This document shows, piece after piece, positions 1-64,000 of a stretch of 64,000 bases of DNA (positions are counted from its first letter, which is position 1; each line of letters opens with the position of its first letter). Origin of the DNA: Armatimonadota bacterium (lineage in GTDB: Bacteria; Armatimonadota; UBA5829; DSUL01). The notes beneath the pieces are model-generated. The model was given only the letters and a program-made list of their open reading frames with translations. It had not been told where the DNA came from and did no database searches. The position numbers and the translations under genes are program-made. The stretch lies in assembly GCA_025998755.1 (NCBI GenBank), contig AP024674.1, positions 1,936,162 to 2,000,161 of the forward strand. The letters are read 5' to 3'.

Positions 1-1660
1 CCAGGCTGTCCACCCGCAGCCTCACCATCCGCTCAACGCCATAGCGCTCCGCGAAGTTCAGGAGCAGCACCCCAGTTCTCCCGGTGGCCTCATCCACTGC
101 GGCGAGCACTGCAAGCTCCGGATCATTCAGATCGCAAGGGACAGCCCGGCGGGGAAGCATGGCCAGAAGCCGGGCAGCATTGAACACGGCTTTTGGCCGC
201 CCTGAACCCAGAAGCATCCCCCATTCTCCCTTGAACTCGTCGGACCCGCCGAAGTCCATCGCCAGAAAGAAACACGGCTTGGCGATTCCCGCCGGCATCA
301 TTCCCCGCAGCAAGGAGTTGACCATCCAGGCCGCCCCGATTTCGTTGTCCTGCGGCCAGTCGTGCCACCAGGAGTAATTCCACTCGGTGACCATGAACTC
401 CCGCACGCCGCGAGCCGCGCGGGGATAGTCCTTCAAGTATTGCCGCGTCACCTCGGCCTCCTCGCGGAAGATGCCGGGCGGGTGAAAATATTCGTGCCAG
501 GAGATGAAATCGAGCGGGGCGCCCGTCTTCTCGCAGTGCTCCAGGAGACCCCTCATGTATGTCTCTCCATTGACCGCATATCCCCGCTCCGGGGAGGCGT
601 CCCAGGGACCGCTTGCGTTGCAGGGACCGCCGATCAACGCCTCCGGGTCCGCCCGGCGCACACCCTTCCAGGTGGCGTCATACAGTCTGAGATACGTCTG
701 GAGGGGAGTGAGGCCGGGAGCGGCTTTCAGCCAGCCGCTGTTAGCTTCGTTCCAGACCTCCCAGTAGCGGATGCGCCGTCCGGATTCCCGCGCGTGCCGG
801 GCCGCCTGATAGCAGAGCTCCTCCCACTCAGCGAAATCCGCCGGCGGGGCGTGGCGGTCCGGATCGGGGATAGCCTCCAGAGCCTGAGGCATATAAGAGG
901 CGCAGGCGATGAACTCACACTCCAGCTTTTCCATGAACTCCAGGCGGCGGTCCAGGTCGCTCCAGTCGTACACCAGCCTGCCGTTGCCGTCCCGGCGCAC
1001 GGCGTTGGTGAGGATGTTGTCCATGCGGAACCAACGCACTCCGATCTGCCGGAAGCGGGCGGCGATCTCGTCGCTGTATACCGGCAGACCCGCTCCCTGA
1101 CTCAGCCCGATGAGACCATCCGGCAGACGCCCGGACCGGTGCGAGGCGTCCAGCCGGATGAGCGTCCGCTCCTGCGCCCGCCTGCGCTCCACAATCGTGA
1201 AGTCAGCTTCGCTCAGCGACTGCTCCTTGCCTGCGTCCTGCACATCCCGGAATACGCGGATGGCGACGGGCACGGTCTGCCCGGCTCTGGCAGAACGCGA
1301 CAGTAGCGCCATCCCGGCGTGGTCGTTGTCGTAGCGGCTCTGCAGGCGTCCGTTGACGTAAATCTCGCCGCCGAAGTCCGAATTCAGCTTCAGTCCGACA
1401 GCGCGTCCTTCGACGTCCGTGCCATCCACTTGAGGGGGGATGACAACATCTGCTCTGAGCCACGCGCCCTGGTCGCTTCCCCGGAACGGCTCTTTCAGGC
1501 GCACGCAGCGCCAGCCCTCCTGCGCGCAGACTTGTTTCAGGCTCTTTCCGCCGTCGGTATGCAGCAGCCAGGAATCCCAGCTCCCGGAATCGGCCAGACC
1601 CGGCACGGACACAATGAGCGCCACGGCGGCCATCAGGGCCACTCTGGTGCCACTTCTCAT
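1..1660 (-). CDS. secreted glycoside hydrolase, clan GH-A TIM barrel (GH39/GH5-like); 3' end cut by window edge
   Basis: Reverse frame is open from ATG at 1660-1658 (GAAGGAG RBS upstream) to nt 1. Predicted signal peptide MRSGTRVALMAAVALIVSVPGLA; WEVWNEAN acid/base-type motif. Missing from the ORF track because there is no in-window stop. Confidence 0.6.
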   Translation of the reverse strand, partial: MRSGTRVALMAAVALIVSVPGLADSGSWDSWLLHTDGGKSLKQVCAQEGWRCVRLKEPFRGSDQGAWLRADVVIPPQVDGTDVEGRAVGLKLNSDFGGEIYVNGRLQSRYDNDHAGMALLSRSARAGQTVPVAIRVFRDVQDAGKEQSLSEADFTIVERRRAQERTLIRLDASHRSGRLPDGLIGLSQGAGLPVYSDEIAARFRQIGVRWFRMDNILTNAVRRDGNGRLVYDWSDLDRRLEFMEKLECEFIACASYMPQALEAIPDPDRHAPPADFAEWEELCYQAARHARESGRRIRYWEVWNEANSGWLKAAPGLTPLQTYLRLYDATWKGVRRADPEALIGGPCNASGPWDASPERGYAVNGETYMRGLLEHCEKTGAPLDFISWHEYFHPPGIFREEAEVTRQYLKDYPRAARGVREFMVTEWNYSWWHDWPQDNEIGAAWMVNSLLRGMMPAGIAKPCFFLAMDFGGSDEFKGEWGMLLGSGRPKAVFNAARLLAMLPRRAVPCDLNDPELAVLAAVDEATGRTGVLLLNFAERYGVERMVRLRVDSL

Positions 1661-1844
1661 CCGCCACACTCCTTCGCGCGCCGTCCGGGCTCGCCCGCAG
1701 GATGCGAGCAGCCGGCGGCGCACCCTCTAAAGTTGGACGCAAAAGAAAAGCCCTCCTGCCCCGGGGGACTTCAGGGCAGGAGGGTGGCGTGTCCGGAGTT
1801 ACGGAGGGATGGTGCTGAGAGAAAAGACTGGCGGGCGATGCCCT

Positions 1845-2036
1845 TCAGGCGGCGTGAATCGCCCTCGGCACAGACTTGGGACGGCTGTCGGCGTCCACCT
1901 CCAGTTCTCCGCTGGGACCGATGGCGACCACCCCGCTGGAAGGAGGAGCATTGCTGCATTCCCGGCACACCCAAATAGCGAGATGCTTCAGGTGCTCCGG
2001 AACGTTCTCGATGGGCCTACCGCACTTGCAGATCAT
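1845..2036 (-). CDS. small Cys4 zinc-ribbon protein (hypothetical)
   Basis: MICKCGRPIENVPEHLKHLAIWVCRECSNA... has CxC-x19-CxxC. Lies directly downstream of gpsA on the same strand. Could be a spurious high-GC ORF. Confidence 0.25.
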   Translation of the reverse strand: MICKCGRPIENVPEHLKHLAIWVCRECSNAPPSSGVVAIGPSGELEVDADSRPKSVPRAIHAA

Positions 2037-2201
2037 CTCTGGAGAAACCCCCGACTCTGCTTCCGGATCCCTCCGGCGCACGGGGCGGCCGGGGTCCTTC
2101 GGCGAAATGCGTCCACTGGGGTTGTCCCACAGCCAAGGCAAGGAGCGGTCCCGGTAATAATACGGGAATTGGCGGAGCGGGGCCCGGATGCGCTTCTGGA
2201 G

Positions 2202-3209
2202 CTACTCGTCTTTCCAGGTGCGCGCCATGAGATTTCGCAGCGCCTGCTCCGGAGACCGGCCCTCGAACAGCGTGGCGTGGATCTCAGCGCAGATGGGAAC
2301 ATCCACGCCGGTCTGCTCCGCCAGCTTCATAACGGCCCGGGTGGTGGGCACGCCCTCCGCGACCTGGGAGATCTCGGCAAGCGCCTCATCCAGGCTCCGG
2401 CCCTGTCCCAGAGCCAGCCCCACGCGCAGGTTGCGGCTGAGGCGGCTGGAGGCGGTCGCGATGAGGTCCCCCACCCCGGACAGTCCGCTGAACGTGGAAG
2501 ATCGTGCTCCCAGAGCCTCCCCCAGGCGCATCATCTCGGCGAGTCCCCGCGTGAGCAGCGCGGCCTTGGCGTTGTCGCCGAAGCCCATCCCATCGCAGAT
2601 GCCGGCTCCGATGGCCATCACGTTCTTCAGCGCGCCGCCCAGCTCCACACCGATGACGTCCGGACTGGTGTACAGACGGAACGTGGGCCCTCCCAACACC
2701 ACGCGGCAGAAGCGCGCCACCTCCGCATCGGTCGAGGCGATGACTCCGGCCGTCGGTGCCCCCGCCGCAAGCTCCACGGCGAGGTTGGGGCCGGACAGAG
2801 CAGCCAGCGACTCACGGCATTCCGGGATGACATCCCCAATGACCTGCGTTAGCCGCCTCCCGGTCTCGCTGTCAAGCCCCTTGGACGCGCTGACGATATA
2901 GGCCCCCGGCTTCACCACTCCGGCCAGGAGCTCCGTGACTTCCGCCACGGCGTAAGAAGGAACGGCCACAATGATGACATCCGCTCCCCCGGCCGCCTCC
3001 TCCATATCCGCGGTGACGATTAGATCATCCTCAAACGGAAAACCGGGAAGATAACGGCGGTTCTCCCGAACGGTCTGGAGCTCATCCGCCATCTCCGCGT
3101 TCCGCGCCCAGAGGAAGACCTCGCATCCACTGCCACACATGATGCGCGCCAACGCCGTGCCCCAGCTTCCCGCCCCGATCACTGCAAGCTTCAGTTCGCC
3201 TTCAGACAT
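2202..3209 (-). CDS. gpsA: NAD(P)H-dependent glycerol-3-phosphate dehydrogenase
   Basis: 335 aa; N-terminal Rossmann AVIGAGSWGTALA; GpsA-typical ...KGLDSETGRRLTQVI... and ...LSGPNLAVEL... Confidence 0.9.
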   Translation of the reverse strand: MSEGELKLAVIGAGSWGTALARIMCGSGCEVFLWARNAEMADELQTVRENRRYLPGFPFEDDLIVTADMEEAAGGADVIIVAVPSYAVAEVTELLAGVVKPGAYIVSASKGLDSETGRRLTQVIGDVIPECRESLAALSGPNLAVELAAGAPTAGVIASTDAEVARFCRVVLGGPTFRLYTSPDVIGVELGGALKNVMAIGAGICDGMGFGDNAKAALLTRGLAEMMRLGEALGARSSTFSGLSGVGDLIATASSRLSRNLRVGLALGQGRSLDEALAEISQVAEGVPTTRAVMKLAEQTGVDVPICAEIHATLFEGRSPEQALRNLMARTWKDE

Positions 3210-3229
3210 CCCCGACTTCCAGACCCCGT

Positions 3230-3856
3230 CTATTCGTCCAGCGGGCGCCAGAAGTTAGCCAGCGCCCATCCCGCAATCCCCGCCAGATACGCCAGTCCCA
3301 TGACATCCGCCCCTGTGAACAGCCCTGCCCGGCGCAGCGCCTCCCCGGCCTCCGGAGCCCTGGCATACGCCATCAGAAGCACGACCCCAGAATGAACCAC
3401 CAGCAACCCGAAAGGCGTCAGAGCATCCCGCCGGCCCGTCACCAGGAAGATGACCACGAACACCACCGCAGCAGAGAGCGGACCAAACATCAGCGCCAGA
3501 GGCACAGAAAGCCCCACCGGCGCAAGGCGTTCGTCCACACTCTGCACCAGCTGATATACCGACAGAAAGAAGCACGCCGTCAGCGACGCGCAGGCCGCCG
3601 CCACAGGCAGCGGAACGGCGGTCCATCGAGTCCAGGCAACGCCAAGCGCCATCAGCGGCAGGACCACGGAAGCAAACCGCTCCAGCCTCTCCGGCAGCGG
3701 GGCGATGAACGCCGGGGCCGCCTGATCCTCATCATCCGCTGCGCCCTGCGGGGTGGGCGGTGGCGGCGCGGGGGGAGGCACGATCATCCGTCGGCACCAC
3801 GAGCACTGATGCTCGTCCTCCGATTCCATCCCGCACCACTGGCAGACGACGGACAC
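3230..3856 (-). CDS. membrane protein with N-terminal zinc ribbon (hypothetical)
   Basis: CQWC-x9-CSWC ribbon, a Pro-rich linker, then 4-5 hydrophobic helices. Probable GTG start at 3856-3854, 1 nt after the upstream TAG stop; the track ORF continues upstream to 3943. Confidence 0.5.
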   Translation of the reverse strand: MSVVCQWCGMESEDEHQCSWCRRMIVPPPAPPPPTPQGAADDEDQAAPAFIAPLPERLERFASVVLPLMALGVAWTRWTAVPLPVAAACASLTACFFLSVYQLVQSVDERLAPVGLSVPLALMFGPLSAAVVFVVIFLVTGRRDALTPFGLLVVHSGVVLLMAYARAPEAGEALRRAGLFTGADVMGLAYLAGIAGWALANFWRPLDE

Positions 3857-3857
3857 T

Positions 3858-4448
3858 CTACGGGAGCTCCATCTGACGCACCACGCGGTCCAGAAGGGGA
3901 GCGACCCGACCCCAGATTCGGGCAGGGCACTCCCCCTGTACACTCCATACCCACTGCTTGCCGATGCAGGTATGCCGGAAACCCCTCACCTTCTGCCCGC
4001 CGCGTATGGCGGAATAGAAGCTGAGCAGACTCTCCTGCCCCAGAGCGCCGGACCCAACCGGCTTTCCCTCGCTGAAGCGCTGCAATCCCCGGCGGGCCAC
4101 CGGCTGGAGCGCCCGGTGCGCACGCTGCAGAGGCGTCTGGATAACATCCGCTCCCTCTTCCGGCGCCTCAGACACGGCCTTCAGCACCGGGCTGCCCGAA
4201 ACCTCCATCCGGACGCCTCCGGGACCTTCCATAACCACCCGGAAATCCGGCCCGCGAGAGGACGCACTGAGCTTCCAGTTGCCGGGATGAGTGATGCGTA
4301 CGTGGCCGCCGTCCAGGTCGGTCTGCCAGACGCGCCGCGATACCCCCGCGGGATCCAGCCGGGCAAGCACTGTGTATGCGGCGAGTTGTCCGACAATGGC
4401 CACCGCTCCCGCCATCGCCAGGGCCGTCCGCACCGCTCGCCCGCTCAT
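3858..4448 (-). CDS. hypothetical protein with N-terminal signal-anchor
   Basis: 196-aa ORF between gatB and the zinc-ribbon membrane protein, same strand. Hydrophobic N-terminus AMAGAVAIVGQLAAYTVLA; no recognisable motif. Confidence 0.45.
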   Translation of the reverse strand: MSGRAVRTALAMAGAVAIVGQLAAYTVLARLDPAGVSRRVWQTDLDGGHVRITHPGNWKLSASSRGPDFRVVMEGPGGVRMEVSGSPVLKAVSEAPEEGADVIQTPLQRAHRALQPVARRGLQRFSEGKPVGSGALGQESLLSFYSAIRGGQKVRGFRHTCIGKQWVWSVQGECPARIWGRVAPLLDRVVRQMELP

Positions 4449-4467
4449 GCCGGGCGGTCCTGCCGCC

Positions 4468-5979
4468 TCAGCCGGCGCCCAGCTCGCGGCGGAGCAATTC
4501 GTTCACAAGGCGCGGGTTGGCGCGTCCCCCCGTCTCCTTCATGACCTGCCCCACCAGGAATCCGATGGATTTCTCTTTTCCTCCCCGCACATCCGCCGCC
4601 ACACGCTCGTTCCCGGCGATAACCTTACGGACCACAGACAGGATGGCCTCCTCATCCGAGATCTGCGTCTGCCCGCTCGCCTCCACGATCTGGCCGGGAT
4701 CCCTCCCGGTGCGGAACATCTCCTCGAAAACTCCCTTGGCGATCTTCCCGCTGATTGTCCCGTCGTCTATAAGGCGGACAAGCGAGGCTAGCTGAGCGGG
4801 GCGAACCTTGCACGACTGAATGCCTTCTCCGGCCTGGTTCAGCAACCGCAGCAGTTCGGACAGCACCCAGTTGGCGATGGGCTTCGGGTCGCCGTAGTCG
4901 CGCGCCGCCTCCTCGAACCAGTCCGCGATGGCCTTCTCCGATGTCAGAGTAGCCGCATCGGCGCGAGAAAGCCCCATCTCCTCGAACCGCCGCCGGCGCT
5001 GCAGCGGTAGTTCGGGAAGCTCGCGGCGCAACTGCTCCAGCTGCGCTTCCTCGAACCGAAAAGGCAGAAGATCCGGCTCTGGGAAGTAACGATACTCCTG
5101 CTCCAGTTCCTTTCCGCGCATGGGAGCGGTGACTTCGTTCTCCTCATCCCAGCGGCGCGTCTCATGGACCACCACTCCACCGCTCCGGATGGTCTCGATC
5201 TGCCGGCGGATTTCGTATTCCAGCCCCCGGTACACCGAACGGAAGGAATTGAGGTTCTTCAGCTCGGTACGGGTGCCATACTCCCGGGACCCGGCAGGCC
5301 GGACCGATACATTCGGCTCACAGCGCAGAGACCCTTCCTCCATCTTGCCATCGCAGACCCCGAGATACAGCAGGATCTGACGAAGCTGCATGATGTACTC
5401 ACGCGCCTCGTAAGCCGTGTTGATCTGATCGAAGCCGGGCCGCGGATCGTGCTCCGTGACGATCTCCATCAGCGGGACGCCGCTACGGTTGTAGTCCACC
5501 TCGCTCTCAGAAGGGGAGGAGTGCAGCAGTTTGCCTGTATCCTCCTCCAAGTGCACCCGGCGTATCCCAATGCGCTTGACTGTGCCGTCTTCCGTCTCGA
5601 TCTCAATCCAGCCTCGGACGCCGATGGGGGTGTCGCCGTACTGGGAGATCTGATAGCCCTTGGGGAGGTCCGGATAGAAGTAGTTCTTTCGGTGGAAGAA
5701 GGTCTCCCGGTTGATCTCGCAGTTCAGCGCCATGGCGGCGCGAACCACGAACTCCACGGCCTGCCGGTTCGCCACCGGAAGGGACCCGGGCAGCCCCAGG
5801 CACACCGGACAGCAGCGCGTGTTCGGTTCGCCGCCGAACTCGGCGCTGCAGGAGCAAAACATCTTGCTGCGGGTCAGAAGCTCGGCATGGACCTCCATGC
5901 CGATGACGGCTTCGAACCCGCTCTCCGCAATATCAACAGCCAAATTCGTCTCCGCCAATCTGAAATCCACCTGCCGCAC
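4468..5979 (-). CDS. gatB: Asp-tRNA(Asn)/Glu-tRNA(Gln) amidotransferase subunit B
   Basis: [13 protein letters not shown]-terminus, CxxC...C cluster, C-terminal GatB/YqeY domain. Start may lie slightly downstream of the track start. Confidence 0.9.
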
Positions 5980-5983
5980 CCGA

Positions 5984-7444
5984 CTATATGGCGGGCCGGA
6001 GGCGATGGAATTCGGTGGCCTGCTCGAAGGTGTAGGCCGCGCGCAGCATGGTTTCCTCGTCGAATGGCCGGGCCATGATCTGCATTCCCACGGGAAGACC
6101 GTCCACCAGCCCGCAGGGCAGGCTGAGCGCCGGAATGCCCGCCAGATTCACCGGGATGGTGCAGACATCGGCCAGCTTCATCTGGAAGGGATCGTCCGCG
6201 CGCTCGCCCACTGCGAAGGCAGGCGTGGGCGATGTGGGTGTCAGCAGCACATCGCACTCCTGAAAGGCCCGGTCGAAGTCGCGTCGCAGAAGGGTGCGCA
6301 CCTGCTGGGCTTTCAGGTAATAGGCATCGTAGTATCCGGCCGAAAGCGCGTAGGTCCCGATCATGATGCGCTGTTTGACCTCCGCACCAAAACCCTCCGC
6401 GCGCGAGCGCATGAACATATCCACGTGGTCCGAAGCTGCGCCGGAGCGGTGGCCGTAACGCACTCCGTCGTAGCGCGCCAGGTTGGAGCTGGCCTCCGCC
6501 GGCGCGATGATGTAGTAGACCGGGAGCGCGTAGCCCACGTTGGGCATGGAGATTTCCCGGATCTTCGCGCCCGCTTTCTCCAGCACCCGGGCCCCTTCCT
6601 GCACGGCCTGGGCCACGTCTTCCCGCACACCCTGAGCGAAGAACTCCCGCGGCAGCCCCACCGTCATGCCCTGCACATCCCGCACGAGAGCCTGTGTGAA
6701 GTCCGGCGATTCGCCGGGATAGCTGGTGGAGTCCAGAGGATCGTGCCCGCAGATGATGTTCAACACCAGCGCAGCGTCCCTGACATCACGCGTGAGCGGG
6801 CCAATCTGGTCCAGACTGGAAGCATAAGCCACCAGTCCGTACCGCGACACCCGGCCGTATGTGGGTTTCACACCCACAATCCCGCAGAAGGAGGCCGGCT
6901 GGCGAATGGACCCCCCGGTATCTGAGCCGAGGGCATAGAACACCTGTCCCGCAGCCACCGCAGCCGCAGACCCTCCGCTCGAGCCGCCAGGCACTGTGGA
7001 GGTGTTCCAGGGATTGCGCGTCACCTTGAATGCGGAATTCTCTGTGGAGGACCCCATCGCGAACTCGTCCAGGTTTGTCTTGCCGCAGATGACCCCTCCC
7101 CGGTCCAGAATGCGCTGGACGGCGGTGGCATTGTAGGGAGGCTCCCATCCCTCCAGGATGCGCGAGGCGCAGGTGCAGGGCACGCCCTTCAGGCACATAT
7201 TGTCCTTCACCGCAGCCGGCACCCCTGCCAGCGGGTCGGGAAAGGCGGCCGGGTTGGCATCGAAACGCGCGGCTGCCTCCATAGCTATCTCTTCGGTTAG
7301 AGCCAGAAACGCCGAAAGCGACGGCTCCAGCGCGGCGATGCGCTCCAGGCAGGCGCGTGTCAGATCGCGGGCAGAGATGCGGCCCGAACGGAGCGCTTCG
7401 GATGCCTGCCAGGCGGTCTGGATGTTTTCGATGTCGCGCGTCAT
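5984..7444 (-). CDS. gatA: Glu-tRNA(Gln) amidotransferase subunit A
   Basis: Amidase signature [15 protein letters not shown]. Real start MTRDIENIQ at 7444; the first 63 aa of the track ORF are a spurious extension. Confidence 0.9.
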
Positions 7445-7460
7445 TGGCTCTCCTCGCCCC

Positions 7461-7775
7461 TCACTGCCCGCAGTCCTTGCCGTCCGCCGTGTCCACAACG
7501 CGGGGAACCAGGAACGCCTCGCCATTGGACCGCGGAGCGCCGCGCAGCACTTCCTCGCGATCCAGGCCGGGAAGAGCGACGTCTTCGCGGTAGACATTGA
7601 CCATCGGCAGGACGCGCTCCGTGGGTTCCACATCCGTGGTATCCAGTTCCTGGAGCGCCGCGAAGTGCTCGATGATCTGATTCAGATGGCCGGCCAGCCT
7701 GCGCAGCTCTTCCTCGGGAAGCGCCAGGCGGGCCAGGACAGCCACGTTCGAGACCTCTTCAAGGGTAAGCTTCAA
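7461..7775 (-). CDS. gatC: Glu-tRNA(Gln) amidotransferase subunit C
   Basis: KLTLEEVSNVAVLARLALPEEELRRLAGHLNQIIEHFAALQELDTTDVEPT. Probable TTG start at 7775-7773, 10 nt after GGAGG; the first ATG is M4 of the track ORF. Confidence 0.7.
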   Translation of the reverse strand: MKLTLEEVSNVAVLARLALPEEELRRLAGHLNQIIEHFAALQELDTTDVEPTERVLPMVNVYREDVALPGLDREEVLRGAPRSNGEAFLVPRVVDTADGKDCGQ

Positions 7776-8215
7776 GGAGACGAGACCTCCAGTCGCCGCA
7801 TCGGCCGTTTTGCCCTGCGGGGCGGCCCGGCGCCACATTTTAGGCAATAGACCCGGCCGGGGTCAAGCGCGCCGGGAGCGATGCGCTGACGGGTCGGGAT
7901 ATGGGGTGAATAACGAGACAGCCCTACGGTGGTTGAGCCGTCCGCCGCAGGCGGACGAGTCGAAACCACAGCTTGCAGTCTGAGGTCTTCATATGCGCGC
8001 CTGCGGCGCGCTACTCGACGAGCGTAGTCAGCAACCTCACCGCCCACTACGGGAGGCACTGCACCGGGCGACACGCCGTTGACGGCGTCAGGGGGGATGT
8101 GGTAGGTATCCGGTGGAAGCCGCAGCGCTTGCGGGCGCGTCTAATACACGGAAACCATCCTCCGCAAGAGCGGCGCTTCGCCGTGCGGGTGGGTGGAGAA
8201 AGGAGCCGGCTGACG

Positions 8216-8929
8216 ATGATCTCTCCCGTGAAAGCGATTGCAAGGAGATTTCTGGTTGCAGCGCTGTGTGTGGCCACGGCGCTTGCCGCCGGAGCGGCCA
8301 TCGCCGCGCCGAAGATTACGTTCGAGAACACCCAGGTGGACTTCGGCACGCTGGGGCAGGGCAAGTCAGTGGACCTGGTCTACCGTTTCCGGAACACAGG
8401 CGATCAGGAACTGACCATCGGGAACATCCACACCTCCTGCGGGTGCACGAACGCCACCGCCCTCAAGCGGTCCCTCAAGCCGGGCGAGTCCTCGGAGATC
8501 CGCGCCAAGTTCAACTCCGGCAGCTTCCGGGGCAAGATCACCAAGACGATCACCGTGGAGACCAACGACCCCGGCAACCGCGCGGTGCAGCTGATGGTGG
8601 TGGGCTATGTAAAGCCTTCCGTGGAGGTCTTTCCCCAGAGCATCAACTTCGGCACGCTGAAGAAGGGCCGCACCTTCCAGCAGACGGTGGTGCTCAAGCC
8701 GGAGAATCCCGCCAAGTTTACCATCCGCAGCGTGGATGCGCGCGCTCCGTTCATTACGGTGGGCCAGCCGCAACGCTCGAAATCCGTGCCCGGGGCGTGG
8801 GAGCTGCACGTCAAGGTTGACCCCACGGGCGTGAAGCCGGGCCGCATCTACGAGATGATCCAGATCCGCACGGACCTGACCGTCCAGCCACTGGTGGTGG
8901 TACGCGTCATCGGGTCGGTGGTGGAGTAG
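8216..8929 (+). CDS. secreted DUF1573 (Ig-like) domain protein
   Basis: ATG at 8216 with AAGGAG RBS; signal peptide MISPVKAIARRFLVAALCVATALAAGAAIA; conserved HTSCGCT motif in two Ig-like repeats. Confidence 0.75.
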   Translation: MISPVKAIARRFLVAALCVATALAAGAAIAAPKITFENTQVDFGTLGQGKSVDLVYRFRNTGDQELTIGNIHTSCGCTNATALKRSLKPGESSEIRAKFNSGSFRGKITKTITVETNDPGNRAVQLMVVGYVKPSVEVFPQSINFGTLKKGRTFQQTVVLKPENPAKFTIRSVDARAPFITVGQPQRSKSVPGAWELHVKVDPTGVKPGRIYEMIQIRTDLTVQPLVVVRVIGSVVE

Positions 8930-8942
8930 GCCGGCCGGGCCC

Positions 8943-9419
8943 TTGGAGATGAACAGCCGCGTCCGCTCCACCCTTGCCGGAGCTGCCGGCATTGTTCTGG
9001 TCTCGGTGATTCTGGCGGTGGCAGTGACGTCCGCTCTGCCGGGAGGTGTGCCGGTCCTAAGCCCTCCGCCTTCTCCACCGGGCGAGCCACTGGACTTCGT
9101 CCAGGTATGGGAGGCGTTCGATCGCAAAGATGCGACCTTCATTGATGCTCGGCCTGCAGATGAATACGAGTATGGCCATATCCCGGGAGCCCTGAACGTC
9201 CCGCTTCTTGAGCGCGACCGGCATCTGCCGGCGCTGCGCCGCGAGATCCCGCCGGACCGCAAGATCATCGTCTATTGTGATGGCGAGGAGTGTGAGGCAT
9301 CGGAGAAACTCAGCGCGTGGCTTAAGGATCGGGGATGGAAGAAGGTCTATGTCTTCACGGACGGTTATCCCTCCTGGCTGGCGGCGGGGATGGAGATTGC
9401 GAAGGGGGAATCGCCGTGA
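8943..9419 (+). CDS. membrane-anchored single-domain rhodanese-like sulfurtransferase
   Basis: N-terminal TM helix, Pro-rich linker; rhodanese fold with active-site loop YCDGEECE. Confidence 0.75.
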   Translation: MEMNSRVRSTLAGAAGIVLVSVILAVAVTSALPGGVPVLSPPPSPPGEPLDFVQVWEAFDRKDATFIDARPADEYEYGHIPGALNVPLLERDRHLPALRREIPPDRKIIVYCDGEECEASEKLSAWLKDRGWKKVYVFTDGYPSWLAAGMEIAKGESP

Positions 9420-9913
9420 TGTTCCCGCATCGGGTCCGTCAAACGCTTGCCATTGGCGGCAGGCTCGCGCTGGGAGCCGTCTTCATCTACGCAAGTTACG
9501 ACAAGCTGAACGGCTCACAACTGTTTGTGGATGCGGTGGAGAACTACCGCATACTCCCGCGGATGTTGCTCTATCCGTTCGCCGTCATCCTGCCGTGGGT
9601 GCAGCTCGTGACCGGTGTCTGTCTGGTGGCGGGCGCACTGGTGCCGGGGGCCGCGCTGGTGTCCGCCGGCCTGTACGCAATGTTCATGGCTGCGATGGCC
9701 AGCGCCATCATCCGCGGGCTGGACATAAGCTGCGGGTGCTTCAATCTGACCGACGAGGGGCAGCGTGTGGCCTGGGGGTCCCTCTGGCCGAGAGCGCTGG
9801 GAATGATCGCCAGTATCTATGTGATGGCGGCGTCAAACGAACTTGAATGGCCCCTTTCCCGGCTTGTTGGCTCGGGGAAGGGAAACGGGAAGGAGACTTC
9901 TGAATGCAGGTGA
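9419..9913 (+). CDS. DoxX/MauE-family membrane protein
   Basis: Four predicted TM helices; start ATG overlaps the rhodanese stop (TGATG); CGCF motif near the C-terminus. Confidence 0.65.
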   Translation: MFPHRVRQTLAIGGRLALGAVFIYASYDKLNGSQLFVDAVENYRILPRMLLYPFAVILPWVQLVTGVCLVAGALVPGAALVSAGLYAMFMAAMASAIIRGLDISCGCFNLTDEGQRVAWGSLWPRALGMIASIYVMAASNELEWPLSRLVGSGKGNGKETSECR

Positions 9914-10086
9914 CCTGCCCTGTGTGCTGGCACTCGGTGGTGACGGTGGCCACTTGCCAGTCGTGCGGGTTCCAGCAATGCCTTGAATACGAAGGCCCGG
10001 TGTGCAAAGTGTGTGGCGGCGTGTGTCGTGCCGACGCAAAGAGGGAGGAGGCAACTGCCGCGGCATCCGGGACCGAGGCGGCCTGA
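9904..10086 (+). CDS. small Cys-rich (4x CxxC) zinc-ribbon protein
   Basis: MQVTCPVCWHSVVTVATCQSCGFQQCLEYEGPVCKVCGGVC...; high GC3; start overlaps the DoxX stop by 10 nt. Confidence 0.3.
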   Translation: MQVTCPVCWHSVVTVATCQSCGFQQCLEYEGPVCKVCGGVCRADAKREEATAAASGTEAA

Positions 10087-10260
10087 GACTGCCGAAACAC
10101 CTTCAGTTGCCACGAAGGGGGGCGAAGATGAGTTTCGTCCTCCGCTGGTTTTGGGGCCACTTGAGGATGGCGGAAGAAGACTACGCGGAGCTGGAGGCGG
10201 CTTGGGTCGGCTGCTTGAGGGGGCTTCTGGAGAAGACTGCCGACAACCATCCAGCACAGG

Positions 10261-12600
10261 TCATTCCGCCAGGATGCCTTCCTCATCCCGCTTGCCGGAA
10301 AGGATGAGTCCCAGAAGCCGCAGCGCGCCCGCTTTGTCCAGCGGTTCGTTCCCACTGCCGCACTTGGGCGAGTGAATGCAGGACGGGCATCCGTCCTCAC
10401 ACGGGCAATCGCGCAGAAGCTCTAGGGTCTCCGTCAGCAGATCCTTCAGCCTCAGATAGCACGCGCTTGCGATACCCACACCGCCAGGATACGCGTCGTA
10501 GATGAACACCGTCGCCAGTCCTCCGGAGTCCAGATGATAGGGATGCGAGATACCCCCCACATCCCACCGGTCACAGGATGCCACCAGCGGTGTCAACCCA
10601 ATGGCAGCGTGCTCGATGGCATGGATGCTGCCCATCAGGTCGAACCCATCATCGCTGAGCCGCCGCACCAGCCGGTGAGGGACGGTGAACCAGACTCCCT
10701 CCGTCAGGAAGCTCTGCTCCGGCAGGTCCAGATCCACCACTGCCTGCACAGAATCCGAATAGAGGTCTATCTTGCGATAGGCAACCACGCGCGAGGTCAC
10801 CTCCACCCGACCGAAATGCGCGGTTGCGGCACCCAGCGGGACACTCTCCACCTCCTCGACCACTCTCAGGTCCACCTCCTCCGCCGCGCGCGTGTAATAG
10901 TTGAACTCGCCGGGCTCCACCATCGCCTCACGCGAGACAAGGTTCAGGCTGACGACGCGGTAGCTCTCCCCCTGATGCAGGTAAATGGCCCCCTCGTGCA
11001 CCTCCCGGAATGCGCGCTCCGCGTCCACTTCGCCTAGCTCCTGCCCCGAGCGGGTTACGATCCGGAAGCGCGAGGAAGAGGACGAACGGATACCTACCTG
11101 GGCCGCAGGATAGTCGTCTGGAAGATAGTAGAACCTCCCACTCCGGAAGCCGAGTTCCCCCTCCGCACACATGCGCCAGGCGAGATCCGGGGCGTTGTCT
11201 CCGAACTCCAAGAGATCCTGCTCTGTGGTGGGAAGCTCGAAGACCGCGCAGCAGATATGCGGAGCCAGGATATACTCGTTGGCCGGGTTGACCAGCACGC
11301 GCTCGTGGCCCTGTTCGAAAAAGTAAGAGGGATGGGTCATCAGATACTGGTCCAGAGGATCCTCCAGCGCCACAAGCACACTGAGAGCCTCTTCGCGCCC
11401 CCGTCCCGCGCGGCCAGCCTGCTGCCAGGCGCTGGAGATAGTCCCGGGGTAACCCACCAGCACGGTGGCGTCCAGCCTGCCGACATCCACCCCCAGCTCC
11501 ATCGCATCGGTCGAGACCACGCCGATCAGGCTCCCGTCGAATAGCTGACGCTCGATCTCGCGGCGCTCCTCTGGACGGTATCCGGCCCGGTAGGACATGA
11601 CACGCTCGCGCAACTGCGGGTCGAAATGTTCCAGCTGCTCTCTGGCATAGCGCAGAACGAGCTCCGCGCTGCGGCGCGCACGGGTGAATGTGATGTTGCG
11701 CACCCCGTCCGCCACCAGCCCGGCGAACAGCCCGGTCGCTTCGCTGTGGGCGCTGCGCCGCCTTCCGTCGTTGCCCAACACGGGCGGGTTCCAGAACACG
11801 AATTTGCGCGGCCCCCGGGGCGATCCGTCATCATCGATCACGCGCACATCCAGTCCGCTTAGGCCCCGGGCCAGCTCTTGCGGATTGGCGATGGTGGCGC
11901 TGGTGAAGATGAACTGCGGGCGGGATCCATAATGCCGGCAGATCCGCCGCAGCCTGCGCAGCACGCAACCTACGTGTGAACCGAACACCCCCCGGTACGT
12001 GTGCATCTCGTCCAGCACGACGAACTCCAGGCGGCGGAAGAAGCGCCCCCAGGCTGCGTGATGGGGAAGGATGCCCTGATGGAGCATGTCCACGTTGGAG
12101 AGCACCAGTCTGGCCGCGCGCCGGGCCGCCGCGCGATCATCCCGAGAGGTGTCACCGTCGTAGGAGCAAAGCCTAACCCTGCCGGGCAGGCGGAACTGTC
12201 TCAGCTTGCCCAGCTGATCCTGCGCGAGCGCCTTGGTGGGATAAAGATAAAGGGCTGTGGCCGAGTGGTTGGTCAGCAGCCGCTCCAGCACGGGGAGGTT
12301 GTAACAGAGAGTCTTTCCGCTGGCCGTCCCGGTCACCACAGCCACGCTCTCGCCTGCCCTCACGGCGTCCAGCGCCGCTGCCTGATGGGTGTAGAGCGAC
12401 TCGACACCTGTTTCCTGCAGGGCACGGCGGAGCAAATCGGGCAGAGGACGGGCCGGTCCGGCATACCGGGCGTCTCGGGGCGGGATGTCCTCCACGTGAA
12501 CGATCTGCCCCGAATACCCCTGCGAATGGCGGATGCGCTCGAGGAACTGGAAAGGTGTCATCCGGCGGCCTGCCCTCCGCACGATTGTGACTGCGAACAC
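10261..12600 (-). CDS. mrfA: MrfA/YprA-family DEXH-box helicase with C-terminal DUF1998 zinc-binding domain
   Basis: Matches B. subtilis YprA by motif order along its length: LYTHQ, TGTASGKTLCYNLPV, ALYLYPTKALAQDQ, DEMHTYRGVFGSHV, SATIANP, ELGVD, WQQAGRAGR. DUF1998 signature DCPCEDGCPSCIHSPKCGSGNE. Confidence 0.85.
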   Translation of the reverse strand: MFAVTIVRRAGRRMTPFQFLERIRHSQGYSGQIVHVEDIPPRDARYAGPARPLPDLLRRALQETGVESLYTHQAAALDAVRAGESVAVVTGTASGKTLCYNLPVLERLLTNHSATALYLYPTKALAQDQLGKLRQFRLPGRVRLCSYDGDTSRDDRAAARRAARLVLSNVDMLHQGILPHHAAWGRFFRRLEFVVLDEMHTYRGVFGSHVGCVLRRLRRICRHYGSRPQFIFTSATIANPQELARGLSGLDVRVIDDDGSPRGPRKFVFWNPPVLGNDGRRRSAHSEATGLFAGLVADGVRNITFTRARRSAELVLRYAREQLEHFDPQLRERVMSYRAGYRPEERREIERQLFDGSLIGVVSTDAMELGVDVGRLDATVLVGYPGTISSAWQQAGRAGRGREEALSVLVALEDPLDQYLMTHPSYFFEQGHERVLVNPANEYILAPHICCAVFELPTTEQDLLEFGDNAPDLAWRMCAEGELGFRSGRFYYLPDDYPAAQVGIRSSSSSRFRIVTRSGQELGEVDAERAFREVHEGAIYLHQGESYRVVSLNLVSREAMVEPGEFNYYTRAAEEVDLRVVEEVESVPLGAATAHFGRVEVTSRVVAYRKIDLYSDSVQAVVDLDLPEQSFLTEGVWFTVPHRLVRRLSDDGFDLMGSIHAIEHAAIGLTPLVASCDRWDVGGISHPYHLDSGGLATVFIYDAYPGGVGIASACYLRLKDLLTETLELLRDCPCEDGCPSCIHSPKCGSGNEPLDKAGALRLLGLILSGKRDEEGILAE

Positions 12601-12634
12601 GCGTTCGCGTCAAGCTGAGGATTCCCAAATTGCC

Positions 12635-12665
12635 GAACGCTCCGCTGCCAGGCAACGGAGCGTTC
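12635..12665 (-). terminator. perfect 10-bp stem hairpin downstream of nusG
   Basis: gaacgctccg-(11 nt loop)-cggagcgttc, 28 nt after the nusG stop; only a weak U-run on the minus strand. Confidence 0.35.
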
Positions 12666-12692
12666 CGCGCAATCCTTCAGAAAGCCGATTGG

Positions 12693-13217
12693 CTACAGGC
12701 GTTCAATCTGGCTGAACTCCAGCTCCACCGGGGTGTCCCGACCGAAGATGGAGATCAGCACCTTGACTGTCTCCTTCGGGACGTTCACGTCCTCTATCTT
12801 GCCGGTGAACTCCGCGAAGGGACCGCTGACCACGCGGACCACATCCCCCACCGCCCACTTGACGCGCGGAGGCTGCTTGGGTCCGTCCACCGCCTGAAGG
12901 ATGCCCTCGATCTCCCGATCCTGCATCGGCACCGGCTTGTTCCCGGAAGAAACGAAGCCGGTGACGCCGGCCGTGCTCTTCACCAGGTGCCAGGTGGTCT
13001 CATCCAGCACCATCTCGATGAGCACATATCCCGGGAAGATCTTGCGCTGAACTTCCGTTCGCTTGCCGCCGCGCGTGCGAAGCTCCGGCTCCGTGGGGAC
13101 AAGGATCCTGGAGATCTTGTCCTTCAGGTTGAGCGACTCAGCCCGGCGCTCGATGCTCGTCTTGACTTTGTTTTCGTGGCCCGCGTATGTATGAACCGCG
13201 TACCAGTGCTTTTCCAT
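12693..13217 (-). CDS. nusG: transcription termination/antitermination factor NusG
   Basis: NGN domain WYAVHTYAGHENKV; KOW motif GDVVRVVSGPFAEFTGKIEDV. Confidence 0.9.
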   Translation of the reverse strand: MEKHWYAVHTYAGHENKVKTSIERRAESLNLKDKISRILVPTEPELRTRGGKRTEVQRKIFPGYVLIEMVLDETTWHLVKSTAGVTGFVSSGNKPVPMQDREIEGILQAVDGPKQPPRVKWAVGDVVRVVSGPFAEFTGKIEDVNVPKETVKVLISIFGRDTPVELEFSQIERL

Positions 13218-13265
13218 TCCTGAGTCAGTGCTCCGCGCCGCCTGCTCCCGCCCTGCGGCAGGGCA

Positions 13266-13499
13266 TCAGCGGCCCAGTCCGAAGAGCGTCTTCGTGATGT
13301 AGGCCAGGATTGAATCTACTATGTATACGTAGAGAGTCACGAAAATGACGCCGGCGAAGACGGCCGTCGTCAATCTCCGGATGTCCTCCCACGACGGCCA
13401 GGTCGCCCTGCGGGTCTCCGCATAGGATTCCTTCAGGTAGTTCACCGCCTTCGTGAAGATCGAGGGCTCCCGCCTGGCCGTAGCCATCTTAGTCGCCAT
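13266..13499 (-). CDS. secE: preprotein translocase subunit SecE
   Basis: 77 aa; ...VNYLKESYAETRRATWPSWEDI... followed by a single TM helix. Canonical position between tRNA-Trp and nusG. Confidence 0.85.
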   Translation of the reverse strand: MATKMATARREPSIFTKAVNYLKESYAETRRATWPSWEDIRRLTTAVFAGVIFVTLYVYIVDSILAYITKTLFGLGR

Positions 13500-13538
13500 G
13501 CCTTGATGTATCCTGTGTCAGTCGCCTGAAAAAGGGGA

Positions 13539-13614
13539 TGGCAGGCCCTGCCGGATTCGAACCGACGACTTCTGGTTTTGGAGACCAGCGCTCTACCAGC
13601 TGAGCTAAGGGCCT
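13539..13614 (-). tRNA. tRNA-Trp (anticodon CCA)
   Basis: Acceptor stem AGGCCCT/AGGGCCT; anticodon loop cuCCAaa; encoded CCA 3' end; T-loop GGTTCGAATCC. Confidence 0.85.
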
Positions 13615-13690
13615 GCGACTCTCCGTGGAGAGAACCTGCGCCCGGCAGACGGATGCGCCGGAGGCAGCGCGCCCGGATGAACGCGGCAAG

Positions 13691-13822
13691 CTACTTCGCC
13701 TCCCGGTGCACAGTATGTTTTCGGCACACCGGGCAATGCTTCTTAAGTTCCAGCCGCTCCGTCTGCTTGCGGCGATTCTTGGTGGTCGCATAGTTGCGCG
13801 CCCGGCACTCCGTGCACGCCAT
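13691..13822 (-). CDS. rpmG: 50S ribosomal protein L33
   Basis: [43 protein letters not shown] (43 aa, two CxxC). Below the track's 60-aa cutoff. Confidence 0.8.
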
Positions 13823-13929
13823 CGTTATGACCACCCTGATATCTGTCGCCAACGTTGTCCTCCCGACAACAGGGAATCGCTCCGCCGCCGCGCCGCAGGC
13901 CGGCGGCGGAGCAACTCAATCCCTGAACA

Positions 13930-15132
<1,203 letters not shown>

Positions 15133-15249
15133 CTCCTCTACGATCCTCCAGAAAAAGATGTCCGGGAGCAGCCCGCCCCCGCGGATTCTTTCCAGAACAA
15201 GATGGCTGCTGGACGGCCCAACCCGGCGCGTGGTGCAGAAAAATGAAAA

Positions 15250-15321
15250 AGCCCACGACGGGATTCGGACCCGTGACCTCCTCTTTACCAAAGAGGTGCG
15301 CTACCCCTGCGCCACGTGGGC
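15250..15321 (-). tRNA. tRNA-Thr (anticodon GGT)
   Basis: GCCCACG acceptor stem, GCGCAGGGGTAGCGC D-arm, loop cuuGGUaa, T-loop GGTCCGAATCC. Confidence 0.8.
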
Positions 15322-15411
15322 ATTCTTTCCGCAACCCGGCGCCGGCCCGCGGCCGCCGCAGGCTCCCGGTGCCTCGACGGGGCAGCCTGGAACGCCTGCA
15401 TTTTGACAATC

Positions 15412-15494
15412 TGGGGGGAAGAGGATTCGAACCTCTGTAGGCGTTCGCCGGCAGATTTACAGTCTGCTCCCTTTGGCCGCTCGGGCATCCCCCC
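15412..15494 (-). tRNA. tRNA-Tyr (anticodon GTA)
   Basis: GGGGGAUGCCCGAGCGGCCAAAGGG...cuGUAaa, long variable arm, T-loop GGTTCGAATCC, encoded CCA. Confidence 0.8.
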
Positions 15495-15651
15495 GCAACA
15501 GTCACTGCGCCCATGGCAGGAGCTGCCGCCCCGGCGCAGCCCTGCCGTACAGGGCAACGCCGCGCACGGCGCATTCTAGCGGAATCGCGCCGCTTCCTGC
15601 AACCTCCGCGCACGAGCGTGGGCGCGGACGGCCTCCAAAAAATAGAGTGAG

Positions 15652-15723
15652 AGCCGACGAAGGGAATCGAACCCCCAACCGGCGGTTTACAAAACCGCTG
15701 CTCTACCATTGAGCTACGTCGGC
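15652..15723 (-). tRNA. tRNA-Thr (anticodon TGT)
   Basis: GCCGACGUAGCUCAAUGGUAGAGC...uuUGUaa, T-loop GGTTCGATTCC. Confidence 0.8.
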
Positions 15724-15922
15724 ACCGCGCCAACAAAAAGCAGCCGGTCCTCTGTTCCGGCTACCACCTCCGATTATATTGGCAAGCCCGGCGGGTGTCA
15801 ACGAGGGCGATTTTCACCCGCTTACGAGCCCTTGACAGGGAGCGCCACAGGAAGTCGCGCACGCCGTTTGACTGGCTGCCGTCGCCGGTGCCTGATTGAG
15901 CCTCCGGCCTAACTCTGCCCCT

Positions 15923-16738
15923 TCAGTCCTGCAGCCCGTAAGCGCGGGCGGCCTCTGAAGGTGCCAGGCCCTCCTGCACGACGGCGCACAGGGCCCGTTG
16001 AAAGGCCGCCGGGTCCGGCACCTGGACGGCGTTGCGGCCGAACACCACACCGCGGCCGCCTCCCTGGACGATCCGCTCCGCAAGCTCCAGCGCCTGGATC
16101 TGGCGCGGAGTCTTCTCCGCCCCCAGTCCCAGAACGGGCACAGGGCAGCCCTGCGTCACCTCGTTGAAGCGTACAGTACAGTAGGTCTTGATCAGGTCGG
16201 CTCCGAGTTCCGCAAGGATGCGGCTGCCGCGCATCACTTCGTCGTGCAACTCCTCAGGGCTCAGACGGTCCGGGCGCGCGGGGAAATACTCCCCCACCAC
16301 AGGCAGGCCCAGGCGCCGCGCCTCGGCAGCCAGCCGGCAGAACAGCTCAACGTTCGCGGCGTCGCGTCCCTCATCGCCGGTCTTGAGTGTGAGACAGATC
16401 AACACGCACTCGGCTCCCAGCGCAACCGCATCCTGCGGGGAGAATGCCTCCACCGCGATCCCGGCCTCATAGTTCCAGTGAAAGCAAAAGTGGGTGCTCC
16501 AGTTCAGGCGGACCACAGCCATCGGCGCGCCTTTGACCGAGAACGCGTGCGCCGTGTGGCGCAGCATCCCCGGCGACAAAAGGATGGCCGACACGCACGG
16601 ATCGATCCTTCGGACCGTATCCCCCAGGTCCACCATTCCCGGCAGCGGCCCGTCGAACTCCCCGTGGTCCACGGCCACCACCACCGCGTTGCGGCCGCCG
16701 CTGAAAAGCCGCGCCAGCCGGATATCTCTGCCCGTCAT
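15923..16738 (-). CDS. DhnA-family class I aldolase (DeoC/LacD-type TIM barrel)
   Basis: 271 aa; DhnA-like pattern ...AVVVAVDHG..., ...VRLNWS..., ...LIKTYC..., ...VVFGRNAVQ... Confidence 0.65.
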   Translation of the reverse strand: MTGRDIRLARLFSGGRNAVVVAVDHGEFDGPLPGMVDLGDTVRRIDPCVSAILLSPGMLRHTAHAFSVKGAPMAVVRLNWSTHFCFHWNYEAGIAVEAFSPQDAVALGAECVLICLTLKTGDEGRDAANVELFCRLAAEARRLGLPVVGEYFPARPDRLSPEELHDEVMRGSRILAELGADLIKTYCTVRFNEVTQGCPVPVLGLGAEKTPRQIQALELAERIVQGGGRGVVFGRNAVQVPDPAAFQRALCAVVQEGLAPSEAARAYGLQD

Positions 16739-16772
16739 CTACCAGATCCTCTCCCCCTGTCCGAAGCCCGAT

Positions 16773-18212
16773 TCAGGCCCGGTAAAACTCCAGAGCGCGC
16801 CGGTAGGCGTCCAGATACCGCCCGTAAAACTCCCGCTCGGCCTCCACGCGTGAAGGCTGCGGTTCAACGACGCGGACAACTCGGCCCGTCCATGCGGCGG
16901 GGCACCCGCCAGCGGCCAGACGCGCGGCTCCGTAACACGCCGACTCCGCGCAGTCCAACACCTCCACCGGAAGGCCCAGGATGTCCGCAATCAGCTGCGG
17001 CCATAGGGCGCTCTTCGTAGCTCCCCCCACCATCCGCAACCGCTCCGGCCCGCCGGCCAGCGGCGCCGCCGCTTCCAGATTGCGCCGCGCCTCAAACGCC
17101 AGCCCGCGCATAACAGCAAGCTCGATGTCCGCGGCCGTGTGCGAAAGGGTCAGCCCCACGAGCGTCCCCTTTGACTCCTCCCGCCAGTCCGGACAAAGCC
17201 CCCCGTAGAGGTGGGGGATGAAGATGAGAGGGTCTTTGCCGGAATCCGCCTCTGAGGCAGCGCCATCCGCCCCGAACGTGCGCCTGACCCAGTCAAACAC
17301 CGTGCCGCCGCTGAACGGAAGCACCAGCCCCCATGCATCCGACTGCACGTGGCAACAGACGGGAAGGTTGCCCTCCGGATCCCGGGGGGGACGCAAGGCC
17401 ACGGCGTAGAGCACCCAGGCTGTCCCGCATGAGAGCACCCAGCGCCCGCCCGGCGCGGCCCCCGCCCCGTGGGCCGCGGCAGCCTGGTCGAAGGCTCCGG
17501 CCACCACCGGCGTCTTCTCCGGAAGTCCGAGCTCGGCTGCCGCATCCCGCGAGAGACAGCCGATAGGCTCCCCGGCCTCCGCCGTCTCCGGCAGGTACTC
17601 CACCAGCAGGCCCACCATCTGGGCCACTTTCCCGGACCAGCGCCTCGCAAACGGGTTGAAAAACGGGGTCCACGAAGCTGACGGCACATCCGCAACGCGC
17701 CGTCCGGTCATCCGCCATGCCAGAAAGTCCGGCACCCAGCAGACTACGCCGTCTCGCAGCGTCTCCGGTTCGTTCTCGGCCAGCCACAGCACAGCGCACG
17801 CCGAACTGTAAGGCGTCAAGCGGATCCCTGTCTCCGAATACCAGAACCGCTGATCCGCCTCCGCCAGCAGGCGGGCGCACTCCGCGGATGAGCGCGCGTC
17901 CATCCAACTGATGGCTGGCCGCAAGGGGCGTCCGCATCGGTCTGCGGCGATGAGGGTATCTCCCTGTGTGCTGAGGGCCAGTGCGGCCACACTTTCCGGC
18001 TCCCTGCCGCAGGAGCGCAACTGCTCCAGACAGCCCCGCACCACCGAGACCAGCCCCCTCCAGAAGTCCTCCGGGTCCTGCTCGGCCCAACCCTGGTGCG
18101 GATGGGACATCCCGTACGGATCCTGCGCTTCCGCCAGAATGCTGCCCTCATCATCCACGGCGAGGCACTTGGCGGAAGTCGTGCCGATGTCCGCCCCAAG
18201 GAAGATGGTCAC
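16773..18212 (-). CDS. FGGY-family carbohydrate kinase (xylulokinase/ribulokinase-like)
   Basis: N-terminal FLGADIGTTSAKCLAVD; C-terminal MVGGATKSALWPQLIADILGLPV. Probable GTG start at 18212-18210 overlapping the isomerase stop (GTGA). Confidence 0.8.
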   Translation of the reverse strand: MTIFLGADIGTTSAKCLAVDDEGSILAEAQDPYGMSHPHQGWAEQDPEDFWRGLVSVVRGCLEQLRSCGREPESVAALALSTQGDTLIAADRCGRPLRPAISWMDARSSAECARLLAEADQRFWYSETGIRLTPYSSACAVLWLAENEPETLRDGVVCWVPDFLAWRMTGRRVADVPSASWTPFFNPFARRWSGKVAQMVGLLVEYLPETAEAGEPIGCLSRDAAAELGLPEKTPVVAGAFDQAAAAHGAGAAPGGRWVLSCGTAWVLYAVALRPPRDPEGNLPVCCHVQSDAWGLVLPFSGGTVFDWVRRTFGADGAASEADSGKDPLIFIPHLYGGLCPDWREESKGTLVGLTLSHTAADIELAVMRGLAFEARRNLEAAAPLAGGPERLRMVGGATKSALWPQLIADILGLPVEVLDCAESACYGAARLAAGGCPAAWTGRVVRVVEPQPSRVEAEREFYGRYLDAYRRALEFYRA

Positions 18213-19648
18213 GCGCTCGCGATCTCCTCCACCCGCCAACGCATCATCCGGCCGAAGCTCGTAATCTCCGGGAGCACGTCGCCATACACGAGAGCAGCAT
18301 GGTGGGTGCCGCCGGCCTCGCCATAGCGCTCCAGGAAGCGTTCCACGGGGATCTCCGGCCGGATCCATCCCCGGATGGCGCCCTCCATCCGGTCCGGCTC
18401 CTCGCCGTCCACCTCCACCGGCGCAGCGATGAGCGTGAATGTCCCGTCCGGGCCGGGCGCCAGATTGGCGAATACGGCGCGACCGGGCCGGAAGCGTCCC
18501 ACGGCCACCGCCGGCGTCTCCGCGTCAATCCAGGGCATCTCCTTTGCGATCAGCCGGGCCCGGCCTTCGGCCATCTCCGGGTTCATCTCCGCCATGTGGC
18601 TCAGGAAGATGCGCCCCCCCTTCCAGTCCGGACAGAACATCTCCGTGAAGGTGGTCTCCGGAAAAACACCGGCCAGCGCGCTCACGAAGGCGGCCGTCAG
18701 GACGTCCCCCTCCCCGGCATAGCCGATGCCGCGGCTCATGGCCTTCGATGCCTCAAGGAACGGGATGGTGGGCAATCCGCACGAGCGCCGGAATTCGTCG
18801 AAGTTCATGGTAAAGGCGTCCACGCGCTCCTGTTCCAGCCAGCGACGCAGAGCGATGGAGGCGCGCGCCGTGGCCGCGTGCACGCCCTCATCCAGCCCGG
18901 ACGCATCGAAGAACTCCCTGTCCGCCTGCATCTCTGCCTGCACCGCCGGATCGTCCTGAGGAGGCAACAACCCCGGCAGATCCTCGAAACCCGCCCGGAC
19001 GATGGTCAGTCCCACCGCGCGCTTCAGATCCTGGTCCGGCACCTGGAAGTCACCCATCCCTCGGAAGGGCCTGCCAAGGGACCCCACCCGGGCCAAGCGC
19101 ATCCGCGAGGCCATCGCCGCCCCGCGGGCGTGCGCCGCGACACGTTCCAGAACGTCCGACTCCTGCCAGTGTCCCGCTTCAATGAGGAAGTCTTTACGCG
19201 AGCGCAGCAGCAGGTTGCATAGATCCTGCACGCCGTGAATGCCGTGGTTGTACATTAGCTCGCCGGGATCCTGCTGCGGGCCGTAGTCGAAAGCGGGAGT
19301 GGTATCCAACACAATGAGGGGAAGAGCCGTCCCAGCCAGCGCCTCCGCCGACTCCAGCGAGGGAGAGTATGCCAGATGCAGTGTGACGATGGCATCCGCG
19401 CCGGCGTCCTCGAAACCGCGGACGGCCTCCCGGAACTCGGACTCCAGGCGGCACACCGGCGAGCGCAACACCCGCAGGCCCCTTCCCTCCATCTCCAGTG
19501 CGATGGTCCCGTAGAACGCGTCTATCCGCCCCCGGACCTCCGGCAGCACCCGGTCGTACAACTCAAGATACAGCCCCAGGAAGCCGACGCAGGGCCGGCA
19601 TCGCGTTGCGCAGCCTTCAGGCCCGTCTCCTCGATTTATTGCGCCCAT
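18209..19648 (-). CDS. L-arabinose/L-fucose isomerase-family sugar isomerase (AraA-like)
   Basis: 479 aa; N-terminal VGFLGLYLELYD; MYNHGIHGVQDL motif. Start ATG overlaps the aminotransferase stop (TGATG). Confidence 0.6.
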   Translation of the reverse strand: MGAINRGDGPEGCATRCRPCVGFLGLYLELYDRVLPEVRGRIDAFYGTIALEMEGRGLRVLRSPVCRLESEFREAVRGFEDAGADAIVTLHLAYSPSLESAEALAGTALPLIVLDTTPAFDYGPQQDPGELMYNHGIHGVQDLCNLLLRSRKDFLIEAGHWQESDVLERVAAHARGAAMASRMRLARVGSLGRPFRGMGDFQVPDQDLKRAVGLTIVRAGFEDLPGLLPPQDDPAVQAEMQADREFFDASGLDEGVHAATARASIALRRWLEQERVDAFTMNFDEFRRSCGLPTIPFLEASKAMSRGIGYAGEGDVLTAAFVSALAGVFPETTFTEMFCPDWKGGRIFLSHMAEMNPEMAEGRARLIAKEMPWIDAETPAVAVGRFRPGRAVFANLAPGPDGTFTLIAAPVEVDGEEPDRMEGAIRGWIRPEIPVERFLERYGEAGGTHHAALVYGDVLPEITSFGRMMRWRVEEIASA

Positions 19649-21021
19649 CAGTCGTAGCCCAGGCGCTTCTGGACCTCGGCAATGGACTCCTCGATGATGT
19701 CCATCGCCTTTTCGGCCACATCGAACGGCATCACGATGGGCGGGCTCATCCTGAGGATATGACCGGCCGGGATCCAGGCCAGCCCCTTGCTGAAGGCTGT
19801 CTGATACACCAGCTTACCGGCTTCGTCAAACGGCTCCTTTGTGGCCTTGTCCTTGACCAGTTCCACGCCCATCAGACACCCTTTCACGCGGGTGTCTCCC
19901 ACGATGTTGTACTTGGTGGTCCAGTCAGCCATCTTGCGGCGGAACAGATTCTCCAGCTGCACGGCGCGCTCCAGCAGATTCTCTTCCTGGATCACCTCGA
20001 TGCAAGCCAGGGCCGCCGCGCAGGCCATCGGGTTTCCACCGTAGCTGGTGCTGGCGCTGATGCGGTCCACCGCGTCGGCGTACGGCTCCCGGACGACCAT
20101 GGCCGTCACCGGGAAGCCGTTTCCGAAACCTTTCCCCAAGGTGACCACATCCGGCACCACATCCCAGTGCTCCGTGCAAAGGAACTTGCCAGTCCGGCCC
20201 ATCCCCGTGAGCACCTCATCCGTGAAGAGCAGGATGCCGCGCTCGTCGCAGAATTTCCTCAGCTTCGGGAAGAAATCGTCTGGAGGCATGATGGACCCGC
20301 CCCAGCCCTGGATGGGCTCCAGCACGAAAGCCGCCACATCGCCCGCCGTCCCGTTCGTGATGAAGGAGTCGTAGTATTCCAGATACTTCTCCGTGTCCAA
20401 GGAGCCGTCCTCGCGGGTCCAGAGGGGCCGGTAGGTGTCCGGCCGGGGCAACAGGTAGAAACCGGGGGCGCGCGTGGGGCCGTACAGCTTATTGGTGCTG
20501 GCCAGGCTCACCGCATGACCGGTCTTGCCGTGGAAATCCCGGAAACAGGAAAGAAACTCCTGGCGGCCGGTGGCGGCTCGGCAGGTGCGAAGCCCGGCCT
20601 CCACGGCAGTGGTTCCGCTGTCGTAGAGCTGCACGCCTCTGAGATCCCCAGGCAGCACCTCCGCCAGCTTCTCCAGAAGCTTCACCTTGAGTGGAGTGGT
20701 GAAGTCGTGGGCGTTCATCAGGGTGTGCGCCGCTTTCGCCACCGCTTCGGAGATCTTCGGATGGCAATGCCCCAGCGTGGTGACATAGATCCCGCTGGAA
20801 AAATCAATGTAGCGGTTACCGTCCACGTCCTGGAGAGTGACGCCGTAACCTTTCTCAAAGACCACGGGGAACAGGCGCACCTGGCCGGAAAGCCCACGGA
20901 TGTAGCGCGTGGCGCGCTCGTGGAGCTCGCGGGATTTCGGTCCGGGCGGGGGGGTGACGATGCGGGGATATTCGCTCAGGTCCACGTCCGCCCAGTACTT
21001 CGTTTCCATTACGGTCGCCAT
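19648..21021 (-). CDS. class III pyridoxal-phosphate aminotransferase (omega-aminotransferase family)
   Basis: 457 aa; DFSSGIYVTTLGHCHPKI; DEVLTGMGRTGK PLP-lysine region; C-terminal fold typical of GABA/acetylornithine aminotransferases. Confidence 0.85.
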   Translation of the reverse strand: MATVMETKYWADVDLSEYPRIVTPPPGPKSRELHERATRYIRGLSGQVRLFPVVFEKGYGVTLQDVDGNRYIDFSSGIYVTTLGHCHPKISEAVAKAAHTLMNAHDFTTPLKVKLLEKLAEVLPGDLRGVQLYDSGTTAVEAGLRTCRAATGRQEFLSCFRDFHGKTGHAVSLASTNKLYGPTRAPGFYLLPRPDTYRPLWTREDGSLDTEKYLEYYDSFITNGTAGDVAAFVLEPIQGWGGSIMPPDDFFPKLRKFCDERGILLFTDEVLTGMGRTGKFLCTEHWDVVPDVVTLGKGFGNGFPVTAMVVREPYADAVDRISASTSYGGNPMACAAALACIEVIQEENLLERAVQLENLFRRKMADWTTKYNIVGDTRVKGCLMGVELVKDKATKEPFDEAGKLVYQTAFSKGLAWIPAGHILRMSPPIVMPFDVAEKAMDIIEESIAEVQKRLGYD

Positions 21022-21367
21022 GGCTTGTGCCTCCGTCTCGCCGGGTCTAGCCTCTCCTCGCCCGACACCGCCCAGCCTGTATGATTATGCAGATTTCTCC
21101 AGAAAAGTCAACATAACATCAGCCTGGTTCTGGTGGCAGGAAACGCAAGCTGCAGCTTTTTCACGAACCGCAAGACTGTTGCCGGAGCGCGAGAGGATTC
21201 GGCACGGATTGGAGGCTGGCCTCCGCCGCTGGACCGCCGGAAAGCCGCCAGCTGCAGGAAAGCGGCTGCGAGGCGGCGAAACGGCGGTGCAAAAGGACGC
21301 AAACGGCCTGCCTGCGGATGGCCGTGCCTGCTCTCTCAGCCTGCAAGAATAGAAGGAGAATATCCCT

Positions 21368-24300
21368 GTGAGCACCGTGCTTTCCCTGCTGCTGGCGCTT
21401 GCTCTTGTGGCGCCGGCGGAAGCGGCCGCGCCTGCGGCCGGAAAGTTCGCGCACTATGTGGCATCTCCCTCCGGCGAGCGGTTCGAGTGCCCTATCTCGG
21501 ACGTCTGGATTCAGGCCGGCCCGGTCGAGGACTCCGGAGGGCGGCGGATGCAGTGGTGGACCTTGACCCTTCGGAAGCAGAACGGCGAACGGCTGGCAGT
21601 CCGCGCCCTGTCCGCGAAAGTCCCGATGACAGGGCGGGAAGGTCCGGGCGAGATCGCCCGCTACCAGTTCCTTCCGGGGGCGGAAAAAACCGCGCTGGAG
21701 TATGTGGACGACTCGACGGGACGCGCCTTGCTTCCGTCCGAGTATGACTTCGTCCGCAACTTCCTGCCTCGCCCTGCGCCTGATGCGCGCTTTACGGACG
21801 GATTCGCCTCTGCCGGCGAGATTATGGGCCACACCATCACCCGGACCACACGAACTGCCTCTCCGCCCGATGTCAGTTTCCAGCCACTCAAGACCTTGCG
21901 CATCCGCACAGACTTTGTGATCGGCACCGGCCGGACATTCCGGGACGACGGCACAGGACGCAATCTGCCAGACGGAGACTATACCTATATCCCCTGGACC
22001 CAGGACGACTATGAGAAGATGCTGGCCGCAGGGTTCAACTACTTCGCCATCTCCTCGCCAGATCTGCGCGCCTGGCTGCTGGAGCAGCCCGCCTTCATTG
22101 CTCTGGGGACCGGAATCGTCTATCCGGACGATCTATACCGGTCCAACGTGCTGACAGCGGACATGTTCATTGATGAGCCCATGGTCCGGATGGGCTGGAC
22201 CGGCGGCATCCCGATAAACCCTACCGGGCCGGAGCAGGTGGCCGAAGCGCTCCGGAAGCGCGTGTCCGCCCACTACGCTCTGCGCGATCGCCTGTTGCCG
22301 GTGGGACGCGGACTGGACGGCACACTGGACCTGGTGCGTCCTAAGGCTCCTTCGTGGGAGACCGAGTTCTGGTCGGCCTGGTATCAGTTGCAGGCCGGAG
22401 CGCCGGGGATAGTGCACGAAGGCCGCTACGTGAAGCGCGGCTTTGGGTGGGAACCTGAGCGTCTGGTGGGTGAAGGACTGGAAGGTCTCACGAAGACCGA
22501 TATGTTCAACTTCTATTACGCCTTCCTGCGAGGCGCGGCAAGATCCTTCGGAGGATACTGGGGCACCAGCCTCTACGGACATTCGGATGTGGATCTGCGC
22601 GTGCCCGCCTTCATCCGGGCATACCAGATGGGAGCGCGCAACCTCTGGTTCTGGACCTCGGATCACGAGCACCATATGCCGTTCTCGGAGCAGCTGCGCA
22701 TCGCCCATGCCATCACGGATTACGCCCGCCAGCATCCGCGCACCAGCCCGGAGAAACTGCTCCGGCAAGCGAAGGTGGGCATCGCCCTTCCGCCGGGATA
22801 CGCCTTCACCTGGGACGGAACCTGGGGTATGGAAAGGGAAAGGCTCAACCCGGCGGGCGTCAGCTACGGCGACATCTCGGCGGCTCTGTTTTGGGAGGGC
22901 ATCATTCAGTCGAGGCGGGGAGTGGAGTTCGATTTCCTGGTGGATCATCCCGGAATCGAGAAGCTGGGCTACGAACAGTTAGTCATCATCCAAGAGAATG
23001 GCTCCGTGCTGCGCATTCCTCCAGCTCGCGAGGTGCGCTCTCCCGGCGATGTCCGGGTGAAGGTGACAAAGTCGCAACCGCTCCTTCAGCAGACAGGCGG
23101 GAGACCCGTAGCCGGCGAGATCCGGCGCGCCCCCGCCATTCGAGTTGACGGGAACCTCTCGGAATGGCGAGGGGCCGACTGGAAGAGCCTGGGACCTGCG
23201 GACTGGTTCGGCGACAGCAGTCGGCTCATCATTTCGCTCAGCGCGCCGGCTGGCTACACCCCTGCGCCGGGAGACTGCCTGGGCGCCCGCATCCAGAAAC
23301 TGACGCCGGAGTTGATGGAGCGTTACGCCGTGGAAGCGTTCATCGAGTACGAAGACTACCTGGTGGTCAGGCACGTGGAGGCAGGCTCGCCCGCGGAAGC
23401 TGCAGGGCTCCGAGAAGGAGACGTCATCCTCACTTTGGACCGGGAACGGGTTCGCAATCCCCAAGCAATGGAACGCCTGGCGGCGCGGCTGGCCCGGCAG
23501 CCCGGCAGCAAGGCGGAGATAGAAGTCATTCGGTCCGGACGGTCGCGCTACGGCGGGGAGAAGGATCTCTCCGGCAGTTTCGCCTTTCAGGTGGATGACA
23601 GGAACCTGTACTTCGCAGCGCGGGTCCGCGACGACGTCCACGTTCAGGATCTGGACGGGTGGCACATTTGGCAGCAGGACAGCGTGCAGATCGCCCTGGA
23701 CCCGGCCCTTGAAGCGACGAAAGGCGGTTACGGCGAGAACGATCACGAGATCGGGTTCGCACTGCGGGGCACCGAGACGCTGGTCTGGCGGTGGAAGGGC
23801 CGCCGGGGCCAGCCGGTCCAGCGGCCAGCAGGAGTAAGGGCCTTCGCCGTGCGGCAGGGGGCCGAGACCATTTATGAAGCGGCGATCCCTCTTCGGGAGA
23901 TCGCTCCTTTCGCACCCGAGGTCTGGCCGCTGTGCGGGGTGAATGTGGTGATCAACGACAGCGATCAGACGGAAACCCGCAAGGGGCGGCTGGAACTGGT
24001 TTCCGGAGCAACGACGCGCGGCAAGAATCCGGACCGCTTCGCCGTGTTCCACACGCAGCCCACCGGACACGGGCGCAGGCTCTCCGCAGGCATCACCTGG
24101 GACCGGCGATGCGCGCAGGAAGGCGGAAGGCTGCAGGCGACGCTGTCCCTCTGCTCCAGAGAGACGCAGGAAGCCGTCGTGCGGACCGAGATGCGCTCGC
24201 TGGATACTCCTTCGGCTCCTTCGAGCGTGCGAGAGACGAGGGTGCCGGTGACTCCTGAGCCGCGTGCTCTAAGTTTGGAGATCTCCAGCGCCTCTCCGGC

Positions 24301-24400
24301 CGGACGGTACCTGCTGGACATCAGCGTGCGCACAATCTCCGGCCAGTTGGCGGCCCGCGACCGCCTGCCGGTGTTCATCTACCCTCCAGCGCGCCGTTAG
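21368..24400 (+). CDS. large secreted multidomain protein: unknown N-terminal ~550 aa + PDZ + CBM9/DOMON-like domain
   Basis: Signal peptide MSTVLSLLLALALVAPAEA. PDZ: VVRHVEAGSPAEAAGLREGDVILTLDRERV. CBM9-like: YFAARVRDDVHVQDLDGWHIWQQDSVQIALDP. Confidence 0.7.
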   Translation: MSTVLSLLLALALVAPAEAAAPAAGKFAHYVASPSGERFECPISDVWIQAGPVEDSGGRRMQWWTLTLRKQNGERLAVRALSAKVPMTGREGPGEIARYQFLPGAEKTALEYVDDSTGRALLPSEYDFVRNFLPRPAPDARFTDGFASAGEIMGHTITRTTRTASPPDVSFQPLKTLRIRTDFVIGTGRTFRDDGTGRNLPDGDYTYIPWTQDDYEKMLAAGFNYFAISSPDLRAWLLEQPAFIALGTGIVYPDDLYRSNVLTADMFIDEPMVRMGWTGGIPINPTGPEQVAEALRKRVSAHYALRDRLLPVGRGLDGTLDLVRPKAPSWETEFWSAWYQLQAGAPGIVHEGRYVKRGFGWEPERLVGEGLEGLTKTDMFNFYYAFLRGAARSFGGYWGTSLYGHSDVDLRVPAFIRAYQMGARNLWFWTSDHEHHMPFSEQLRIAHAITDYARQHPRTSPEKLLRQAKVGIALPPGYAFTWDGTWGMERERLNPAGVSYGDISAALFWEGIIQSRRGVEFDFLVDHPGIEKLGYEQLVIIQENGSVLRIPPAREVRSPGDVRVKVTKSQPLLQQTGGRPVAGEIRRAPAIRVDGNLSEWRGADWKSLGPADWFGDSSRLIISLSAPAGYTPAPGDCLGARIQKLTPELMERYAVEAFIEYEDYLVVRHVEAGSPAEAAGLREGDVILTLDRERVRNPQAMERLAARLARQPGSKAEIEVIRSGRSRYGGEKDLSGSFAFQVDDRNLYFAARVRDDVHVQDLDGWHIWQQDSVQIALDPALEATKGGYGENDHEIGFALRGTETLVWRWKGRRGQPVQRPAGVRAFAVRQGAETIYEAAIPLREIAPFAPEVWPLCGVNVVINDSDQTETRKGRLELVSGATTRGKNPDRFAVFHTQPTGHGRRLSAGITWDRRCAQEGGRLQATLSLCSRETQEAVVRTEMRSLDTPSAPSSVRETRVPVTPEPRALSLEISSASPAGRYLLDISVRTISGQLAARDRLPVFIYPPARR

Positions 24401-24415
24401 GAAATCCGGAACGGT

Positions 24416-25141
24416 TCAGCCCTCGCCGGGAGGGGCAGGGGCTCCGTCCCGCGGTTCATAACCCAGCAGGCGCCGCGTGGATTCCAGGTCCAGACGAGGC
24501 TCGCGGTTGTCACTGATGCCGTGCACGATGGCGAAGCCGACATCGCGCGGAGCCTGCAGGGCGAGGTGAAGGAGCTGACACAGGTCGTCCTTGCTGACGA
24601 AAAGTCGGAAGAAGTCCGGAAACGTCTCGCGGGCGAGGCGAGCTGGATCCGAAAAAGCACCGATGCGGACCGCGATGCAGCTCATGCCCTTGCTGGCGTA
24701 GACGTGGCAGAGCGCTTCGCCGAAACACTTTGTCGCTGCGTAGGCGTTCAGCGGGCGAGGTGGCATATCGGGTGTGACGGGCAAATCCGTCGGGTAGCCC
24801 ACCACCGTCTGCACGCTGGATGCGAAAACAAAACGCCCCACACCCCGCCTGAAGGCGGCATCGAACAGATAAGCGGTGACCGCCAGATTGTTGGCCACTA
24901 ACGACGGCAGGGAAGCGTTCGTGTTCGGATCCGCTGCGAGATGCAGAACCGCCTCTACGTTCTCCGTCAGCCTCCAGAGCAGGTCTGGGTCATTTGCATC
25001 GCCGATGACCCAGCGGCCCGCGGAAGCGAACTCGCCCGCTGGATAGACCCGATCGGTCAGGATCAGGTCATAATGGCCCCCGTAACGTTCTATGAAGGCG
25101 GACGCGATGCGGCCCGCGGCTCCCGTAATCAGCAGTTTCAA
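24416..25141 (-). CDS. NAD-dependent epimerase/dehydratase (SDR family)
   Basis: MKLLITGAAGRIASAF Rossmann motif; YAATKCFGE catalytic YxxxK. Confidence 0.8.
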   Translation of the reverse strand: MKLLITGAAGRIASAFIERYGGHYDLILTDRVYPAGEFASAGRWVIGDANDPDLLWRLTENVEAVLHLAADPNTNASLPSLVANNLAVTAYLFDAAFRRGVGRFVFASSVQTVVGYPTDLPVTPDMPPRPLNAYAATKCFGEALCHVYASKGMSCIAVRIGAFSDPARLARETFPDFFRLFVSKDDLCQLLHLALQAPRDVGFAIVHGISDNREPRLDLESTRRLLGYEPRDGAPAPPGEG

Positions 25142-25180
25142 AATGGGGCGGCTCCTCCGGCCCGCGCGTCCGGGCGCGAC

Positions 25181-25756
<576 letters not shown>

Positions 25757-25963
25757 TTACCCGCCACGCCCCACGGACTTCCAGAGGGGACAAGGAGAAT
25801 GCTGTAAGCCACTGCGGGAAAAGCAAACCGGGTCCGTCCCGGTAAGCCGTCTGTCGCCGGTATGCCGAAAATCAGGTCCCCGAGAACCTGCCTGTGCCGG
25901 TTGAGCCATCCGCCGAAGGCGGACGGGTCCAAACCACAACCGCGCCGGCAGGGGCACTGCGGG

Positions 25964-26839
25964 TCACATGCTCAATGTGCGGGGTGTGAACGAGACGCGC
26001 CGCATCCAGTCGGCCACACGCTCGCCTTTTGCCGACGACTCCAGATACGCCTCGGCGATCTCCACAAGCGCTTCTTTCGCTTCATCGAGCGACACGAAAT
26101 CCGCGACAGGTTGCGCCAGCCTGGGTCGGCGCCCCAGTTTCCCACCCATCAGAATGCGCGCGCCGCTCCGGCCCGCAACAAGACAATCTGGCACCGGGCA
26201 TGCGCGGACACAGTCTCCGCAGCTGAGGCAGACATCGGGATCCACCTCCGGCCCGTCCCCCAGGGATAAACAGGAATCTGGACACGCATTCACGCACAGG
26301 CCGCACTGCGTGCACCCGGAAAGATAAGCAGGCTCCTGCTGACCGTGCACTCCGAAATCCTTGATCTGCGGCTGACTGCAACAGTTGGGGCATCCCGAAA
26401 CGGACACGCGGAACTTGTGATGGAGCAAAACCGACTCCTCTTCCAGCCGTTCCAGCAGGCGCTCCGAAAACCGGATGCCTTCCAGGGCTGCCTCCAGCTC
26501 GTCCGCCCACTGCGTCACCGGAATGAGCAGATGCTGGCATCCCCGGACCTCTCCCGGACAGGACTCCACCAGCACCATAGCGGGGCGGTCGTCGCGAGAG
26601 GCGGGCAACGCGTGTTTGAGGTCGGAATCCTTCTTGCCCGCGAACGCCCGCCGGAACTGCCGGTAGCATTCCTCGTAGTCGGCCAGCGTCACGACGTCAC
26701 GGCCCGCCCTGCGCACGGACTCCTCGATCTTTCCCCTGGCCAGAGGCCGGACGATGAACGGCACATTCTGCAAGGCTTTATGCGCCTCGGCATCCCATTT
26801 CATTCCAGAAGATTCCTCCCCGGCGATCCGCCGATCCAA
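25964..26839 (-). CDS. Fe-S protein: PCP_red-like N-terminal domain + sulfite-reductase-type Cys cluster + two 4Fe-4S ferredoxin motifs
   Basis: N-terminus WDAEAHKALQNVPFIVRPLARGKIEESVRRAG (PCP_red-like); GCPNCC; CTQCGLCVNACP and CLSCGDCVRACP. Start may be M13 (26803). Confidence 0.7.
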   Translation of the reverse strand: MDRRIAGEESSGMKWDAEAHKALQNVPFIVRPLARGKIEESVRRAGRDVVTLADYEECYRQFRRAFAGKKDSDLKHALPASRDDRPAMVLVESCPGEVRGCQHLLIPVTQWADELEAALEGIRFSERLLERLEEESVLLHHKFRVSVSGCPNCCSQPQIKDFGVHGQQEPAYLSGCTQCGLCVNACPDSCLSLGDGPEVDPDVCLSCGDCVRACPVPDCLVAGRSGARILMGGKLGRRPRLAQPVADFVSLDEAKEALVEIAEAYLESSAKGERVADWMRRVSFTPRTLSM

Positions 26840-26958
26840 CTCGGCTGGGGTGGCTCCCTTCCCGGCGAGCCATCAAAACAGCTTCCGGTGAAATGATGCC
26901 GCGGCACAGGCAGGAATGCCTTGACCCGGATCAAGGGACCGGGGATTTGTCTTTTGTC

Positions 26959-27639
26959 TCAGACTTCCGATTCCCCGTCGGCAAGGCGGCGCAGTTCAGG
27001 GGCGTCCAGTATGGAAATCGTCCGGCCCCGGACGCGGATGACACCCTGCGCTTCCATACGAAAAAACAGACGGCTGAGGGTCTCGGGGGTCATCCCCAAA
27101 TGCGCGGCCACCACGGCCTTGGGCGCGGGCAGAACGGCAGCCGACCCTTCCTGCAATCCCAGTAGATAGCCGGCCAGGCGGGACGCGGCCCCGCGCAGCG
27201 CCAGCACCTCCACCTGCCCCACCAACCTGCGCAACCAGAGAGCCATCCCGCCCATCAGCCGAATGGCGACGTCCGGCTCGCCCCGGAGCAGGGCCAGAAA
27301 AGGCTGACTGGGGAACAGGACCGCCCGCGACTGCCTGACCGTTTCGGCATACGCCGGGTAAGTATCGCCCAGGAAAAGAGCAGCCTCGGCGAAGGTCTCC
27401 CCCGGCCAAACCAGATGCAGCACGTGCTCTTTGCCCTCGCCGGAAAGCTTGTAAACCTTGACGGCACCCTCGACCAGCAGATAGAACCCTCCGCAAGGTT
27501 CTCCCTCGCTGAAGATCATCTCGCGCGCGGCGAAATTGCGCCACCGCGCGAACGAGGCGATCTTTTGGAGCATCGCGGAATCCAGCGAGGAGAACATCTC
27601 CGACTTTTTGAGGGCTAAGACCAGAGCATTGTCGGGCAT
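26959..27639 (-). CDS. Crp/Fnr-family transcriptional regulator
   Basis: cNMP-binding beta-roll (FSEGEPCGGFYLLVEGAVKV); C-terminal HTH AAHLGMTPETLSRLF. Confidence 0.85.
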   Translation of the reverse strand: MPDNALVLALKKSEMFSSLDSAMLQKIASFARWRNFAAREMIFSEGEPCGGFYLLVEGAVKVYKLSGEGKEHVLHLVWPGETFAEAALFLGDTYPAYAETVRQSRAVLFPSQPFLALLRGEPDVAIRLMGGMALWLRRLVGQVEVLALRGAASRLAGYLLGLQEGSAAVLPAPKAVVAAHLGMTPETLSRLFFRMEAQGVIRVRGRTISILDAPELRRLADGESEV

Positions 27640-27818
27640 CCTACACTCCGAATGAGGCAGGCGGGAACCGCCGGCGCAAGATGTTGTTTTAGTTTATTAG
27701 GGACGAAGCCTGGAAAGCAATTCGGGCACAGCACGTCGGGAAGGCGTACCAGTCAATCTTGCGCGGGCAAGGCTCCTCACAGAAGCCTACAACGCGCTCA
27801 AAGGCGAGCGAGAAATCC

Positions 27819-28607
27819 ATGGGCGATTGCGCGAGCGTTCAGGAGAGCATTTCAGCTCTGGTTGACAGCGAAGTTTCAGGCGAGGAACTCGACACGGTTC
27901 TCAGGCATCTCGAGCAGTGCGGAGACTGCGCGGCAGTGCGGGCCGAGATGGTCCGGCTGAAGGCGGTGGCGCAGGTGGCCCTGGCTTCCACCAGTTGTCC
28001 CTCGTCACTGCGGCGACGGGTACTTCAGGAACTGAACTCTGAAGTCCGCGAGCGCCGGGACGCTGCCCGCCCGTGGCGGCCCCTCCGTTTCGTCTGGGCA
28101 CCGGCGGCGCTGGCGGCAGGTCTTCTGCTGCTGTTTGCCGGACGGCCCGGATATGTTCCCCTCCACGAACTCCCGTCGCTCCAGCAGAGGAACTCGCTCC
28201 ATCGAGTGGCTCACGAAACGCCGCAGATGGCGGCCATGGCGCTTCGTGAGGAGCTGGATATCGGAGTCCGCCCGGTTGAGCTGGCTCCGCTGGGACTGCG
28301 ATTCGAGTCCGCCGGGCGCACTAGCCTGGGGGGATGCAAGGGGGCCTACTTCACTTTTGTAACCCCGGATGGGCAGCGCCTGACGGTTTTTGAGATCTGT
28401 CCGCAGGGCAAGGCGGTGCCAGCCGGCCGTAGTGCCTCCCGCTACGATCTGCCGGAGGGCTGGCAGATCCTGAGAACGGCGGACGGCCGCGACATCCTGT
28501 TCCTGAAACCCCCACGCGGGCTTGTGGTGGCCATCTGTTCGGACCTGCCGCTGCAAAAGGCTGCTGACGCCGGGAAACTGGTGGGCGAACAGTTGGCGCG
28601 ATACTGA
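27819..28607 (+). CDS. zf-HC2-type anti-sigma factor, membrane-spanning
   Basis: HLEQCGDCA putative zinc finger; one TM helix (AALAAGLLLLFAG); periplasmic C-terminal domain. Start taken at MGDCASVQ (27819) rather than the track's 27759. Confidence 0.6.
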   Translation: MGDCASVQESISALVDSEVSGEELDTVLRHLEQCGDCAAVRAEMVRLKAVAQVALASTSCPSSLRRRVLQELNSEVRERRDAARPWRPLRFVWAPAALAAGLLLLFAGRPGYVPLHELPSLQQRNSLHRVAHETPQMAAMALREELDIGVRPVELAPLGLRFESAGRTSLGGCKGAYFTFVTPDGQRLTVFEICPQGKAVPAGRSASRYDLPEGWQILRTADGRDILFLKPPRGLVVAICSDLPLQKAADAGKLVGEQLARY

Positions 28608-28615
28608 CCCCCCCG

Positions 28616-29449
28616 TCAGCCCTGAACCAGCGAACGCAGTAGGCGGATCTCGTCTGCGTGACGTTCGGGATCGGGCGTCTCCAGGAGTAGCGGCACCTCC
28701 CGCAAACGCGGATCGTTCAGCAGTATGCGGAAAGCCTCTTCCCCAAGCAACCCCTCTCCGATGGGCGCGTGGCGATCCACCCGGGAACCGAGATCCTTCT
28801 TGGCATCGTTTAGGTGAACGCAGCGCAGCTTATCCATCCCGATGATGCGGTCAAAGGCGGCCAGAGTTTCCGCAAATCCGTCCGGCGTCCGCAGCTCGTA
28901 GCCCGCAGCAAAAAGATGACAGGTATCCAGGCAAACGGCCGTGTGTTCCGGAATCGCCGAAGCGTCCAGCATCTCCGCCAGTTCTTCAAAGGACGACCCC
29001 AGAGAGTTCCCCTGCCCTGCCGTCCCCTCCAGCAGGATGGTGACCGACGCGGCCCCCGACTGTTCCAGGCATTGCCGGATGGCTTCGCCCACCCTCCGGA
29101 TGGCGGGAGACACCTCTCCATCGTGCGCTCCGCAGTGGGTCACCAGGTACGGGATACCCATCTTCTGGCACCTCCCCAGCTCATCCGTAAAAGATTCCAG
29201 CGATCTCGCCCGCACCACGGCGTCGGAGGATGCCAGATTGGTAAGGTAGATATCGTGAGCCACGCACTGGACATCATACTCCCTGCAGGCATCCCGGAAG
29301 CGCGAGGCCTCTTCGTCGGATAGCGGACGCGCCTCCCATCGCTGAGGCGCACGGGTGAAGATCTGGATGGCGTCGCAGCCGATCTCACGACCGGACCGCG
29401 CCGCGTTCCACGCTCCGCCGGCCGTGCTGCGATGCGCTCCGAGGATCAT
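28616..29449 (-). CDS. nfo: endonuclease IV (AP endonuclease, Xyl_iso TIM barrel)
   Basis: 277 aa; ILGAHRSTAGG...IQIF N-terminus; VTHCGAHDG; CLDTCHLFAAGYEL; CVHLNDAK. Confidence 0.9.
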   Translation of the reverse strand: MILGAHRSTAGGAWNAARSGREIGCDAIQIFTRAPQRWEARPLSDEEASRFRDACREYDVQCVAHDIYLTNLASSDAVVRARSLESFTDELGRCQKMGIPYLVTHCGAHDGEVSPAIRRVGEAIRQCLEQSGAASVTILLEGTAGQGNSLGSSFEELAEMLDASAIPEHTAVCLDTCHLFAAGYELRTPDGFAETLAAFDRIIGMDKLRCVHLNDAKKDLGSRVDRHAPIGEGLLGEEAFRILLNDPRLREVPLLLETPDPERHADEIRLLRSLVQG

Positions 29450-29551
29450 TTCTGCGCCCTCCCCTTCCAGAAGAACCAGGAGAAAAGCGGGGCACCGGAC
29501 CTTGCCCGATGCCCCGAAAAACGGCGGGCAACACCGCCCCGCGCCCGGCCG

Positions 29552-30037
29552 TCACCGGGATGCCAGATGCCTGTCCAGCATCAGCAGACCCTGCGAGCTG
29601 GAGCCCACCATCTTGACCTGCTCCAGAATGTCGCTGGCCGTCTTCTCCTCCTCGACCTGCTCATTGATGAACCACTGCAGGAAGGCCTGCGTGGCGTAGT
29701 CGTTCTCCGCAACCGCTTTGGCGTACAGGTCATTGATAGCGGCCGTCACCATCCTCTCGTGCTCCAGCACCTTTTCGAAGATGTCCTGGGCACCCTGGAA
29801 GTCCACGGGCGGCTGCGCGACGGGCTTCAACAGGATGCGGCCGCCACGGTCGTTGATGTAGTTGTAGAACTTCAGAGCGTGCCCGTACTCTTCCGCGCTC
29901 TGCGCGCGCAGCCAGTGACCGAAACCGCCCAGGTTGACGGACTCGCAATAGGCGGACATCGAGAGGTAGTAATAAGAGGAGTAGAACTCCTTGTTCATAT
30001 GCTCGTTGAGAGCATCCAGAAGAGACTGACTCAGCAC
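29552..30037 (-). CDS. ftn: non-heme ferritin
   Basis: 161 aa; ferroxidase-centre residues [13 protein letters not shown]...EHE...[11 protein letters not shown]. Confidence 0.85.
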
Positions 30038-30222
30038 TTCTTCAGCTTCCTTTCCTTCGCCGGGATGCTCCGGCTGACAGTATTGAGCCTGACGGATCCG
30101 GGTGGGCGAGGACCACGCCTCGCGGACTCAGACCAAAGCAGATTCGGCACGACCGGCCGGCAGGTCTGTCCCGGAGCCGGGAAGAATGATATCACAGCGC
30201 CGGGTGACCCGGTCCTTCGGCC

Positions 30223-31272
30223 GTGACTTTCTTACCCTGCCGGCCGTCCATGCAAAACTGCTCGTTAGCGAATAATAACTATTCCTGTACAAGGGTTCCC
30301 CTCTGGACCCTGCTTCTTGTCCTGCTGGTTCTTTCCTGTCTGCCGCGCGCCCGGGCGTCTGTGGTCCCCCAACAATACTCCATGCCGAAACAAGCCCTGG
30401 AGTGGGTGGTATCCTTCGAGGTGCGCTCGCTTGAGGATCTGGAGAGGCTGCAGCGCAGATGCCGGATCATCATCGAGTCCCTCCCAGCGGGACCGGAGGC
30501 GCAGGACGCGCGGGATACTGTGATGACGGTGGAGGATTTTGCCTCGCCACAGACGGCCCCCGGGGAGGAACTTCTGCTAGTATCCTTTACGCACTCCGAT
30601 GACCCAGCCATCCGCCGTCTGCGGGATTCGGTCGGCCTGAAACCTCCGGAAGGAGCAGCAGTGGTGCGTGTTTATCCCACTCCGGCCGAGATGCCATCCG
30701 GAATCAGGCGCCTGTTCCGGGGCGAGACGGCCGGAATCACTTTCCTGACACGCTACATCGCCATCTGGACGGAAGGCCGCTCGGACGAGGAGACAGCGGA
30801 CCTGCTGTCTCACGAACTGGCGCATGCGTTCGTGCTGAGCCTTCTGGGGCTGGAGGCTAACAGGCTGCCCCAGTGGTTCCACGAAGGTTTGGCTCTCCAT
30901 CTCTCAGGAGGAAAGACGCAATACATCAGCCACCAGGACTACGGCCACACCCGAGTGAGCTGGTCGCCACGTGACTACAACGAATGGAGGCGCGCCTTCC
31001 GCTATCTGGACCGCCGCTTCGGGACGGAGGAGACGGAGAGATTCATCCGGGAGGCCATCGAGACCCGCGACGCGGAGGGCGCGCTGCGGAAGGTTATCGG
31101 ACTGTCCGGCTACCCCGAGCTTGCGCGGCTGGCCCGGCGCCGCTGGTTGCTGGAGCAGACAACGCGAGCCGGAGCGATCCTGGGTCTGCTGGCACTGGCT
31201 GCCTATCTGCTGCGGCTCAGGGCGTGGCGTGAGCGAAGGGAGATGCTGGAGGATGATGAAATGCGCTGGTAG
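30223..31272 (+). CDS. membrane-anchored HExxH zinc metalloprotease-like protein (peptidase MA-like)
   Basis: Signal/TM VPLWTLLLVLLVLSCLP; SHELAHAF ...WFHEGLALH (HExxH + downstream E); C-terminal TM AGAILGLLALAAYLL. Start may be M10 (30250). Confidence 0.6.
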   Translation: MTFLPCRPSMQNCSLANNNYSCTRVPLWTLLLVLLVLSCLPRARASVVPQQYSMPKQALEWVVSFEVRSLEDLERLQRRCRIIIESLPAGPEAQDARDTVMTVEDFASPQTAPGEELLLVSFTHSDDPAIRRLRDSVGLKPPEGAAVVRVYPTPAEMPSGIRRLFRGETAGITFLTRYIAIWTEGRSDEETADLLSHELAHAFVLSLLGLEANRLPQWFHEGLALHLSGGKTQYISHQDYGHTRVSWSPRDYNEWRRAFRYLDRRFGTEETERFIREAIETRDAEGALRKVIGLSGYPELARLARRRWLLEQTTRAGAILGLLALAAYLLRLRAWRERREMLEDDEMRW

Positions 31273-31278
31273 GCTCCC

Positions 31279-32772
31279 ATGGCGATGAGTATGCTTCTGG
31301 CGCTCCTGGGAGGCTGGCTGGTAGCTTATCTGATCTTCATCCGGAGCGGCCGCCCTGATGAGCGTCCCGGGATGCGAGTGCTCCTGTCGTTTGCGGCTGG
31401 AGTCGCCACCTCATTTCTGGCGACGGCGCTCTGGATGCTCAGCGCGGGAGCCGTGCCGTCGGGAATGGAATTCGTGCCGGCAGGAATGCTTCTGCTGGGA
31501 CTGGGAGTTGGATGGCTGGGCCAGAGGACATGGCTGTCCGGCCAGCTGATCACCAACACGCCGGTTACGCGCATCCGCTCAGCCCCCCAGGGCTGGGTGA
31601 AGCTGAGAGGACAGGCCATCGTCGAGGAGCCAGTCTATTCCTGCACGGGCCACATCCCATGTCTATATTTTTCAGAGAGAACGGAACGCTACACCCGCCA
31701 TACCCGCCGCGTGCAGGATCCGCAGACCAAAGAGTGGAGGACTGAGACCTACTATTCCTGGGATTATTGGTCATCGGCCTCCGGCGCGGCACCTTTCCGC
31801 TTGACGGATGGCACAGGGCAGGTGGCGGTGGACGTGAAGGCGACGGTGTTTTACCCTGCTCACTCGGCGCAGTTCTACAACGGCATTCCGGGCAGCGGAA
31901 GTATCTCTGCCAGGGAGGGAGACTTTCGCACCACCGTGAACTACATTGCCCTGGGCTCGCAACTGGAGGCTGTTGGGCGGCTCCACCTGAGGGTTTTGAC
32001 ACGTCATCCCACGCAAGGCGCGGCGATGGTGGCAGAGGGATCGCTGGGGGGCGTCGCCGTCGATCGAAGGCTGGGAGGCTGCTTCGGGATCATGGTGGGT
32101 GGCCTGATGGTCGCCGGCGCTCCGCTTTCGCCAGCCCTTATTGCCGGGATAAACGGGGAGAACAACATGGACTTCAACTCCGCTCTTGCCTTCGTGCTTG
32201 CCGGGTCCGCGCTTGGTCTGGTGCTGTTGGGATGGATGGTAAGCCTTTACAATGCCATCGTCACACTCAAGAAACAGGCGGAGCGCGCGTGGTCGGATAT
32301 TGACGTGCAACTGCAGATGCGCTGGGACCTGGTGCCCAACCTGGTGGAGACGGTGAAGGCATACGCGCAGCACGAGCGACAGATCTTCGAGGCCACGCTG
32401 GCCGCAAGGGAACGCGCGCTCGGCGCGCGGGACAGAAGAACCCGGATCTCTGCGGAGGACCGACTGGAGCAGACTCTGCCGCCACTGCTGGCCATAGCCG
32501 AGGACTATCCGCAACTCAAGGCATCGGAAAACTTCCTGAAACTGCAGCAGCAGTTGCAGGAGATGGAGGACATCATTGCCGACCGCAGGGAGATTTACAA
32601 TGACAGCGCGACGAACTTCAATACGTTCATCCAGTCCTTTCCGGGACTGCTGATGGCAGGCGCGCTGTCCGAGAAGCCGCTGCCGCTGTTCCAGGCGGAA
32701 CCGGCGGCGCGTCAGCATCCGCTCTCCGGAAGATCGCCTTCGGCCGGTGGCGGACACAATGCGGGAGGATAA
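31279..32772 (+). CDS. fusion protein: N-terminal multi-TM domain of unknown function + C-terminal LemA domain
   Basis: Three N-terminal TM helices, ~200-aa soluble domain, two TM helices, then LemA (YNAIVTLKKQAERAWSDIDVQLQMRWDLVPNLVETVKAY...AIAEDYPQLKASENF...REIYNDSATNFN). Starts 7 nt after the HExxH gene. Confidence 0.75.
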   Translation: MAMSMLLALLGGWLVAYLIFIRSGRPDERPGMRVLLSFAAGVATSFLATALWMLSAGAVPSGMEFVPAGMLLLGLGVGWLGQRTWLSGQLITNTPVTRIRSAPQGWVKLRGQAIVEEPVYSCTGHIPCLYFSERTERYTRHTRRVQDPQTKEWRTETYYSWDYWSSASGAAPFRLTDGTGQVAVDVKATVFYPAHSAQFYNGIPGSGSISAREGDFRTTVNYIALGSQLEAVGRLHLRVLTRHPTQGAAMVAEGSLGGVAVDRRLGGCFGIMVGGLMVAGAPLSPALIAGINGENNMDFNSALAFVLAGSALGLVLLGWMVSLYNAIVTLKKQAERAWSDIDVQLQMRWDLVPNLVETVKAYAQHERQIFEATLAARERALGARDRRTRISAEDRLEQTLPPLLAIAEDYPQLKASENFLKLQQQLQEMEDIIADRREIYNDSATNFNTFIQSFPGLLMAGALSEKPLPLFQAEPAARQHPLSGRSPSAGGGHNAGG

Positions 32773-32777
32773 CAACG

Positions 32778-33767
32778 ATGCAATACCGATCGCTGGGGCG
32801 CACGGGCGTCAAAGTCAGCAAGCTCTGTCTGGGATGCATGATGTTCGGCCGCAAGACGGACGAGGCGGAAAGCATCCGTATGGTGCACCGCGCCATGGAC
32901 GCGGGCATCAATTTCCTGGACACGGCCAACGTCTATGCCCGTGGAGCAAGCGAGGAGATCACCGGCAAGGCCCTGAAGGACGGCAGGCGTGACCGGGTGG
33001 TGCTGGCCACGAAGGTGCATGGACGGATGGAGGACGATGAGCCGAACGCGCAGGGCAATCACCGGAGGCACATCATCCAGCAGTGCGAAGCATCACTTAG
33101 ACGCCTGCAGACTGACTGGATAGACCTGTATCAGATCCATCGTCCGGACCCTTGCATCCCTGTGGATGAGACGCTGCGCGCGCTGGATGATCTGGTGCGG
33201 CAGGGCAAGGTGCGCTATATCGGGACCAGCACGTTCGCGGCTTGGCAGATCATGGAAGCACTCTGGGTTTCCAAAGAGCTCGGGTTGAACCGGTTCGTAT
33301 GCGAGCAGCCGCCGTATCATCCGCTGGACCGGCGAATCGAGCGCGAGCTGGTCCCGATGGCGCTGACGTATGGCATTGGGCTCATCCCGTGGTCGCCGCT
33401 GGCTGGAGGGTTCTTCACCGGGAAATACCGTCGCGGGGAGCCGTTCCCGGAGGATGCGCGTCTGGCCGGCAGCTCCCGCCAATATGGGGATGCGGCTTTC
33501 GACGTGCTGGACGTGTTTGAGGAACTGGCACGGGAGAAGGGGGCGACGCCATCTCAGGTGGCTCTGGCCTGGAACGCGGCTCAGCCCGGCATCACCGCGC
33601 CCATCATCGGCCCGCGCACCATGGAGCAGCTTGAGGACAACCTGGGCGCGGCGGAGGTGGAGATAACGGACTCCGACCGTGAGCGCATTGACGCCGTCGC
33701 TGCTCCCGGCCGCGCCATTGTGCCGTTATACGAGGCTGCCTGGGGCCCGCATCCCCACCGCTGGTGA
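32778..33767 (+). CDS. aldo/keto reductase
   Basis: MQYRSLGRTGVKVSKLCLGCMMFG; INFLDTANVYA; IGTSTF; 329 aa. Confidence 0.9.
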   Translation: MQYRSLGRTGVKVSKLCLGCMMFGRKTDEAESIRMVHRAMDAGINFLDTANVYARGASEEITGKALKDGRRDRVVLATKVHGRMEDDEPNAQGNHRRHIIQQCEASLRRLQTDWIDLYQIHRPDPCIPVDETLRALDDLVRQGKVRYIGTSTFAAWQIMEALWVSKELGLNRFVCEQPPYHPLDRRIERELVPMALTYGIGLIPWSPLAGGFFTGKYRRGEPFPEDARLAGSSRQYGDAAFDVLDVFEELAREKGATPSQVALAWNAAQPGITAPIIGPRTMEQLEDNLGAAEVEITDSDRERIDAVAAPGRAIVPLYEAAWGPHPHRW

Positions 33768-33804
33768 TGGGTGAAGGAGGGGCCGGCCGTCACGACTTTT
33801 CCGA

Positions 33805-34224
33805 TCAGCAAGAGTTCGGCGCCGTCGGGGGAGAGCTTGGCCGAGGCCGTGGTCTTGGGATACCAAATCCCCTCTTTTCCTTTGTCCCCTCGGCCATCAT
33901 CTCGCCGGCCACTCCCAGCCATTTGCCCGGCGAGAACTTTACCGTGACTCCCTGGCCGATGTTCAGGCGGGCGCCCTCATTTACAAAGACCTGGGCCTCC
34001 ACGATGTATTCCGGGCCCGATCCCTGCCTGCCGAAGTCAGAGTCGGCGTTCCAGGTAACGGTCTGGCCATCATTGTAGTGCCGGTCAACAATGTTGTAGC
34101 GCCACTCCTGGTTGTAACCGTCCCAGTAGTAGTCACGATTGACGTACACAGCAGCGTGCACGGAACCGGCGATGAGAAGAACCGCGCAAGCCGCAACAAG
34201 CATGCGCAAAGCGGGAGGAACCAT
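33805..34224 (-). CDS. small secreted hypothetical protein
   Basis: Signal peptide MVPPALRMLVAACAVLLIAGSVHA, then a Y/W/N-rich mature region and a Pro-rich tail. The track ORF extends to 34317. Confidence 0.4.
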   Translation of the reverse strand: MVPPALRMLVAACAVLLIAGSVHAAVYVNRDYYWDGYNQEWRYNIVDRHYNDGQTVTWNADSDFGRQGSGPEYIVEAQVFVNEGARLNIGQGVTVKFSPGKWLGVAGEMMAEGTKEKRGFGIPRPRPRPSSPPTAPNSC

Positions 34225-34534
34225 CCCCAACACCTTCTTTCTCTCTTGTAGATTTACCGGTAAGGCTATCTCTGAACGGGGGAGTCCCCCGACACATTCA
34301 CGGGTCAGTTGACGCACGACCGTCTGACACCGGTGTATCGGGAGAAGCTGGGAATCCGGGAGGCGGGCCTTTCTGCACGACCGGGAGAGAGGCAGGGGTC
34401 CGGATCACGGTTCAGCCACCCTCAAAGATTATGATAACTCCCTGTCAATCGGCCGAAAATCCGTACTTTTGCCAGTATTGGATAACGATTGCCGTTGCCG
34501 CAATCAGTGCCGTCCAGGACGCCATCCGGCTTGA

Positions 34535-37500
34535 TTGGGCTACAATCCCGGCAGAAGCAGAGGCCCGGATATGGTCATGCCGGACGAGCAAGATCCTCTG
34601 GACGGTTTTCACCCCGCCACCGCAGGGTGGTTCCGGCGCGCGCTTGGCCAGCCCACCCCCGCCCAGGCGATGGGATGGCCGCCCATCCGCGCGGGCGAAA
34701 ACACCCTGATCCTTGCCCCGACGGGATCCGGCAAGACTCTGGCCGCCTTTCTGGCAGGGCTGGACCACCTGTTCCAGAAAGGTCTTGAAGGATCGCTGCC
34801 GAAGGGGGTATCACTCCTCTATATCTCCCCGCTCAAGGCTCTGAACTATGACATCGAGCGCAACCTGCGCCACCCTCTTGGGGGAATCGCGCAGGAGATG
34901 CGGCGTATGGGGCTGGAGCCTCCTGAGATACGGACAGCGGTACGGACCGGAGATACACCGTCCCGGGAGCGAGCCCGCATGGCGCGCCGGCCGCCGCACA
35001 TCCTCATCACCACTCCCGAGTCACTCAATCTGATCCTGTGCTCGCGCGCCGCCGCGATGCTTTCCGGCGTGCGGCAGGTCATCGTGGACGAGATCCATTC
35101 CCTGGCATCCAACAAACGGGGAGCATTCCTGTCCGTCTTGCTGGAACGGCTGGAAGACCTGACCGGGCGGAGCTTCTCCCGTGTGGGACTTTCGGCCACC
35201 CAGCGTCCACTGGAGGAGGTGGCCCGGTTTCTGGGTGGATATGACTCCCGAGGGTACCAACGGCCCGTCCGGATTGTGGACGCGGGTGCGCGCAAAAAGC
35301 TGGATGTCGCCGTGGATACCGCCGTGGCGGACTTCCGCACCATGGAGACAGGCGAGCTGTGGCCGTCGCTCGAGGGCAAACTGCTGCGGGAAGTGGAACG
35401 GCGGCGGTCAAGCATCATCTTTGCGAACACGCGCGGGGCGGTGGAGCGCCTCAGCCGGGAACTGAATGAGATGGCCGGGGAACGACTGGTCGAGCCCCAC
35501 CACGGAAGCATCTCCGCGACGCGACGCAGGGAGACGGAGGAGCGCCTGAAGAGGGGAGAGCTGCGAGCCGTGGTCGCCACCGCAAGTCTGGAGCTGGGCA
35601 TAGACATGGGTGCGGTGGAGCTTGTGTGCCAGGTGGGATCGCCGAAGTCTGTCGCCGCCGGTCTGCAGAGAGTGGGACGGGCCGGACATCTGGCCGGAGC
35701 GGAGAGCGTGGGCCGTATTTTCGCGACATCCCCGGTGGATCTTCTGGAAAGTGCGATTCTGGCCGCCGGAATGTTGGAAAGTGAAGTGGAACCGACGCGC
35801 ATCGTCAGCAATCCGCTGGATGTCCTGGCCCAGCAGATTGCGGCGATGTGCGTGCACGGCCCTGTAGATGTCGAGGGCATTTTCAACACGGTCCGGCGCT
35901 CGGCCTGCTTTCACAACCTGTCATCGGAGGCGTTCCATCGCACGCTTGAAATGGTGGCCGGACGGATGGGGAAAGGTCTGCCCGCGCGCGTCTCCCTGGA
36001 CCGTGTGAACGGCCGAGTGCTGCCTCTCCCTGGCACGCTCCGGGCGGTGGTGGCAGGCGGAGGGGTCATCCCGGATACGGGACAGTTCCCGGTGTATCTG
36101 AGCGGTACGCGCACGTCCATCGGGGAGCTGGACGAAGAATTCGTCTTCGAGGCGCGGGAGGGCGACGCGTTCCGGCTGGGAGTGAGCACGTGGCGCATTG
36201 AGAAGATCGAGGCAGACAGAATCTTCGTGCGCCCTTCCCCCGGATCGCCGGCAAAAGCCCCGTTCTGGCGCGGGGAGCAGGTAAGCCGTCCACCCGCCAC
36301 CGGTGAGGCTATCGGCAGGTTCCTGGCGGAGACGGAGGATCTGAAGGGGCTGGAGGAGATCCGCGACTTTGTTCAGCAAAGGACCCCCTGCACGCCGGAG
36401 GCGGCGCGCTCTCTGGCGCAATTCATCCACCGGCAGCGCGAGAAGGGTGCTCTCCCCACGCACCGGCGCATTGTGGTGGAGTTCTACCGTGACGCCATCG
36501 GCGAGGGACGTATGGTGGTCATCACGCCATACGGGTCGCGGGTGCACCAGGCGCTCCGGATTGCCCTGACCGGGATGTTGCAGGATGAGACGGGCGCCGC
36601 TCCGGAGAGCATGGCGGGAGATGAAGGGGTGCTTATCCGGCTGCCTTCGGAAGAGGGCTGCTCCGCAGCGACCTTGAGGAAGCTGACGCCGGAGCGGTTC
36701 CGGGAACTGCTGCGGCGCGGACTGATGCGAAGCGCCCTGTTCGGGCTGCGGTTCCGCCAGAATGCCGCACGAGCCCTGCTGATGCCCCCGCGCCAGCCCG
36801 GCCGCAGGAGTCCTCTGTGGCTCCAGCGCCTGAAGGCGAAGGATCTTCTCCAGATGGTGCGCGGGATCCCGGATTTCCCAGTGGTGCTGGAGACCACGCG
36901 GGAGTGTCTGGAAGAGCAGATGGACGCCGCCCTCACGGAGCGGCTGCTGGCCGGACTCCAGTCCGGGGAGGTGGAGTTAAAGGAGGTGCATTCGGCGGCG
37001 CCCTCACCGTTCGCATCGGCGCTGGAGTTCCAGCTGCAGATGGAGTTCATGTACGTCTGGGACCGGCCGGTGGGGGCTGCAGCACTGGAGGCAGGACCAG
37101 CCGGGCATCAGGCGACACCTCTGACAACCGGACGAGCGCTCGATGGCCGCGCCATCGAGCGGCTCCGGGAGGAGGCTCAAGCACTGTCCTCACGCTCACG
37201 CGCCCGCAACGCCGCAGAGCTGGCGGAGACTCTGCGGCGGCTGGGAGACCTCTCAGCCCATGAGGCCGCGGAGCGCTCCGCCAGCGGCGATCTTTCCCTC
37301 CTGCAGGAGCTCACCGCGACCGGGACAGTGGTTGCACTGGAGATCTGTGGGGAAGAGCGGTTCGTTCTGGCGGAGGAGGCCGCGGAATGGCGGGCAGCCG
37401 TTCGAGATCCGGGCGCGAGCGGGGTTTTCTGGAACAGGGCGGCAGCCCGCCACATCGCGGCAAGCCCTGGATGCCGTCCTGAGGAGTTCGCATCCCGCTA

Positions 37501-38866
37501 TGGTCTGAGTCCGGACTTCGCACGTTCCCGCTTCCAGGAGGCGCGCCATGCGGGTCTGGCTCTGGAGGCGGAAGGCCGCTGGATGACCCCCGAGGCGCTA
37601 GAGGCCGCAGTGCGCATGTCCCGAGGGATCAGGCGCAGAGAGGCGCGGCCGGTACCGCTGGAGTACTTCCAGCAGTTCGTCCTGGCGTGGCAGCACACTC
37701 TCCCGGTAGACCGCCTTCACGGCAGGGAGGGAACGCTGGAGATCCTGGAGCAGCTGGCAGGATGCTGTCTGCCTGCCAGACTCTGGGAGCCGGAGGTTCT
37801 TGCCCGGCGCGTGGAGGGCTACCAACCCGAATGGCTGGACTGGCTGCTGGGAGCCGGCCTTGTGCTCTGGCGCGGCGTTCCGGGAGCAGGCCGACCCGGA
37901 GATCTTGCGCTGCTGCCCAGAGGACTGGAGCGCCTGCCGCTGACCGTACGGGAGCCCGACGCTCCGCCGGAGGGTTCCTTTGAATGCTCCGTGCTGGAGA
38001 CTCTGCGCGAACGCGGCGCAAGCTTTTTGGTGGATCTGGGGCTTGCGCTGAGAACAGACACCCGCAAGATCGAGAAGACGTTAATGGATCTGGCCTGGGC
38101 GGGTCTGGTTACCCACGACTCTTTCGCTCCGGTGCGCGGTAATCAGCCGGCGCCGGACATCCATCGGGAGGCTCAGCGGGCGCACGGTTCTCCTCGCCAT
38201 CGTTACCAGCAGCTCAAACGGTTGCGTCCCGCGTTGAAGCTGGCTGCGCCGGGGCGCTGGCAGGCACTGGATGCATCGCAGACCGTGCTGGACGAGGAAA
38301 CGGTGGAGTTACTTGCCCGTCTTCTGCTGGAGCGCTACGGGGTGGCGGCGCGGGACATCGCTCACCTTGCCGGCATCCCGGCCCCGTGGGTGAGTCTTTA
38401 CCGCGCTCTGGAACGGATGGAGCTGGCGGGCGAGGTGGAAAGGGGATATTTCGTGGAAGATCTGGGTGGCGCTCAGTTTGCTCTGCCGGAAGCTATGCAG
38501 GCGCTGAAAGGCGCCTCGACAGGTGATGCCGCGGTGGTTCTTAACACCTGCGACCCGGCGCTGGTCACCGCCCTCCCCTGCGCGCGGCGGCCCGGCAACT
38601 ATGTTGTTCTGCTGAAGGGAAAGCCTGCGCTGATTCTGGAATCCGCTGCGAAAAGGCTGCTGCCCGTGGGGTCCGAAGCCGGGGCACTGAAATGTCTCCC
38701 GTCCTTGCGTCACGTCCTGGCATCGCCCTGGCCCCTGCGTCCCATCCGCCGCTTGGAGGTTATCCTGTGGGGTGACGCCGAGATCCACGGGCATCCGGTG
38801 GAGAGCGCCCTGAGGTCTCACGGTTTCCAGCGCACACCCAGGGGAATGCTGCTGGAGGCAGGCTGA
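34535..38866 (+). CDS. lhr: ATP-dependent helicase Lhr (full-length large helicase-related protein)
   Basis: 1443 aa; LILAPTGSGKTLAAFLAG Walker A, DEIH, ELGID, QRVGRAGH; long Lhr C-terminal extension. Start possibly at 34577 (MPDEQDPLDGFHPATAGWFRRAL). Confidence 0.85.
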   Translation: MGYNPGRSRGPDMVMPDEQDPLDGFHPATAGWFRRALGQPTPAQAMGWPPIRAGENTLILAPTGSGKTLAAFLAGLDHLFQKGLEGSLPKGVSLLYISPLKALNYDIERNLRHPLGGIAQEMRRMGLEPPEIRTAVRTGDTPSRERARMARRPPHILITTPESLNLILCSRAAAMLSGVRQVIVDEIHSLASNKRGAFLSVLLERLEDLTGRSFSRVGLSATQRPLEEVARFLGGYDSRGYQRPVRIVDAGARKKLDVAVDTAVADFRTMETGELWPSLEGKLLREVERRRSSIIFANTRGAVERLSRELNEMAGERLVEPHHGSISATRRRETEERLKRGELRAVVATASLELGIDMGAVELVCQVGSPKSVAAGLQRVGRAGHLAGAESVGRIFATSPVDLLESAILAAGMLESEVEPTRIVSNPLDVLAQQIAAMCVHGPVDVEGIFNTVRRSACFHNLSSEAFHRTLEMVAGRMGKGLPARVSLDRVNGRVLPLPGTLRAVVAGGGVIPDTGQFPVYLSGTRTSIGELDEEFVFEAREGDAFRLGVSTWRIEKIEADRIFVRPSPGSPAKAPFWRGEQVSRPPATGEAIGRFLAETEDLKGLEEIRDFVQQRTPCTPEAARSLAQFIHRQREKGALPTHRRIVVEFYRDAIGEGRMVVITPYGSRVHQALRIALTGMLQDETGAAPESMAGDEGVLIRLPSEEGCSAATLRKLTPERFRELLRRGLMRSALFGLRFRQNAARALLMPPRQPGRRSPLWLQRLKAKDLLQMVRGIPDFPVVLETTRECLEEQMDAALTERLLAGLQSGEVELKEVHSAAPSPFASALEFQLQMEFMYVWDRPVGAAALEAGPAGHQATPLTTGRALDGRAIERLREEAQALSSRSRARNAAELAETLRRLGDLSAHEAAERSASGDLSLLQELTATGTVVALEICGEERFVLAEEAAEWRAAVRDPGASGVFWNRAAARHIAASPGCRPEEFASRYGLSPDFARSRFQEARHAGLALEAEGRWMTPEALEAAVRMSRGIRRREARPVPLEYFQQFVLAWQHTLPVDRLHGREGTLEILEQLAGCCLPARLWEPEVLARRVEGYQPEWLDWLLGAGLVLWRGVPGAGRPGDLALLPRGLERLPLTVREPDAPPEGSFECSVLETLRERGASFLVDLGLALRTDTRKIEKTLMDLAWAGLVTHDSFAPVRGNQPAPDIHREAQRAHGSPRHRYQQLKRLRPALKLAAPGRWQALDASQTVLDEETVELLARLLLERYGVAARDIAHLAGIPAPWVSLYRALERMELAGEVERGYFVEDLGGAQFALPEAMQALKGASTGDAAVVLNTCDPALVTALPCARRPGNYVVLLKGKPALILESAAKRLLPVGSEAGALKCLPSLRHVLASPWPLRPIRRLEVILWGDAEIHGHPVESALRSHGFQRTPRGMLLEAG

Positions 38867-38913
38867 TCGGAAAAGCGCGCGCTGCGCCCCGGGGAAGAGG
38901 CTGGAGGAGACAC

Positions 38914-39966
38914 TTGGAGTTCAAACCGGACTGGGAACAGGCTATTAGGCGATTTGAGGCATGGTATGCCTTCGAGGAGTCGGACCGGCCCGTTATGATG
39001 GTCAGCGCTCCGAAGGCGCCCCGTCAGGCTCCTCCCGCTCCTGGAGACCTCCTGCGGCGCTGGACGGACCCGGAATACCTCATTGCCCGTCACGAGGCGG
39101 CCTTCCGTTCCACACACTTTGCCGGAGAATCCTATCCGCTCTGCTGGCCCAACCTCGGACCGGGAATCGCCGGCGCGTTTGCCGGCTGCGAACCCGTCTT
39201 CGACGAGACGACCATGTGGCTCCAGCCGCTGGACCGCCCCCTCTCCGCAATCCATCCAGTCTGGAACGGGGACAACCCCTGGTGGAAGATAACTCTGGAA
39301 CTGACCCGCGCTGCAGCGGAAGCAGGCAAAGGCCGCTGGGTGACCGCCGTCACGGATCTGGGTGGAGTCACGGACGTGCTGGCCGGCATGCGGCATTCCG
39401 ACCGACTGTGCATCGAGATGCTGGAGGAGCCGGAAGAGGTCCTGCGGGTGCGTGACGGCCTGCTGGAGATCTGGAAACGGGCGTACAGTGCGCTGGCGGA
39501 CATCACACAGCCGGCCAACGGAGGCACCACAGGCTGGCTGGGAGCGTTCAGCGTCCACCGAACATATCCTCTCCAGTGCGACTTCTGCTGCATGATCGGA
39601 CCAGACATGTTCGAGCGATTCGTTCTGCCGGAGCTGCGGGAGCTATGCCGGTGGCTGGACCGGTCGGTCTATCATCTGGATGGACCCGGCGCGGTGAAGC
39701 ATCTGGACGCACTGCTTGGCATCCCCGAGCTCAACGCCATCCAGTGGGTTCAGGGCGCGGGACAGGCTCCGACGATCGAGTGGGTGGACTTGCTCAAACG
39801 CATTCTGGATGCCGGGAAGTCCGTCTTCGCCTATGCATCGCCGCAGGAAGTGCGGCCCCTGTTGGAAAGGCTTGGGGCTCGGGGCGTGGCGCTGGCGGTG
39901 GGAGCTTCCACCCCTGAGGAAGCGGATTATCTGGTGCGGATGTCGGGCGAATGGAGCCGCGCCTGA
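38914..39966 (+). CDS. uroporphyrinogen-decarboxylase-like (URO-D fold) protein, function unknown
   Basis: 350 aa, composition and hydropathy of a TIM-barrel enzyme; resembles URO-D/MtaA-like family proteins; no cofactor motif identified by eye. Confidence 0.45.
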   Translation: MEFKPDWEQAIRRFEAWYAFEESDRPVMMVSAPKAPRQAPPAPGDLLRRWTDPEYLIARHEAAFRSTHFAGESYPLCWPNLGPGIAGAFAGCEPVFDETTMWLQPLDRPLSAIHPVWNGDNPWWKITLELTRAAAEAGKGRWVTAVTDLGGVTDVLAGMRHSDRLCIEMLEEPEEVLRVRDGLLEIWKRAYSALADITQPANGGTTGWLGAFSVHRTYPLQCDFCCMIGPDMFERFVLPELRELCRWLDRSVYHLDGPGAVKHLDALLGIPELNAIQWVQGAGQAPTIEWVDLLKRILDAGKSVFAYASPQEVRPLLERLGARGVALAVGASTPEEADYLVRMSGEWSRA

Positions 39967-40733
39967 CGGGCGGTTCGGATTTCAACCCCGCTGCCGCGGA
40001 GGCAAAGCCAAACTCCGCCGTCGCGTCCTGTATTGCAGACCGTTTCGGCCACACCTTCCAGGGAGCGTCTCAGGCCGTAGTCGGCCCACGTGGCACGGGA
40101 GCGTCCGCTGGAGAGAACGGCCACGGCGGGAGCCAGTCCTGGAGGAACGCCGGACGGCTCGCGGGAAGCCGCATAGCTGAGCGCCAGCGCATGCGGGCCA
40201 AATGTGGCCAGAAAGCGGCCGCAACCGGATGACAGGCGGTCCACCAGGGCCACCCTGACCTGTTTCCAGCGCACTGCCAGACACTCCACCTGTCCACCGG
40301 AGCCGTAAGCCTCCATCTCCAGGCCGTCCCGCAGCCGCATCTTCATCCCCGGCCTCAGGGGTTGCCAATCGGAGCCTGAAAGAAGCCCGGCCGGATCGCC
40401 GGCGCACAGAAGCGCCTCGGAGGGCATCTCTTCCAGAAGCTGCGCCACTCCGGAGGCTGCGTCCGGTTCCGTCCGGGTGAGGATGATCGCATCCAGCCGG
40501 TTGACTCCCAGCCGCGCCAGCGCCCGTAGCGCAGCGGTGCCCGGCCGGCTCCGCGGATCGGCGGACCCGCAGTTCACCACCACCGTGCTTCCGCTCGGAG
40601 TGTGGATAATCCAGCACTGTCCGGGGCCGGCGTCCAGGCACTCTAGAACCAGCCCTCCCCTCAAGGGAGCCGTGGCCCACGCCCACAGCCAGACCAGAAG
40701 AATGAAGATGATGACGAGAAATGGCAGCCTCAC
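39927..40733 (-). CDS. comEC: ComEC C-terminal metallo-beta-lactamase-fold module as a separate ORF (degenerate metal site)
   Basis: GTG start overlaps the upstream ComEC ORF stop (GTGA). TM helix then MBL-like LVLECLDAGPGQCWIIHT, but the HxHxDH position reads ILTRTEPD. Confidence 0.6.
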   Translation of the reverse strand: MRLPFLVIIFILLVWLWAWATAPLRGGLVLECLDAGPGQCWIIHTPSGSTVVVNCGSADPRSRPGTAALRALARLGVNRLDAIILTRTEPDAASGVAQLLEEMPSEALLCAGDPAGLLSGSDWQPLRPGMKMRLRDGLEMEAYGSGGQVECLAVRWKQVRVALVDRLSSGCGRFLATFGPHALALSYAASREPSGVPPGLAPAVAVLSSGRSRATWADYGLRRSLEGVAETVCNTGRDGGVWLCLRGSGVEIRTARQARLHSPDIRTR

Positions 40734-42367
40734 CGGGAATGCTCCGGAGTCTTCGCCCTCTGACGAGTTCCTCGCGGGTCAGCCGTTTGCAGGAGCCACC
40801 AGACCGCTGCCATCAGGGCGTACCAACTCGCAATGGCGGGCAGGCCAGGCGTGGGCCAGTGAATTTCTGCCATCGGCAGACTTCCAAGAGCGTCCACCAC
40901 GGCGGCAGTGGCCGAAGCCAACCACTCCACTGTGCGCGAAAGCAGCCAACCTGCTCCCGGTATCCAGAACAGGAAAGCCAGAGCCACTCCCGCCGCGAAC
41001 AGCGTCTCCGCCAGCAACGCAACCGCCAGATTGGCGGGCAGGCTGACCAGGGAAACGCGGTTGAAATAGTAGGCCAGTATTGGCGCCGTCGCCAGCGTGG
41101 CCGCAACCGTCACCAGCGCCACATCGCGGAAGTGCTCCACAATGAATCTTCCCACCAGTGTGACTGGCGGAGTCTGACCGGAGGGGGAATCATCCCGGGC
41201 TTTCAGACGGGACAGAGAACTCAGCCGAGGTACGAAGGCGATGATGGATCCCACCGCTGCGAAGCTCAGTTGAAAGCCCACGTTGGCGATGGCCAGGGGA
41301 TCCAACAGCAGAATGATGAACACAGTGCCAAACAGCACGCTGACCATGTCGGCCGGCCTTCCAATAAGCAGGGCCATAAGATACAGCGTTGCGCCCACGC
41401 CCGCCCGCATGATGGACGGTTTGCCCCCCACCATGAGCACATAGAAGATCACCAGTGCGATGACCAGCAGCAGTGAGAACGCGCGAGGCGCTCCCAGCGG
41501 AAAGAGGAGCCACCGCCAGAAGATCAGCACGATGAGTCCGCAGTTGAAACCGGACGCCGCCAGCAGATGCAGAGTCCCGCTGCGGCGGAAATTCTCCAGC
41601 AGATCTTCCGGCACCATCGAGTAGCTGCCAAGCAGCATCCCGGAGACCAGCCCCGCTTCACGAGCAGGGAGCCGTTCCAGAAAAAGCCTGTTCAACCACC
41701 TCCTCGCTCGGAGGGCAGCGGCGACGGCCGGATTGCCCGCCCGCGATGTCAGGACCTTCACAGAGGCGGGCGCAGCACGGAGAACGCAGAAAATGCCCTG
41801 ACGGGCGAGATACGCCCGGTAAGAGAAACCTCCGGGCTCCCGGGGCCCGAAAGGCAAGACAAGTTGGCCGCCCACCCGCACCCTGCGGCCGTAGTCCGGC
41901 AGGGCGCTCTCCCGGCCTGCCGGAACCGGCAGCACCACCTGCACGGCTCCGTCCACCCGGCTTTCCTGCCGCTCGCTCCAGAGGCTTTCGGCCATAAGCA
42001 CGAACGTGGCGCGGCGGCGGGAGAGTTCGGGCTCCGAGGAGACCCACCCCTCCAACACCACTGTGCCTATCCGTCCGGCGTGCAGTGAAGGGTCTGCCGG
42101 GCCCGGTAACCGCACCGTGGCAGCTCTCCCGAACCCCAGCAGAGCCATGGCCGCCAGCAGGATGGTCCAGCCCTGATGCCCTCTTGCGAACGCAGCAACC
42201 GCGGCGACAGCCGCGATGCAACCCGCCACCGCAGCCGGGAACGGTGTGGCGGCGGACCAGAGCGAGAGCGCACATCCGCCTCCGTAGGCGAGCGCCACAG
42301 GCACAACGGGACGGCTTTTCAGGCTCTCCGGCAAAGGGATGTCTTCAGGTCCCTGTCTCCGGCCCAC
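40730..42367 (-). CDS. comEC: ComEC/Rec2 DNA-internalisation channel, N-terminal part (DUF4131 + competence domain)
   Basis: 545 aa, many TM helices; GTLHLLAASGFNCGLIVLIF, MRAGVGATLYLMALLIGRP, typical of ComEC. Confidence 0.8.
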   Translation of the reverse strand: MGRRQGPEDIPLPESLKSRPVVPVALAYGGGCALSLWSAATPFPAAVAGCIAAVAAVAAFARGHQGWTILLAAMALLGFGRAATVRLPGPADPSLHAGRIGTVVLEGWVSSEPELSRRRATFVLMAESLWSERQESRVDGAVQVVLPVPAGRESALPDYGRRVRVGGQLVLPFGPREPGGFSYRAYLARQGIFCVLRAAPASVKVLTSRAGNPAVAAALRARRWLNRLFLERLPAREAGLVSGMLLGSYSMVPEDLLENFRRSGTLHLLAASGFNCGLIVLIFWRWLLFPLGAPRAFSLLLVIALVIFYVLMVGGKPSIMRAGVGATLYLMALLIGRPADMVSVLFGTVFIILLLDPLAIANVGFQLSFAAVGSIIAFVPRLSSLSRLKARDDSPSGQTPPVTLVGRFIVEHFRDVALVTVAATLATAPILAYYFNRVSLVSLPANLAVALLAETLFAAGVALAFLFWIPGAGWLLSRTVEWLASATAAVVDALGSLPMAEIHWPTPGLPAIASWYALMAAVWWLLQTADPRGTRQRAKTPEHSR

Positions 42368-42403
42368 AGGAACCGATTCTGCGGGGACTTCACCCGGTCT
42401 TCC

Positions 42404-43222
42404 TCAGCGCCGGTACACCAAGGGGTTCAGCGGGCTGGCGGCAACATCGCCCGGTTTCTGACCCGGGAACCACGCCTCCATATCGGCCTGCCGGTTGGGA
42501 TTATCCGGGACGGAGATGACTCCTCCGTCGGCGAAATAGATGATGGTCATCACCTCCCGCATCCGCTCCGTCTGGTTCGGAGGCGCGCAGTGAAGCGTCC
42601 AGCCGCTGTGGAATGTGGCGTCGCCCGCGCGCATCGGCGAGGAAAACACCGGATAGGACTGCTCTTCCACGTGCCGACGGAACAACTCCTCGGACTCATC
42701 GGAAATGGGGATATGCCCCAGAAAACCTTCCCGATGCGACCCGCTGGCGAACGTCAGGGCACCCATTTCCACCGGGACATCCACCAGAGGCATCCACATC
42801 GTCACAGTGGGGACACCATCCAGCGGCCAATAGTACTGGTCCTGATGCCAGGGAGTGTGCCCTCCTCCCGGCTCCTTGAACAGCGCCTGGTCATGATATA
42901 GCCGGACTCCGTCCACACCCATCAGCTCCGCAGCGATCCTGGCGAACCGGCGCGCCAGAACGAAAGGCGCGACTCCGGCGTTTTTCTGCCATAAATTGGT
43001 GATCTGGAGGAACGCCTTGCCGTAGGTGTCGCGCTCCTCCAGGCTGCGCGTCTCGGTGGACAGGCTCCGGACGGCCTCAGCGATGACGGGGCGCCACTTC
43101 GCCGCATCGGCCTCGCTTAGCACTCCTCGGAGCAAAACGTGCCCATCGCGCCGGTATGAATGAATCTGCTCTTCCGTGAGCGGATAGTCTTGCTTCAGTT
43201 CTGGATACTGGTGATCTTTCAC
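42404..43222 (-). CDS. phytanoyl-CoA dioxygenase (PhyH) family Fe(II)/2OG oxygenase
   Basis: HTPWHQDQYYWP...SGSHREG...HSGWTLHCAPPN (H-x-D...H facial triad). GTG start at 43222 with GGAG 9 nt upstream. Confidence 0.75.
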   Translation of the reverse strand: MKDHQYPELKQDYPLTEEQIHSYRRDGHVLLRGVLSEADAAKWRPVIAEAVRSLSTETRSLEERDTYGKAFLQITNLWQKNAGVAPFVLARRFARIAAELMGVDGVRLYHDQALFKEPGGGHTPWHQDQYYWPLDGVPTVTMWMPLVDVPVEMGALTFASGSHREGFLGHIPISDESEELFRRHVEEQSYPVFSSPMRAGDATFHSGWTLHCAPPNQTERMREVMTIIYFADGGVISVPDNPNRQADMEAWFPGQKPGDVAASPLNPLVYRR

Positions 43223-43510
43223 TTCCGCCTGCTCCTTCCCCCGGCCGTGACCGCTTGGAACGCTGCCACTCACCGGTCCCGGTCCAAGTATAACCCGCCC
43301 GCCGCACGCATTCCAGAGGGGTGGACCGCAGTTTTGGAGGACCATACGCAGCCGGCGCGACTCAGGGCCGGCTGGAGGGTAGCCGTCGGTTGAGGAGTAC
43401 GGCCGCGCCGGACAACCCAGCCGCCGCCCCGCCTACAGGCTGTGAGGTGCGCGGAGCCATACTGACAGGGCGGCGAGGAGTGGGCTACAATCGGGAGTAG
43501 CGGATCAGCC

Positions 43511-45322
43511 ATGCCTCACTCCCAAGACCATATTCGCAACTTCTGCATTATCGCGCACATTGACCATGGCAAGTCCACCCTGGCCGACCGCATCCTTGAG
43601 GTGACGGAGGCCGTCTCGGAGCGCGAGAAGCGCGACCAGATGCTGGACACCATGGACCTTGAGCGCGAGCGCGGCATCACCATCAAGATGACCGCGGTTC
43701 GCCTGCTGTACAAAGCAGACGACGGCCAGACCTACACGCTGAATCTGATTGACACACCGGGGCACGTTGATTTCAGCTACGAGGTCTCGCGAAGCCTGAA
43801 CGCCTGCGAGGGAGCCATTCTGGTGGTGGATGCGGCGCAGGGTGTGGAGGCGCAGACCTTGGCGAACGTCAATCTGGCCATGGCCGCCAACCTCACCATC
43901 ATCCCGGTCATCAACAAAATCGACCTGGAGATGGCGGACCCCGAAAGGGTGAAAGAGGAGATCGAAAACGTGCTGGCCATTCCAGCCGAGGATGCGGTGC
44001 TGGCCAGCGCAAGACAGGGCATCGGTACGCGAGAGATCCTGGAGCGCGTGGTCCGCGAGGTGCCGCCTCCTTCCGGCGACCCGGACGCTCCCTTGCGGGC
44101 CCTGATCTTCGACTCCCATTACGACCAGTACCTGGGCGTGGTGGCCTACGTGCGGATTGTGGATGGGCGCCTGCGCCGGGGCGACCGGATCCGGATGATG
44201 TCCAGCAGCAAGGAGTTCGAGGTCACGGCCGTTGGATATTTCCGTCCGGAGATGCTGGAGGGTCCGGAGCTCTCCACCGGGGAGGTCGGGTGGGTGACCG
44301 CGTCCATGAAACAGGTGGGCGACGCCCGCGTGGGAGACACCATCACACTGGCCGGCAGCGCGGGAGCCCGGGAACCTCTGCCGGGATACAAGCGCGCGAA
44401 GCCCATGGTGTCCTGCGGACTGTACCCGATGAACAGCGAGGACTACCCGGACCTGCGTGAGGCTCTGGAGAAGCTGCAGCTGAACGACGCCTCGCTGAGC
44501 TGGGAGCCGGAGACCTCGGCAGCGCTGGGATTCGGATTCCGCTGCGGGTTCCTTGGCCTCCTGCATATGGACATCATCCAGGAGCGGCTGGAGCGGGAGT
44601 TCGGGCTGGACATCATCGCCACCGCCCCGGGTGTGGTTTACCGCGTCCACAAGACGGACGGGACGGTGGAAGAGGTGGACAATCCTTCCAAACTGCCGCC
44701 CGTGACGCAGATTGCGAAGATCGAGGAGCCATTCGTCACCGCAACCATCATTGTCCCGTCGGAGTATCTTGGGGGCGTGATGGAGCTCTGCCAGGATCGC
44801 CGGGGGACCTTCGAGCACATGGAGTACTCCGGCACCACCCGGGTCATTATCACCTACAAGCTGCCGCTGGCGGAGATCCTTATGGACTTCTACGATCAGC
44901 TCAAGAGCCGCACCCGCGGATATGCCTCTTTCGATTACGAGATGGCGGGCTTCCAGGAGTCCAAAGTGGTAAAGCTGGACATCCTGCTGAATGGCCAGCC
45001 GGTGGATGCGTTGTCGTTCATCACTCATCAGGACCGTGCCTACGCGCGAGGCCGGATGCTGGTGGACAAGCTGCGCGACATCCTGCCGCGCCAGCTGTTC
45101 GAGATCCGCGTGCAGGCGGCCATCGGGCAGAAGATCATCGCGGCCAGCAGCATCCGCCCCCTCCGGAAGAACGTCACGGCCAAATGCTACGGCGGCGACA
45201 TCACGCGAAAGCGTAAGCTGCTGGAGAAGCAGAAGGAGGGCAAGAAGAGGATGAAGCAGATCGGCTCCGTGGAAGTGCCGCAGGAGGCGTTCCTTTCCGT
45301 GCTGAAGCTGGGCGGCGACTGA
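43511..45322 (+). CDS. lepA: elongation factor 4
   Basis: 603 aa; [33 protein letters not shown]; LepA C-terminal domain. Confidence 0.95.
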
Positions 45323-45383
45323 TCGGCATTCTTGCCGCACCCTCCAGCCGGGAGCGGCGCCTGGACTCTGGAGCTCCGGACTG

Positions 45384-46328
45384 ATGACTCCTCCCCGCAA
45401 GGAAGCCAAGGCCGATGGCACCGAGGTCTGGCCTGCCTACCTGCGCCTTAGCGGCACAGGAGAGCTGGCGGAGCGCGCCCGGCGCGCCAGAGAACTGCAA
45501 AGCGAGTGCCGTCTGTGTCCGCGAGGGTGCCTTGCGGCCAGACTCTCCAGGGAGATGGGTATCTGCGCCACGCTAGACCAGGCGGTGGTAGCGAGCTATG
45601 GCCCTCATCACGGCGAGGAGTCGTGTCTGAGCGGATGGCGGGGAAGCGGAACAATCTTCTTTTCCGGCTGCTCACTGGGGTGTGTGTTCTGCCAGAACCA
45701 TGACATCAGCCAGCGCAGGTCCGGCGAACCCGTTAGCCCGGAGGAACTCGCGGAGATCATGCTGCAGCTCCAGGCGATGGGCTGTCACAACGTGAACCTG
45801 GTCACCCCCACCCACGTTGTGCCCCAGATCCTGGAGGCGCTGGAGTTGGCCGCCGCAAACGGTCTGCGTCTGCCGCTCGTCTACAACACCTCCGGGTACG
45901 ATTCCATCGAGACGCTGCAGATGCTGGACGGGGTGGTGGACATCTACATGCCGGACGTGAAATTCCTGGACCGCGAGCTGGCTTCGCGCTATCTTAACGC
46001 GCCGGACTATCCGGAGGTGGTCCGGGCAGCCGTTGGCGAGATGCACCGGCAGACAGGTCCTCTGACCTGCGACGATCGGGGGCTGGCGCGCAGAGGAGTT
46101 TTGGTGCGACATCTGGTGATGCCGGGCTGCCTGGAGGACACAAAGCGGGTGCTGCGCTTCCTTGCGTCAGAGATCTCTGCGCGCACGTATGTGAACGTGA
46201 TGGCTCAGTACCGCCCCGAGCACCGCGTCTCCCTGGAGACCTTCCCGGAGATCGCCAGACCGCTGTCCCCGGAAGAATATCAGGAAGCGATCCTGACCGC
46301 CCGCGGGCTGGGCCTGCGTCTGGACTGA
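45384..46328 (+). CDS. radical SAM protein, PflX/YjjW-like (pyruvate formate-lyase activating enzyme homologue)
   Basis: CxxxCxxC cluster FFSGCSLGCVFCQNHDIS; N-terminal CRLCPRGC. Confidence 0.7.
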   Translation: MTPPRKEAKADGTEVWPAYLRLSGTGELAERARRARELQSECRLCPRGCLAARLSREMGICATLDQAVVASYGPHHGEESCLSGWRGSGTIFFSGCSLGCVFCQNHDISQRRSGEPVSPEELAEIMLQLQAMGCHNVNLVTPTHVVPQILEALELAAANGLRLPLVYNTSGYDSIETLQMLDGVVDIYMPDVKFLDRELASRYLNAPDYPEVVRAAVGEMHRQTGPLTCDDRGLARRGVLVRHLVMPGCLEDTKRVLRFLASEISARTYVNVMAQYRPEHRVSLETFPEIARPLSPEEYQEAILTARGLGLRLD

Positions 46329-46361
46329 ATAGATCTTTTGCTCCTCAGACCGGGTCTTTAT

Positions 46362-47104
46362 CTACCCTAGAACCAACCGCAAGGCTGCAACCGCCGCCAG
46401 CACCAGCACCGCGTTATCGAATACTTTCTGCGGGATGCGCGGCAAAAGCCACCGGCCCGCCACCGCTCCCACGGCAATCATCGGGGCGACCAGCAGATTG
46501 AACGTCAGCGATGATGCGCTGAACATCGGGTGCCGGGGGTCTGCGGCGGTCAGGGCGGCGAAGATGGGCACCTTGATGAGATTGAAGATGAAGAAATACC
46601 AGGCGAACGAGCCCATGAACTCGGACTTGTCGAGTCCGGCGCTCAGGAAGTAGAGGCTCATCACCGGCCCCGCGGCGTTGGAGACCGCGGTGGCGAATCC
46701 GGCCGCAACTCCGGTGAGGGCCGATCCCGCACGCGAGTGCGGCACGAGCTTCTCGCCCCATCGTCCTCGTGCCAGACTGAGCGCCAGCATCACCAGCACC
46801 AGCACGCCGATCAGGACGCCCAGACGGTCGCGCGAACCTTCCGCAGGTCCCAGCATCTGCAGCGTGGCTGCGCCCAGAGCCTGTCCCATCGGGCATGGCG
46901 CCGGTACCACGCCACCGCGAAACAGTCCGCGAAGATGAGCATCGGCAGCAGGGTGCCCACAGACTGCCGTCCACCGAAGAGCGCAGCCATCAGAGGAACG
47001 ACCAGAATCCCGGTTCCGGGAACCCCGGTTTTCGAGAAACCCACCAGCGCCGCAGACGCGAGCGCCAGCGCCCACTCCAGAGGCGTCAACGAGGGTATCA
47101 GCAT
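46362..47104 (-). pseudogene. TauE/SafE-family anion exporter interrupted by a frameshift
   Basis: N-terminal half (…GFSKTGVPGTGILVVPLMAALFGG…) in ORF 46811..47104; C-terminal half (…LGVLIGVLVLVMLALS…FFIFNLIKVPIFAALTA…) in the other ORF 46362..47135. Frames switch near 46890-46910. Confidence 0.55.
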
Positions 47105-47198
47105 CGCAGCTTGCTCCTGCTCCCGAGGCTCTCAAGATTCGCGAAAAAGGAGCCGGATGCGCAGATCCGGCTCCTGCAGCGTTGGAATCGTCCGCCCA

Positions 47199-47954
47199 CT
47201 AGGCCGGCTTCGTCCGTCTTCTGCAGAGCAGTGTGGCCACACCCGCCATCAGCGCCGTCAAGGAGCCGGGCTCCGGAATGACGGTATACTGGATGGTGAG
47301 ATAGGGCCTGTAGTCAATACCGCCTTCGCGGGTGTTGAAGCTGACTCCTTCTCCGGCCACCCCGTCGTGCGAGGTGGCGCGCAGGAGCCAACCGTTGTTA
47401 GCCGTTCCCTGATACCATGCCTGCACGGACGCCGTCACGTCCCAGTGGTAGTAGCGGTTCACCTGGGAATCCTTGGTGAACAGCACCGGGGTGCCATCGT
47501 GGGTCTGGCTCCGATCGCCCCATTGCCACCCCTCGCAACCGGGAGAAGACCAGTAAGATGTCCCCCGGAAGCGGTTCCAGGTGGCCTCGGTCTCAACCCA
47601 GGGCCGGTATTGCCCCACGCGGAAGGGAGCAACATAGAGGTAATCGTTGGAGTCCATGTCCACCACCTGATAGCACCACAGCGACAGCGTGGCGCTGTGG
47701 ATGATGGACGTCGGCGGGATCCTCCCCGTCAGGTCGAAGCGGATCAGTCCACTGCGCCGGGGGGCATCGTTATACATGTAGACGTGCATGTACCAAGGAG
47801 TGCCGTAGTTGGTGTCCGGCGACTGGCTGTCAATGTAGGCGTCCGTGGTCCCCGAATACCCGCCGACTCCCTGTTTCAGCACCAGGGTGTCGGCAGCCAC
47901 CGGCAGGGCGCATAGGACGATCAGAAGCACCACCGTTGCGGCAAGCTTCTTCAT
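47199..47954 (-). CDS. secreted PEP-CTERM sorting-domain protein
   Basis: Signal peptide MKKLAATVVLLIVLCALPVAA; C-terminus VIPEPGSLTALMAGVATLLCRRRTK (PEP + TM + basic tail). Confidence 0.75.
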   Translation of the reverse strand: MKKLAATVVLLIVLCALPVAADTLVLKQGVGGYSGTTDAYIDSQSPDTNYGTPWYMHVYMYNDAPRRSGLIRFDLTGRIPPTSIIHSATLSLWCYQVVDMDSNDYLYVAPFRVGQYRPWVETEATWNRFRGTSYWSSPGCEGWQWGDRSQTHDGTPVLFTKDSQVNRYYHWDVTASVQAWYQGTANNGWLLRATSHDGVAGEGVSFNTREGGIDYRPYLTIQYTVIPEPGSLTALMAGVATLLCRRRTKPA

Positions 47955-48063
47955 CCCTGGATGTAACCCTCCTTATCGCAAAGCACTCCCGCGGACTCAA
48001 GCGACCGGAGGCGATCGGTAGAGCATGAGCCCGCCTCCCTCATTATAAGGGTAAGGATGTTCA

Positions 48064-48085
48064 TCAGGCCTGTCAATAGGCCTGA
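48064..48085. promoter_or_regulatory. perfect palindrome tcaggcct-gtcaat-aggcctga between Gfo/Idh/MocA gene end and PEP-CTERM gene start
   Basis: 8-bp inverted arms with a 6-nt spacer, ~110 bp upstream of the PEP-CTERM start codon. Could be an operator or the upstream gene's terminator. Confidence 0.2.
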
Positions 48086-48188
48086 CTTCGCCGCAACACG
48101 TGGCGTTCCACGATCCCCCGAGATGCAAGAAGGGCGGGAGTCCTCCTGTCACTTGCGCCCCGCGTTCATCTAGAGATTGCAGAAGCGG

Positions 48189-49310
48189 TCAGCGCCGCTG
48201 GAACTGCGGGATCTGCAGCTTCTCACCGTTCCGGAGCGAACTCTGGTGCGCGATGATCCCGGGAGCCGTATATGCCACCGCTTCGTAGACATCGATGGCC
48301 GGCTGCCGGCCGTGGACAAGGGCGTCCACGAACTCGTGCGTCAGGAAAGCGTGCGAGCCGTCGTGGCCAGTGTTCACCCGAAGCGGCTCAGGCAGCATCT
48401 CCGTCTTCCACCAAGCGACCGGCTCATACTGCTCGAAGACAGGGAGCGTCCGGACGAACCCGGCGTCGTCGGTCTCCTGCGTCTCCGTGCTGCGGACGAT
48501 GACCGGCCCAAGACCGTTGGGGTGCTCCATAAAGAAGCTCATCTTCGTCCCGTACCACTGGGCTCGCTCGGTTCCGCGGTGAGCTCCCTGCCAGAAGATA
48601 CAGACCCGGAAGGTATGACCGAGGTCGGTCCTGAACAGGGCGGTCTGGTTCCAGAACGGGTTTCCGTAGTCGTTGTCCTTGAGCTCCGGACGGTCATCTC
48701 CCCAGCCGTAGCAGGTGACCTCTGTCAGACGCTCACCGGTCAGGCCCACCAGGAATGCAGTGCAGTGGGTAGGATAGTGCATGGGCGGGAAGGCGTAGCG
48801 CCACGATCGCGAACCGTCCGGGTTGGCGAAAAGCGGCTCCAGTCCCGCGTGATGATACTCGGCCTCCGTGTAGAAGATCTCTCCGAACCTTCCCTCCTGC
48901 CACCACTGTCGCGCGCTGATCATGGTCTGCCTGTAGTAGCTGGTCTCACCCATCATGTAGGTGAGGCCGGTCTTTTCCACCGTGTCCACCAGCTCCTGGC
49001 ACTCCTCGATGGACATAGCGGCCGGTACCGCGCACCAGACATGCTTCCCGGCCTTCAGCGCGGCAATGGATTGCCGTGCGTGCCACGGGGCGCCCGAGCA
49101 AATGGCCACGGCGTCCACATCCGGATCGGCGATCAACTGGTCGAAGTCTGTATAGGCTTTGGCGCAGGAGTATGTCTCCTGCAGCGCCCTGCGCCGCTCC
49201 GGCAGAGCATCGCAAACCGCCTCCACAGTGCTGTGAGGATGCAGATGCCATTGGAACGACGTGCCGAAGCCGCCGCCCAGAACCCCCATCCGGACCCTGC
49301 CTGATTTCAT
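48189..49310 (-). CDS. Gfo/Idh/MocA-family NAD(P)-dependent oxidoreductase
   Basis: Rossmann VRMGVLGGGFG...VEAVCD...; 373 aa; C-terminal GFO_IDH_MocA-like domain. Confidence 0.8.
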   Translation of the reverse strand: MKSGRVRMGVLGGGFGTSFQWHLHPHSTVEAVCDALPERRRALQETYSCAKAYTDFDQLIADPDVDAVAICSGAPWHARQSIAALKAGKHVWCAVPAAMSIEECQELVDTVEKTGLTYMMGETSYYRQTMISARQWWQEGRFGEIFYTEAEYHHAGLEPLFANPDGSRSWRYAFPPMHYPTHCTAFLVGLTGERLTEVTCYGWGDDRPELKDNDYGNPFWNQTALFRTDLGHTFRVCIFWQGAHRGTERAQWYGTKMSFFMEHPNGLGPVIVRSTETQETDDAGFVRTLPVFEQYEPVAWWKTEMLPEPLRVNTGHDGSHAFLTHEFVDALVHGRQPAIDVYEAVAYTAPGIIAHQSSLRNGEKLQIPQFQRR

Positions 49311-49343
49311 CTTCTCACTATCCCTTCTATCGGGCGGGAGGGG

Positions 49344-49643
49344 CTACAAGAAATCGTACACCCGCACCCGGTCCCAGTGTTGACTGAATCGCCGGACGAA
49401 CTCCTGATGTAGGGGATCCTCCTGATAGGCGTCGTGACCCTCTCGGCCGTCGAAGATCACACAGAGGCCTACATCGAAGCTGGAGTCCACAATATTGCGG
49501 GACGACTCCACTGCCGTGCCCGCCCAGATGTGGCGAACGGAGGCGATCTTTCCGAGCGACTCCAGAGCGTCCCGGATCATCGCGCGCCGCACCTCCTCGC
49601 CGCATCCCTCTTTCAGCCAGAACAGAACCGTGTGGACAAACAT
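49344..49643 (-). CDS. Dabb (stress-responsive dimeric alpha/beta-barrel) domain protein
   Basis: 99 aa; MFVHTVLFWLKEG...FDVGLCVIFD...HQEF typical of Dabb. Confidence 0.7.
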   Translation of the reverse strand: MFVHTVLFWLKEGCGEEVRRAMIRDALESLGKIASVRHIWAGTAVESSRNIVDSSFDVGLCVIFDGREGHDAYQEDPLHQEFVRRFSQHWDRVRVYDFL

Positions 49644-49780
49644 CAGGCGGCTCTTCCTCCTTTCCCGTCAATTCCATCGCCGACGCTACCTTTAGCCGGA
49701 ACGGTTGAGTCATCCTGCGGAAAGGCTGGATCGTGGACGGTGCGTCTGTAACGCGGCGCAGAGGCTCACAGCGTTACTCC

Positions 49781-50494
49781 TCAGGGCAGCACAGAAGGGC
49801 CGCGGAACAGCAACTCGTCCGTTCCCGGCCATTTCCCGGTGTTCCAGTCCAGCCCTCCGGGCACGGTGCCGACGCGCCCGTCCAGGAACGTCACATTCGC
49901 CTTGCCATCGTGCCGGTTCGTGGTGGTGTCCGTGAACACGAACGCAGGATCGTTCAGGGGAGTCGGGCCGTCGTCGAGTCGCTTGGCCTCATCCACCAGA
50001 AGGATGGTGCGGGAGGGATTCGGATACAGGGAGATGGGGATTCCATCGAACTCGGCCCGCATGACCAGCGAGTTGTCATAGTAGCCCCTTGCGCCCACCC
50101 ACGTGCAGTATGCATTGATGGAGTAGCTCCAGGGAGGCGGCTGCTGCTTTTCCACCCTGGTCAGGGAAGGGCACTGGTCAATGGCGCGCGCCTTGGTGTA
50201 GGCGATAATGCCGTTCGGAGTGGGCTCCCAGGTCCCGGTGCGGTTGGTGAAATAGGCCTGAAACGGAGGGATCCTGTTGGAGTTGTCGTCGGAGTACATC
50301 AGGAAAGCGAGTCCCAGTTGCTTCATATTGTTGATGCACGCGGTCTGACGCGCGCGCACCCGGGCGCGGGCGAACACGGGGATCAGGATGGCGGCCAGAA
50401 TCGCGATGATGGCGATGACCACCAGGAGTTCGATCAGGGTGAAGCCCGAAGTTCGGACGCGCCGCAGACGCGGCATGCAGGAAATTCGTCGCAT
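49781..50494 (-). CDS. DUF1559 protein with prepilin-type N-terminal cleavage/methylation domain (type II pseudopilin-like)
   Basis: [48 protein letters not shown] is the signature N-terminus of the DUF1559/H-X9-DG family abundant in Planctomycetota. Confidence 0.85.
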
Positions 50495-50668
50495 GGCAGT
50501 CTCCGTTGCGGAACGCGCAGGAAAGAGGGTTCGCAGGCTCGGATTCCCGCGCGGCAGATTTCCATCATTCTACAACATTCCGCAAGAGTCTGCAATCACC
50601 ACGCCCTCTCTCATGTACAGGGGGAACCAGGGCAGTTCGCCGCGCCGTTTCCCAACATTGGAGAGGTT

Positions 50669-51697
50669 ATGAGCGACGCCATCATCGAGATGACGCCAGC
50701 CGGCCTTTGCTGCCCGGATGGCGATTTTCACATAGATCCCTGGCTTCCAGTGGCGCGCGCGGTGATCACTCACGCGCATGCGGATCACGCGAGGTCTGGA
50801 ATGGGCGCATACCTTTGTTCCCGCCCTTCGGAGCCTCTGCTTCGCGCCAGGCTGGGGCCAGACGTCCGCATCGAGAGCAGGGATTACGGGGAGGTCGTGA
50901 CACTTGGGGCGGTCAGAGTTTCCCTGCATCCCGCCGGTCACGTAGCAGGATCGTCCCAGATCCGCATCGAGCGCCGGGGACAGGTGGCTGTGGCCGCTGG
51001 TGATTACCGCCTTCACCCGGATGCCACCTGTTCGCCGTTCGAGCCCCTCCGCTGTCATCACTTCGTGACGGAGTCCACGTTCGGGTTGCCCGTTTACCGC
51101 TGGCGGCCACCTCGGGAAGTATTCGAGGAGATAAACGCCTGGTGGCGGAGCAACCGCGATGCGGGACGGGTGAGCGTGCTGTTCGCCTACGCCCTGGGGA
51201 AAGCGCAAAGGGTGCTGGCCGGCGTCGACCCCTCTATTGGGCCCATTGTCTGCCACGGAGCGGTGGCCCGGATGAACCGGGCGTGTCTGGAGGCCGGGGT
51301 GCGCCTGCCACCGTTCAAACTGGTGTCTGAGATTCAACGTGACGAGCTCGCGGGAGCATTGGTCTTAGCGCCTCCCTCGGCGGCCGGCAGCCCCTGGATG
51401 CGCCGGTTCGGGGAGGCGTCCACTGCCATGGCTTCGGGATGGATGCAGATCCGCGGGGCGCGGCGCAGGAGAGCGGTGGACCGGGGGTTCGTCCTGAGCG
51501 ACCACGCGGACTGGGACGGACTGAATCAGGCGGTGCGACTGAGCGGGGCGGACAGGGTCTGGGTCACCCACGGACACAGTGAAGCCTTGGCGCGATGGCT
51601 GCGTGAGCTGGGCCTGGATGCCACGGCCATTCAGACCCGGTTCGAAGGCGAAACCGCCGAAGAGGGTCTGCGGGACGAGGGAGAGGAAACGCCTTGA
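50669..51697 (+). CDS. ligase-associated DNA damage-response exonuclease (MBL/beta-CASP fold)
   Basis: ATG at 50669 with GGAGAGG RBS; ITHAHADHARSG (HxHxDH); beta-CASP-like C-terminal region VLSDHADWDGL...VWVTHGH. The track ORF 49733.. is a spurious 5' extension. Confidence 0.8.
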   Translation: MSDAIIEMTPAGLCCPDGDFHIDPWLPVARAVITHAHADHARSGMGAYLCSRPSEPLLRARLGPDVRIESRDYGEVVTLGAVRVSLHPAGHVAGSSQIRIERRGQVAVAAGDYRLHPDATCSPFEPLRCHHFVTESTFGLPVYRWRPPREVFEEINAWWRSNRDAGRVSVLFAYALGKAQRVLAGVDPSIGPIVCHGAVARMNRACLEAGVRLPPFKLVSEIQRDELAGALVLAPPSAAGSPWMRRFGEASTAMASGWMQIRGARRRRAVDRGFVLSDHADWDGLNQAVRLSGADRVWVTHGHSEALARWLRELGLDATAIQTRFEGETAEEGLRDEGEETP

Positions 51698-52806
51698 GCT
51701 ACTTGCTGACAGGTCTGGCGATAGCCGGAGGGCTGGCGGCGCTGACGGCGGGAGCGGAGCTGCTGGTGCGCGGCGCTTCCCGGTTGGCACGCGCCGCCGG
51801 TGTCTCTCCGCTGGTTATCGGCCTGACCGTGGTGGCCGTCGGCACCAGCGCTCCGGAGATCGCGGTCACTGTGGGAGCCGCCGTCACTGGAGAAGCGGAG
51901 ATCGCGCTGGGCAACGTCGTGGGGAGCAACATCTTCAACGTGCTCGCCGTGCTGGGTCTTTCGGCTCTGGCGTCCCCGCTGGTGGTACAGAGGCGGATTG
52001 TGCGAAGCGAGGTCCCCGTCATGGTGCTGCTGAGTTTCGGCGTGGCCGCGCTGTGTCTGGACGGCTCCCTGGGACGCCTGGAAGGAGCTGCACTGGCTGC
52101 CTGCCTGGCAGGTTATCTGTGGTGGATGGTACGGAGGGCTCGGGCGGAAGGAAACGGGCCGGAGGTCGCGCTCGACGGCGCAAAGTCGCCGGGCCTCAAC
52201 ATTGTGCGGGATGTGGTGCTGACGGCCGCTGGGCTGCTTCTGCTCCCCGCCGGCGCGCGCTTGCTGGTGAGCGGCGCATCCGAGATCGCCCGGGCGCTGG
52301 GGGCGACGGAACTGGTCATCGGTCTGACCATTGTGGCTGCAGGGACATCCCTGCCCGAGGCTGCCACGTCCGTGATGGCCACACTCCGGGGCGAGCGGGA
52401 TATCGCTGTGGGCAATGTGGTGGGCAGCAACATTTTCAACCTGCTGGGGGTGCTGGGTCTGGCCGGCCTGGTGTCCCCTTCTCCCGCAAGCGTCCCCGAA
52501 GCCGCACTGCGATTCGACATTCCGGTCATGCTGGCATGCGCGGTGGCATGCCTGCCGGTGGCATACACGGGCTACCGCATAGACCGCTGGGAAGGAGCGC
52601 TTTTCGTCGCGTACTATTTGGCCTATCTGACCTTCCTGGCATTGGACGCCACTGACCATTCCGCCGCCGGACCGTACGCGCGTGTCATGCTGGCGTTCGT
52701 GCTTCCGATTACCGCCGTGACCCTCGGCACCTTGGCCGTCCGAACGTGGACGGCTCGCCGCTTCCGGGCACGGGCGAGGGCCAGCGTAAGAGAGGCGGGG
52801 CGATGA
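51694..52806 (+). CDS. CaCA-family Na+/Ca2+ exchanger (YrbG-like)
   Basis: Two alpha-repeat motifs GNVVGSNIFNVL / GNVVGSNIFNLL, ~10 TM helices; ATGA overlap with the exonuclease stop and with the ligase start. Confidence 0.85.
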   Translation: MSYLLTGLAIAGGLAALTAGAELLVRGASRLARAAGVSPLVIGLTVVAVGTSAPEIAVTVGAAVTGEAEIALGNVVGSNIFNVLAVLGLSALASPLVVQRRIVRSEVPVMVLLSFGVAALCLDGSLGRLEGAALAACLAGYLWWMVRRARAEGNGPEVALDGAKSPGLNIVRDVVLTAAGLLLLPAGARLLVSGASEIARALGATELVIGLTIVAAGTSLPEAATSVMATLRGERDIAVGNVVGSNIFNLLGVLGLAGLVSPSPASVPEAALRFDIPVMLACAVACLPVAYTGYRIDRWEGALFVAYYLAYLTFLALDATDHSAAGPYARVMLAFVLPITAVTLGTLAVRTWTARRFRARARASVREAGR

Positions 52807-54407
52807 GGCGGTTTCAGGAGCTGTTCGCGGCGCTGGACAGCACCAATCGCACCGGCGGGAAGCAGGCGGCGTTGGTCGAGTATTTCCGGGAAGCGCCGCC
52901 GGAGGACGCCGCGTGGGCGGTCTTCTTCCTGACCGGCCGCAAGCTGCGGCAGGCTGTCACATCCACGGAGCTTCGCCGCCTTGCGGCCGAAGAGGCCGGC
53001 ATTCCGGAATGGCTGTTCGAGGAGTGCTATGACGCTGTGGGCGACCTGGCGGAGACCGTGGCGTTGGCGCTGCCGCCGGGTGGAGAAGACAGGCCACTGC
53101 CGCCTCTGCACGTCTGGGTGCGCGAGCGTCTGCTGCCGCTCCGGGAGATGGATGATAACGGGAGACGCGCCGTTCTGATCCAGAGCTGGAAGGAGCTGAG
53201 CCCGCAGGGGCGGTTCGTTTGGAACAAGCTGATCACTGGAGGAATGCGTCTGGGAGTTTCGCGGCAACTGGTTGTGCGAGCGCTCTCGGAAGTGAGCGGC
53301 CTTGCGCCGGGCATCATTGCCCATCGCCTGATGGGGGAATGGGAACCGAGTGCTGAGTTCTTCCGGGAACTGCTGTCTCCGGATACGGCATCTTCAGCCC
53401 TCAGTCAGCCCTACCCTTTCTTTCTGGCGCATCCTCTGGAAGATGCTGCAGACACCCTGGGCGAGCCCGGCGACTGGCAGGCCGAGTGGAAATGGGACGG
53501 CATCCGGGCGCAGATCGTCCGGCGGGACGGGGAGACGTTCATCTGGTCGCGCGGGGAGGAACTAATGACCGACCGTTTTCCGGAATTGGCCGGCGCCGCG
53601 GAGGGCTTGCCGGATGGCACTGTGCTGGACGGGGAGATCCTCCCGTGGAAAGACGGTCACGTGCTGCCGTTCGCCGTTCTGCAGACCCGCATCGGGCGCA
53701 AAAGCCTGACCCGCGCCGTCCTGCAGCACGCTCCGGTGATGTTCATGGCGTTCGATCTGCTTGAGACGGAAGGTCGCGACGTCCGCGAAAATCCTCTGAA
53801 ATGGCGCAGGCGCGCGCTGGAGGAGATCTTGCAGGGGGTGGAGGCAGACCGGATCACCCTGTCCCCGGTGATCTCATTTGCGGACTGGGAGGAGCTCGAG
53901 CAGATCCGCTCCACCAGCAGGGATCGCGGGGTGGAAGGGGTCATGCTGAAGCGGCTGGACTCCGCCTACGGCGTGGGACGCCCCCGGGGCGACTGGTGGA
54001 AGTGGAAGATCGAGCCGCTGAGTGTGGATTGCGTTCTGATGTATGCTCAGCGCGGACACGGAAAGCGCGCGAGTCTCTACACGGACTACACCTTCGGAGT
54101 CTGGGACGGCGACAGGCTGGTGCCGTTCGCGAAAGCTTACTCCGGCTTGACGGACGAAGAGATCCGCGAGGTGGACGCCTTTGTGCGCCGAAACACGGTG
54201 GAGCGCTTCGGGCCGGTACGCTCCGTCCGGCCGGAGCTGGTTTTCGAGCTGGCGTTCGAGGGGATCCAGCGGTCCACTCGCCATCGCTCCGGTGTGGCCG
54301 TGCGTTTTCCGCGGATGGTCCGGTGGCGGCGCGACAAACGTCCCGCGGACGCCGACACCCTGCAGACGGTCCTGGCTCTCCTGGAGCGCACGGAGGCCAG
54401 CCGGTGA
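52803..54407 (+). CDS. ATP-dependent DNA ligase (ligase-associated damage-response cluster type)
   Basis: Adenylation motif I AEWKWDGIRAQ (KxDG); 534 aa; OB-fold C-terminal region. Start MRRFQELF at 52803. Confidence 0.85.
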   Translation: MRRFQELFAALDSTNRTGGKQAALVEYFREAPPEDAAWAVFFLTGRKLRQAVTSTELRRLAAEEAGIPEWLFEECYDAVGDLAETVALALPPGGEDRPLPPLHVWVRERLLPLREMDDNGRRAVLIQSWKELSPQGRFVWNKLITGGMRLGVSRQLVVRALSEVSGLAPGIIAHRLMGEWEPSAEFFRELLSPDTASSALSQPYPFFLAHPLEDAADTLGEPGDWQAEWKWDGIRAQIVRRDGETFIWSRGEELMTDRFPELAGAAEGLPDGTVLDGEILPWKDGHVLPFAVLQTRIGRKSLTRAVLQHAPVMFMAFDLLETEGRDVRENPLKWRRRALEEILQGVEADRITLSPVISFADWEELEQIRSTSRDRGVEGVMLKRLDSAYGVGRPRGDWWKWKIEPLSVDCVLMYAQRGHGKRASLYTDYTFGVWDGDRLVPFAKAYSGLTDEEIREVDAFVRRNTVERFGPVRSVRPELVFELAFEGIQRSTRHRSGVAVRFPRMVRWRRDKRPADADTLQTVLALLERTEASR

Positions 54408-56848
54408 GACCGGGGCGCATCCGGCTGGAAAAATGGTTCCGCGCCAGGGGATGGGAGCCGCTCCCGCATCAGCGGAAGACCTGGGACGCCTATCTTGCCG
54501 GGGAAAGCGGCCTGTTGCACTCGCCCACGGGTTCCGGCAAGACGATGGCTGTCTGGGGTGGGCCGCTCATCGAGGCGGCGGAGAGCCAGGCCGAGGAAGG
54601 CGGAATGCGAGTGCTATGGGTGACCCCTCTGAGGGCGCTGGCCGCCGACCTGGCCCAGGCGCTGCAGGAAGCTGCAGATGGCACGGGATGCGGCTGGCGA
54701 GTGGAGCTTCGCACCGGGGATACGCCGGGCTCCGCGCGGGCCCGCCAGATGCGAAGCGCTCCTCAAGCCCTGGTCACCACGCCGGAGAGCCTTTCGCTGC
54801 TTTTGTCCTATCCTGAGAGCAGGAAGCTGTTTTCCGGGCTTTGGCTTGTGGCTGTGGACGAATGGCATGAGCTGCTGGGCTCCCGGCGCGGCGTGCTGAC
54901 GGAGCTTGCTCTGGCTCGCCTGCGAACCCTGTGCCCTGCTCTTCGAACCTGGGGGATGTCCGCGACCATCGGCAATCTGGATGAGGCTGTGGAGGCCCTC
55001 GGCTGCGGAGAGACGGCCAGGATCATCCGGGGAGATCTCAGGCGCGACGTGGTGGTTGACGCCCTTATCCCCGGTGAGATGGAGCGTTTCCCGTGGGCGG
55101 GGCATCTGGGCGCCAGGCTGCTTCCTCAGGTGCTGGAGGCGGTGGAGGAGGCCGGCAGTTGCCTGATCTTCACCAACACGCGCGCGCAAGCCGAGACCTG
55201 GTTCCGGATGCTGGTGGAGGCGCGCCCGGACTTTGCAGACCGCATAGGGCTACACCACGGGTCGCTGGACCGGGAGGGACGGGAGGAAGTGGAGAGGGGT
55301 CTGAAGGAAGGGCGGCTGAAGTGCGTAGTATGCACCTCCAGTCTGGACCTGGGAGTAGACTTCTCCCCTGTGGAACGGGTGCTACAGATCGGGTCGCCCC
55401 GGGGAGTGGCGAGGCTGCTGCAACGGGCTGGGCGAAGCGGACATGACCCGGCCCGATCCAGCCGCATCACCTGCGTCCCCACCCACGCCTTTGAGCTGGT
55501 GGAGACGGCGGCCGCGCGGGACGCCGTCCGCGAGGGAGCCATCGAGCCCCGCCCGCCTATCCGGCGCCCCCTGGACGTGCTGGCCCAGCACCTGGTGACT
55601 TCGGCTCTCGGTGGAGGTTTCCTCGCAGAGGAGATGTACCGCGAGGTGCGTTCCGCCCGCGCCTATCGCGACCTGCCCCGTGAGGACTGGGAGTGGACGC
55701 TGGACTTCGTCGCCCGGGGAGGAAAAGCCCTGCGCAACTATCCGGAATACCGGCGATTGGAAGAGACGGACGGGTTTTACACCGTGACGGACCGGCGCAT
55801 CGCAAAGATGCACCGGCTGTCGGTCGGGACGATCGTCAGCGACGCCGAGCTGGTGGTCCGTTATGCCGGAGGCGCAAAGCTGGGCAGTGTGGAGGAATCC
55901 TTCCTTTCGCGGATGCGCCCCGGTGACCGCTTCGTCTTCGCCGGGCGGTTGCTGGAGCTGGTGCGGGTGCGGGATGGCGAGGCTCTCGTGCGGCGCACGA
56001 CCGGGAGCGCGACCGCGATCCCCCGCTGGATGGGCGGGCGCATGCCCTTGTCCTCCGAACTGGCCCGCGCTGTCCGCAGAAGGCTGGAGCAGGCGAGGGA
56101 TGGCCTTTACGAGGGTCCGGAGATGGAGGCGGTCCGGCCCGTCCTGGAGCTTCAGAAAAGCATCTCGAAGATACCGGGCTCCAGTGAGTTGCTGATCGAG
56201 CGGCTGCGTTCGCGCGAGGGGCATCACCTGTTTCTGTATCCGTTCGAGGGGCGCCTGGCTCACGAAGGGCTTGCAGCTCTGCTGGCGTACCGGATCTCCC
56301 GACTCCAGTCTGTCACATTCACGCTTGCGGTCAACGACTACGGCATCGAGATGCTTTCCGCCAGAGAGGCTCCGCTGGACCAGGCGCTGAAGGAAGGCTT
56401 GCTGTCGCCGGAGCGTTTGGATGAGGATATCGCCGCCAGCCTGAACTGTGTGGAGATGGCGCGGCGGCAATTCCGGGAGATCGCACGGGTGGCGGGGCTG
56501 GTGTTTCAGGGGTATCCCGGCAGTCCGAAAAAGCTGAAGCAGCTCCAGGCCTCCAGCGGGCTGCTGTACGACGTGTTCGCGCGCTACGACCCGGAAAACC
56601 TGCTGCTGCGGCAGGCGCGGGAGGAGGTGCTGGACCGTCAGCTCGAGCGTGAACGTATGCGGCAGGCGCTGGAGCGAATGGAGCGCTCAACGGTGACGGT
56701 GATGGACCTGGACCGCCCTTCCCCTCTGGGCTTCCCTCTGATGGTGGAACGTCTTCGCGAGAAGCTGTCGTCCGAGAAGCTGGAGGAGCGCATCCGCAGG
56801 ATGCAAGTGCAGTTTTCCGCTCCGCGGCGCAGAAGGAAGGCGGCGTGA
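54404..56848 (+). CDS. Lhr-Core-type DEXH-box helicase (ligase-associated DNA damage-response helicase)
   Basis: GTG start overlapping the ligase stop (GTGA); LLHSPTGSGKTMAVW, DEWHEL, HHGSL, QRAGRSGH; ~814 aa (Lhr-Core size). Confidence 0.85.
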   Translation: MRPGRIRLEKWFRARGWEPLPHQRKTWDAYLAGESGLLHSPTGSGKTMAVWGGPLIEAAESQAEEGGMRVLWVTPLRALAADLAQALQEAADGTGCGWRVELRTGDTPGSARARQMRSAPQALVTTPESLSLLLSYPESRKLFSGLWLVAVDEWHELLGSRRGVLTELALARLRTLCPALRTWGMSATIGNLDEAVEALGCGETARIIRGDLRRDVVVDALIPGEMERFPWAGHLGARLLPQVLEAVEEAGSCLIFTNTRAQAETWFRMLVEARPDFADRIGLHHGSLDREGREEVERGLKEGRLKCVVCTSSLDLGVDFSPVERVLQIGSPRGVARLLQRAGRSGHDPARSSRITCVPTHAFELVETAAARDAVREGAIEPRPPIRRPLDVLAQHLVTSALGGGFLAEEMYREVRSARAYRDLPREDWEWTLDFVARGGKALRNYPEYRRLEETDGFYTVTDRRIAKMHRLSVGTIVSDAELVVRYAGGAKLGSVEESFLSRMRPGDRFVFAGRLLELVRVRDGEALVRRTTGSATAIPRWMGGRMPLSSELARAVRRRLEQARDGLYEGPEMEAVRPVLELQKSISKIPGSSELLIERLRSREGHHLFLYPFEGRLAHEGLAALLAYRISRLQSVTFTLAVNDYGIEMLSAREAPLDQALKEGLLSPERLDEDIAASLNCVEMARRQFREIARVAGLVFQGYPGSPKKLKQLQASSGLLYDVFARYDPENLLLRQAREEVLDRQLERERMRQALERMERSTVTVMDLDRPSPLGFPLMVERLREKLSSEKLEERIRRMQVQFSAPRRRRKAA

Positions 56849-57504
56849 AAGGCGCGTGTTCTCTAAGCGTGCGCGGGCAGGAGCTTGTCCTTTTGCCCGA
56901 CAAGGCACTGTGGTGGCCGCAGCAGGAAGCGCTCGTCATTGCCGATCCCCATCTGGGAAAAGCGGCGGCGCTGCGCGCCGCGCGAATGCCCCTGCCCGGC
57001 GGGAGCACGAGTGAAGACCTGGGCCGCCTGTCCGCGATGCTGGACGCTACAGGGGCCAGAAGGCTTATTGTCCTGGGGGATCTGTTGCACGCACGCGAAG
57101 GGCGCGCCGTCCGCACGCTGGAGGTTGTATCGCGATGGAGAGAGCGGCATTGCGGACTTGAGATGACGCTGGTTCGGGGTAATCATGACTGCCGAGCCGG
57201 TGATCCCCCTGCGGAGTGGAACATTCAGTGTGTGGACGAGCCTTTCAAGCTCGGTCCCTTCCGTTTCTGCCACGCGCCGCACGAGGACGGGGGAGACGGC
57301 TACTGGATTGCCGGACATCTGCATCCGGCCGTTTTGCTGCGTGGGCCTGCACGGCTTAGGGAGAGACTGCCGTGCTTCCTTTTCGGGCCAGCCGGGGCGA
57401 TTCTGCCCTCATTCGGATCGCTTACAGGGGCGGCGCTGGTGCGCCCACGCGAGGGAGATCGCATCTTCGTAACAGCCGATGGAGCAGTGCTGGAGGTGAA
57501 ATGA
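56845..57504 (+). CDS. pdeM: ligase-associated metallophosphoesterase nuclease (PdeM/MPE)
   Basis: ADPHLGK, LGDLLH, GNHD calcineurin-like motifs; GTGA overlap with the helicase stop. Confidence 0.8.
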   Translation: MKGACSLSVRGQELVLLPDKALWWPQQEALVIADPHLGKAAALRAARMPLPGGSTSEDLGRLSAMLDATGARRLIVLGDLLHAREGRAVRTLEVVSRWRERHCGLEMTLVRGNHDCRAGDPPAEWNIQCVDEPFKLGPFRFCHAPHEDGGDGYWIAGHLHPAVLLRGPARLRERLPCFLFGPAGAILPSFGSLTGAALVRPREGDRIFVTADGAVLEVK

Positions 57505-58562
57505 GGTCACGGAGGCCTGGAAGTCGGGTCCGGCCTGGAAGGAAGCGAGTACGGAGCCGGTCCGCTGCCGTATGGGCTTGCTACATCTCCGTTGCTCTGC
57601 TAGCGTTATGCTCCTTCGCATTTGCTGCGCGTCCGTTCGGGCTGGCAGCCGTTACCGTGCTGCCCGTGTGGTTCTGGTGGCTGATCGGTCTGGGATTGGT
57701 GGCCGCCGCCTGGCAGGCGGTAGGCCGGGCTGCTCTGCCGCTATTTGCCCTTTGGATGGTATATCTTGTGGCGTTTGCCGAGGAGCCCCGCAGCCTCGGC
57801 CGGACCCTCCTGCCGGCACCCCGCCCGGAGAAGCTGATCCGCGTGGTGTCTCTGAACTGTGCAGTCGCCAACCACGATGCCGCCGCGGAGGCGCTGCTAA
57901 GCAACCCTGATGTGGTGCTTTATCAGGAGTCGCCCGGCCCTCGCGGGCTGCAGGAGGTTTCGAGACTGCTCTTCGGGAGGAGCATAGTCCGGGTGGGGGA
58001 ATTCGGCAATGCGATCCTGGCCCGGGGCAGCATGGTGGATTCAAAGCAGCCACTCGCGGTGAGGAGCACCCTGACGCGCGCTAGGGTGCGCCTGGAGGCC
58101 GGGCCGGAAGTGGAGCTCGTGTCGCTACGGTTGACTCCTGCGGAGACCCGTTTGGACTACTGGAATCCTGTCTGCTGGCTGGAGCATTCCCGCAACCGCC
58201 GCGCCCGCGACGCCGAGATGGCGGCTGTGGCAGCCTATCTCAGCACCGTGCCCCCGGACGTTCCGGTGATTCTGGGTGGAGACTTCAACGTTCCGCAGGG
58301 CGATGGCATCTTTCGCCGGCTTCGTCCGCGGCTACGGGATGCGTTCCGTGAGGGAGGAAGGGGATGGGGAAACACCTTTCTGAACAGCTTCCCAATACTG
58401 CGCATAGACCAGGTCTGGACCAGCGCCCACTTCCGGGCGATCTCCGTGCGCGCAAAGATGACCGCGCATTCGGACCACCGGATGGTGATATGCGAGCTGG
58501 AAACGGTCAGGGCCGGGGAAGCGGGGCGCGTTGCTCCGCCCGCAGCTCGCGCGCCAGACTGA
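57501..58562 (+). CDS. membrane-anchored endonuclease/exonuclease/phosphatase (EEP) family protein
   Basis: ATG overlaps the PdeM stop (ATGA). Three N-terminal TM helices; EEP motifs VVSLNCAV, ILGGDFNV, SDHRMVICE. Confidence 0.7.
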   Translation: MRSRRPGSRVRPGRKRVRSRSAAVWACYISVALLALCSFAFAARPFGLAAVTVLPVWFWWLIGLGLVAAAWQAVGRAALPLFALWMVYLVAFAEEPRSLGRTLLPAPRPEKLIRVVSLNCAVANHDAAAEALLSNPDVVLYQESPGPRGLQEVSRLLFGRSIVRVGEFGNAILARGSMVDSKQPLAVRSTLTRARVRLEAGPEVELVSLRLTPAETRLDYWNPVCWLEHSRNRRARDAEMAAVAAYLSTVPPDVPVILGGDFNVPQGDGIFRRLRPRLRDAFREGGRGWGNTFLNSFPILRIDQVWTSAHFRAISVRAKMTAHSDHRMVICELETVRAGEAGRVAPPAARAPD

Positions 58563-59325
58563 ACAGTTCGCGGAACATCCGCAGGATGACCCGTAGCGAT
58601 GCCCCCGATTGCTTTCCCGCAACCCTGGGATAGTGTGTGACAGGCACTTCCTTGATTCGCGCTCCCCGTTTCCGGAGCCGGATCAGCAACTCGGCACTGA
58701 TGAGAGCCCCTTCACTTTTCAGGGGCAAGTCCCGGACCATTTCCGAGCGAAGCAGTTTGAACGCGCAGTCTATGTCCCGGACCTTTAGCCCGAAGAGAAG
58801 ACGGATCATGCCCCGGTAGAGCGCCGCATTGATCGAGCGGTGCGCCGGGTCCCGCCTTCTGCGGCGGTAGCCGATGACCGCGTCCGCTCCCTTCAGAGCC
58901 TCAGCAACGAGAAGACCCAGCTCCGAGAGGTCAAACTGCCGGTCCGCGTCTGTGAAGAACACCCACTCGCAGCGCGCCTCATGCAGCCCGGTCTTCAATG
59001 CGCCCCCGTATCCCCGGTTGCGAGGGTGAGATACGCAGCGGACTTCACCGTGCCTCCGGGCAAGCCTTTCGGCCTCCCGCCAGGTGCCGTCAGTGCTGCC
59101 ATCGTCCACGACGATGATCTCGAAACGGCGCGCGAAGGCGGGCAGAACCTCCAACGCGCTGCGGACCAGCGGAGCGATGTTCTCTTCTTCATTGTGGGCA
59201 GGGAAAAACACGGAGAGCTCGCTCAGAACAGCCTGGCGGGACGCCGGATCCGCGTCCCGCACCAGCACCGCGTCCATCACGATCCCCTCGTCCTGCCGCT
59301 GCCCGCGAATCAGCCGGAACGCCAT
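58507..59325 (-). CDS. family 2 glycosyltransferase (polyprenyl-phosphate sugar transferase-like)
   Basis: LSVFFPAHNEEENI, IIVVDDGSTDGT, FFTDAD (DxD) GT2 motifs. 3' end overlaps the EEP gene convergently by ~56 nt. Confidence 0.8.
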   Translation of the reverse strand: MAFRLIRGQRQDEGIVMDAVLVRDADPASRQAVLSELSVFFPAHNEEENIAPLVRSALEVLPAFARRFEIIVVDDGSTDGTWREAERLARRHGEVRCVSHPRNRGYGGALKTGLHEARCEWVFFTDADRQFDLSELGLLVAEALKGADAVIGYRRRRRDPAHRSINAALYRGMIRLLFGLKVRDIDCAFKLLRSEMVRDLPLKSEGALISAELLIRLRKRGARIKEVPVTHYPRVAGKQSGASLRVILRMFRELFSLARELRAEQRAPLPRP

Positions 59326-59331
59326 TGCTGT

Positions 59332-60093
59332 CTACACCATTCTGACCGGGACGCCGCGCTCGTGCAGATACTCCTTGATCTGCCGGATGGTGAACGTCCG
59401 GAAGTGAACGATGGATGCCACCAGCGCGGCCTCCGCCTTCCCTTCAGTAAGGGCTTCATGGATGTGCCGAAGCGTGCCTGCTCCACCCGATGCGATGACG
59501 GGGATGCTCACAGCCTCCGCCACGGCGCGGGTGAGACCGATGTCATACCCCGCCAGTGTGCCATCGCCGTCCATGCTGGTCAGCAGGATCTCTCCCGCTC
59601 CCAGTTCCTGACCGCGGACGGCCCATTCCACGGCATCCAGGCCGGTAGCTCTGCGGCCTCCGTGAGTGTAGACCTCCCACCCGCCGCCGGGCCGCTTTCG
59701 CGCGTCAATGGCCAGAACCACGCACTGGGATCCGAACATTTCGGCCCCCTCGCTGATCAGTTCCGGGCGCTCCACCGCCGCCGTATTGACGCTGACCTTG
59801 TCCGCGCCGGTCTTTAGGATTTTGCGGAAATCGTCCGTCGAGCGTATCCCTCCCCCCACCGTGAAGGGGATGAAGACCTTCTCCGCCGTGCGGGCGGCGA
59901 CATCCACAATGGTATCCCGACCCTCATGGCTTGCGGTGATGTCCAGGAACGTCAACTCGTCCGCGCCCTCGGCATCGTAGAAGGCAGCCAACTCCACCGG
60001 ATCTCCAGCGTCGCGGATATCCACGAAGTTGACGCCTTTCACCACTCGCCCCTTGTCCACGTCCAGACAGGGGATGATCCTCTTCTGCAGCAT
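59332..60093 (-). CDS. hisF: imidazole glycerol phosphate synthase cyclase subunit
   Basis: [23 protein letters not shown]..., (beta/alpha)8 HisF signatures. Start at 60093; upstream track residues are an extension. Confidence 0.9.
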
Positions 60094-60249
60094 AGTCCTC
60101 TCCGGCTTTCCCCGGCTCCCGCCGGACGCATCATTTTGACGCAAGTTGCCGCAGGACGGCTTCACGGCAGCGCGTCCTGCGGCAACCCGCAAAAAGCGGA
60201 GGTGGTCTCTGGCGCCGGCGGCCCTACTGCTGCTAGAATCGGGCAGCTT

Positions 60250-61176
60250 ATGAGTATTCTCCGGGAAAAGCCTGGCGCGGACCGGGCCGCACGCTCAAGC
60301 ATCGCCCGCCCAGTGCCAATAATCGCTATAGCAACGGTGCTCCTTGTGTGCTCGGGATGCTTCCGGCCGGAAGTGCCGGAAGCCCGCCTACGGGTGGTCT
60401 TCCCGGACCTGGGACAGGCCGAGGCCATCATTCTGCAGACGAAGGATGCAGCCCTCCTGGTAGATTGCGGCGAGACCGACAGCGGACCGGCCATCCTCCG
60501 GGAGCTGCGCCGGCTCGGCATCAACAGACTGGACCTGGTTTTCCTGACCCATCCGCACGCGGATCATATTGGCGGATTTCCGTATCTGGCCGATCGGATG
60601 CGCGTCCGGCTATTGATGGACTCAGGCTTTCTGCAGGAGTCGGCCCTTCAGGCAAAAGTGATGCATACGGCGCGGCAGCAGGGGATCCCCCGGCGTCGTG
60701 CGGTGGCAGGGCAGTTCATCCGGCTGGGAGACAGCCTCTCCTTCTCGGTGCTTTGGCCGGAGCGTCGTCACATGACCGGGACGGAGTCGGATGCGAACAA
60801 CAACTCGGTGGTGCTGATGGTCCGGCACGGCGCGGTGCGCATCCTGCTGACCGGCGACCTGCAACAGGAAGGGGAGTTCGCGCTGATGCGTCGCTGGCCG
60901 GATCTGCGGGCGGACGTGCTGAAAGTGGGCCATCAGGGATCCGACGATGCCGCCGGCGCGCCGCTTCTGTCAAGGGTACAGCCTCGCTGGGCGGTGATCG
61001 TGGCCGGCAGGGACAACAGTTACGGGCATCCCTCGCCCCGGACGGTGCAGCGGTTGCGCTCCGCAGGGGCCACCGTGCTCTGTACCGCTTCGGTGGGCAA
61101 GGTGGAGTTCGAGTCTGACGGCCGGACGATCCGGCCGGTCAGGGAGCGCCTGGCGGTTCCCGCCGCCAGCCGCTGA
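60250..61176 (+). CDS. ComEC-type metallo-beta-lactamase-fold lipoprotein
   Basis: Lipobox LLVCSGC; LVDCGETD...[13 protein letters not shown]...GDLQQEGE...KVGHQGS, typical of the ComEC C-terminal hydrolase domain. Confidence 0.75.
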
Positions 61177-61223
61177 GGTGGATTCACAGCGGGAAAGGAA
61201 GGGATAAGGAGACAACACGCCCG

Positions 61224-61883
61224 ATGAATGGCGATTTCAGACCCGGCGGCCCCGGGATAACGGCGCTGGAAGCATCCGGCTCTGTCACCAGTCTTCCTCG
61301 CCCCCACTCGCTGGCAATACTCTCCTGCGGAGTGGGCGCGGACCAGGTTTTGGGAGCGGTGCTCTCCAGTGTGCGATACGGTTCCTCAACGGCGATAGCG
61401 GCGTTTCCTGATGTGCGCAGGGGATTCTGCCGGCTTCTATGCGACCGCCTTTCGGTGGAATGCGGCCTTTCCATCTCGGAGCTGACGGAAACGCAGGCTC
61501 ACACCACGCAATCCCCCTGCATCGTACCTGCACAGTACACGGCACGATGGAGCGAGGCCGCTCCGGGCGGTCCTATCCGTATAGAAGCGGTCGAGATCGA
61601 GGAGGGCGCAGAGGCAGGCTCCCGTCTGCGCAGCGCGTGCTCCTCGGCGATCACAGTGTTCGGCGGCGACATCTGGCTGGTGGTGCTCGCCGGAATGGCA
61701 TCGAACGACATTGTGGAGGCGGCTCGGGTGGTTAAAAACGCGGGAGGAAGGGTGAGCGTGCAGGATGAACCCACATCCCTCATCTGGGACGCTCCCCGGA
61801 GTGTGCTGCAGGCCGGGCTTTCTGATGAGATGCTGCCCCTCTGGGGGGTGAGCGGCCTGCTGGGAATGGCGGCAGAGGGCTAG
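61224..61883 (+). CDS. CheB methylesterase-like domain protein (stand-alone, probably catalytically degenerate)
   Basis: C-terminal LAGMASNDIVEAARVVKNAGGRVSVQDEPTSLIWDAPRSVLQAG...LPL matches the CheB catalytic-domain C-terminus; the expected GASTGG Ser and QHM His positions read ILSCGVGA and IAAFPD. Confidence 0.45.
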   Translation: MNGDFRPGGPGITALEASGSVTSLPRPHSLAILSCGVGADQVLGAVLSSVRYGSSTAIAAFPDVRRGFCRLLCDRLSVECGLSISELTETQAHTTQSPCIVPAQYTARWSEAAPGGPIRIEAVEIEEGAEAGSRLRSACSSAITVFGGDIWLVVLAGMASNDIVEAARVVKNAGGRVSVQDEPTSLIWDAPRSVLQAGLSDEMLPLWGVSGLLGMAAEG

Positions 61884-61887
61884 CGGG

Positions 61888-63624
61888 ATGGTCTCAGCAG
61901 ACACCTTTTACCGCAACAGACTGGGGGGTATCCTCCTGGCAGCGGGGCTGGTCTCGGAAAAGGAGATCGAGGATGCCCTAGATACGCAGCGTCAAACCGG
62001 CCAGAGGCTCGGAGACACGCTGGTGCAGGCGGGCCTGGTCCACGAGGAGGATATCGTGGAGGCCCGGAGCCTGCAACTGGATATCCCGCACGTGCATCTT
62101 GTGCCTGAGCAGGTTGACCCGGAGGTCGCCCGCCTGGTGCCCGAACCCATTGCTCGGCAGTATCAGCTTGTGCCCATCAGCGCCCGCGACGACTGCCTGG
62201 TCATCGCGATGTTCGATCCGCTGGACGTGGAAGCTGTGGATCTGGTCCAGCGGGTGACCCGCCGCAATGTCAAGCCGGTGGTTGCGAGCGAGCAAGCCAT
62301 TACCGCCCTCATAGACGCCACCTGGGGCGGCGGCCAGAGCGCGGAGCTCGCGGAGGTCCTGGAGGAGGCGATGGACTCCATGAGCGACCTGGAGGTGGCA
62401 GAGTCCGCGGACGAAGAAGAAGGCGACCTCGCCGAGGCCCGGCGGATGAGCGAACAGGCGCCCATCGTCCGGACGGTAAACCACATCCTGCGGGATGCCG
62501 TCAACCTCGGCGCAAGCGACATCCACGTTGAGCCGCGATCAAACGGGTGCCTGGTGCGCTTCCGCGTGGATGGAGCGTTGCGGGACGTCAAACTGCTGCC
62601 AAAACCCATCCAGGCGGCCATCATCTCCCGATTGAAGATCATGGGAGATCTGGACATCGCCGAGAAGCGGCTGCCCCAGGACGGCCGCATCACCATCCGC
62701 GTGGCGCGCCGGACCGTGGATATCCGGCTATCCACTTTGCCCACCCATCACGGCGAGCGCGTCGTGATGCGGCTGCTGGACAAGAGCGTCAACGCTCTGA
62801 AGCTGGAGCAGCTCGGCTTCTCGGATCATGGGCTGGACGCCATCCGGCAGATCATCCGCAAACCCTACGGAATCGTCCTGGTCACGGGGCCGACCGGAAG
62901 CGGCAAGACCACCACGCTGTACTCCTGCCTCAGCGAGGTGCGCAGCCCGGAGATCAACATCATCACGGTGGAGGATCCCATCGAGTACGAGCTGGAGGGC
63001 GTCAGCCAGTCGGCAGTCAACGTGAAAGCCGGGTTGACCTTCGCCAAGCAGCTGCGCGCCATATTGCGTCAGGATCCGGATGTCATCCTGGTGGGTGAGA
63101 TCAGGGACCAGGAGACCGCCGACATCGCCTTCCGCGCTAGTATGACCGGGCATCTGGTCTTCAGCACTTTGCACTGCAATGATGCTGCCGGCGCGTTCGC
63201 CCGACTTACGGATATGGGCGTGGAGCCGTTCCTGATCGCGTCCTCCCTCAGCGCGGTGCTGGCTCAAAGGCTGGTGCGCACCATCTGCCCCGCTTGCCGC
63301 GAGCAGTATGAACCGGGGCCCGAAGAGGCAGCCCTGCTGGCCGCCAATGGGATAGACGCGGCCGGGTTGCGCCTGGCGCGCGGCCGCGGCTGTAAGACTT
63401 GCGCCAACACGGGCTTCAAGGGCCGCACTCTGGTGTCCGAAGTGTTGCCGGTCTCCAGCGAGATCCGTCGGATGGCGGTGAGGTGCGAGTCTGCGGACGT
63501 GATCCGAGCCCAGGCTATCGCCGAAGGGATGAGCTCAATGCGCCAGGACGCATTCCGCAAAGTGGTGGAAGGCCTGACCACACTGGATGAGATTTGCCGG
63601 AAAGTGCTGGTGACTGAGGAATAG
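61888..63624 (+). CDS. gspE: type II secretion / type IV pilus assembly ATPase (GspE/PilB family)
   Basis: T2SSE_N domain at N-terminus; Walker A VTGPTGSGKTTTLYS; Asp box, Walker B, His box; tetracysteine CPACR...CKTCANTG. Confidence 0.9.
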   Translation: MVSADTFYRNRLGGILLAAGLVSEKEIEDALDTQRQTGQRLGDTLVQAGLVHEEDIVEARSLQLDIPHVHLVPEQVDPEVARLVPEPIARQYQLVPISARDDCLVIAMFDPLDVEAVDLVQRVTRRNVKPVVASEQAITALIDATWGGGQSAELAEVLEEAMDSMSDLEVAESADEEEGDLAEARRMSEQAPIVRTVNHILRDAVNLGASDIHVEPRSNGCLVRFRVDGALRDVKLLPKPIQAAIISRLKIMGDLDIAEKRLPQDGRITIRVARRTVDIRLSTLPTHHGERVVMRLLDKSVNALKLEQLGFSDHGLDAIRQIIRKPYGIVLVTGPTGSGKTTTLYSCLSEVRSPEINIITVEDPIEYELEGVSQSAVNVKAGLTFAKQLRAILRQDPDVILVGEIRDQETADIAFRASMTGHLVFSTLHCNDAAGAFARLTDMGVEPFLIASSLSAVLAQRLVRTICPACREQYEPGPEEAALLAANGIDAAGLRLARGRGCKTCANTGFKGRTLVSEVLPVSSEIRRMAVRCESADVIRAQAIAEGMSSMRQDAFRKVVEGLTTLDEICRKVLVTEE

Positions 63625-63756
63625 ACCGCCCAGGTTGTGCTTCAGAGGCCAGGGACGCTATGATTGGGGCTGGGCGCCGGACAGGCGGCCAGCCCTTTTC
63701 TGCGCGGTTACACGCCGAAAGGCCCCATGCTCCGGCTCCGGCGGGATGGACAGGAT

Positions 63757-64000
63757 ATGGAGTTCACGCAATCCCTTGAACTGCTGAGTCAGGCTGAAGC
63801 ATTGCTGCCGGGAGGGGTGAACAGCCCCGTCCGAGCATTTCGGGCGGTGGAGGGCACCCCACCGTTCATCGTCCGGGCAGAAGGTTGCCGCCTTACGGAC
63901 GCAGACGGCAACGAGTTCATTGACTATGTCGGCTCCTGGGGGCCGATGTTGTTCGGGCACGCCCGGCAGGAGGTGGTGCGCGCCGTGCAAGAGGCTGCGC
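63757..64000 (+). CDS. hemL: glutamate-1-semialdehyde 2,1-aminomutase, 5' fragment (runs off window)
   Basis: [63 protein letters not shown] matches the HemL N-terminus. Confidence 0.8.

Follow-up and report, generated by a model that had tools for sequence, protein, structure and literature searches.

What is a class-III aminotransferase doing at the head of an operon that otherwise encodes an isomerase, a sugar kinase and an aldolase? The question is raised by four genes in the window, the whole 64,000-nucleotide stretch of Armatimonadota DNA analyzed here. All four open reading frames lie on the minus strand, at the positions and in the common direction given by the first-pass annotation, and are preceded by a promoter-like site:

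21084..21111, minus strand: promoter-like site that reads TTGACT, a 16-nt spacer and CATAAT and lies 63 nt 5' of the AT start codon
21021..19648, minus strand: AT, 457 aa, class-III (omega-type) PLP aminotransferase that leads the operon
19648..18209, minus strand: ISO, 479 aa, distant member of the L-arabinose isomerase superfamily
18212..16773, minus strand: KIN, 479 aa, FGGY-family sugar kinase with a GTG start
16738..15923, minus strand: ALD, 271 aa, DhnA-type class I (Schiff-base) aldolase

At the AT/ISO junction, TGATG, stop and start codons overlap, and at the ISO/KIN junction, GTGA, the GTG start of KIN overlaps the stop of ISO. KIN and ALD are separated by 34 nt, with a GGAG-type ribosome-binding site 5' of ALD. 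The two overlaps and the short gap had been described correctly at first reading, except that three junctions were said to overlap, where there are only three in all and two of them do so. The site 5' of AT has 10 of 12 consensus matches and is a candidate promoter; a consensus scan of the region found two such sites against 0.6 expected. The gene calls, including the KIN GTG start, agree with independent calls on a relative (L161, 78% nucleotide identity), in which KIN is likewise a 479-aa gene. Relatives have the four genes in synteny, and the set recurs in many bacterial phyla, which places the arrangement well past chance expectation. Together with the coupled junctions, this synteny bears out the original view that they form one real operon.

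Profile matches in Pfam and NCBIfam agree with the families first assigned to the four proteins (aminotransferase, AraA-like, FGGY and DhnA), none of which reaches a curated NCBIfam equivalog cutoff. In alignments, the catalytic residues of ISO, ALD and AT are intact. ISO matches Pfam AraA_central and Arabinose_Iso_C at 40.5 bits each, both above cutoff, and its family profile finds AraA of the PDB at E = 1e-33. The metal and catalytic residues of AraA align with the invariant E313, E336, H351 and H449/H450 of ISO, a predicted metal-dependent aldose-ketose isomerase. The family spans at least 587 species and forms a clade separate from AraA; with 82.7 bits against a cutoff of 622 for the NCBIfam AraA model, ISO is not assignable to that characterized isomerase. 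KIN carries FGGY_N (184 bits) and FGGY_C (88 bits), is nearest to the xylulokinase model TIGR01312 (290 bits, below the cutoff of 380) and matches XylB of the PDB at E = 4e-54. ALD belongs to Pfam DeoC/LacD (62.5 bits). Its D24, the lysine of its ADLIKT motif and its GRN motif fall on the MDHG, ADIVKT and GRN of MJ0400, and the same lysine is in register with that of AQIIKT in LsrF. Its orthologues are 58-87% identical across phyla.

The best NCBIfam matches of ALD are to DhnA-type enzymes, namely ADH synthase, LsrF and archaeal class I FBP aldolase, all below cutoff. The two ADH synthase models, which score highest, and a match to BagB/FevI would suit a biosynthetic operon, in which an aldolase like ADH synthase or GriI/BagB makes an amino-keto sugar acid or an aromatic precursor and AT provides or modifies the amine. 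This is very improbable. The scores (145.6, 107.7 and 68.7 bits) lie far below the respective cutoffs of 241, 299 and 500, and neither a DHQ synthase II nor any other downstream biosynthetic gene was seen in the window or in the related loci. The first-pass annotation had left the choice between catabolism and biosynthesis open. Catabolism is now favored and biosynthesis disfavored, because DeoR repressors and transporters occur in related clusters along with glycoside hydrolases and N-acyl amidohydrolases, and some loci also have a glutamate or alanine dehydrogenase (GDH/AlaDH).

A comparison of the operon with known catabolic systems shows a shared logic and different parts. L-Fucose and L-rhamnose catabolism (FucI/FucK/FucA and RhaA/RhaB/RhaD) also proceeds from an isomerase through an FGGY kinase to an aldolase that yields DHAP and an aldehyde, and ISO shares its superfamily with AraA and FucI. 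Those systems, however, use a class II metal aldolase, whereas the operon has a class I Schiff-base enzyme and an aminotransferase in the lead; ISO and KIN score below the AraA, FucI, FucK and RhaB equivalog cutoffs. The operon resembles araBAD in that an FGGY kinase adjoins an isomerase of the AraA superfamily whose four metal and catalytic residues are all present, but it lacks the AraD epimerase and has an aldolase and an aminotransferase, and its isomerase is of a separate clade. Sulfo-EMP sulfoglycolysis (YihS/YihV/YihT) degrades a 6-substituted 6-deoxyhexose through an isomerase, a kinase and a class I aldolase, YihT, which belongs to the DeoC/LacD family as ALD does. The isomerase and kinase of the operon come from other families, sulfonate-handling genes are absent from it, and an aminotransferase is present. 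The Lsr system for AI-2 processing pairs an FGGY kinase, LsrK, with the DhnA-type class I enzyme LsrF. The operon lacks LsrG, LsrR and the Lsr transporter, Lsr has no counterparts of ISO and AT, and ALD and KIN fall far below the LsrF (108.7 bits, cutoff 297) and LsrK (132 bits, cutoff 528) cutoffs.

AT itself is a clear member of Pfam Aminotran_3 (PF00202, 320 bits). Its top curated match, the NCBIfam model "acetylornithine aminotransferase family", and its closest solved relative, 7vno (deposited as a hypothetical 4-aminobutyrate aminotransferase), would fit a housekeeping enzyme (ArgD, GabT or ornithine aminotransferase) placed beside three sugar genes by accident. Such an accidental neighbor is extremely improbable. 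The match of 380 bits falls short of the 552-bit cutoff, AT stays below the equivalog cutoffs for ArgD, GabT and all others, and its stop codon overlaps the ISO start. AT orthologues from several phyla, 65-93% identical, are embedded in DeoR-type sugar clusters. AT is therefore a genuine pathway member, as the first-pass annotation had supposed, and not a chance neighbor or a stray ArgD or GabT. Alignment to E. coli GabT identifies K297 as the PLP lysine and shows D268 and R424 conserved, so that AT keeps the arginine (R424) for the α-carboxylate of glutamate and 2-oxoglutarate. In contrast, GabT R141 is replaced by K166 and GabT E211 by W240, both invariant among AT orthologues, and AT thus lacks the arginine and glutamate pair by which GabT handles an omega-carboxylate substrate; the arginine is the substrate-binding one of GabT- and ArgD-type enzymes. 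These replacements fit an uncharged or cationic amine substrate.

The fold of AT is shared by PLP enzymes that are not transaminases, and AT could be a phospho- or ammonia-lyase acting on the KIN product, or could epimerize or racemize an amino compound. Its closest solved and curated relatives include the Ala/Ser racemase 9wqz, isoleucine 2-epimerase and a broad-specificity racemase, as well as lyases (the PbfA model at 271 bits and ethanolamine-phosphate phospho-lyase 6tor at 174 bits), and a kinase is the second most common neighbor of AT orthologues, which recalls known pairs of kinase and phospho-lyase. AT is nevertheless below cutoff for every NCBIfam lyase and racemase model, it conserves the arginine for the co-substrate, and a 2-oxo-acid co-substrate would suit the GDH or AlaDH that some clusters have beside the aminotransferase. 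We consider a non-transaminase quite improbable.

Genome-context comparison, which had been suggested at first reading, shows the same genes recurring across phyla, in several loci in the proposed reaction order. Among 42 AT orthologue loci whose flanks reach 8 kb or more, with each family counted within 8 kb, Gfo/Idh/MocA oxidoreductases occur at 62%, FGGY kinases at 55%, DeoR at 52%, aldose-ketose isomerases (several families taken together) at 50%, amidohydrolases at 40% and the ALD family at 31%. By rough inference, chance alone would put a given FGGY gene within 8 kb of AT in about 2% of cases. The order is AT-ISO-KIN-ALD, after DeoR, in L001, AT-GFO-ISO-KIN-ALD in L002 and L085, and AMH-GFO-AT-ISO-KIN-ALD-GH2 in a complete Armatimonadota genome. 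A non-orthologous class-III aminotransferase, AT2, fills the AT slot in Firmicutes, Spirochaetota and Victivallales; Paenibacillus daejeonensis and Cohnella phaseoli are cultured examples that have the AT2 form. The isomerase slot is held by AraA-like, FucI-like, LYX cupin or NagB-like proteins, and the amidohydrolase slot by five families; NagA-like and NagB-like proteins are among the AT neighbors. The best model for some of the FucI-like proteins is sulfoquinovose isomerase SftI, far below cutoff. In or beside the clusters are SSS, sugar-porter MFS and ABC transporters and glycosidases of GH2, GH9, GH38, GH78-like and GH116 families. In the window, neither a regulator nor a transporter adjoins the operon, and an Amidohydro_2 protein is absent.

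Alanine dehydrogenase adjoins AT2 in five loci and glutamate dehydrogenase adjoins AT in three, the pattern of catabolic transaminations with acceptor regeneration. Taurine:pyruvate aminotransferase and alanine dehydrogenase work in this way, the dehydrogenase regenerating the keto-acid acceptor. The related clusters resemble such omega-transaminase modules in joining class-III entry deamination to a neighboring dehydrogenase. They differ in that the carbon skeleton is apparently a sugar, which then meets an isomerase, a kinase and an aldolase, and no amino-acid dehydrogenase of GDH/AlaDH type adjoins the operon in the window.

These observations point to a catabolic operon for an aminated, often N-acylated sugar, which would be deaminated, isomerized, phosphorylated and cleaved by aldol cleavage; from sequence comparison, we give this reading a little better than an even chance. 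No description of such a route was found in the literature. In the first step, AT with 2-oxoglutarate would take the amino group off an amino sugar or amino-polyol to leave a carbonyl. If this were a ring ketone, it would need reduction to a hydroxyl, presumably by the Gfo/Idh/MocA oxidoreductase encoded beside AT in most related clusters. No Gfo/Idh/MocA gene lies near the operon in the window, so reduction would occur in trans, or would be unnecessary should the amine be terminal and deamination yield an aldose directly. ISO would then convert aldose to ketose, KIN would phosphorylate the ketose, and ALD would cleave it via a lysine Schiff base to an aldehyde and a triose phosphate that is probably DHAP. 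The gene order in the window is the proposed reaction order; the catabolic direction, the sequence of the steps, the site of phosphorylation by KIN and the ALD products are inferred. The ring-amine version of this model requires the Gfo/Idh/MocA reductase that is missing from the window and from the L001 cluster. Class-III aminotransferases usually act on terminal amines, and sugar ring amines are normally the task of DegT-type enzymes, which also counts against the model, as does the lack of a regulator or transporter beside the operon in the window.

AT could instead stand at the end of the pathway. ISO, KIN and ALD would then degrade an ordinary, non-aminated rare sugar or uronate, and AT would aminate the reactive aldehyde from ALD; malonate semialdehyde, for example, would give β-alanine, glycolaldehyde would give ethanolamine, and lactaldehyde would give aminopropanol. 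Interconversion of aldehydes and primary amines is typical of class-III enzymes, ALD and AT are immediate neighbors in either order in six loci (L035, L044, L106, L108, L109 and L113), neither a dehydrogenase nor a reductase for the aldehyde from ALD is seen in the operon, and an adjacent GDH or AlaDH could equally provide the amino donor. Furthermore, 60% of ISO clusters are without any aminotransferase, so the core can run alone. Yet the most common AT neighbor is Gfo/Idh/MocA rather than ALD, the amidohydrolases beside AT imply that an N-acylated amine enters, conversion of half the carbon to amine would be a poor catabolic sink, and AT has no arginine with which to bind malonate semialdehyde or succinate semialdehyde by its carboxylate. 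Amination at the end of the pathway is unlikely.

The related clusters also recall myo-inositol catabolism, which employs IolG, IolB, IolC and IolJ under the DeoR-type repressor IolR in Bacillus subtilis. Like the iol system, they combine a Gfo/Idh/MocA dehydrogenase, an isomerase, a kinase and an aldolase yielding DHAP and an aldehyde with DeoR-type regulation. A variant cyclitol pathway would have AT convert an inosamine to an inosose and, after ring opening, ISO, KIN and ALD act as IolB, IolC and IolJ, the final products being DHAP and malonate semialdehyde. The Gfo/Idh/MocA paralogues, several per cluster, have IolG among their NCBIfam matches, creatininase-family hydrolases weakly match the ring-opening IolN (64 bits, cutoff 245), a weak match to the UxaE family (tagaturonate epimerase) adjoins L001, and the sugar-porter and SSS transporters would fit. 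The protein family differs from iol at every step, however, and the window lacks a Gfo/Idh/MocA gene, a dehydratase and a ring-opening hydrolase near the operon. The GH2, GH9, GH38, GH116 and NagA/NagB-like genes suggest aldoses released from glycans, and free inosamines are rare in nature while the cluster is widespread. A cyclitol route is distinctly unlikely.

Three further genes flank the operon:

25181-25717, minus strand: D-lyxose-isomerase-like cupin, Pfam Lyx_isomer
24416-25141, minus strand: short SDR/epimerase-family dehydrogenase, Pfam Epimerase
21368..24400, plus strand: secreted-looking 1010-aa protein, divergent from the operon, Pfam PDZ and CBM9_1 (CBM9-like)

The cupin and SDR pair (24416..25717) is found in synteny with the operon in both L081 (97% identity) and L161 (87% identity), and other lineages likewise have LYX-like cupins close to AT or ISO (L022, L024, L050, L096, L102 and L134). 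The pair is possibly accessory to the pathway. L081 and L161 have the 1010-aa protein in the corresponding position, at 79% identity. Its N-terminal 640 aa, which precede the PDZ and CBM9-like domains, have no Pfam match, no family matched residues 1-644, and no match was found in loci L001-L080 at E < 1e-10. It is a syntenic neighbor for which any link to the operon is putative.

Returning to the catabolic reading, an amino-deoxy sugar, an inosamine and a terminal amino-polyol are all possible substrates. Our favored guess is an amino-6-deoxyhexose from bacterial glycans, because the GlcN-6-P deaminase route is closed to such sugars and because, once deaminated, they need exactly a fucose- or rhamnose-like isomerase, kinase and aldolase. 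Across ISO loci, an Amidohydro_2 protein is present in 81%, a kinase in 76% and any aminotransferase in 40%. The sugar handled by the core pathway may therefore be non-aminated, and the aminotransferase would be an entry module on an isomerase-kinase core rather than a universal partner. The related clusters are heterogeneous and may act on several substrates rather than one.

The operon at 15923-21021 consists of four open reading frames that run in one direction, as the first-pass annotation had read them, all on the minus strand:

AT, 21021-19648, minus strand: class-III aminotransferase, 457 aa; Pfam Aminotran_3 (PF00202), 320 bits
ISO, 19648-18209, minus strand: AraA-like isomerase, 479 aa; Pfam AraA_central and Arabinose_Iso_C, 40.5 bits each
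KIN, 18212-16773, minus strand: FGGY kinase, 479 aa from a GTG start; Pfam FGGY_N and FGGY_C
ALD, 16738-15923, minus strand: DhnA-type class I aldolase, 271 aa; Pfam DeoC/LacD aldolase family (PF01791), 62.5 bits

Of the three overlapping junctions listed in that annotation, two stand: the AT stop overlaps the ISO start (TGATG) and the ISO stop overlaps the KIN start (GTGA). The four genes have only three junctions, and the third is a gap of 34 nt, within which ALD has a GGAG-type ribosome-binding site. A promoter-like TTGACT-16-CATAAT, a match to consensus, lies 63 nt upstream of AT, and an Rfam scan of 12-26 kb returned only tRNAs, with no riboswitch or leader. Gene calls made independently on a relative, L161, recover all four genes with identical lengths and overlaps. 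Long plus-strand ORFs run antisense to the operon (15998-17020, 17981-19222 and 19498-21084; 340-528 aa) and are the usual artefact of DNA with 65% GC.

AT is a class-III PLP aminotransferase by its PF00202 match and by residues K297 and D268. Aligned to E. coli GabT, in a reference sequence identical to PDB 1sf2, K297 falls on the PLP lysine K268 and D268 on D239, and both residues are invariant in orthologues. R424 keeps the position of GabT R398, the arginine by which the alpha-carboxylate of glutamate or 2-oxoglutarate is bound. GabT R141, the arginine of the 'HGRT' motif that contacts the substrate carboxylate, is replaced by K166, and the gating E211 by W240; both replacements are invariant in the orthologues sampled from different lineages. 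With K297, D268 and R424 retained and the other two positions altered, AT appears to be a functional keto-acid-dependent transaminase whose substrate pocket differs from those of enzymes acting on GABA, ornithine or acetylornithine. Among solved structures the nearest are Pyrococcus 7vno, entered as a hypothetical GABA aminotransferase, together with several racemases and epimerases that use PLP. The latter leave room for a rival in which AT is a PLP lyase or racemase, against which the retained carboxylate-binding arginine speaks. The best model for AT, 'acetylornithine aminotransferase family', scores 380 bits (cutoff 552), while the GabT model gives 279 (cutoff 507) and the ArgD model 262 (cutoff 410). 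A housekeeping ArgD or GabT that is present by mere adjacency was rejected on these missed equivalog cutoffs, on the replacement of R141 and E211, and on the presence of orthologues in sugar clusters.

The second gene was annotated as AraA-like, and at the family level this holds: AraA_central and Arabinose_Iso_C both exceed their Pfam cutoffs, which places ISO in the AraA/FucI superfamily, and the profile search finds no characterised AraA equivalog. Against the NCBIfam AraA equivalog NF002795 ISO scores 82.7 bits (cutoff 622), and phmmer against PDB AraA chains reaches only E = 2.7e-18; a profile of the ISO family aligns to solved AraA structures at E = 1e-33. In that profile alignment GEGD, FTEMF, SHMGE and GGTHH of ISO fall on GEGD, FMEDY, AHMLE and GGAHH of AraA. 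E313, E336, H351 and H449/H450 are invariant in 24 family members, the counterparts in Geobacillus AraA being E306, E331, H348 and H447, its Mn2+-binding and catalytic residues. With the Glu and His pairs of the Mn site kept, ISO looks catalytically competent. The family is large and its conservation is good. When one genome per species was scanned, ISO relatives turned up in at least 587 species, including Armatimonadota, Verrucomicrobiota, Kiritimatiellia, Planctomycetota, Acidobacteriota, Spirochaetota, Clostridia, Paenibacillus and Cohnella, and thousands of database proteins match the family, most of them unnamed or called 'L-arabinose isomerase family protein'. An exact-sequence look-up of the window's own ISO returned no record. 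Neither ISO (one match, 26% identical) nor AT has an orthologue in the plasmid collection, so a link to opine or rhizopine plasmids is unsupported.

KIN belongs to the FGGY family, with 183.8 bits for FGGY_N and 87.7 for FGGY_C (cutoffs 28.8 and 27), and like the other three proteins it looks catalytically competent. It scores 290 bits against XylB TIGR01312 (cutoff 380.25) and falls much further below the cutoffs of the other FGGY equivalogs (glycerol, gluconate, fuculose, rhamnulose, ribulose and AI-2). ALD is a DhnA/DeoC-type class I aldolase by its DeoC/LacD domain and an aligned lysine. Its ADLIKT aligns with ADIVKT of MJ0400 and AQIIKT of LsrF, which brings into register the Schiff-base lysine (K184 in MJ0400, K203 in LsrF); the DHG and GRN motifs are also in register, and the enzyme looks catalytically competent. 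The operon's sole aldolase is, as first proposed, of class I and not of class II. ALD stays below the cutoffs of archaeal class I FBP aldolase (104 bits, cutoff 430) and of the PRK07226 subfamily (145.6, cutoff 241). Two further candidates were set aside on such scores: a biosynthetic role like that of ADH synthase (TIGR01949, 107.7 against 299.45 bits) and an Lsr-like AI-2 system (LsrF, 108.7 against 297 bits).

The company kept by AT and ISO was examined from both sides. For ISO, 80 loci were fetched, their ORFs clustered and the families labelled by Pfam and NCBIfam; for AT, a metagenome scan with an alignment of orthologues gave at least 575 loci, of which 80 were kept, with orthologues 65-93% identical to the window's AT. 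Because antisense ORFs in high-GC loci spoil an ORF-based census and produce spurious 'families', partners were counted by tblastn within a radius of 8 kb, in 62 ISO loci and in the 42 AT loci with enough flank.

Gene families within 8 kb of AT and of ISO (share of loci)
Gfo/Idh/MocA oxidoreductase: AT, 62% (GFO-b/c type); ISO, 65% (any type)
FGGY kinase: AT, 55%; ISO, 76%
DeoR regulator: AT, 52%; ISO, 37%
Some aldose-ketose isomerase: AT, 50%; ISO, not applicable (anchor)
Some amidohydrolase: AT, 40%; ISO, 82% (Amidohydro_2 alone, 81%)
ALD family: AT, 31%; ISO, 35%
ISO family: AT, 19%; ISO, not applicable (anchor)
Class-III aminotransferase: AT, not applicable (anchor); ISO, 40% (AT 19%, AT2 21%)

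Gene orders recur as well. Two loci (L002 and L085) read AT-GFO-ISO-KIN-ALD, where GFO is the Gfo/Idh/MocA oxidoreductase; L001 has DeoR followed by AT-ISO-KIN-ALD; L035, labelled Planctomycetota, has DeoR-AT-ALD-KIN-ISO; and the complete Armatimonadota genome CP070648.1 has Amidohydro_2-GFO-AT-ISO-KIN-ALD-GH2. The census and these orders show that AT belongs stably to sugar-type clusters and is no ArgD or GabT neighbour by chance; a housekeeping enzyme that is merely adjacent was one half of what the first-pass annotation named as fatal to its amino- or rare-sugar reading.

Several other genes recur in these loci. The most constant partner of ISO is the Amidohydro_2 protein, encoded just upstream (for example L017 8928-10016); it has no NCBIfam match and a best PDB hit of E = 0.018, and neither it nor the GFO partner has close characterised or solved relatives. 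L006, an Actinomycetota-labelled MAG, carries two separate pairs of AT and Gfo/Idh/MocA genes in one locus together with ISO, KIN, a DhnA aldolase of a second type (36% identical) and glutamate dehydrogenase; the doubled pairs could serve a diamino sugar or two related substrates. Proteins of the uroporphyrinogen-decarboxylase or MtaA-CmuA methyltransferase fold, in at least five sequence clusters, also recur in sugar clusters (L030 4915-6126, L084 4253-5383, L085 2843-3973, L106 and L119). The L085 gene immediately precedes AT and points the same way, and the window has a relative at 38914-39966 that is 35% identical to one group and has no Pfam match. Sugar O-demethylation is one guess for their role.

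Three positions in these clusters can be filled by different proteins. In Firmicutes, Spirochaetota and Victivallales the place of AT is taken by AT2, a non-orthologous class-III aminotransferase of roughly 520 aa, in similar clusters ordered AT2-GFO-KIN-AMH-ISO (AMH, amidohydrolase). Near AT, the isomerase may be ISO, FucI-like, a D-lyxose-isomerase-like cupin or NagB-like, and the amidohydrolase comes from five families (Amidohydro_2, Amidohydro_3, NagA-like Amidohydro_1, neutral-ceramidase-like and creatininase-like). That unrelated proteins take one another's places suggests that the clusters follow one pathway logic. AT2 has alanine dehydrogenase as a neighbour in 5 loci, and AT has glutamate dehydrogenase in 3; a dehydrogenase beside a transaminase is the arrangement of catabolic transaminations that regenerate their keto-acid acceptor. 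Transporters (SSS, sugar-porter MFS and ABC) and glycoside hydrolases (GH2 of the beta-mannosidase group, GH9, GH38, GH78-like and GH116) lie in or beside the clusters. Taken together, the displaced parts, the dehydrogenases and the transporters and glycosidases make the breakdown of an aminated sugar the most economical reading.

We therefore propose, from gene-neighbourhood association, a transaminase-initiated amino-sugar catabolic cluster, a proposed and not an established family, in which AT deaminates the sugar that ISO, KIN and ALD degrade. An aminated sugar, often N-acylated, would be released from a glycan and deacylated; the class-III transaminase would then deaminate it, a Gfo/Idh/MocA enzyme would reduce the keto product where needed, and the sugar would pass to the isomerase, the kinase and the aldolase.

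Proteins of about 440-490 aa that weakly match the N-terminal portion of neutral/alkaline ceramidase occur in many PVC- and Acidobacteria-type loci, between AT or GFO and the kinase (L160 7081-8418, L096 11741-13072, L048 6904-8373 and others), and GH116 enzymes, of the glucosylceramidase family, flank two AT loci (L108 and L112). These two observations could be fortuitous, or could point to a substrate that is N-acylated.

The window holds the minimal form, AT-ISO-KIN-ALD. Beside it there is no Gfo/Idh/MocA, Amidohydro_2, DeoR or transporter gene; the window's only Gfo/Idh/MocA gene is 27 kb away, and the setting is one of housekeeping genes (nusG, tuf, tRNAs and helicases). Two versions of the pathway would accommodate this form. 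If the amine is terminal, AT would give the aldose directly and gene order would equal reaction order; if it is on the ring, reduction of the keto-sugar would fall to a gene product from outside the operon, perhaps the neighbouring short dehydrogenase (SDR). The relatives L081 and L161 are 78% identical to the window in nucleotides over the operon and have its local order, from a D-lyxose-isomerase-like cupin, the SDR and a 1010-aa PDZ/CBM9 protein to AT, ISO, KIN and ALD. Protein identities of 93% for AT, 72% for ISO, 75% for KIN and 87% for ALD on this background indicate, at the sequence level, that all four genes are under purifying selection, AT most strongly.

Conservation in these two relatives extends to the flank. 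The SDR (24416-25141, minus strand; 241 aa) is 87% identical and comes closest to the model of the archaeal NAD-dependent glucose-6-phosphate dehydrogenase Azf, though far under its cutoff (119 against 400 bits). The adjoining D-lyxose-isomerase-like cupin (25181-25717, minus strand) is unusually constrained, at 97% identity despite the 78% of the operon DNA, and cupins of this type recur near AT or ISO in unrelated lineages. The divergent gene at 21368-24400 (plus strand) encodes 1010 aa with a signal-peptide-like N-terminus and, after residue 644, PDZ and CBM9-like domains; residues 1-644 match no Pfam family. L081 and L161 have the protein at the corresponding position with 79% identity; it is absent from the other 80 ISO loci and could be an undescribed carbohydrate-active enzyme.

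On the other side, the downstream unit at 12693-15801 (minus strand) begins with a perfect consensus promoter, TTGACA-17-TATAAT, at 15801-15773 and comprises tRNA-Thr(TGT), tRNA-Tyr, tRNA-Thr(GGT), EF-Tu, tRNA-Trp and NusG. Between the ALD stop and this promoter no terminator-like site turned up. L161 has a different gene after ALD (238 aa, other strand), so the junction with the tRNA-tuf unit is not conserved. Two helicase genes are unrelated to the operon: an MrfA/HRQ1-like DEAD-box helicase with an MZB zinc domain (10261-12600, minus strand; 779 aa) and a large Lhr-type helicase (34535-38866, plus strand; 1443 aa).

Our favoured guess for the substrate, a tentative one, is an amino-6-deoxyhexose. 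Such sugars cannot be phosphorylated at position 6 and so cannot undergo NagB-type deamination; once deaminated, they need exactly a fucose- or rhamnose-like isomerase, an FGGY kinase and an aldolase. The variety of N-acyl groups that they carry in nature would match the variety of the amidohydrolases. Hexosamines, 4-amino-4-deoxy-arabinose, amino-alditols and inosamines are also possible, and the heterogeneous clusters may serve more than one substrate. The recurrent glycosidases single out no one sugar but suggest a gluco- or manno-configured glycoside; GH2, GH9 and GH116 each contain hexosaminidases. Three points count most strongly against an amino-sugar route: ISO clusters often lack any aminotransferase, the commonest partner of ISO is the uncharacterised Amidohydro_2 protein, and sugar ring amines are usually handled by enzymes other than class III. 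Beside these points stand two less likely rivals, one in which AT acts on the aldehyde released by ALD and one in which the genes form an iol-like cyclitol pathway. It is possible, though we hold it with more doubt than confidence, that these clusters encode a widespread amino-deoxy-sugar route of N-deacylation, class-III transamination, ketone reduction, a new AraA-like clade, FGGY kinase and DhnA aldolase, built of interchangeable, non-orthologous parts across Armatimonadota, PVC, Acidobacteriota, Firmicutes and Spirochaetota, for example for N-acylated perosamine, viosamine, fucosamine or quinovosamine of O-antigens, capsules and S-layer glycans.

A comparison with known systems separates the familiar from the new. 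The sequence of isomerase, kinase and aldolase is classical and common to the window operon. In araBAD, the L-ribulose-5-phosphate 4-epimerase AraD is encoded with AraA and AraB, whereas the window operon and its flanks have no AraD-like gene and the fourth gene is a class I aldolase. Fucose and rhamnose pathways use a class II metal-dependent aldolase, FucA or RhaD, in contrast to the sole, class I, enzyme here. What is new relative to the classical logic is the transaminase entry, the separate AraA-like clade and the DhnA-type class I aldolase. Full-text literature searches found no description of this cluster, and AT, ISO, KIN and ALD reach no curated cutoff in NCBIfam. Paenibacillus and Cohnella are cultured carriers of a related cluster; Paenibacillus daejeonensis DSM 15491, Cohnella phaseoli CECT 7287 and Cohnella soli have the form with AT2.

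Amino sugars of microbial cell envelopes form a large pool of carbon and nitrogen in soils and sediments. To our knowledge, the well-known catabolism of amino sugars runs through 6-phosphorylated hexosamines and NagA/NagB-type enzymes, which cannot handle 6-deoxy or unusual amino sugars, and interest in the cluster would rise if its substrate were a class of amino-deoxy sugar that has no known catabolic route. If the proposal is true, its transaminases, isomerases and class I aldolases would be useful for making amino and rare sugars, and a large clade of proteins now called 'L-arabinose isomerase family' or 'aspartate aminotransferase family' would gain functions. It would also account for the recycling of such sugars by Armatimonadota, Verrucomicrobiota, Planctomycetota, Acidobacteriota and Paenibacillus-type bacteria.

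Follow-up and report, generated by a model that had tools for sequence, protein, structure and literature searches.

A divergent GIDE-LemA protein encoded beside a predicted Peptidase_MA_2-type metallopeptidase, a lineage-specific pairing in hot-spring Armatimonadota

The eukaryotic protein MUL1/MAPL/GIDE has the layout TM-BAM-TM-RING, with the BAM domain in the intermembrane space (PMC4457424), and prokaryotic BAM proteins have no RING domain (PMC4457424). Canonical LemA proteins, such as Listeria LemA and Thermotoga TM0961 (PDB 2ETD), and MamQ consist of a TM helix followed by a helical domain of about 150 aa, and canonical LemA, about 190 aa long, crosses the membrane once. The literature is split on the side of the membrane that LemA occupies, and its C-terminal domain has been placed outside or in the lumen (PMC3905215). 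Prokaryotic proteins that carry both GIDE (PF12483) and LemA (PF04011), for example MEO0651015.1 from Planctomycetota and MCD8534853.1 from Verrucomicrobiota, are named "LemA family protein" or "hypothetical protein" in their sources, and we found no paper in the searchable literature that links BAM/GIDE to LemA. In Streptococcus pneumoniae D39, htpX and lemA (SPD_1138 and SPD_1139) are neighboring genes, and their expression changes jointly in an RNase mutant (PMC8546594). The Peptidase_MA_2 (PF13485) membrane gluzincins combine an HExxH motif with a glutamate, in W-F-H-E-G-L-A, 20 residues later, and are bitopic proteins with a C-terminal TM helix and a basic tail.

Here we describe two adjacent genes, A and B, from an Armatimonadota genome; the window, the whole stretch of DNA that was analyzed, is 64,000 nucleotides long. 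Protein A has the motifs, the bitopic layout, and the C-terminal TM helix with basic tail of the Peptidase_MA_2 gluzincins, and differs from them in scoring below the PF13485 threshold; its subfamily is small and divergent, and databases hold few relatives. Protein B has the domain order and inter-domain helical hairpin of the prokaryotic PF12483-PF04011 proteins, together with their GIDE motifs (P…G.V…G, C, and FxLxDxTGxVxV) and their conserved LemA domain. It differs from other GIDE-LemA proteins in that its GIDE domain falls below the Pfam threshold, in having three predicted N-terminal helices where most have one, and, among the members examined, in being the only one with a peptidase neighbor. 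With canonical LemA and MamQ it shares a TM helix followed by the helical domain, to which it adds 330 N-terminal residues. Like MUL1, B carries a BAM/GIDE domain between TM helices and then a second soluble domain, but that domain is LemA in the position of the C-terminal RING, and B has no RING match in Pfam. Since MUL1 has one TM helix between BAM and RING, the membrane separates its two domains, whereas the two helices between GIDE and LemA in B predict the same side; the GIDE domain of B is moreover predicted to be cytoplasmic, in contrast to the intermembrane-space BAM of MUL1. The A-B pair resembles streptococcal lemA-htpX in that a LemA-domain gene adjoins a gene for a membrane HExxH metalloprotease. 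However, streptococcal HtpX is a multi-pass M48 peptidase with a cytoplasmic active site, while A is bitopic, of the MA_2 type, and predicted to face outwards, and streptococcal LemA is a plain single-pass protein lacking the GIDE domain of B.

Table 1. Features of the A-B locus, in window positions
Feature	Position	Strand	Description or basis
Conserved non-coding block directly 5' of gene A	30146..30249	+	orthologous-locus comparison
Gene A	30250..31272	+	340 aa; divergent Peptidase_MA_2-type (gluzincin) metallopeptidase-like bitopic membrane protein
A, N-terminal hydrophobic segment (…LWTLLLVLLVLSCLPRARA|SV…), signal peptide or signal anchor	30298..30357	+	hydropathy
A, catalytic motif H188-E189-L-A-H192 and E212 in WFHEGLAL	30811..30885	+	alignments
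A, C-terminal TM anchor, then charged tail (RLRAWRERREMLEDDEMRW)	31168..31224	+	hydropathy
Gene B	31279..32772	+	497 aa; five-helix membrane protein, prokaryotic BAM/GIDE-LemA fusion family
B, TM1-TM3 (aa 2-23, 30-55, 62-~86)	31282..31536	+	hydropathy and AF2 helices
B, divergent BAM/GIDE domain, aa 88-257, beta-rich	31540..32049	+	alignment, profile, AF2
B, TM4 and TM5, helical hairpin between GIDE and LemA	32062..32262	+	hydropathy and AF2
B, LemA domain, aa 337-481, helical bundle	32287..32721	+	Pfam PF04011
Aldo/keto reductase gene	32778..33767	+	Pfam PF00248 E=5e-85; 5 nt gap after gene B

Both reading frames were recovered on the + strand (Table 1). The mechanical open reading frame of gene A begins at a GTG at 30223 and encodes 349 aa. 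An ATG at 30250 is the start in the publicly annotated protein (P0019, 340 aa) and in every orthologue, which makes 30250-31272 the likelier gene. The dN/dS values against three orthologues are 0.17 to 0.22 for A and 0.19 to 0.23 for B, and neither frame has internal stops, from which we conclude that both are real genes. The A stop and the B ATG are separated by 6 nt, the ATG standing 7 nt past the last base of the stop, which is the spacing first reported for this pair. Orthologues keep this 6-nt gap, except L009 with 12 nt, and it contains no terminator-like site, which makes co-transcription of A and B, proposed earlier as a point to check, very likely. An aldo/keto reductase gene (AKR) occupies the same position after B in all orthologous loci, no terminator-like site was found in the 5- to 6-nt gaps of the A-B-AKR cluster, and a terminator-like hairpin lies 3' of the reductase gene at 33857-33871. 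Almost certainly, A, B, and the aldo/keto reductase gene form one transcript; the reductase gene is probably its third gene, and its functional link to A or B is unproven. A promoter scan, uninformative for this phylum, returned no sigma-70-like site in 29900-34600. The block directly upstream of A is nearly invariant between loci in which synonymous sites are saturated (dS about 1.0 to 1.2). It matched no Rfam family (best E=1.9, far below the gathering score), and RNAalifold gave it zero covariation support in an alignment of about three distinct variants that included one coding row (L011:300-420). This block is probably the promoter/operator and 5' leader of the cluster, which belongs to a narrow clade of hot-spring Armatimonadota.

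Protein A contains both SHELAHAF and WFHEGLAL, and H188, E189, H192, and E212 were invariant in six aligned homologues at identities down to 36%. The same HExxH and Glu motif was invariant in the six Peptidase_MA_2 relatives that were aligned, and E212, the predicted third zinc ligand, lies 20 residues past the second histidine, as in gluzincins. A profile comparison by hhalign matched profile A3 to profile A4, whose Peptidase_MA_2 members each score 36 to 49 bits against the PF13485 cut-off of 32.4, at 98.4% and E=9e-15 over 180 columns. In direct Pfam searches, A had no match to PF13485 at E<=0.1 and mid-range relatives of A reached up to 18 bits against that cut-off; the sole Pfam match of A was a sub-threshold one to BSP (PF04450; 17.7 bits versus 23.8). 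The AF2 model of A has a pLDDT of 83 and a pTM of 0.74. Its best Foldseek matches in the PDB were M1 aminopeptidase catalytic domains, at non-significant scores (E>=0.2, probability <=0.72), and a sequence search of the PDB returned nothing useful. At the N terminus, the h-region of the hydrophobic segment is followed by an AxA-like site, and the relative P0024 has an equivalent TM segment, preceded by K/R and followed by acidic residues. At the other end, AF2 predicts a long helix at residues 288-339, and the C-terminal TM segment aligns with that of Peptidase_MA_2 relatives. We also considered M48/HtpX as an assignment for A and rejected it, because A has no match to Peptidase M48 (PF01435) and carries only terminal anchors, in contrast to the multi-pass HtpX type. 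The motif, the profile match, and the hydrophobic terminal segments together bear out the preliminary description of a peptidase-like, membrane-anchored HExxH protein, and the assignment of A as a divergent Peptidase_MA_2-type zinc metallopeptidase of the clan MA gluzincins, with predicted activity, is well supported.

Protein B departs from typical LemA (single-pass, about 190 aa) in its length of 497 aa, its five predicted helices, and its GIDE domain. The LemA domain itself is unambiguous in Pfam (E=1e-46, 158.9 bits versus a cut-off of 26.2), and matches 2etd_A both by sequence (phmmer E=1e-31) and by fold (Foldseek E=1.8e-6, target TM-score 0.80, rmsd 2.0 Å). MamQ was considered and set aside, since B scores 81.3 bits on the NF040966 model against an equivalog cut-off of 250. 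The AF2 model of the whole protein is poor (pLDDT 61, pTM 0.35), and that of the beta domain reaches a pLDDT of 83 to 93 over residues 110-170. This domain is flanked by TM helices on both sides, with TM3 ending at residue ~86 and TM4 starting at residue ~256-262. The TM4-TM5 region spans residues ~256-328, with AF2 helices at 256-295 and 299-360, and TM5 is LemA's own N-terminal anchor, standing directly before the LemA domain. In alignments with P0015 and P0016, TM3 is the counterpart of the one N-terminal TM that typical members of the family have, and TM1 and TM2 form a lineage-restricted extension. The earlier account of LemA as the C-terminal third of a far longer protein therefore stands; its three N-terminal TM helices are also found, but two more precede LemA, giving five in all.

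The soluble domain between these helices had been suggested to be GIDE- or DUF3592-like. For DUF3592 there was no Pfam match at E<=0.1, while the GIDE assignment is upheld by alignment and profile relatives. In Pfam, the GIDE match of B is sub-threshold (E=0.014 to 0.088; 12.7 bits for the whole protein and 15.3 for the domain alone, cut-off 23.6). Residues 88-257 of B nevertheless align in register with the GIDE-positive proteins P0015 and P0016 (GIDE E=5e-22), and the FxLxDxTGxVxV motif is common to all three. A profile of the B domain retrieved 3,498 representative proteins, 768 of them at E<=1e-10. Among the best 149 of these relatives, LemA lies C-terminal to GIDE in 105, and the same domain order occurs in over 100 separate clusters at 50% identity. 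Ten long relatives were compared with Pfam: all 10 pass the GIDE threshold and 9 also pass LemA, P0173 having GIDE only. Three apparently unfused GIDE proteins have a LemA open reading frame immediately downstream. In the fused relatives, one N-terminal hydrophobic segment is seen in 84 of 112 and two or more in 13 of 112, and two hydrophobic segments separate GIDE from LemA in 77 of 112. Eight further representative proteins among the top matches, P0100 and P0138 included, also have the two extra N-terminal helices of B, and P0100 has the full 3+2-helix layout of B at 38% identity. The ten longest relatives carry additional domains (TPR, lactonase, DUF2207_C, TonB_C, TerB, SHOCT/YbjN, and amidase). 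A scan of the genome collection with the GIDE profile found four loci, which come from a single peptide pattern and are not a census. These comparisons make the placement of B as a divergent member of the GIDE-LemA family, with two additional predicted N-terminal helices, well supported. Coupling of GIDE to LemA in prokaryotes, fused or as the next gene, is probably real and is already visible in domain databases. By its predicted helices, TM-GIDE-TM-TM-LemA is a common and widespread bacterial architecture, which can be seen in Pfam and is unstudied. The preliminary description had taken the architecture to be previously undescribed; because most of the closest relatives of the domain combine GIDE with LemA, this claim of novelty fails, and the N-terminal domain is a known and common LemA partner.

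The charges around the helices of B fit an N-out orientation with GIDE and LemA inside, and in P0015, TM1 is immediately followed by RLRRKQRLLR. By the positive-inside rule alone, the soluble domains of B are predicted to be cytoplasmic. In A, the charges on the two sides of the C-terminal helix are about equal, and we infer that its peptidase domain would face outwards. Tentatively, then, both soluble domains of B may sit on the cytoplasmic face as one membrane-apposed unit, in which GIDE and LemA could jointly serve as a scaffold or sense the state of the membrane; on the outside, the peptidase domain of A might trim or break down exported proteins or proteins of the envelope.

The order A then B was found solely in fully syntenic orthologues (66 to 87% identity), with synteny over eight or more genes. 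Neither GIDE nor LemA occurs near A in eight distinct A lineages at 32 to 51% identity, five of which have at least 1.8 kb of downstream sequence, or in the A relatives P0023 and P0024. From the other side, an HExxH neighbor is absent in eight further GIDE-LemA contexts; the sampling is small, at eight contexts each way. A Rosetta-stone search among the ten longest GIDE-LemA relatives found no fusion to a peptidase (0/10). The two genes, described earlier as a possible module, are not conserved as neighbors outside closely related, fully syntenic genomes, and on the genomes compared the pairing is lineage-specific and confined to a small clade. Circumstantial support for the membrane stress/quality-control role suggested earlier is weak.

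We consider it the best explanation, and somewhat better than an even prospect, that B is a GIDE-LemA family member, A is a Peptidase_MA_2-type protein, and the pair is a lineage-specific operon of envelope-maintenance genes. The juxtaposition of A and B would most likely reflect such an operon, and the two are probably not an obligate two-part machine. An alternative that is possible, though we think it unlikely, is a dedicated protease-regulator pair in which B would bind A through the membrane helices of both proteins and the charged cytoplasmic tail of A, and would gate or target the activity of A, much as LemA is paired with the membrane protease HtpX (M48) in other bacteria. The 6-nt spacing conserved in orthologues and the similar purifying selection on A and B are in line with this alternative, as are the adjacent, co-changing htpX and lemA genes of S. 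pneumoniae. It also draws on a second lineage (L035-L039 and L044) in which a Peptidase_MA_2 gene, encoding a bitopic protein like A, lies 0.4 to 2 kb upstream of a LemA gene. However, this lineage is one syntenic group and counts as about one independent event, and dapF and other genes intervene in some members. In P0008, P0014, and P0017, LemA and Peptidase_M48 read as a single open reading frame, which indicates that the two genes are at least adjacent in those genomes, but we rejected these as true fusions, since out-of-frame-like low-complexity stretches suggest that they are probably merged calls of adjacent genes. What weighs further against a dedicated pair is that A and B are not neighbors in any of the non-syntenic relatives examined from either side, that a peptidase fusion is seen in none of the ten longest GIDE-domain relatives, and that the soluble domains of A and B are predicted to lie on opposite sides of the membrane. 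The pneumococcal genes and the second Peptidase_MA_2 lineage give weak hints of a broader LemA-metalloprotease link. It is likewise doubtful, and we would give it a low probability, that GIDE, almost always coupled to LemA as one unit, was recruited together with an outward-facing MA-type peptidase for trans-membrane envelope surveillance, with A and B functionally linked.

A horizontally acquired accessory or defence-type membrane effector module, such as an abortive-infection protein with a protease partner, is very improbable. Defence effectors often are multi-TM proteins of no known function that contain a small beta domain, and the GIDE-LemA family is patchy across phyla, but neither A nor B has a match in PADLOC-DB at E<=0.1, and a tblastn search of 72,556 plasmids with the GIDE domain gave no match. 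The G+C content is uniform across the window, the locus is in stable synteny with genes for ferritin, AP endonuclease, Crp, the aldo/keto reductase, and the Lhr helicase, and other GIDE-LemA members have housekeeping neighbors (DHFR, ribosomal proteins, and 5'-nucleotidase). We also weighed whether the long LemA protein might be a merger of two genes, produced by a frameshift, a misassembly, or a wrong gene call, as database LemA "fusions" such as the three LemA-M48 frames appear to be, and as at least one split GIDE/LemA locus (L099) in an error-ridden assembly might suggest. The 497-aa frame is unbroken both in the window and in assemblies obtained independently from several samples, at 68 to 87% identity between orthologues, the full-length frame has a dN/dS of about 0.2, and the domain order recurs across the many clusters described above; the merged-gene reading is refuted for practical purposes.

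The locus adds a divergent member to each of two existing, uncharacterised families, and the proposed A-B two-gene module fails comparative genomics. The more useful by-product is the near-constant coupling of GIDE and LemA among the closest relatives of the B domain; given this fusion, BAM/GIDE and LemA are worth studying together, and the prokaryotic coupling also concerns the eukaryotic BAM domain of MUL1/MAPL. LemA genes recur near those for membrane HExxH proteases, HtpX in streptococci and MA_2-type proteins here and in one other lineage, and this proximity is a testable lead for a role of LemA in membrane protein homeostasis.

The window derives from an Armatimonadota metagenome-assembled genome, and both plus-strand ORFs of the preliminary description are present in it, tightly spaced, with 6 nt between gene A and gene B. 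Their products are 100% identical to the database proteins P0019 (KatS3mg024_1622, gene A) and P0001 (KatS3mg024_1623, gene B), encoded on a 3.29-Mb contig, and both genes are under purifying selection when compared with three orthologues of 66 to 87% protein identity (dN/dS, 0.17 to 0.23). Two details of that description changed: gene A is taken to start at an ATG rather than at the GTG of the mechanical call, since the annotated protein and all orthologues use this ATG, and the multi-TM LemA protein encoded by gene B has five helices instead of three.

Features of the gene A-gene B region (nt, window positions; aa, gene B residues)
Feature	Position	Strand	Details
zf-HC2 membrane protein gene	27759-28607	+	anti-sigma-factor type
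Ferritin gene	29552-30037	-	divergent from gene A
Conserved segment, ferritin start side	30038-30080	-	
Conserved noncoding block	30146-30249	+	~105 nt; between divergent ferritin gene and gene A, directly 5' of gene A
ORF A, mechanical call	from GTG 30223	+	349 aa
Gene A	30250-31272	+	ATG 30250; 340 aa
Gene B	31279-32772	+	497 aa
Gene B N-terminal hydrophobic helices	aa 2-23, 30-55, 62-~86	+	upstream of LemA
Gene B beta-rich domain	aa ~88-257	+	pLDDT 83-93 in core
Gene B helical hairpin	aa ~256-328	+	second helix is LemA's own anchor
Aldo/keto reductase gene	32778-33767	+	third gene, 5 nt 3' of gene B
170-aa ORF	33805-34317	-	N-terminal hydrophobic segment
Terminator-like site	33857		3' of reductase gene
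Lhr-type helicase gene	34535-38866		

The C-terminal part of gene B is unambiguously LemA, with a Pfam match (PF04011, E = 1e-46, aa 337 to 481) and matches to Thermotoga LemA 2ETD in both sequence (E = 1e-31) and, for the AlphaFold model, fold (E = 1.8e-6, TM 0.80). The beta-rich domain scored below the Pfam threshold for GIDE (PF12483), with E values of 0.088 for the full protein and 0.014 for the domain alone. Despite this score, its sequence points clearly to homology with GIDE, because P0015 and P0016, two remote full-length relatives that came from a sequence search (28% identity over 76 to 81% of gene B), are annotated as GIDE+LemA and align with gene B in register, with the P…G.V…G motif, a conserved Cys, and the FxLxDxTGxVxV motif in common. 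This alignment bears out an earlier guess that the soluble domain is GIDE-like; the accompanying guess of DUF3592 gave no match.

We found that the GIDE-domain profile, run against 1.84 billion representative proteins, had 3,498 matches at an E value of ≤1e-3, 768 at ≤1e-10, and 81 at ≤1e-30. When the 149 best matches were counted without gene B's own cluster, LemA was C-terminal to the GIDE-like domain in 105 (local hmmsearch), and most of the remainder were short fragments. All 10 long representatives run through Pfam passed the curated GIDE threshold, 9 passed that for LemA, and none had a peptidase domain. Thus, these profile matches, fusions, and Pfam-positive representatives argue that TM–GIDE–TM–TM–LemA is a widespread architecture, visible in databases, of which gene B is a divergent member. 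The proteins carry source names such as "LemA family protein" or "hypothetical protein" and come from Planctomycetota, Verrucomicrobiota, Myxococcales, and other groups. A typical member has 420 to 470 aa and one N-terminal helix (84 of 112), while at least two such helices are present in 13 of 112, 5 of them gene B and its orthologues; the 3+2-helix layout of gene B is also found in P0138 and in P0100 (38% identity to gene B over 407 aa). In the library searched, we found no paper mentioning GIDE or BAM with LemA, and a 2015 study of BAM/GIDE evolution noted prokaryotic BAM proteins without RING and left LemA unmentioned (PMC4457424).

Three apparently unfused GIDE proteins (L013, P0036, and P0028) each have a LemA ORF immediately 3'. 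At L013, an Acidobacteriota MAG locus (4863 to 6472), a 343-aa TM–GIDE–TM protein ends at a stop, and LemA, with a TM of its own, is encoded separately by the gene directly after it. This resembles a true two-gene version of the fusion, although the MAG was perhaps assembled from long reads, so a frameshift is possible. The P0028 locus (L099, ENA contig_88513) lies in a visibly frameshift-ridden assembly, and its split into GIDE and LemA ORFs is probably an assembly or indel artefact, because the transketolase gene of this contig is likewise fragmented, in its case into three short ORFs. We also observed extra C- or N-terminal domains (TPR, 7-bladed lactonase, TonB_C, TerB, and SHOCT+YbjN) in the GIDE–LemA relatives P0033, P0052, P0085, P0102, and P0107, which are candidate fusions or merged gene calls.

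The gene A protein has a signal-peptide-like N-terminal hydrophobic segment (…LVLSCLPRARA/SV), a well-predicted soluble domain (AF2 pLDDT 83, pTM 0.74), and, at the C-terminus, a transmembrane helix with a charged tail after it. Six homologues, with identities as low as 36%, all retain residues H188-E189-x-x-H192 and E212 (WFHEGLAL); this Glu lies 20 residues past the second His, the spacing of gluzincins (clan MA). The family is small among database proteins, gene A itself had only subthreshold matches in Pfam/NCBIfam (BSP, flagellinolysin), and its PDB fold matches were to M1 aminopeptidase catalytic domains, none of them significant. More distant relatives from metagenomes exceed the Peptidase_MA_2 (PF13485) threshold, and a profile-profile comparison connected the gene A family to them with 98.4% probability (E = 9e-15), C-terminal anchor included. 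On the basis of this link and the invariant HExxH/Glu residues, we assign gene A as a divergent Peptidase_MA_2-type metallopeptidase-like protein and reject an assignment as an HtpX/M48 protease.

Loci in which gene A is followed by gene B are all close relatives (66 to 86% identity for A and 68 to 87% for B) and share a neighbourhood of Crp, zf-HC2 protein, AP endonuclease, ferritin, A, B, and reductase genes, with an Lhr helicase gene in some; at 66 to 87% identity, the adjacency is informative of nothing past common ancestry. Beyond these syntenic relatives the pair dissolves on both sides, which refutes, on its own terms, the stress/quality-control module proposed earlier. On the A side, no GIDE or LemA was found in the flanks of eight distinct gene A lineages at 32 to 51% identity (L020 to L031), with 1.8 to 3.7 kb of downstream sequence in five of the eight; the next gene is an SMR transporter for the relative P0023 and an unrelated ORF for P0024. 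On the B side, there was no HExxH neighbour for P0100 or P0138, which have the gene B architecture, for P0015, P0037, or L012 (Myxococcales), or at the three split loci. A weaker LemA–metalloprotease link is kept alive by two leads, which are not statistics. One is a single lineage of mutually syntenic, high-G+C metagenome contigs (L035, 1796 to 3903; L036; L037; L038/L039; L044), in which a bitopic Peptidase_MA_2 gene with a gene A-like layout precedes a plain LemA gene by 0.4 to 2 kb, with a small Bor-like lipoprotein gene and, in some, dapF and further ORFs between them. The other is adjacency to HtpX: in S. pneumoniae, the LemA gene lies beside that for the HtpX membrane metalloprotease, and SPD_1138 and SPD_1139 shift together in an RNase mutant (PMC8546594). 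Such adjacency apparently occurs in high-G+C genomes as well, where P0008, P0014, and P0017 are annotated with LemA and Peptidase_M48 in one ORF; given the long Arg/Ser/Pro-rich, out-of-frame-looking stretches between these domains, a merging of neighbouring lemA and htpX genes at gene calling is more probable than a true fusion.

We found no terminator-like site between gene A, gene B, and the reductase gene. The noncoding block 5' of gene A is nearly invariant among orthologous loci with saturated synonymous sites (dS about 1.1); its features are a TGATATCA palindrome and, 17 nt 5' of the ATG, a small hairpin with a T-rich run after it. Rfam gave no family match to the block, and its roughly three distinct variants yielded no supported structure. 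The block probably serves as promoter/operator and leader for the gene A-B-reductase cluster and offers the best handle on the signal to which the operon responds.

The segment on the ferritin start side (…AGCTTCCTTTCCTTCGCCGGGATGCTCCGGCTGA…) is strongly conserved among orthologous loci, has a CCGG…CCGG hairpin and a purine-rich ribosome-binding site on the minus strand, and could act as leader or operator for the ferritin gene. No ECF sigma gene directly adjoins the zf-HC2 gene, which is flanked by genes for a Crp-family regulator (minus strand) and AP endonuclease (minus strand), an arrangement kept in orthologous loci. The 170-aa ORF between the reductase and helicase genes had no Pfam match, and its position at locus L001 is without a called gene.

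Charge counts around the gene B helices (TM1 to TM5) are consistent with an external N-terminus and with an internal, basic loop 1 (RSGRPDERPGMR). By charge, loop 2, with zero basic residues, is placed outside; there are basic residues after TM3 and before TM4, the acidic TM4-TM5 loop is placed outside, and LKKQAER after TM5 is placed inside. P0015, a typical member, has a similar, stronger pattern, with RLRRKQRLLR after TM1. Because of these counts, the GIDE and LemA domains are both predicted to lie on the cytoplasmic face. Listeria LemA was reportedly first predicted to have its small N-terminus outside, in line with this orientation. In contrast, a review places the C-terminal domain of LemA/MamQ in the lumen (PMC3905215), so the orientation predicted here is tentative. 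The gene A domain is predicted to be extracytoplasmic.

We hold the assigned identities of both proteins with high confidence and lean toward a loose juxtaposition of A and B rather than an obligate complex. On our best reading, gene A would act as an outward-facing envelope peptidase, and the two genes would be co-transcribed in this clade as a lineage-specific grouping of envelope-maintenance genes. Gene B would form a membrane-apposed GIDE–LemA unit that serves, at the inner face, as a scaffold or sensor, a specific mechanism that we put forward with low confidence. In Flavobacterium, sppA deletion induces LemA along with a TPM-domain gene (PMC13236525), which supports, circumstantially, a general role for LemA proteins in membrane homeostasis.

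The novelty originally claimed for this locus is therefore unsupported: gene B adds a divergent member to the common GIDE–LemA family, gene A does likewise for the Peptidase_MA_2 kind, and their adjacency is clade specific. The sole aspect perhaps worth more work is, at the family level, the coupling of GIDE to LemA: both are membrane domains of unknown function, and the former is the unexplained BAM domain of MUL1/MAPL.

Follow-up and report, generated by a model that had tools for sequence, protein, structure and literature searches.

A two-gene ComEC with a catalytically degenerate MBL subunit in a subclade of Armatimonadota

The 64,000-nucleotide stretch of Armatimonadota DNA analysed here (hereafter the window; contig AP024674.1) encodes ComEC as two overlapping genes, the second of which carries an MBL domain stripped of most of its metal ligands. 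This two-gene ComEC with a dead MBL domain is a lineage-specific variant of a well-known machine, and not a sequencing error. In the literature we found no description of a split ComEC or of an Armatimonadota ComEC.

The first gene, ORF1 (40730..42367, minus strand), encodes a protein of 545 residues composed of an OB fold (DUF4131) and the Competence channel, whereas the second, ORF2 (39927..40733, minus strand), encodes 268 residues that comprise a transmembrane helix and a catalytically degenerate ComEC-type MBL fold. The TGA stop of ORF1 (40732..40730) and the GTG start of ORF2 (40733..40731), both on the minus strand, share a 4-nt GTGA (40730..40733, minus strand), which places ORF2 in the -1 frame relative to ORF1. 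A Shine-Dalgarno-like GGAG (40742..40745, minus strand) sits 8 nt 5′ of the ORF2 GTG, within the 3′ end of ORF1. Alignment of the junctions of six independently assembled loci revealed that GTGA is unchanged despite divergent flanking DNA, with GGAG or GGGAG at the equivalent position in every aligned locus; the 4-nt overlap is also kept in loci L007, L008 and L096. The pair thus has the overlapping start and stop codons and the Shine-Dalgarno sequence inside the upstream gene by which translationally coupled genes are recognized, and the GTGA overlap is a layout typical of termination-reinitiation coupling, which would presumably operate here. Together, the two products amount to 813 residues (545+268) compared to ~800 for single-chain ComEC, with neither gap nor duplication, and the break point falls in the cytoplasmic loop preceding the last transmembrane helix.

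The -1 frame of ORF2 and the full-length ComEC that the 813 residues would make up could also be read as a programmed -1 ribosomal frameshift that yields a single chain. However, the junction (CAT TCC CGG TGA) contains no slippery heptamer of the form X_XXY_YYZ, and the codons preceding the stop vary among loci, where the Shine-Dalgarno-like GGAG and the start codon are conserved instead. Moreover, in a sister clade whose MBL motifs are intact, the overlap measures 14-65 nt and the second ORF uses the other (+1) frame, so that no recoding site is conserved. We consider such a frameshift very unlikely, and retain two separately initiated polypeptides as the preferred reading.

A gene for a PhyH-family dioxygenase (42404..43345, minus strand) precedes comEC at a distance of 36 nt in the same orientation, and likewise adjoins comEC in loci L001, L004, L006, L008 and L096. 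Given this conserved neighbourhood, the PhyH-family gene is probably part of the comEC transcription unit. A Pfam search with the convergent neighbour of 350 residues gave no match, and Rfam, promoter and terminator scans at the comEC locus added nothing further.

Profile searches identified ORF1 as the channel part, in agreement with its initial annotation. It matches Competence (PF03772) over residues 244-527 with 180.1 bits (cut-off 23; E=7e-53), DUF4131 (PF13567, the OB fold) over residues 45-202 with 97.8 bits (cut-off 31.6; E=7e-28), and the ComEC N-terminal model TIGR00360 with 82.5 bits (cut-off 36.5), as well as the isolated OB-fold chain 9iew_A (E=3e-10). Its C-terminal tail (...DPRGTRQRAKTPEHSR) is basic and predicted to be cytoplasmic. 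The start codon of ORF1 is uncertain, and in GenBank the gene begins at a TTG that lies 11 codons further downstream, so that the product has 534 residues. Against the full-length model TIGR00361 (cut-off 190 bits), ORF1, ORF2 and the stand-alone MBL gene ORF3 described below score 91.3, 12.6 and 134.4 bits, respectively; all are below the cut-off, and none of the three singly encodes a full-length three-domain ComEC.

In contrast to ORF1, ORF2 is hardly visible to Pfam, where Lactamase_B_2 is the only match and stays below threshold (12.8 bits; cut-off 27). A profile of the ORF2 family, in turn, matched residues ~500-800 of ComECs of 750-850 residues with E-values down to 4e-13, which indicates that the whole of ORF2 is homologous to the final transmembrane helix plus MBL domain of full-length ComEC. 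The domain boundary drawn against full-length ComEC lies where the initial annotation had put it, with ORF1 covering residues ~4-511 and ORF2 residues ~510-800. The ORF2 transmembrane helix (residues 3-25, LPFLVIIFILLVWLWAWATAPLR; 40659..40727, minus strand) is the counterpart of the final one in single-chain ComEC (~residues 510-531 of 30bt_A). The AF2 model of ORF2 has a pLDDT of 87.5 and resembles most closely PDB 9ic4 (E=1e-14, TM 0.72), the β-lactamase-like domain of M. glycerini ComEC; the model leans on intact MBLs, which make up most of its input alignment. The DNA-contacting Ser is retained as S190. In addition, the loop 2 equivalent (40071..40112, minus strand; SSGRSRATWADYGL) is among the best-conserved segments of the degenerate ORF2 family. 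Its counterpart in L. pneumophila ComEC is the GRxNxFGHP "pin loop", which transformation requires.

The one-frame offset and 4-nt overlap of the two ORFs are also what a 1-nt indel in a single-chain comEC would produce, as a sequencing or assembly error or a very recent pseudogenization. We give this explanation virtually no credence, as the split with its identical junction recurs in at least eight independent assemblies from different platforms (JGI, ENA, NCBI and Logan), in which ORF2 identity ranges from 28 to 87%, that is, across 13-72% protein divergence. A search among relatives for an uninterrupted ORF with a 1-nt difference at the junction found none, at least nine related loci retain two ORFs, and the ~50 nearest ComEC homologues are all 503-562 residues long and lack an MBL domain. 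Moreover, dN/dS among unsaturated pairs is 0.19-0.32 for ORF2, 0.16-0.26 for ORF1 and 0.25 for ORF3, and both ORF1 and ORF2 are under purifying selection. A decaying pseudogene was ruled out by these ratios and by the intactness of the ORFs across the clade.

All Armatimonadota-type comEC loci examined are split. Among them, loci L009/L013, L010, L014, L015, L019, L035 and L048 encode a ComEC of 511-563 residues and, overlapping it, a second ORF in which HPHxDH is intact. These more distant loci, in which the partner is intact and lies in a different frame, indicate that the split is old and predates the motif loss. The degenerate clade adjoins the intact split Armatimonadota MBLs in a neighbour-joining (NJ) tree, in which the deep nodes are weak (50-60%); clustered at 50% identity, it accounts for six clusters in a set of 1.84 billion representative proteins. 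The sequences examined thus point to motif loss, and not the split, as the trait specific to one Armatimonadota subclade. A profile scan of genome contigs with a ComEC alignment listed at least 80 loci, a cross-phylum sample rather than an Armatimonadota census, and the window's own genome and its close relatives were not among the matches listed. The initial premise that ComEC is normally one polypeptide holds in general, but not for Armatimonadota, where the two-gene form is the norm among the loci examined.

As many active ComECs carry HxDxDH rather than HxHxDH, the catalytic motifs were read from an hmmalign alignment. Motif II of ORF2 (40449..40478, minus strand) reads TRTEPDAASG, compared to THPHxDHIGG in intact relatives; in M. 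glycerini numbering, H598, D600 and H603 are replaced by R87, E89 and A92, whereas D602 is kept as D91. The position of the motif IV Asp (D700) is occupied by R166, adjacent to D165, while motif V reads SYAAS instead of GHHGS (H725 to Y187) and TWAD stands in place of GHP. The degeneration extends beyond the lost HxHxDH that had first drawn attention to this ORF, and four of the six residues of two-metal catalysis are gone. Across the alignment, H-x-[HDNQE]-x-D-H is kept in 55 of the 55 non-degenerate MBL modules and missing throughout the degenerate clade (10 of 10 members); the deepest of these, P0251, has the motif II LGYSRTAEQW, from which even the Asp has disappeared. In M. glycerini ComEC, mutation of each of H598, H603, D700 and H725 abolishes nuclease activity in vitro, and their equivalents are each essential in vivo in L. 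pneumophila (PMC12455585). The replacements in ORF2 (R, A, R and Y, respectively) are all non-conservative. Judging from this mutagenesis of homologues, ORF2 is almost certainly not a nuclease.

ORF2 does keep D34, E89, D91 and D165 as well as the invariant cysteines C32, C40 and C55, and the (near) invariance of D34, E89, D91, D165, S190 and several Cys in its family would fit a remodelled Asp/Glu and Cys site that still cleaves DNA or acts on a new substrate. Silale et al. likewise cautioned that the substitutions in the C-terminal domain of S. pneumoniae ComEC need not abolish activity. Against such a remodelled enzyme stand the non-conservative replacement of four residues that are individually essential elsewhere and the loss of even the motif II Asp in P0251, and we regard it as improbable. 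With the fold, S190 and the strongly conserved loop 2 retained, ORF2 most likely survives in a structural role.

A separate ComEC-type MBL protein of 308 residues, ORF3 (60250..61176, plus strand), is a candidate for a nuclease acting in trans. As first annotated, it is intact: motifs I-V are all present (DLGQ, HPHADH at 60550..60567 on the plus strand, NNNS, TGD, GHQGS and GHPS), and it scores 69.2 bits against Pfam Lactamase_B (cut-off 22.7). It aligns with positions 419-663 of the ComEC_Rec2 model TIGR00361 (E=4e-39) and with residues 512-789 of the ComEC chain 30bt_A (E=2e-33). A lipobox-like xGC at the end of its putative, lipoprotein-like signal peptide (Cys37; 60358..60360, plus strand) reads CSGC, which is non-canonical at -3. 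Seven of the eight ORF3-clade members have a hydrophobic stretch ahead of an xGC, which reads LGGC, VGGC, TTGC or AAGC in relatives.

Directly downstream of ORF3, as of every orthologue, lies a gene for a CheB-methylesterase-like single-domain protein (61224..61883, plus strand), which in some relatives is fused to the ORF3 orthologue through loss of the stop codon. The last gene of this conserved operon encodes a PilB/GspE-type ATPase (MshEN + T2SSE; 61888..63624, plus strand), and the MBL-CheB-like-PilB order is kept down to 53% identity. By its gene context, the PilB-type ATPase links ORF3 to a predicted type IV filament machine. Of the DNA-uptake machinery besides comEC, the window shows the PilB-type ATPase only. 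In five datasets, an ORF3 orthologue accompanies the dead subunit. Orthologues of ORF1, ORF2 and ORF3 are found together, at matched divergence, on the window chromosome, in the JGI metagenome 3300007072/Ga0073932 (L004 + L099), in FWPV01, FWWL01 and FWWM01 (L001-L003 with L011, L012, L105 and L106) and in SRR25131601 (L096 + L093). On this co-occurrence and operon context, supply of the nuclease in trans by ORF3, as proposed in the initial annotation, is plausible.

ORF3 could instead be unrelated to ComEC, as a periplasmic or surface enzyme, nuclease or phosphodiesterase, that belongs to a type IV filament system or scavenges extracellular DNA; the non-transported strand would then be displaced, or digested by a different nuclease. 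It groups with widespread stand-alone ComEC-like MBLs (NJ, 60% bootstrap), which also coexist with an intact fused ComEC in bacteria of other phyla; it lies 18 kb away from comEC in a separate operon; in another Armatimonadota MAG, a stand-alone MBL gene of a different kind is paired with DUF3006; and H. pylori is transformable although it has no ComEC MBL. The ComEC-type MBL signature and the operon shared with a PilB-type ATPase argue otherwise, since most transformable bacteria rely on type IV pili for DNA uptake, as does the ORF3 clade, which equals the dead-subunit clade in depth and occurs in the same datasets. Such independence from ComEC is in our view somewhat unlikely, though a serious alternative to ORF3 as the best candidate nuclease. 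A recent duplication of ORF2 as the origin of ORF3 was also considered and found no support, as ORF3 groups with the stand-alone and not with the comEC-adjacent MBLs (deep NJ nodes 50-60%).

Compared to canonical ComEC/Rec2 of B. subtilis and Moorella (PDB 30bt, 9vc6 and 9ic4), the Armatimonadota pair has the same modules in the same order. It differs in being two polypeptides rather than one chain, broken before the last transmembrane helix, and in its MBL domain, which is a Mn2+-dependent nuclease in the canonical proteins, whereas the two-metal ligands are missing from ORF2. The other split Armatimonadota ComECs share the break position, gene order and overlapping ORFs, but their partners keep HPHxDH, TGD, HHGS and GHP and, unlike ORF2, are found by Pfam Lactamase_B. 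Fused degenerate ComECs of Chloroflexota/Anaerolineae, Zixibacteriota and Verrucomicrobiales have also lost motifs II, IV and V (for example, ASTQENQVAA / LLPIGVN / LADSGYA) while keeping a domain of fold length; they are, however, single polypeptides of independent origin and not close to ORF2. Similar to ORF2, ComEC of S. pneumoniae retains an MBL domain with substituted metal ligands; this C-terminal domain is probably inactive, the strand is degraded in trans by the membrane nuclease EndA, and the inactive domain was proposed to be kept as a DNA guide (Silale et al. 2021). Yet the S. pneumoniae domain is still fused and its substitutions are milder (Asn/Glu/Asn), whereas ORF2 is a separate gene, and EndA has an unrelated fold, whereas the candidate nuclease ORF3 is a paralogue of the dead domain. 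ORF1 alone presents the "DC profile" (DUF4131 + Competence) of H. pylori-type ComECs (Pimentel & Zhang 2018). In contrast to "DC profile" ComECs without an MBL domain, the C-terminal domain is present here in the next gene.

We propose that the first gene provides the OB fold and membrane channel, and the second the final transmembrane helix together with the extracytoplasmic MBL-fold domain. Ribosomes that terminate on the first gene would reinitiate at the GTG of the second, and both chains would assemble into the usual ComEC architecture. There, ORF2 may shape the channel entrance and guide or separate the strands, while the non-transported strand would be degraded by another enzyme, with ORF3 as the best candidate; we are least sure of this final step. 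Taken as a whole, a two-subunit ComEC that keeps its non-catalytic MBL subunit and leaves degradation to another nuclease, foremost ORF3, appears moderately probable. A more specific division of labour after an ancient fission of comEC, in which ORF2 acts solely as a strand-separating or guiding "pin" and degradation has passed to the paralogous lipoprotein MBL co-expressed with the pilus ATPase, is put forward tentatively, as a possibility that falls short of an even chance.

The practical impact is limited, as the source is an uncultured hot-spring thermophile known from a MAG and the functions are predicted from sequence. The split nevertheless falls at a natural domain boundary and could as such aid expression and structural work on ComEC, a protein that is hard to produce. 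One question in the ComEC literature is why some species retain an apparently inactive C-terminal domain. Here, purifying selection maintains a dead MBL domain in a gene of its own, which speaks for a role of the fold other than catalysis. In addition, roughly half of ComECs have been scored as lacking the C-terminal domain, which raises the question of how they handle the non-transported strand (Silale et al. 2021). Surveys based on Pfam profiles, such as those that assign a "DC profile", miss C-terminal domains encoded in the adjacent gene. If the proposed division of labour is true, part of the ~50% of ComECs thought to lack a C-terminal domain would have one in trans.

The comEC locus lies on a 3.29-Mb contig of the MAG "Armatimonadota bacterium KatS3mg024", in which KatS3mg024_1628 is identical to the ORF2 protein. 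The locus consists of two overlapping genes on the minus strand: ORF1 (40730..42367; 545 aa, ending with TGA), which encodes the channel, and ORF2 (39927..40733; 268 aa, starting with GTG), which encodes the metallo-β-lactamase (MBL) module. The GTG of ORF2 starts one base upstream of the TGA of ORF1, forming the tetranucleotide GTGA, and is preceded by a GGAG 8 nt upstream. ORF1 has a DUF4131 domain (the OB fold of ComEC; E=7e-28) and a Competence channel domain (E=7e-53), and ORF2 matches Lactamase_B_2 with only 12.8 bits. As the alignment of ORF1 to full-length ComEC chains extends to about residue 511 and ORF2 covers the rest, the two ORFs together (813 aa) correspond to one ComEC. Judged from these alignments, the break maps to the loop that leads into the last transmembrane helix. 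Both the topology known from single-chain ComEC and the basic C-terminus of ORF1 (…RGTRQRAKTPEHSR) suggest that this loop is cytoplasmic and that the MBL fold is located outside. Altogether, the coordinates, the overlap and the domain matches agree with the initial annotation, which had described a channel ORF followed by a separate ORF with a transmembrane helix and an MBL.

Convergent with ORF2 is a conserved gene for a 350-aa protein without Pfam match (38914-39966, plus strand), the two genes sharing 40 nt at their 3' ends (39927-39966); the overlap is also 40 nt in the related loci L004 and L006, and 4 nt in L001. The locus is adjoined by the longer of two Lhr-family helicases in the window (34535-38866, plus strand; 1443 aa), a conserved neighbor in L001, L003 and L004. 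Many shadow ORFs surround comEC, among which a 638-aa ORF (43505-45421, minus strand) antisense to a LepA-like GTPase gene (43511-45322) was rejected as a gene, being a typical stop-poor antisense frame of high-GC DNA. The window also has a cluster of four tRNA genes (13542-15723, minus strand; Rfam RF00005).

A word-indexed search retrieved five stand-alone homologs of ORF2 (255-268 aa, 64-87% identity), on contigs from JGI, ENA, NCBI and Logan assemblies. All share the same gene order of PhyH, ComEC, the ORF2 homolog, the convergent 350-aa gene and the Lhr helicase, and their ComECs (551-562 aa, DUF4131 plus Competence) overlap the ORF2 homolog by 4 nt. The split, initially called from the window, recurs in orthologous loci of related genomes: two ORFs and the GTGA overlap are present in every one of six aligned loci, the tetranucleotide being invariant and the neighboring DNA varying at many positions. 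The 4-nt overlap also persists in remoter ComEC relatives (46-51% identity), the partners of which (257-264 aa) share just 28-36% identity with ORF2. ORF2 evolves under purifying selection, with a dN/dS of 0.19-0.32 (Nei-Gojobori, unsaturated pairs), in the same range as ORF1 (0.16-0.26) and ORF3 (0.25), the separate intact MBL. The junction conserved across independent assemblies, together with this dN/dS, excludes a sequencing error, and the selection and conserved arrangement likewise exclude a decaying pseudogene. Programmed frameshifting at the junction, which would yield one chain, is argued against by the absence of a slippery heptamer there and by the reading frames: relative to comEC, the second ORF uses the +1 frame in Armatimonadota loci with an intact MBL, but the -1 frame in the clade of the window. 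The break loop is thus shared and the junction remodeled, with no conserved recoding signal.

An exhaustive search of 1.84 billion representative proteins with an ORF2 profile, built from six close sequences, recovered six family clusters at E<=1e-27 and, below a gap, the last ~270 residues (about 500-800) of ComECs of 750-850 aa, along with ~300-aa stand-alone MBLs, at E-values down to 4e-13. The best PDB match by sequence is residues 532-629 of the ComEC chain 30bt_A. The AlphaFold2 model of ORF2 (pLDDT 87.5, pTM 0.84), the alignment behind which is dominated by intact MBLs, shows an N-terminal helix (residues 3-25) followed by an αβ/βα sandwich. Its closest structure is the crystal structure of the β-lactamase-like domain of M. 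glycerini ComEC (9ic4), with an E-value of 1e-14 and a TM-score of 0.72.

In the M. glycerini domain, the mutations H598A, D602A, H603A, D700A and H725A each virtually inactivate the enzyme and D600A lowers activity about five-fold, and the equivalent mutations in L. pneumophila abolish transformation (Stedman et al., PMC12455585). In our alignments, H598, D600 and H603 of motif II (HxH/DxDH) are replaced by R87, E89 and A92 in ORF2, with D602 retained as D91; D700 of motif IV corresponds to R166, next to D165, and H725 of motif V to Y187. By contrast, the substrate-contacting S728 is retained as S190. The loss of HxHxDH noted in the initial annotation is shared by all ten members (10/10) of the degenerate clade, that is, the ORF2-like subunits without metal-binding motifs, whereas H-x-[H/D/N/Q/E]-x-D-H is kept in 55 of the 55 other MBL modules compared, be they comEC-adjacent, stand-alone or fused. 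The best conserved stretches of the degenerate family are ECxDxGxGQCW, NCGS, ALxRxGVN, ALVDRL, S190, TGRDGGV and SSGRSRxxWADYGL. The last is the equivalent of loop 2 (GRxNxFGHP), which reads SGRSRATWADYGL in ORF2. In L. pneumophila, loop 2 forms the "pin loop" at the channel entrance, the aromatic residues of which are essential for transformation.

The ~50 nearest homologs of ORF1 (33-88% identity) are all 503-562 aa long and without an MBL domain, and the named ones all belong to Armatimonadota. Three-domain homologs are limited to other phyla and to identities of <=35%; one fused 907-aa protein is labeled Armatimonadetes. In remoter Armatimonadota-type loci (L009/L013, L010, L014, L015, L019, L035 and L048), a short ComEC overlaps by 14-65 nt an ORF of ~290-320 aa that retains HPHxDH, TGD, HHGS and GHP. 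A neighbor-joining tree, weak at its deep nodes, recovers the degenerate clade as monophyletic (100%) on a long branch adjoining the Armatimonadota MBLs encoded directly after comEC. Most economically, comEC was split long ago in Armatimonadota, or was never fused there, and one subclade later lost catalysis. Among the matches listed, a cross-phylum sample, 8 of 13 complete short ComECs have an adjacent MBL gene. L056 (Patescibacteria; 1561-3883) and L088 (3773-5895) are independent examples of splits outside Armatimonadota: the gene for a short ComEC overlaps a downstream one encoding a transmembrane helix and an MBL with the motif THPDLDH or THPETDH.

ORF3 (60250..61176, plus strand) encodes a clear Lactamase_B protein. 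It aligns with the 245 positions at the C-terminus of the ComEC_Rec2 model (E=4e-39) and with 30bt_A over residues 512-789 (E=2e-33), and has all catalytic motifs, in line with the earlier proposal of an intact ComEC-type MBL encoded apart. Since its N-terminal hydrophobic region ending in xGC is conserved in seven of eight clade members (7/8), relatives having the canonical LGGC, VGGC or AAGC, ORF3 is probably a lipoprotein, or at any rate an enzyme that is exported and tethered to the membrane. This intact paralog is located in a pilus-ATPase operon, upstream of the genes for a single-domain CheB-methylesterase-like protein (61224..61883, plus strand) and a PilB/GspE-type ATPase (61888..63624, plus strand; T2SSE, E=9e-137). 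This order is shared by orthologs of 71% and 53% identity and by 11 metagenome loci, and the CheB-like protein, which lacks a receiver domain, lies between the MBL and the ATPase at every orthologous locus.

In some relatives at ~65% identity, the stop codon of the ORF3 ortholog is lost (TAG to CAG). The MBL of L102 (3017-4633; compare L103, 3017-3934) reads in frame into the CheB-like gene to give 538 aa, and a relative's protein, P0130 (530 aa), combines PF00753 and PF01339; it is odd for an exported MBL to be joined to a normally cytoplasmic domain. L107 (3036-4133) lacks the stop as well, though there a 1-nt deletion shifts the frame. Just upstream of hisF and ORF3, an ATP-dependent DNA ligase gene (52746-54407), the second Lhr gene (Lhr-core, 1015 aa), which it precedes and overlaps, and an Exo_endo_phos nuclease gene after the latter (57372-58562) form what looks like a DNA-repair cluster (52746-58562, plus strand).

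The identities of ORF3 homologs step from 82% to ~70%, 48-53% and then ~40% for generic stand-alone MBLs, mirroring the series of ORF1 (88%, ~75%, 44-54%, then <=38%). Orthologs of ORF1/ORF2 and ORF3 occur together in this chromosome, in the JGI metagenome Ga0073932 (L004 and L099), in the FWPV01, FWWL01 and FWWM01 assemblies (L001-L003 with L011, L012, L105 and L106) and in SRR25131601 (L096 and L093). This is consistent with co-inheritance, which does not prove functional coupling. In the tree, ORF3 groups at 60% with a widespread stand-alone family that elsewhere coexists with intact ComEC. Another Armatimonadota MAG encodes a different stand-alone ComEC-like MBL (L094, 3529-4788; 343 aa) followed by a DUF3006 gene, adjoining HepT/MNT toxin-antitoxin and BrxC/BrxD-like genes.

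Reading out 60 fused ComEC C-termini by hmmalign revealed degenerate motifs in whole groups, among them Anaerolineae/Chloroflexia (for example "ASTQENQVAA", "LLPIGVN" and "LADSGYA"), Zixibacteriota and a Verrucomicrobiales MAG. Every metal-binding motif is replaced in Chloroflexota L036, L057-L061, L064, L074, L077 and L079, in Zixibacteriota L017, L041 and L049, and in L070. Given these several lineages, catalytically dead ComEC C-terminal domains look common and of repeated origin. In the literature, the C-terminal domain of S. pneumoniae ComEC is also regarded as probably inactive and EndA as the nuclease that degrades the strand in trans, and such a domain has been proposed to be "retained to act as a guide". 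Compared to S. pneumoniae, in the present system the domain has a gene of its own, ligands have been lost far more thoroughly and the candidate nuclease is a paralog. It is this combination that is specific to the locus; the ComEC domains, an inactive C-terminal domain and a trans nuclease, as well as the logic, are already known. Our literature search found no paper on split comEC, on ComEC of Armatimonadota or on a dead C-terminal domain encoded by its own gene.

We propose that termination-reinitiation coupling would supply the ORF1 and ORF2 chains in matched amounts, which may assemble as in single-chain ComEC. The dead MBL subunit might shape the channel mouth and guide or separate the strands via loop 2 and S190, and another nuclease, most likely ORF3, would remove the non-transported strand in the periplasm. 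That this ComEC is truly encoded by two genes and has an MBL subunit without catalytic function is very well supported; ORF3 as the trans nuclease is a tentative candidate assignment, and the composite of both, with ORF3 as the most likely trans nuclease, is the reading we cautiously favor. The native host is not experimentally accessible. In the survey of Pimentel & Zhang, ORF1 would count as a plain "DC profile", and the locus calls for caution in counting ComECs that "lack the C-terminal domain". For ComEC specialists, it would be a case in which the structural role of this domain has been separated in nature from its catalytic one.

Follow-up and report, generated by a model that had tools for sequence, protein, structure and literature searches.

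Does a DNA repair operon that carries genes for a cation antiporter and a membrane-anchored phosphoesterase encode an enlarged repair machine, or is it a known repair cluster with two unrelated genes lodged in it? The question is raised by six open reading frames, all on the plus strand, that occupy positions 50669 to 58562 of the 64,000-nucleotide stretch of DNA analyzed here (the window); we confirmed their coordinates and order (Table 1). The original prediction, made from the sequence alone, supposed a planctomycete source, which is wrong: the DNA belongs to the Armatimonadota MAG KatS3mg024. All five of the protein sequences checked (of six) have exact matches in public collections, the starts of Exo, CaCA, the ligase, and Lhr being those of GenBank entries BCW98812-98815 and the start of EEP being that of the deposited protein KatS3mg024_1644.

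Table 1. Genes, junctions, and conserved upstream block of the six-gene locus, in window positions.
Feature	Positions	Strand	Evidence
Gene 1, ligase-associated MBL/beta-CASP exonuclease (Exo), 342 aa	50669..51697	+	TIGR04122; HAHADH; identical to BCW98812
Gene 2, YrbG-type CaCA Ca2+/Na+ (cation) antiporter, 370 aa, TTG start	51694..52806	+	TIGR00367, PF01699; identical to BCW98813
Gene 3, ATP-dependent DNA ligase, ligase-associated damage-response type, 534 aa	52803..54407	+	TIGR04120; KWDG motif I
Gene 4, Lhr-Core DExH helicase, 814 aa	54404..56848	+	TIGR04121; Pfam domains
Gene 5, PdeM/MPE binuclear metallophosphoesterase, 219 aa	56845..57504	+	TIGR04123
Gene 6, membrane-anchored EEP-family phosphoesterase, 353 aa	57501..58562	+	PF03372; 100% identical to KatS3mg024_1644
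Exo/CaCA junction, TTGA (TTG start on TGA stop)	51694..51697	+	NTGA overlap kept in L093, L095, L096
CaCA/ligase junction, ATGA	52803..52806	+	Sequence; overlap kept in relatives
Ligase/Lhr-Core junction, GTGA	54404..54407	+	Sequence; overlap kept in relatives
Lhr-Core/PdeM junction, GTGA	56845..56848	+	Sequence; overlap kept in relatives
PdeM/EEP junction, ATGA	57501..57504	+	Sequence; overlap kept in relatives
Conserved block, candidate promoter/operator	50527..50596		Four-lineage alignment; within the divergent intergenic region (174 nt) that precedes Exo

Four of the genes form the complete canonical set that had been proposed, and HMM searches bear this out, with each protein above the equivalog cut-off of its NCBIfam model: Exo scores 476 bits against TIGR04122 (cut-off of 325), the ligase 673 bits against TIGR04120 (cut-off of 400) and 759 bits against NF006701, Lhr-Core 1128 bits against TIGR04121 (cut-off of 850), and PdeM 225 bits against TIGR04123 (cut-off of 150). 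The signature motifs can be read in the translations (HAHADH in Exo, KWDG in the ligase, DEWH in Lhr-Core, and DPH, GD [as GDLLH], and GNHD in PdeM), and Pfam domains are assigned along the ligase (N, adenylation, and OB) and Lhr-Core (DEAD, Helicase_C, WH_Lhr, and DEAD_assoc). The GenBank version of PdeM has 203 residues, 16 codons fewer than the 219-residue form; because the TIGR04123 alignment begins at residue 8 of the longer form, the overlapping GTG start is supported.

These four genes lie together on one strand between 50669 and 57504, in the order Exo-(CaCA)-Lig-Lhr-PdeM. [quoted passage not shown] 2020; PMC7826289). Published biochemical work on the P. putida proteins describes Lhr-Core as a helicase of 3'-to-5' polarity and MPE as an endonuclease that requires Mn2+ and cuts single-strand DNA; Exo is a putative beta-CASP exonuclease, and sealing of the product falls to the ATP-dependent ligase. 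The Armatimonadota genes share with that cluster their single strand, their order, their catalytic motifs, and equivalog-level scores for all four proteins, and differ in that CaCA separates Exo from Lig and EEP is appended after MPE. PADLOC defense models matched none of the other five proteins and recovered only the helicase, through Lhr-like defense helicases (SngC, BrxHI, and DpdJ) at no more than 215 bits, against 1128 for TIGR04121, and we do not assign the locus to an anti-phage defense system.

The two additional genes are where the original prediction put them and belong to the families that it named. Gene 2 reaches 264 bits against TIGR00367 (cut-off of 180), and PF01699 aligns to two stretches of it (224 bits). 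Its alpha-repeats, GTSAPE...GNVVGSNIFN and GTSLPE...GNVVGSNIFN, are both intact and resemble those of YrbG- and NCX_Mj-type exchangers, in which the Na_Ca_ex repeat occurs twice and bears the signatures GTSxPE and GNxxGSNxxN. GenBank names the product of BCW98813 "sodium:calcium antiporter." Its 222.6 bits with NF008005, the model for the Escherichia coli YrbG equivalog, fall short of the cut-off of 432, making it a family member and not that equivalog. An additional hydrophobic segment and an Arg-rich tail lie at its C terminus; its length and C-terminal extension are common to homologues of 58-60% identity in many phyla.

Gene 6 matches PF03372 with 61.6 bits (cut-off of 24.5). Its Arg-rich N terminus and three hydrophobic segments (residues 22-43, 48-72, and 79-93; nt 57564-57779) precede a basic catalytic domain (residues 112-335, nt 57834-58505; median pI, ~9.6) whose catalytic residues are intact, E143, D261, N263, D303, D325, and H326 being invariant and N119 nearly so in an alignment of homologues. 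On which side of the membrane this domain lies is answered differently by different evidence. Hydropathy and charge analysis of the apolar segments fits an N-in/C-out arrangement, the homologue alignment shows the third segment flanked at one end by basic residues and at the opposite end by an EE motif, and an AF2 model of the homologue P0085 has three separate helices. When AF2 is applied to the window protein (pLDDT of 91.4), residues 56-92, comprising segments 2b and 3, come out as a single helix, in which case the domain would remain cytoplasmic. We consider an extracytoplasmic domain the more likely, in view of the hydropathy, the charges, and the P0085 model, with the window model pointing the other way.

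The nearest known systems to gene 6 include Tdp2 (tyrosyl-DNA phosphodiesterase 2, a DNA-end repair enzyme) and the EEP repair enzymes of the ExoIII/APE1 type. Tdp2 is among the top Foldseek matches (E ~1e-13), but this similarity is no better than that to ExoIII, sphingomyelinase, nocturnin, or sugar phosphatases and marks no specific Tdp2 affinity. The label "membrane nuclease" previously given to the protein thus claims too much, in that the EEP fold does not separate nucleases from lipid or sugar phosphoesterases and the domain is more likely extracytoplasmic. Hundreds of stand-alone homologues have 35-50% identity to it, and several of those at 40-50% carry the JGI labels VanJ or YafD, a likeness that comes through these labels and the shared plan of three hydrophobic segments and an EEP domain (PF03372 with an N-terminal transmembrane anchor). 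VanJ is reportedly a membrane protein whose active site, in the C-terminal part, lies outside the cytoplasm. The Armatimonadota gene differs from VanJ-like genes in lacking a glycopeptide resistance context and, uniquely, in following pdeM with a 4-nt overlap.

How tightly are the six genes bound together? All five of the predicted 4-nt overlaps are real, and four have the spelling originally given, the one at 51694 being TTGA and not ATGA. A GGAG-like Shine-Dalgarno sequence precedes every overlapping start, inside the preceding gene (5/5 junctions), and elsewhere in the window a 4-nt overlap is possible in only ~4 of 36 same-strand neighbor pairs (a background of ~36 pairs that rests on crude gene calls), compared with 5/5 here. 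Such overlaps permit translational coupling and do not prove it, so that "obligate co-translation" was an overstatement. Within the run we found no convincing internal promoter or terminator, the counts being no higher than in shuffled sequence. It is most improbable that the genes are several independent cistrons, with incidental compaction producing the overlaps and internal promoters serving CaCA and/or EEP: a weak sigma-70-like site inside pdeM (57158-57186; the consensus may not be that of Armatimonadota promoters) and seven terminator-like hairpins (5.6 expected from shuffles) would speak for it, whereas the single strand, the zero intergenic bases at five junctions, the Shine-Dalgarno sequences within upstream genes, and the persistence of this layout in four lineages speak against it. 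Most likely, to judge from sequence features, the six genes are carried on one transcript from a promoter upstream of 50669, with translation coupled across the NTGA overlaps. The conserved block in front of Exo (Table 1) is largely invariant among four lineages although synonymous sites are near saturation between them; no consensus sigma-70 site was called within it.

The same layout, with all five overlaps, recurs in three other lineages, where the NTGA overlap is kept at 15/15 junctions. Divergence from these relatives is considerable (dS of 0.3-1.5), and omega is 0.08-0.25 across all six genes; by this measure, the CaCA and EEP genes are functional, with purifying selection acting on both. 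Both are also present in the syntenic clusters of close relatives, so that the original prediction is not refuted on the ground set for it, a chance insertion with no homologues in such clusters. The six-gene order with overlaps is confined, however, to relatives whose EEP and CaCA have at least 71% and at least 77% identity, respectively, to those of the window, and the three relatives together with the source make up one narrow clade of hot-spring Armatimonadota. Because the flanks are equally syntenic in these relatives (prepilin/DUF1559, Dabb, and GFO_IDH genes upstream; GT2, HisF-like, MBL, CheB-like, and T2SSE genes downstream), the fact that the arrangement is conserved does little to tell the readings apart.

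That limitation bears on the possibility that the genes constitute a shared stress regulon, in which one stress (e.g., heat, oxidative, or desiccation stress, as in hot-spring mats) demands repair of DNA breaks as well as homeostasis of the envelope or of cations, and in which the additional proteins are co-regulated with the repair enzymes and make no contact with DNA. Overlaps and an upstream block kept across lineages with a dS of ~1, similar purifying selection on all six genes, and internal promoter and terminator signals at background level are what such a regulon would show. We nonetheless regard it as rather unlikely, since no regulator or known operator was identified for the operon, the flanks are as syntenic as the operon itself, and the association is absent outside the single clade.

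This absence was consistent across surveys. Neither CaCA nor EEP was found within 10 kb of the most similar ligases in 80 species loci (0/80 by tblastn, even at E<1); Exo directly adjoins Lig in 62 of the 67 loci that have both on one strand, and 16 other species loci have all four core genes, ordered as here except that CaCA is missing (0/16 with either extra gene). Conversely, Exo, Lig, PdeM, or CaCA was present near none of the next-closest EEP homologues (at most 50% identity) in 71 metagenome loci, the sole match being an Lhr-like helicase of 28% identity on the opposite strand in one locus (L119), and the repair association was also absent from 3 additional contigs with outgroup EEP homologues. 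The neighbors of these outgroup EEP genes vary, with oxidoreductases, a PF04185 phosphoesterase, and, in one species only, an SNF2 helicase. The association is likewise absent at the next-closest CaCA homologues (58-60% identity; 0/3 loci), which adjoin an Mrp antiporter operon, stand alone, or are in tandem with another CaCA gene, settings unlike a DNA repair operon. In other lineages, unrelated inserts (P450, DUF4240, and unknown ORFs) occupy the same junctions, which indicates that the operon tolerates passengers. The claim that the two genes are functionally wired into the repair module is therefore not upheld, the association being restricted to one narrow clade.

A membrane-coupled repair machine would nevertheless give both proteins a role: CaCA would tune the local concentration of Ca2+ or other divalent cations for a Ca2+-preferring Lhr-Core and a Mn2+-dependent MPE, EEP would be a membrane-tethered, Tdp2-like phosphodiesterase that cleans blocked DNA ends before ligation, and co-translational membrane insertion of both from the shared mRNA would bring the repair set to the membrane. 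Ca2+ is indeed the most effective in vitro cofactor of the E. coli and Mycobacterium smegmatis Lhr ATPases (EcoLhr and MsmLhr; PMC8053096), but an exporter would lower cytoplasmic Ca2+, not supply it. As for EEP, its basic domain, the Tdp2 match, and the cytoplasmic placement permitted by the window AF2 model agree with such a role, and in one unrelated lineage a LigD 3'-phosphoesterase-like (LigD_N-like) domain is fused to the N terminus of this EEP family. The Tdp2 match is shared with enzymes of other substrates, the topology favored above places the domain outside, and the fusion is limited, in a set of 1.84 billion representatives, to two clusters (at 50% identity), one of which matches LigD_N below the Pfam cut-off. 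YrbG-type exchangers, moreover, are ordinary housekeeping antiporters. A single P-type ATPase gene adjoining PdeM in one locus (L039) is served by a promoter of its own, and its product is not Ca specific. Even with the tight, conserved junctions in its favor, a repair machine that recurs in none of the 80, 71, and 3 loci or the 3 outgroup EEP contigs is quite improbable.

We therefore think it probable that the locus is the known Exo-Lig-Lhr-Core-MPE operon with two lineage-specific membrane protein passengers that act outside the DNA repair pathway, a reading that we also judge the most parsimonious. In one Armatimonadota clade, a YrbG-type antiporter gene would have been inserted between exo and lig, and an EEP phosphoesterase with a polytopic anchor, drawn from a widespread stand-alone family, would have been added after pdeM; the former would perform its usual cation exchange, and the latter would hydrolyze phosphoesters at the membrane, probably at its outer face. 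The identities of all six genes, the described four-gene cluster, the clade-limited recurrence, the lack of association elsewhere, the unrelated inserts at the same junctions in other lineages, and the evidence for an extracytoplasmic EEP domain favor the passenger reading. Against it stand the overlaps at 5/5 window junctions and 15/15 junctions of relatives at a dS of up to ~1.5, the position of CaCA in the middle of the operon and not at its edge, and the Ca2+ preference, Tdp2 match, LigD-like fusion, and window AF2 model discussed above. Packing so unusually tight and conserved suggests that co-expression of the six genes is selected for; nothing supports a functional tie of CaCA or EEP to DNA repair.

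Consistent with the view that no such module had been described, we found no account of an expanded repair cluster with CaCA or EEP in the literature searched. As the two genes have no link to repair outside this clade, their place in the operon is a modest curiosity of these Armatimonadota.

The core of the operon belongs to an operon type already described in the literature, Exo-Lig-Lhr-Core-MPE (MPE being PdeM). Exo, the ligase, Lhr-Core, and PdeM score 476, 673, 1128, and 225 bits against TIGR04122, TIGR04120, TIGR04121, and TIGR04123, respectively, so that all four canonical members exceed their NCBIfam equivalog cutoffs, and catalytic motifs are present in each. Gene 2 encodes a CaCA antiporter (264 bits to TIGR00367) with two PF01699 repeats and both alpha-repeat signatures intact. 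Gene 6 has PF03372 as its sole match (61.6 bits) and encodes an Arg-rich N terminus followed by three apolar segments and an EEP domain in which all catalytic residues are conserved. An anti-phage defense system was considered and rejected, as PADLOC models match nothing beyond a generic helicase.

Features of the window and of surveyed loci (window positions unless a locus is named)
Feature	Position	Strand	Description
tRNA cluster	13539-15723	-	Trp-CCA, Thr-GGT, Tyr-GTA, Thr-TGT
Full-length Lhr helicase	34535-38866	+	1443 aa
350-aa ORF	38914-39966		no Pfam match
268-aa ORF	39927-40733	-	no Pfam match
ComEC-like competence protein	40730-42367	-	545 aa; PF03772, DUF4131
Conserved block	50527-50596		divergent intergenic region, prepilin/DUF1559 gene to Exo
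Exo	50669-51697	+	TIGR04122
CaCA antiporter	51694-52806	+	TIGR00367, PF01699
Ligase	52803-54407	+	TIGR04120
Lhr-Core	54404-56848	+	TIGR04121
PdeM	56845-57504	+	TIGR04123
EEP	57501-58562	+	PF03372
GT2 glycosyltransferase	58507-59325	-	convergent with EEP
Exo-Lig insert	L032 6607-10001		opposite-strand cytochrome P450 and 575-aa ORF
Other insert loci	L074 11686-12345; L029 1916-3567; L035 4548-5868
LigD-EEP fusion P0085	L088 8001-9356		unrelated low-GC organism
P-type cation ATPase	L039 14873-17305		E1-E2 ATPase, Cation_ATPase_C; Aggregatilineales MAG; 106 nt 3' of PdeM

Gene calls, family scores, and our reading of the junctions bear out the six-gene, operon-like run that had been recognized from the sequence, including its coordinates and the 4-nt start/stop overlap at every junction; the one correction is at 51694, where the overlap is TTGA (a TTG start) and not ATGA. 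A GGAG-like motif precedes each start codon. The public collection holds exact copies of the five of six operon proteins that were looked up. The starts of Exo, CaCA, ligase, and Lhr agree with GenBank proteins BCW98812-98815, encoded on a 3.29-Mb Armatimonadota MAG contig, and that of EEP with the deposited 353-aa KatS3mg024_1644, so that the source is not a planctomycete; the deposited PdeM (203 aa) is 16 codons short of the window form, and alignment to TIGR04123 supports the overlapping GTG as the probable PdeM start. Product names in GenBank are misplaced, with Exo (BCW98812) named "DNA ligase-associated DEXH box helicase" and PdeM (BCW98816) "DEAD/DEAH box helicase." At their 3' ends, EEP and the convergent GT2 gene share 56 nt (58507-58562), an overlap that also measures 56 nt at the related locus L081 and 164 nt at L083-L085 and L090 and is missing at L082.

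All EEP homologues at 71 to 88% identity and CaCA homologues at 77 to 91% sit in the same six-gene arrangement, such that both genes are present in the syntenic clusters of close relatives, where their absence would have pointed to chance insertion. In three diverged relatives (L093, L095, and L096), with synonymous divergence from the window of 0.3 to 1.5, an NTGA overlap is kept at every junction, although start codons are not fixed (ATG, GTG, or TTG). Omega is 0.08 to 0.25 for all six genes, and, at this divergence, such values mark CaCA and EEP as functional genes under selection, as judged from codon comparisons. The same contigs are syntenic upstream (prepilin/DUF1559, Dabb, and GFO_IDH) and downstream (GT2, HisF-like, MBL, CheB-like, and T2SSE); the relatives thus form one narrow clade, and the conservation of the arrangement alone therefore tells little.

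A 4-nt overlap is possible in only 4 of about 36 same-strand neighbor pairs elsewhere in the window (a background resting on crude gene calls) versus 5 of 5 in the operon, and promoter-like and terminator-like sites within the six-gene region show no excess over shuffled expectation. Together, these two results make the six genes look like one tightly packed operon, from which we infer single transcription and translational coupling. Upstream of Exo, a block conserved in four lineages with near-saturated synonymous sites is largely invariant, and no known operator was recognized in it. A LexA/Cheo-box-like candidate (a GAAC...GTTC pair with 14-nt spacing) was rejected, as it is not conserved in L095 and L096. 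Co-regulation of the six genes under a common stress ranks second among the readings, after the accretion of passenger genes discussed below, and we regard it as unlikely.

To look outside the clade, species-representative genomes were scanned with the ligase, giving 80 loci from Chloroflexota, Acidobacteriota, Planctomycetota, Gemmatimonadota, Proteobacteria, and others. No CaCA or EEP match lies within 10 kb of any of the 80, down to a threshold as loose as an E value of <1; one of these loci, L025, consists of a 2-kb fragment that belongs to the operon's own clade. Exo lies directly next to Lig in 62 of 67 loci, all four repair genes are consecutive in 16, and gene content 3' of PdeM varies by locus. 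Where junctions between the repair genes are gapped, the gaps contain unrelated inserts, among them cytochrome P450, DUF4240, and ORFs without a Pfam match. In L032, the P450 gene and a further ORF separate Exo and Lig; in other lineages, DUF4240 lies between Lig and Lhr-Core and the ORFs without a Pfam match also lie inside the cluster. A P-type ATPase gene in L039 was considered as a second case of a cation transporter joined to the repair genes and rejected: it occurs once, is preceded by its own predicted promoter (TTGACG-N17-TACAAT), and has no Ca2+ assignment, its best NCBIfam matches falling below cutoff.

A metagenome scan with the EEP alignment yielded 71 loci with homologues at ≤50% identity, and in none of them do Exo, Lig, PdeM, or CaCA lie close by; the sole repair-gene match, to an Lhr-like helicase encoded on the opposite strand in one locus (L119), has 28% identity. 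Recurring neighbors are oxidoreductases, a PF04185 phosphoesterase, and an SNF2 helicase, the last being the only nucleic acid-related neighbor and confined to one species sampled eight times (copies 98 to 99% identical). Three further contigs with 36 to 48% homologues likewise have no repair genes near EEP. The closest outgroup CaCA genes (58 to 60%) adjoin an Mrp antiporter operon, are solitary, or stand in tandem with a second CaCA, with no repair genes beside them. CaCA and EEP are a lineage-specific elaboration of the operon, of which no description was found in the literature searched. The best-supported reading, which we hold to be somewhat more probable than not, is operon accretion, in which CaCA and EEP would be membrane-protein passengers added in one lineage.

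We hold a true membrane-coupled repair machine to be an unsupported and quite improbable reading. Across 44 aligned homologues, Arg and Lys are abundant in the EEP N terminus and in the loop that follows apolar segment 2; segment 3 is almost free of charge, and a conserved EE(P)RSL motif comes after it. This charge pattern fits an N-in protein with three spans and its catalytic domain outside. AF2 models disagree: residues 56 to 92 of the window EEP are drawn as one helix, whereas in the homologue P0085, with a deeper alignment, the helix is broken at the basic loop to give three separate helices. The experimental topology of VanJ reportedly agrees with an outside-facing EEP domain. In all, the EEP domain is probably extracytoplasmic, and a domain facing outside could not act on the chromosome.

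P0085 and also P0285 are fusions in which a LigD 3'-phosphoesterase-like domain precedes EEP at its N terminus. The P0085 fusion keeps all three apolar segments, and its modeled topology suggests that the membrane would separate the two domains; upstream of it, the opposite strand of its contig carries genes that include those for a CD-NTase and a Cap15-like effector (CBASS). As a Rosetta-stone link, the fusion is real in P0085 but was rejected: among 1.84 billion representatives, searched exhaustively, it occurs in just two 50%-identity clusters, the second with a subthreshold LigD_N score, and more than 140 of the best 150 matches are stand-alone proteins of roughly 220 to 385 residues.

Calcium is the most effective in vitro cofactor of the Escherichia coli and Mycobacterium smegmatis Lhr ATPases (PMC8053096). 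The strongest point for a functional link is the conserved overlaps, although these come from a single clade. Two points weaken a link through Ca2+: antiporters of the YrbG type serve ordinary housekeeping, and no other cluster surveyed holds a Ca transporter.

Elsewhere in the window, a full-length Lhr helicase (DEAD, Helicase_C, WH_Lhr, and DEAD_assoc domains plus the WH2/WH3/WH4 modules of the Lhr C-terminal domain) is encoded 12 kb upstream of the Lhr-Core operon, placing both Lhr forms close together in the genome. The 350-aa ORF lies just downstream of it. The stop of the ComEC-like gene shares 4 nt with the start of the 268-aa ORF, possibly its split-off C-terminal domain. An Rfam search of the window matched the four tRNAs only.

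[quoted passage not shown] If the membrane proteins join its pathway, they would be the first hint that it is tied to ion homeostasis or the membrane and would give a physiological context for the odd in vitro Ca2+ preference of Lhr helicases. On present evidence, the finding mainly means that a conserved repair operon tolerates the insertion of unrelated genes, and it cautions against inferring a functional link from close gene packing in one lineage.
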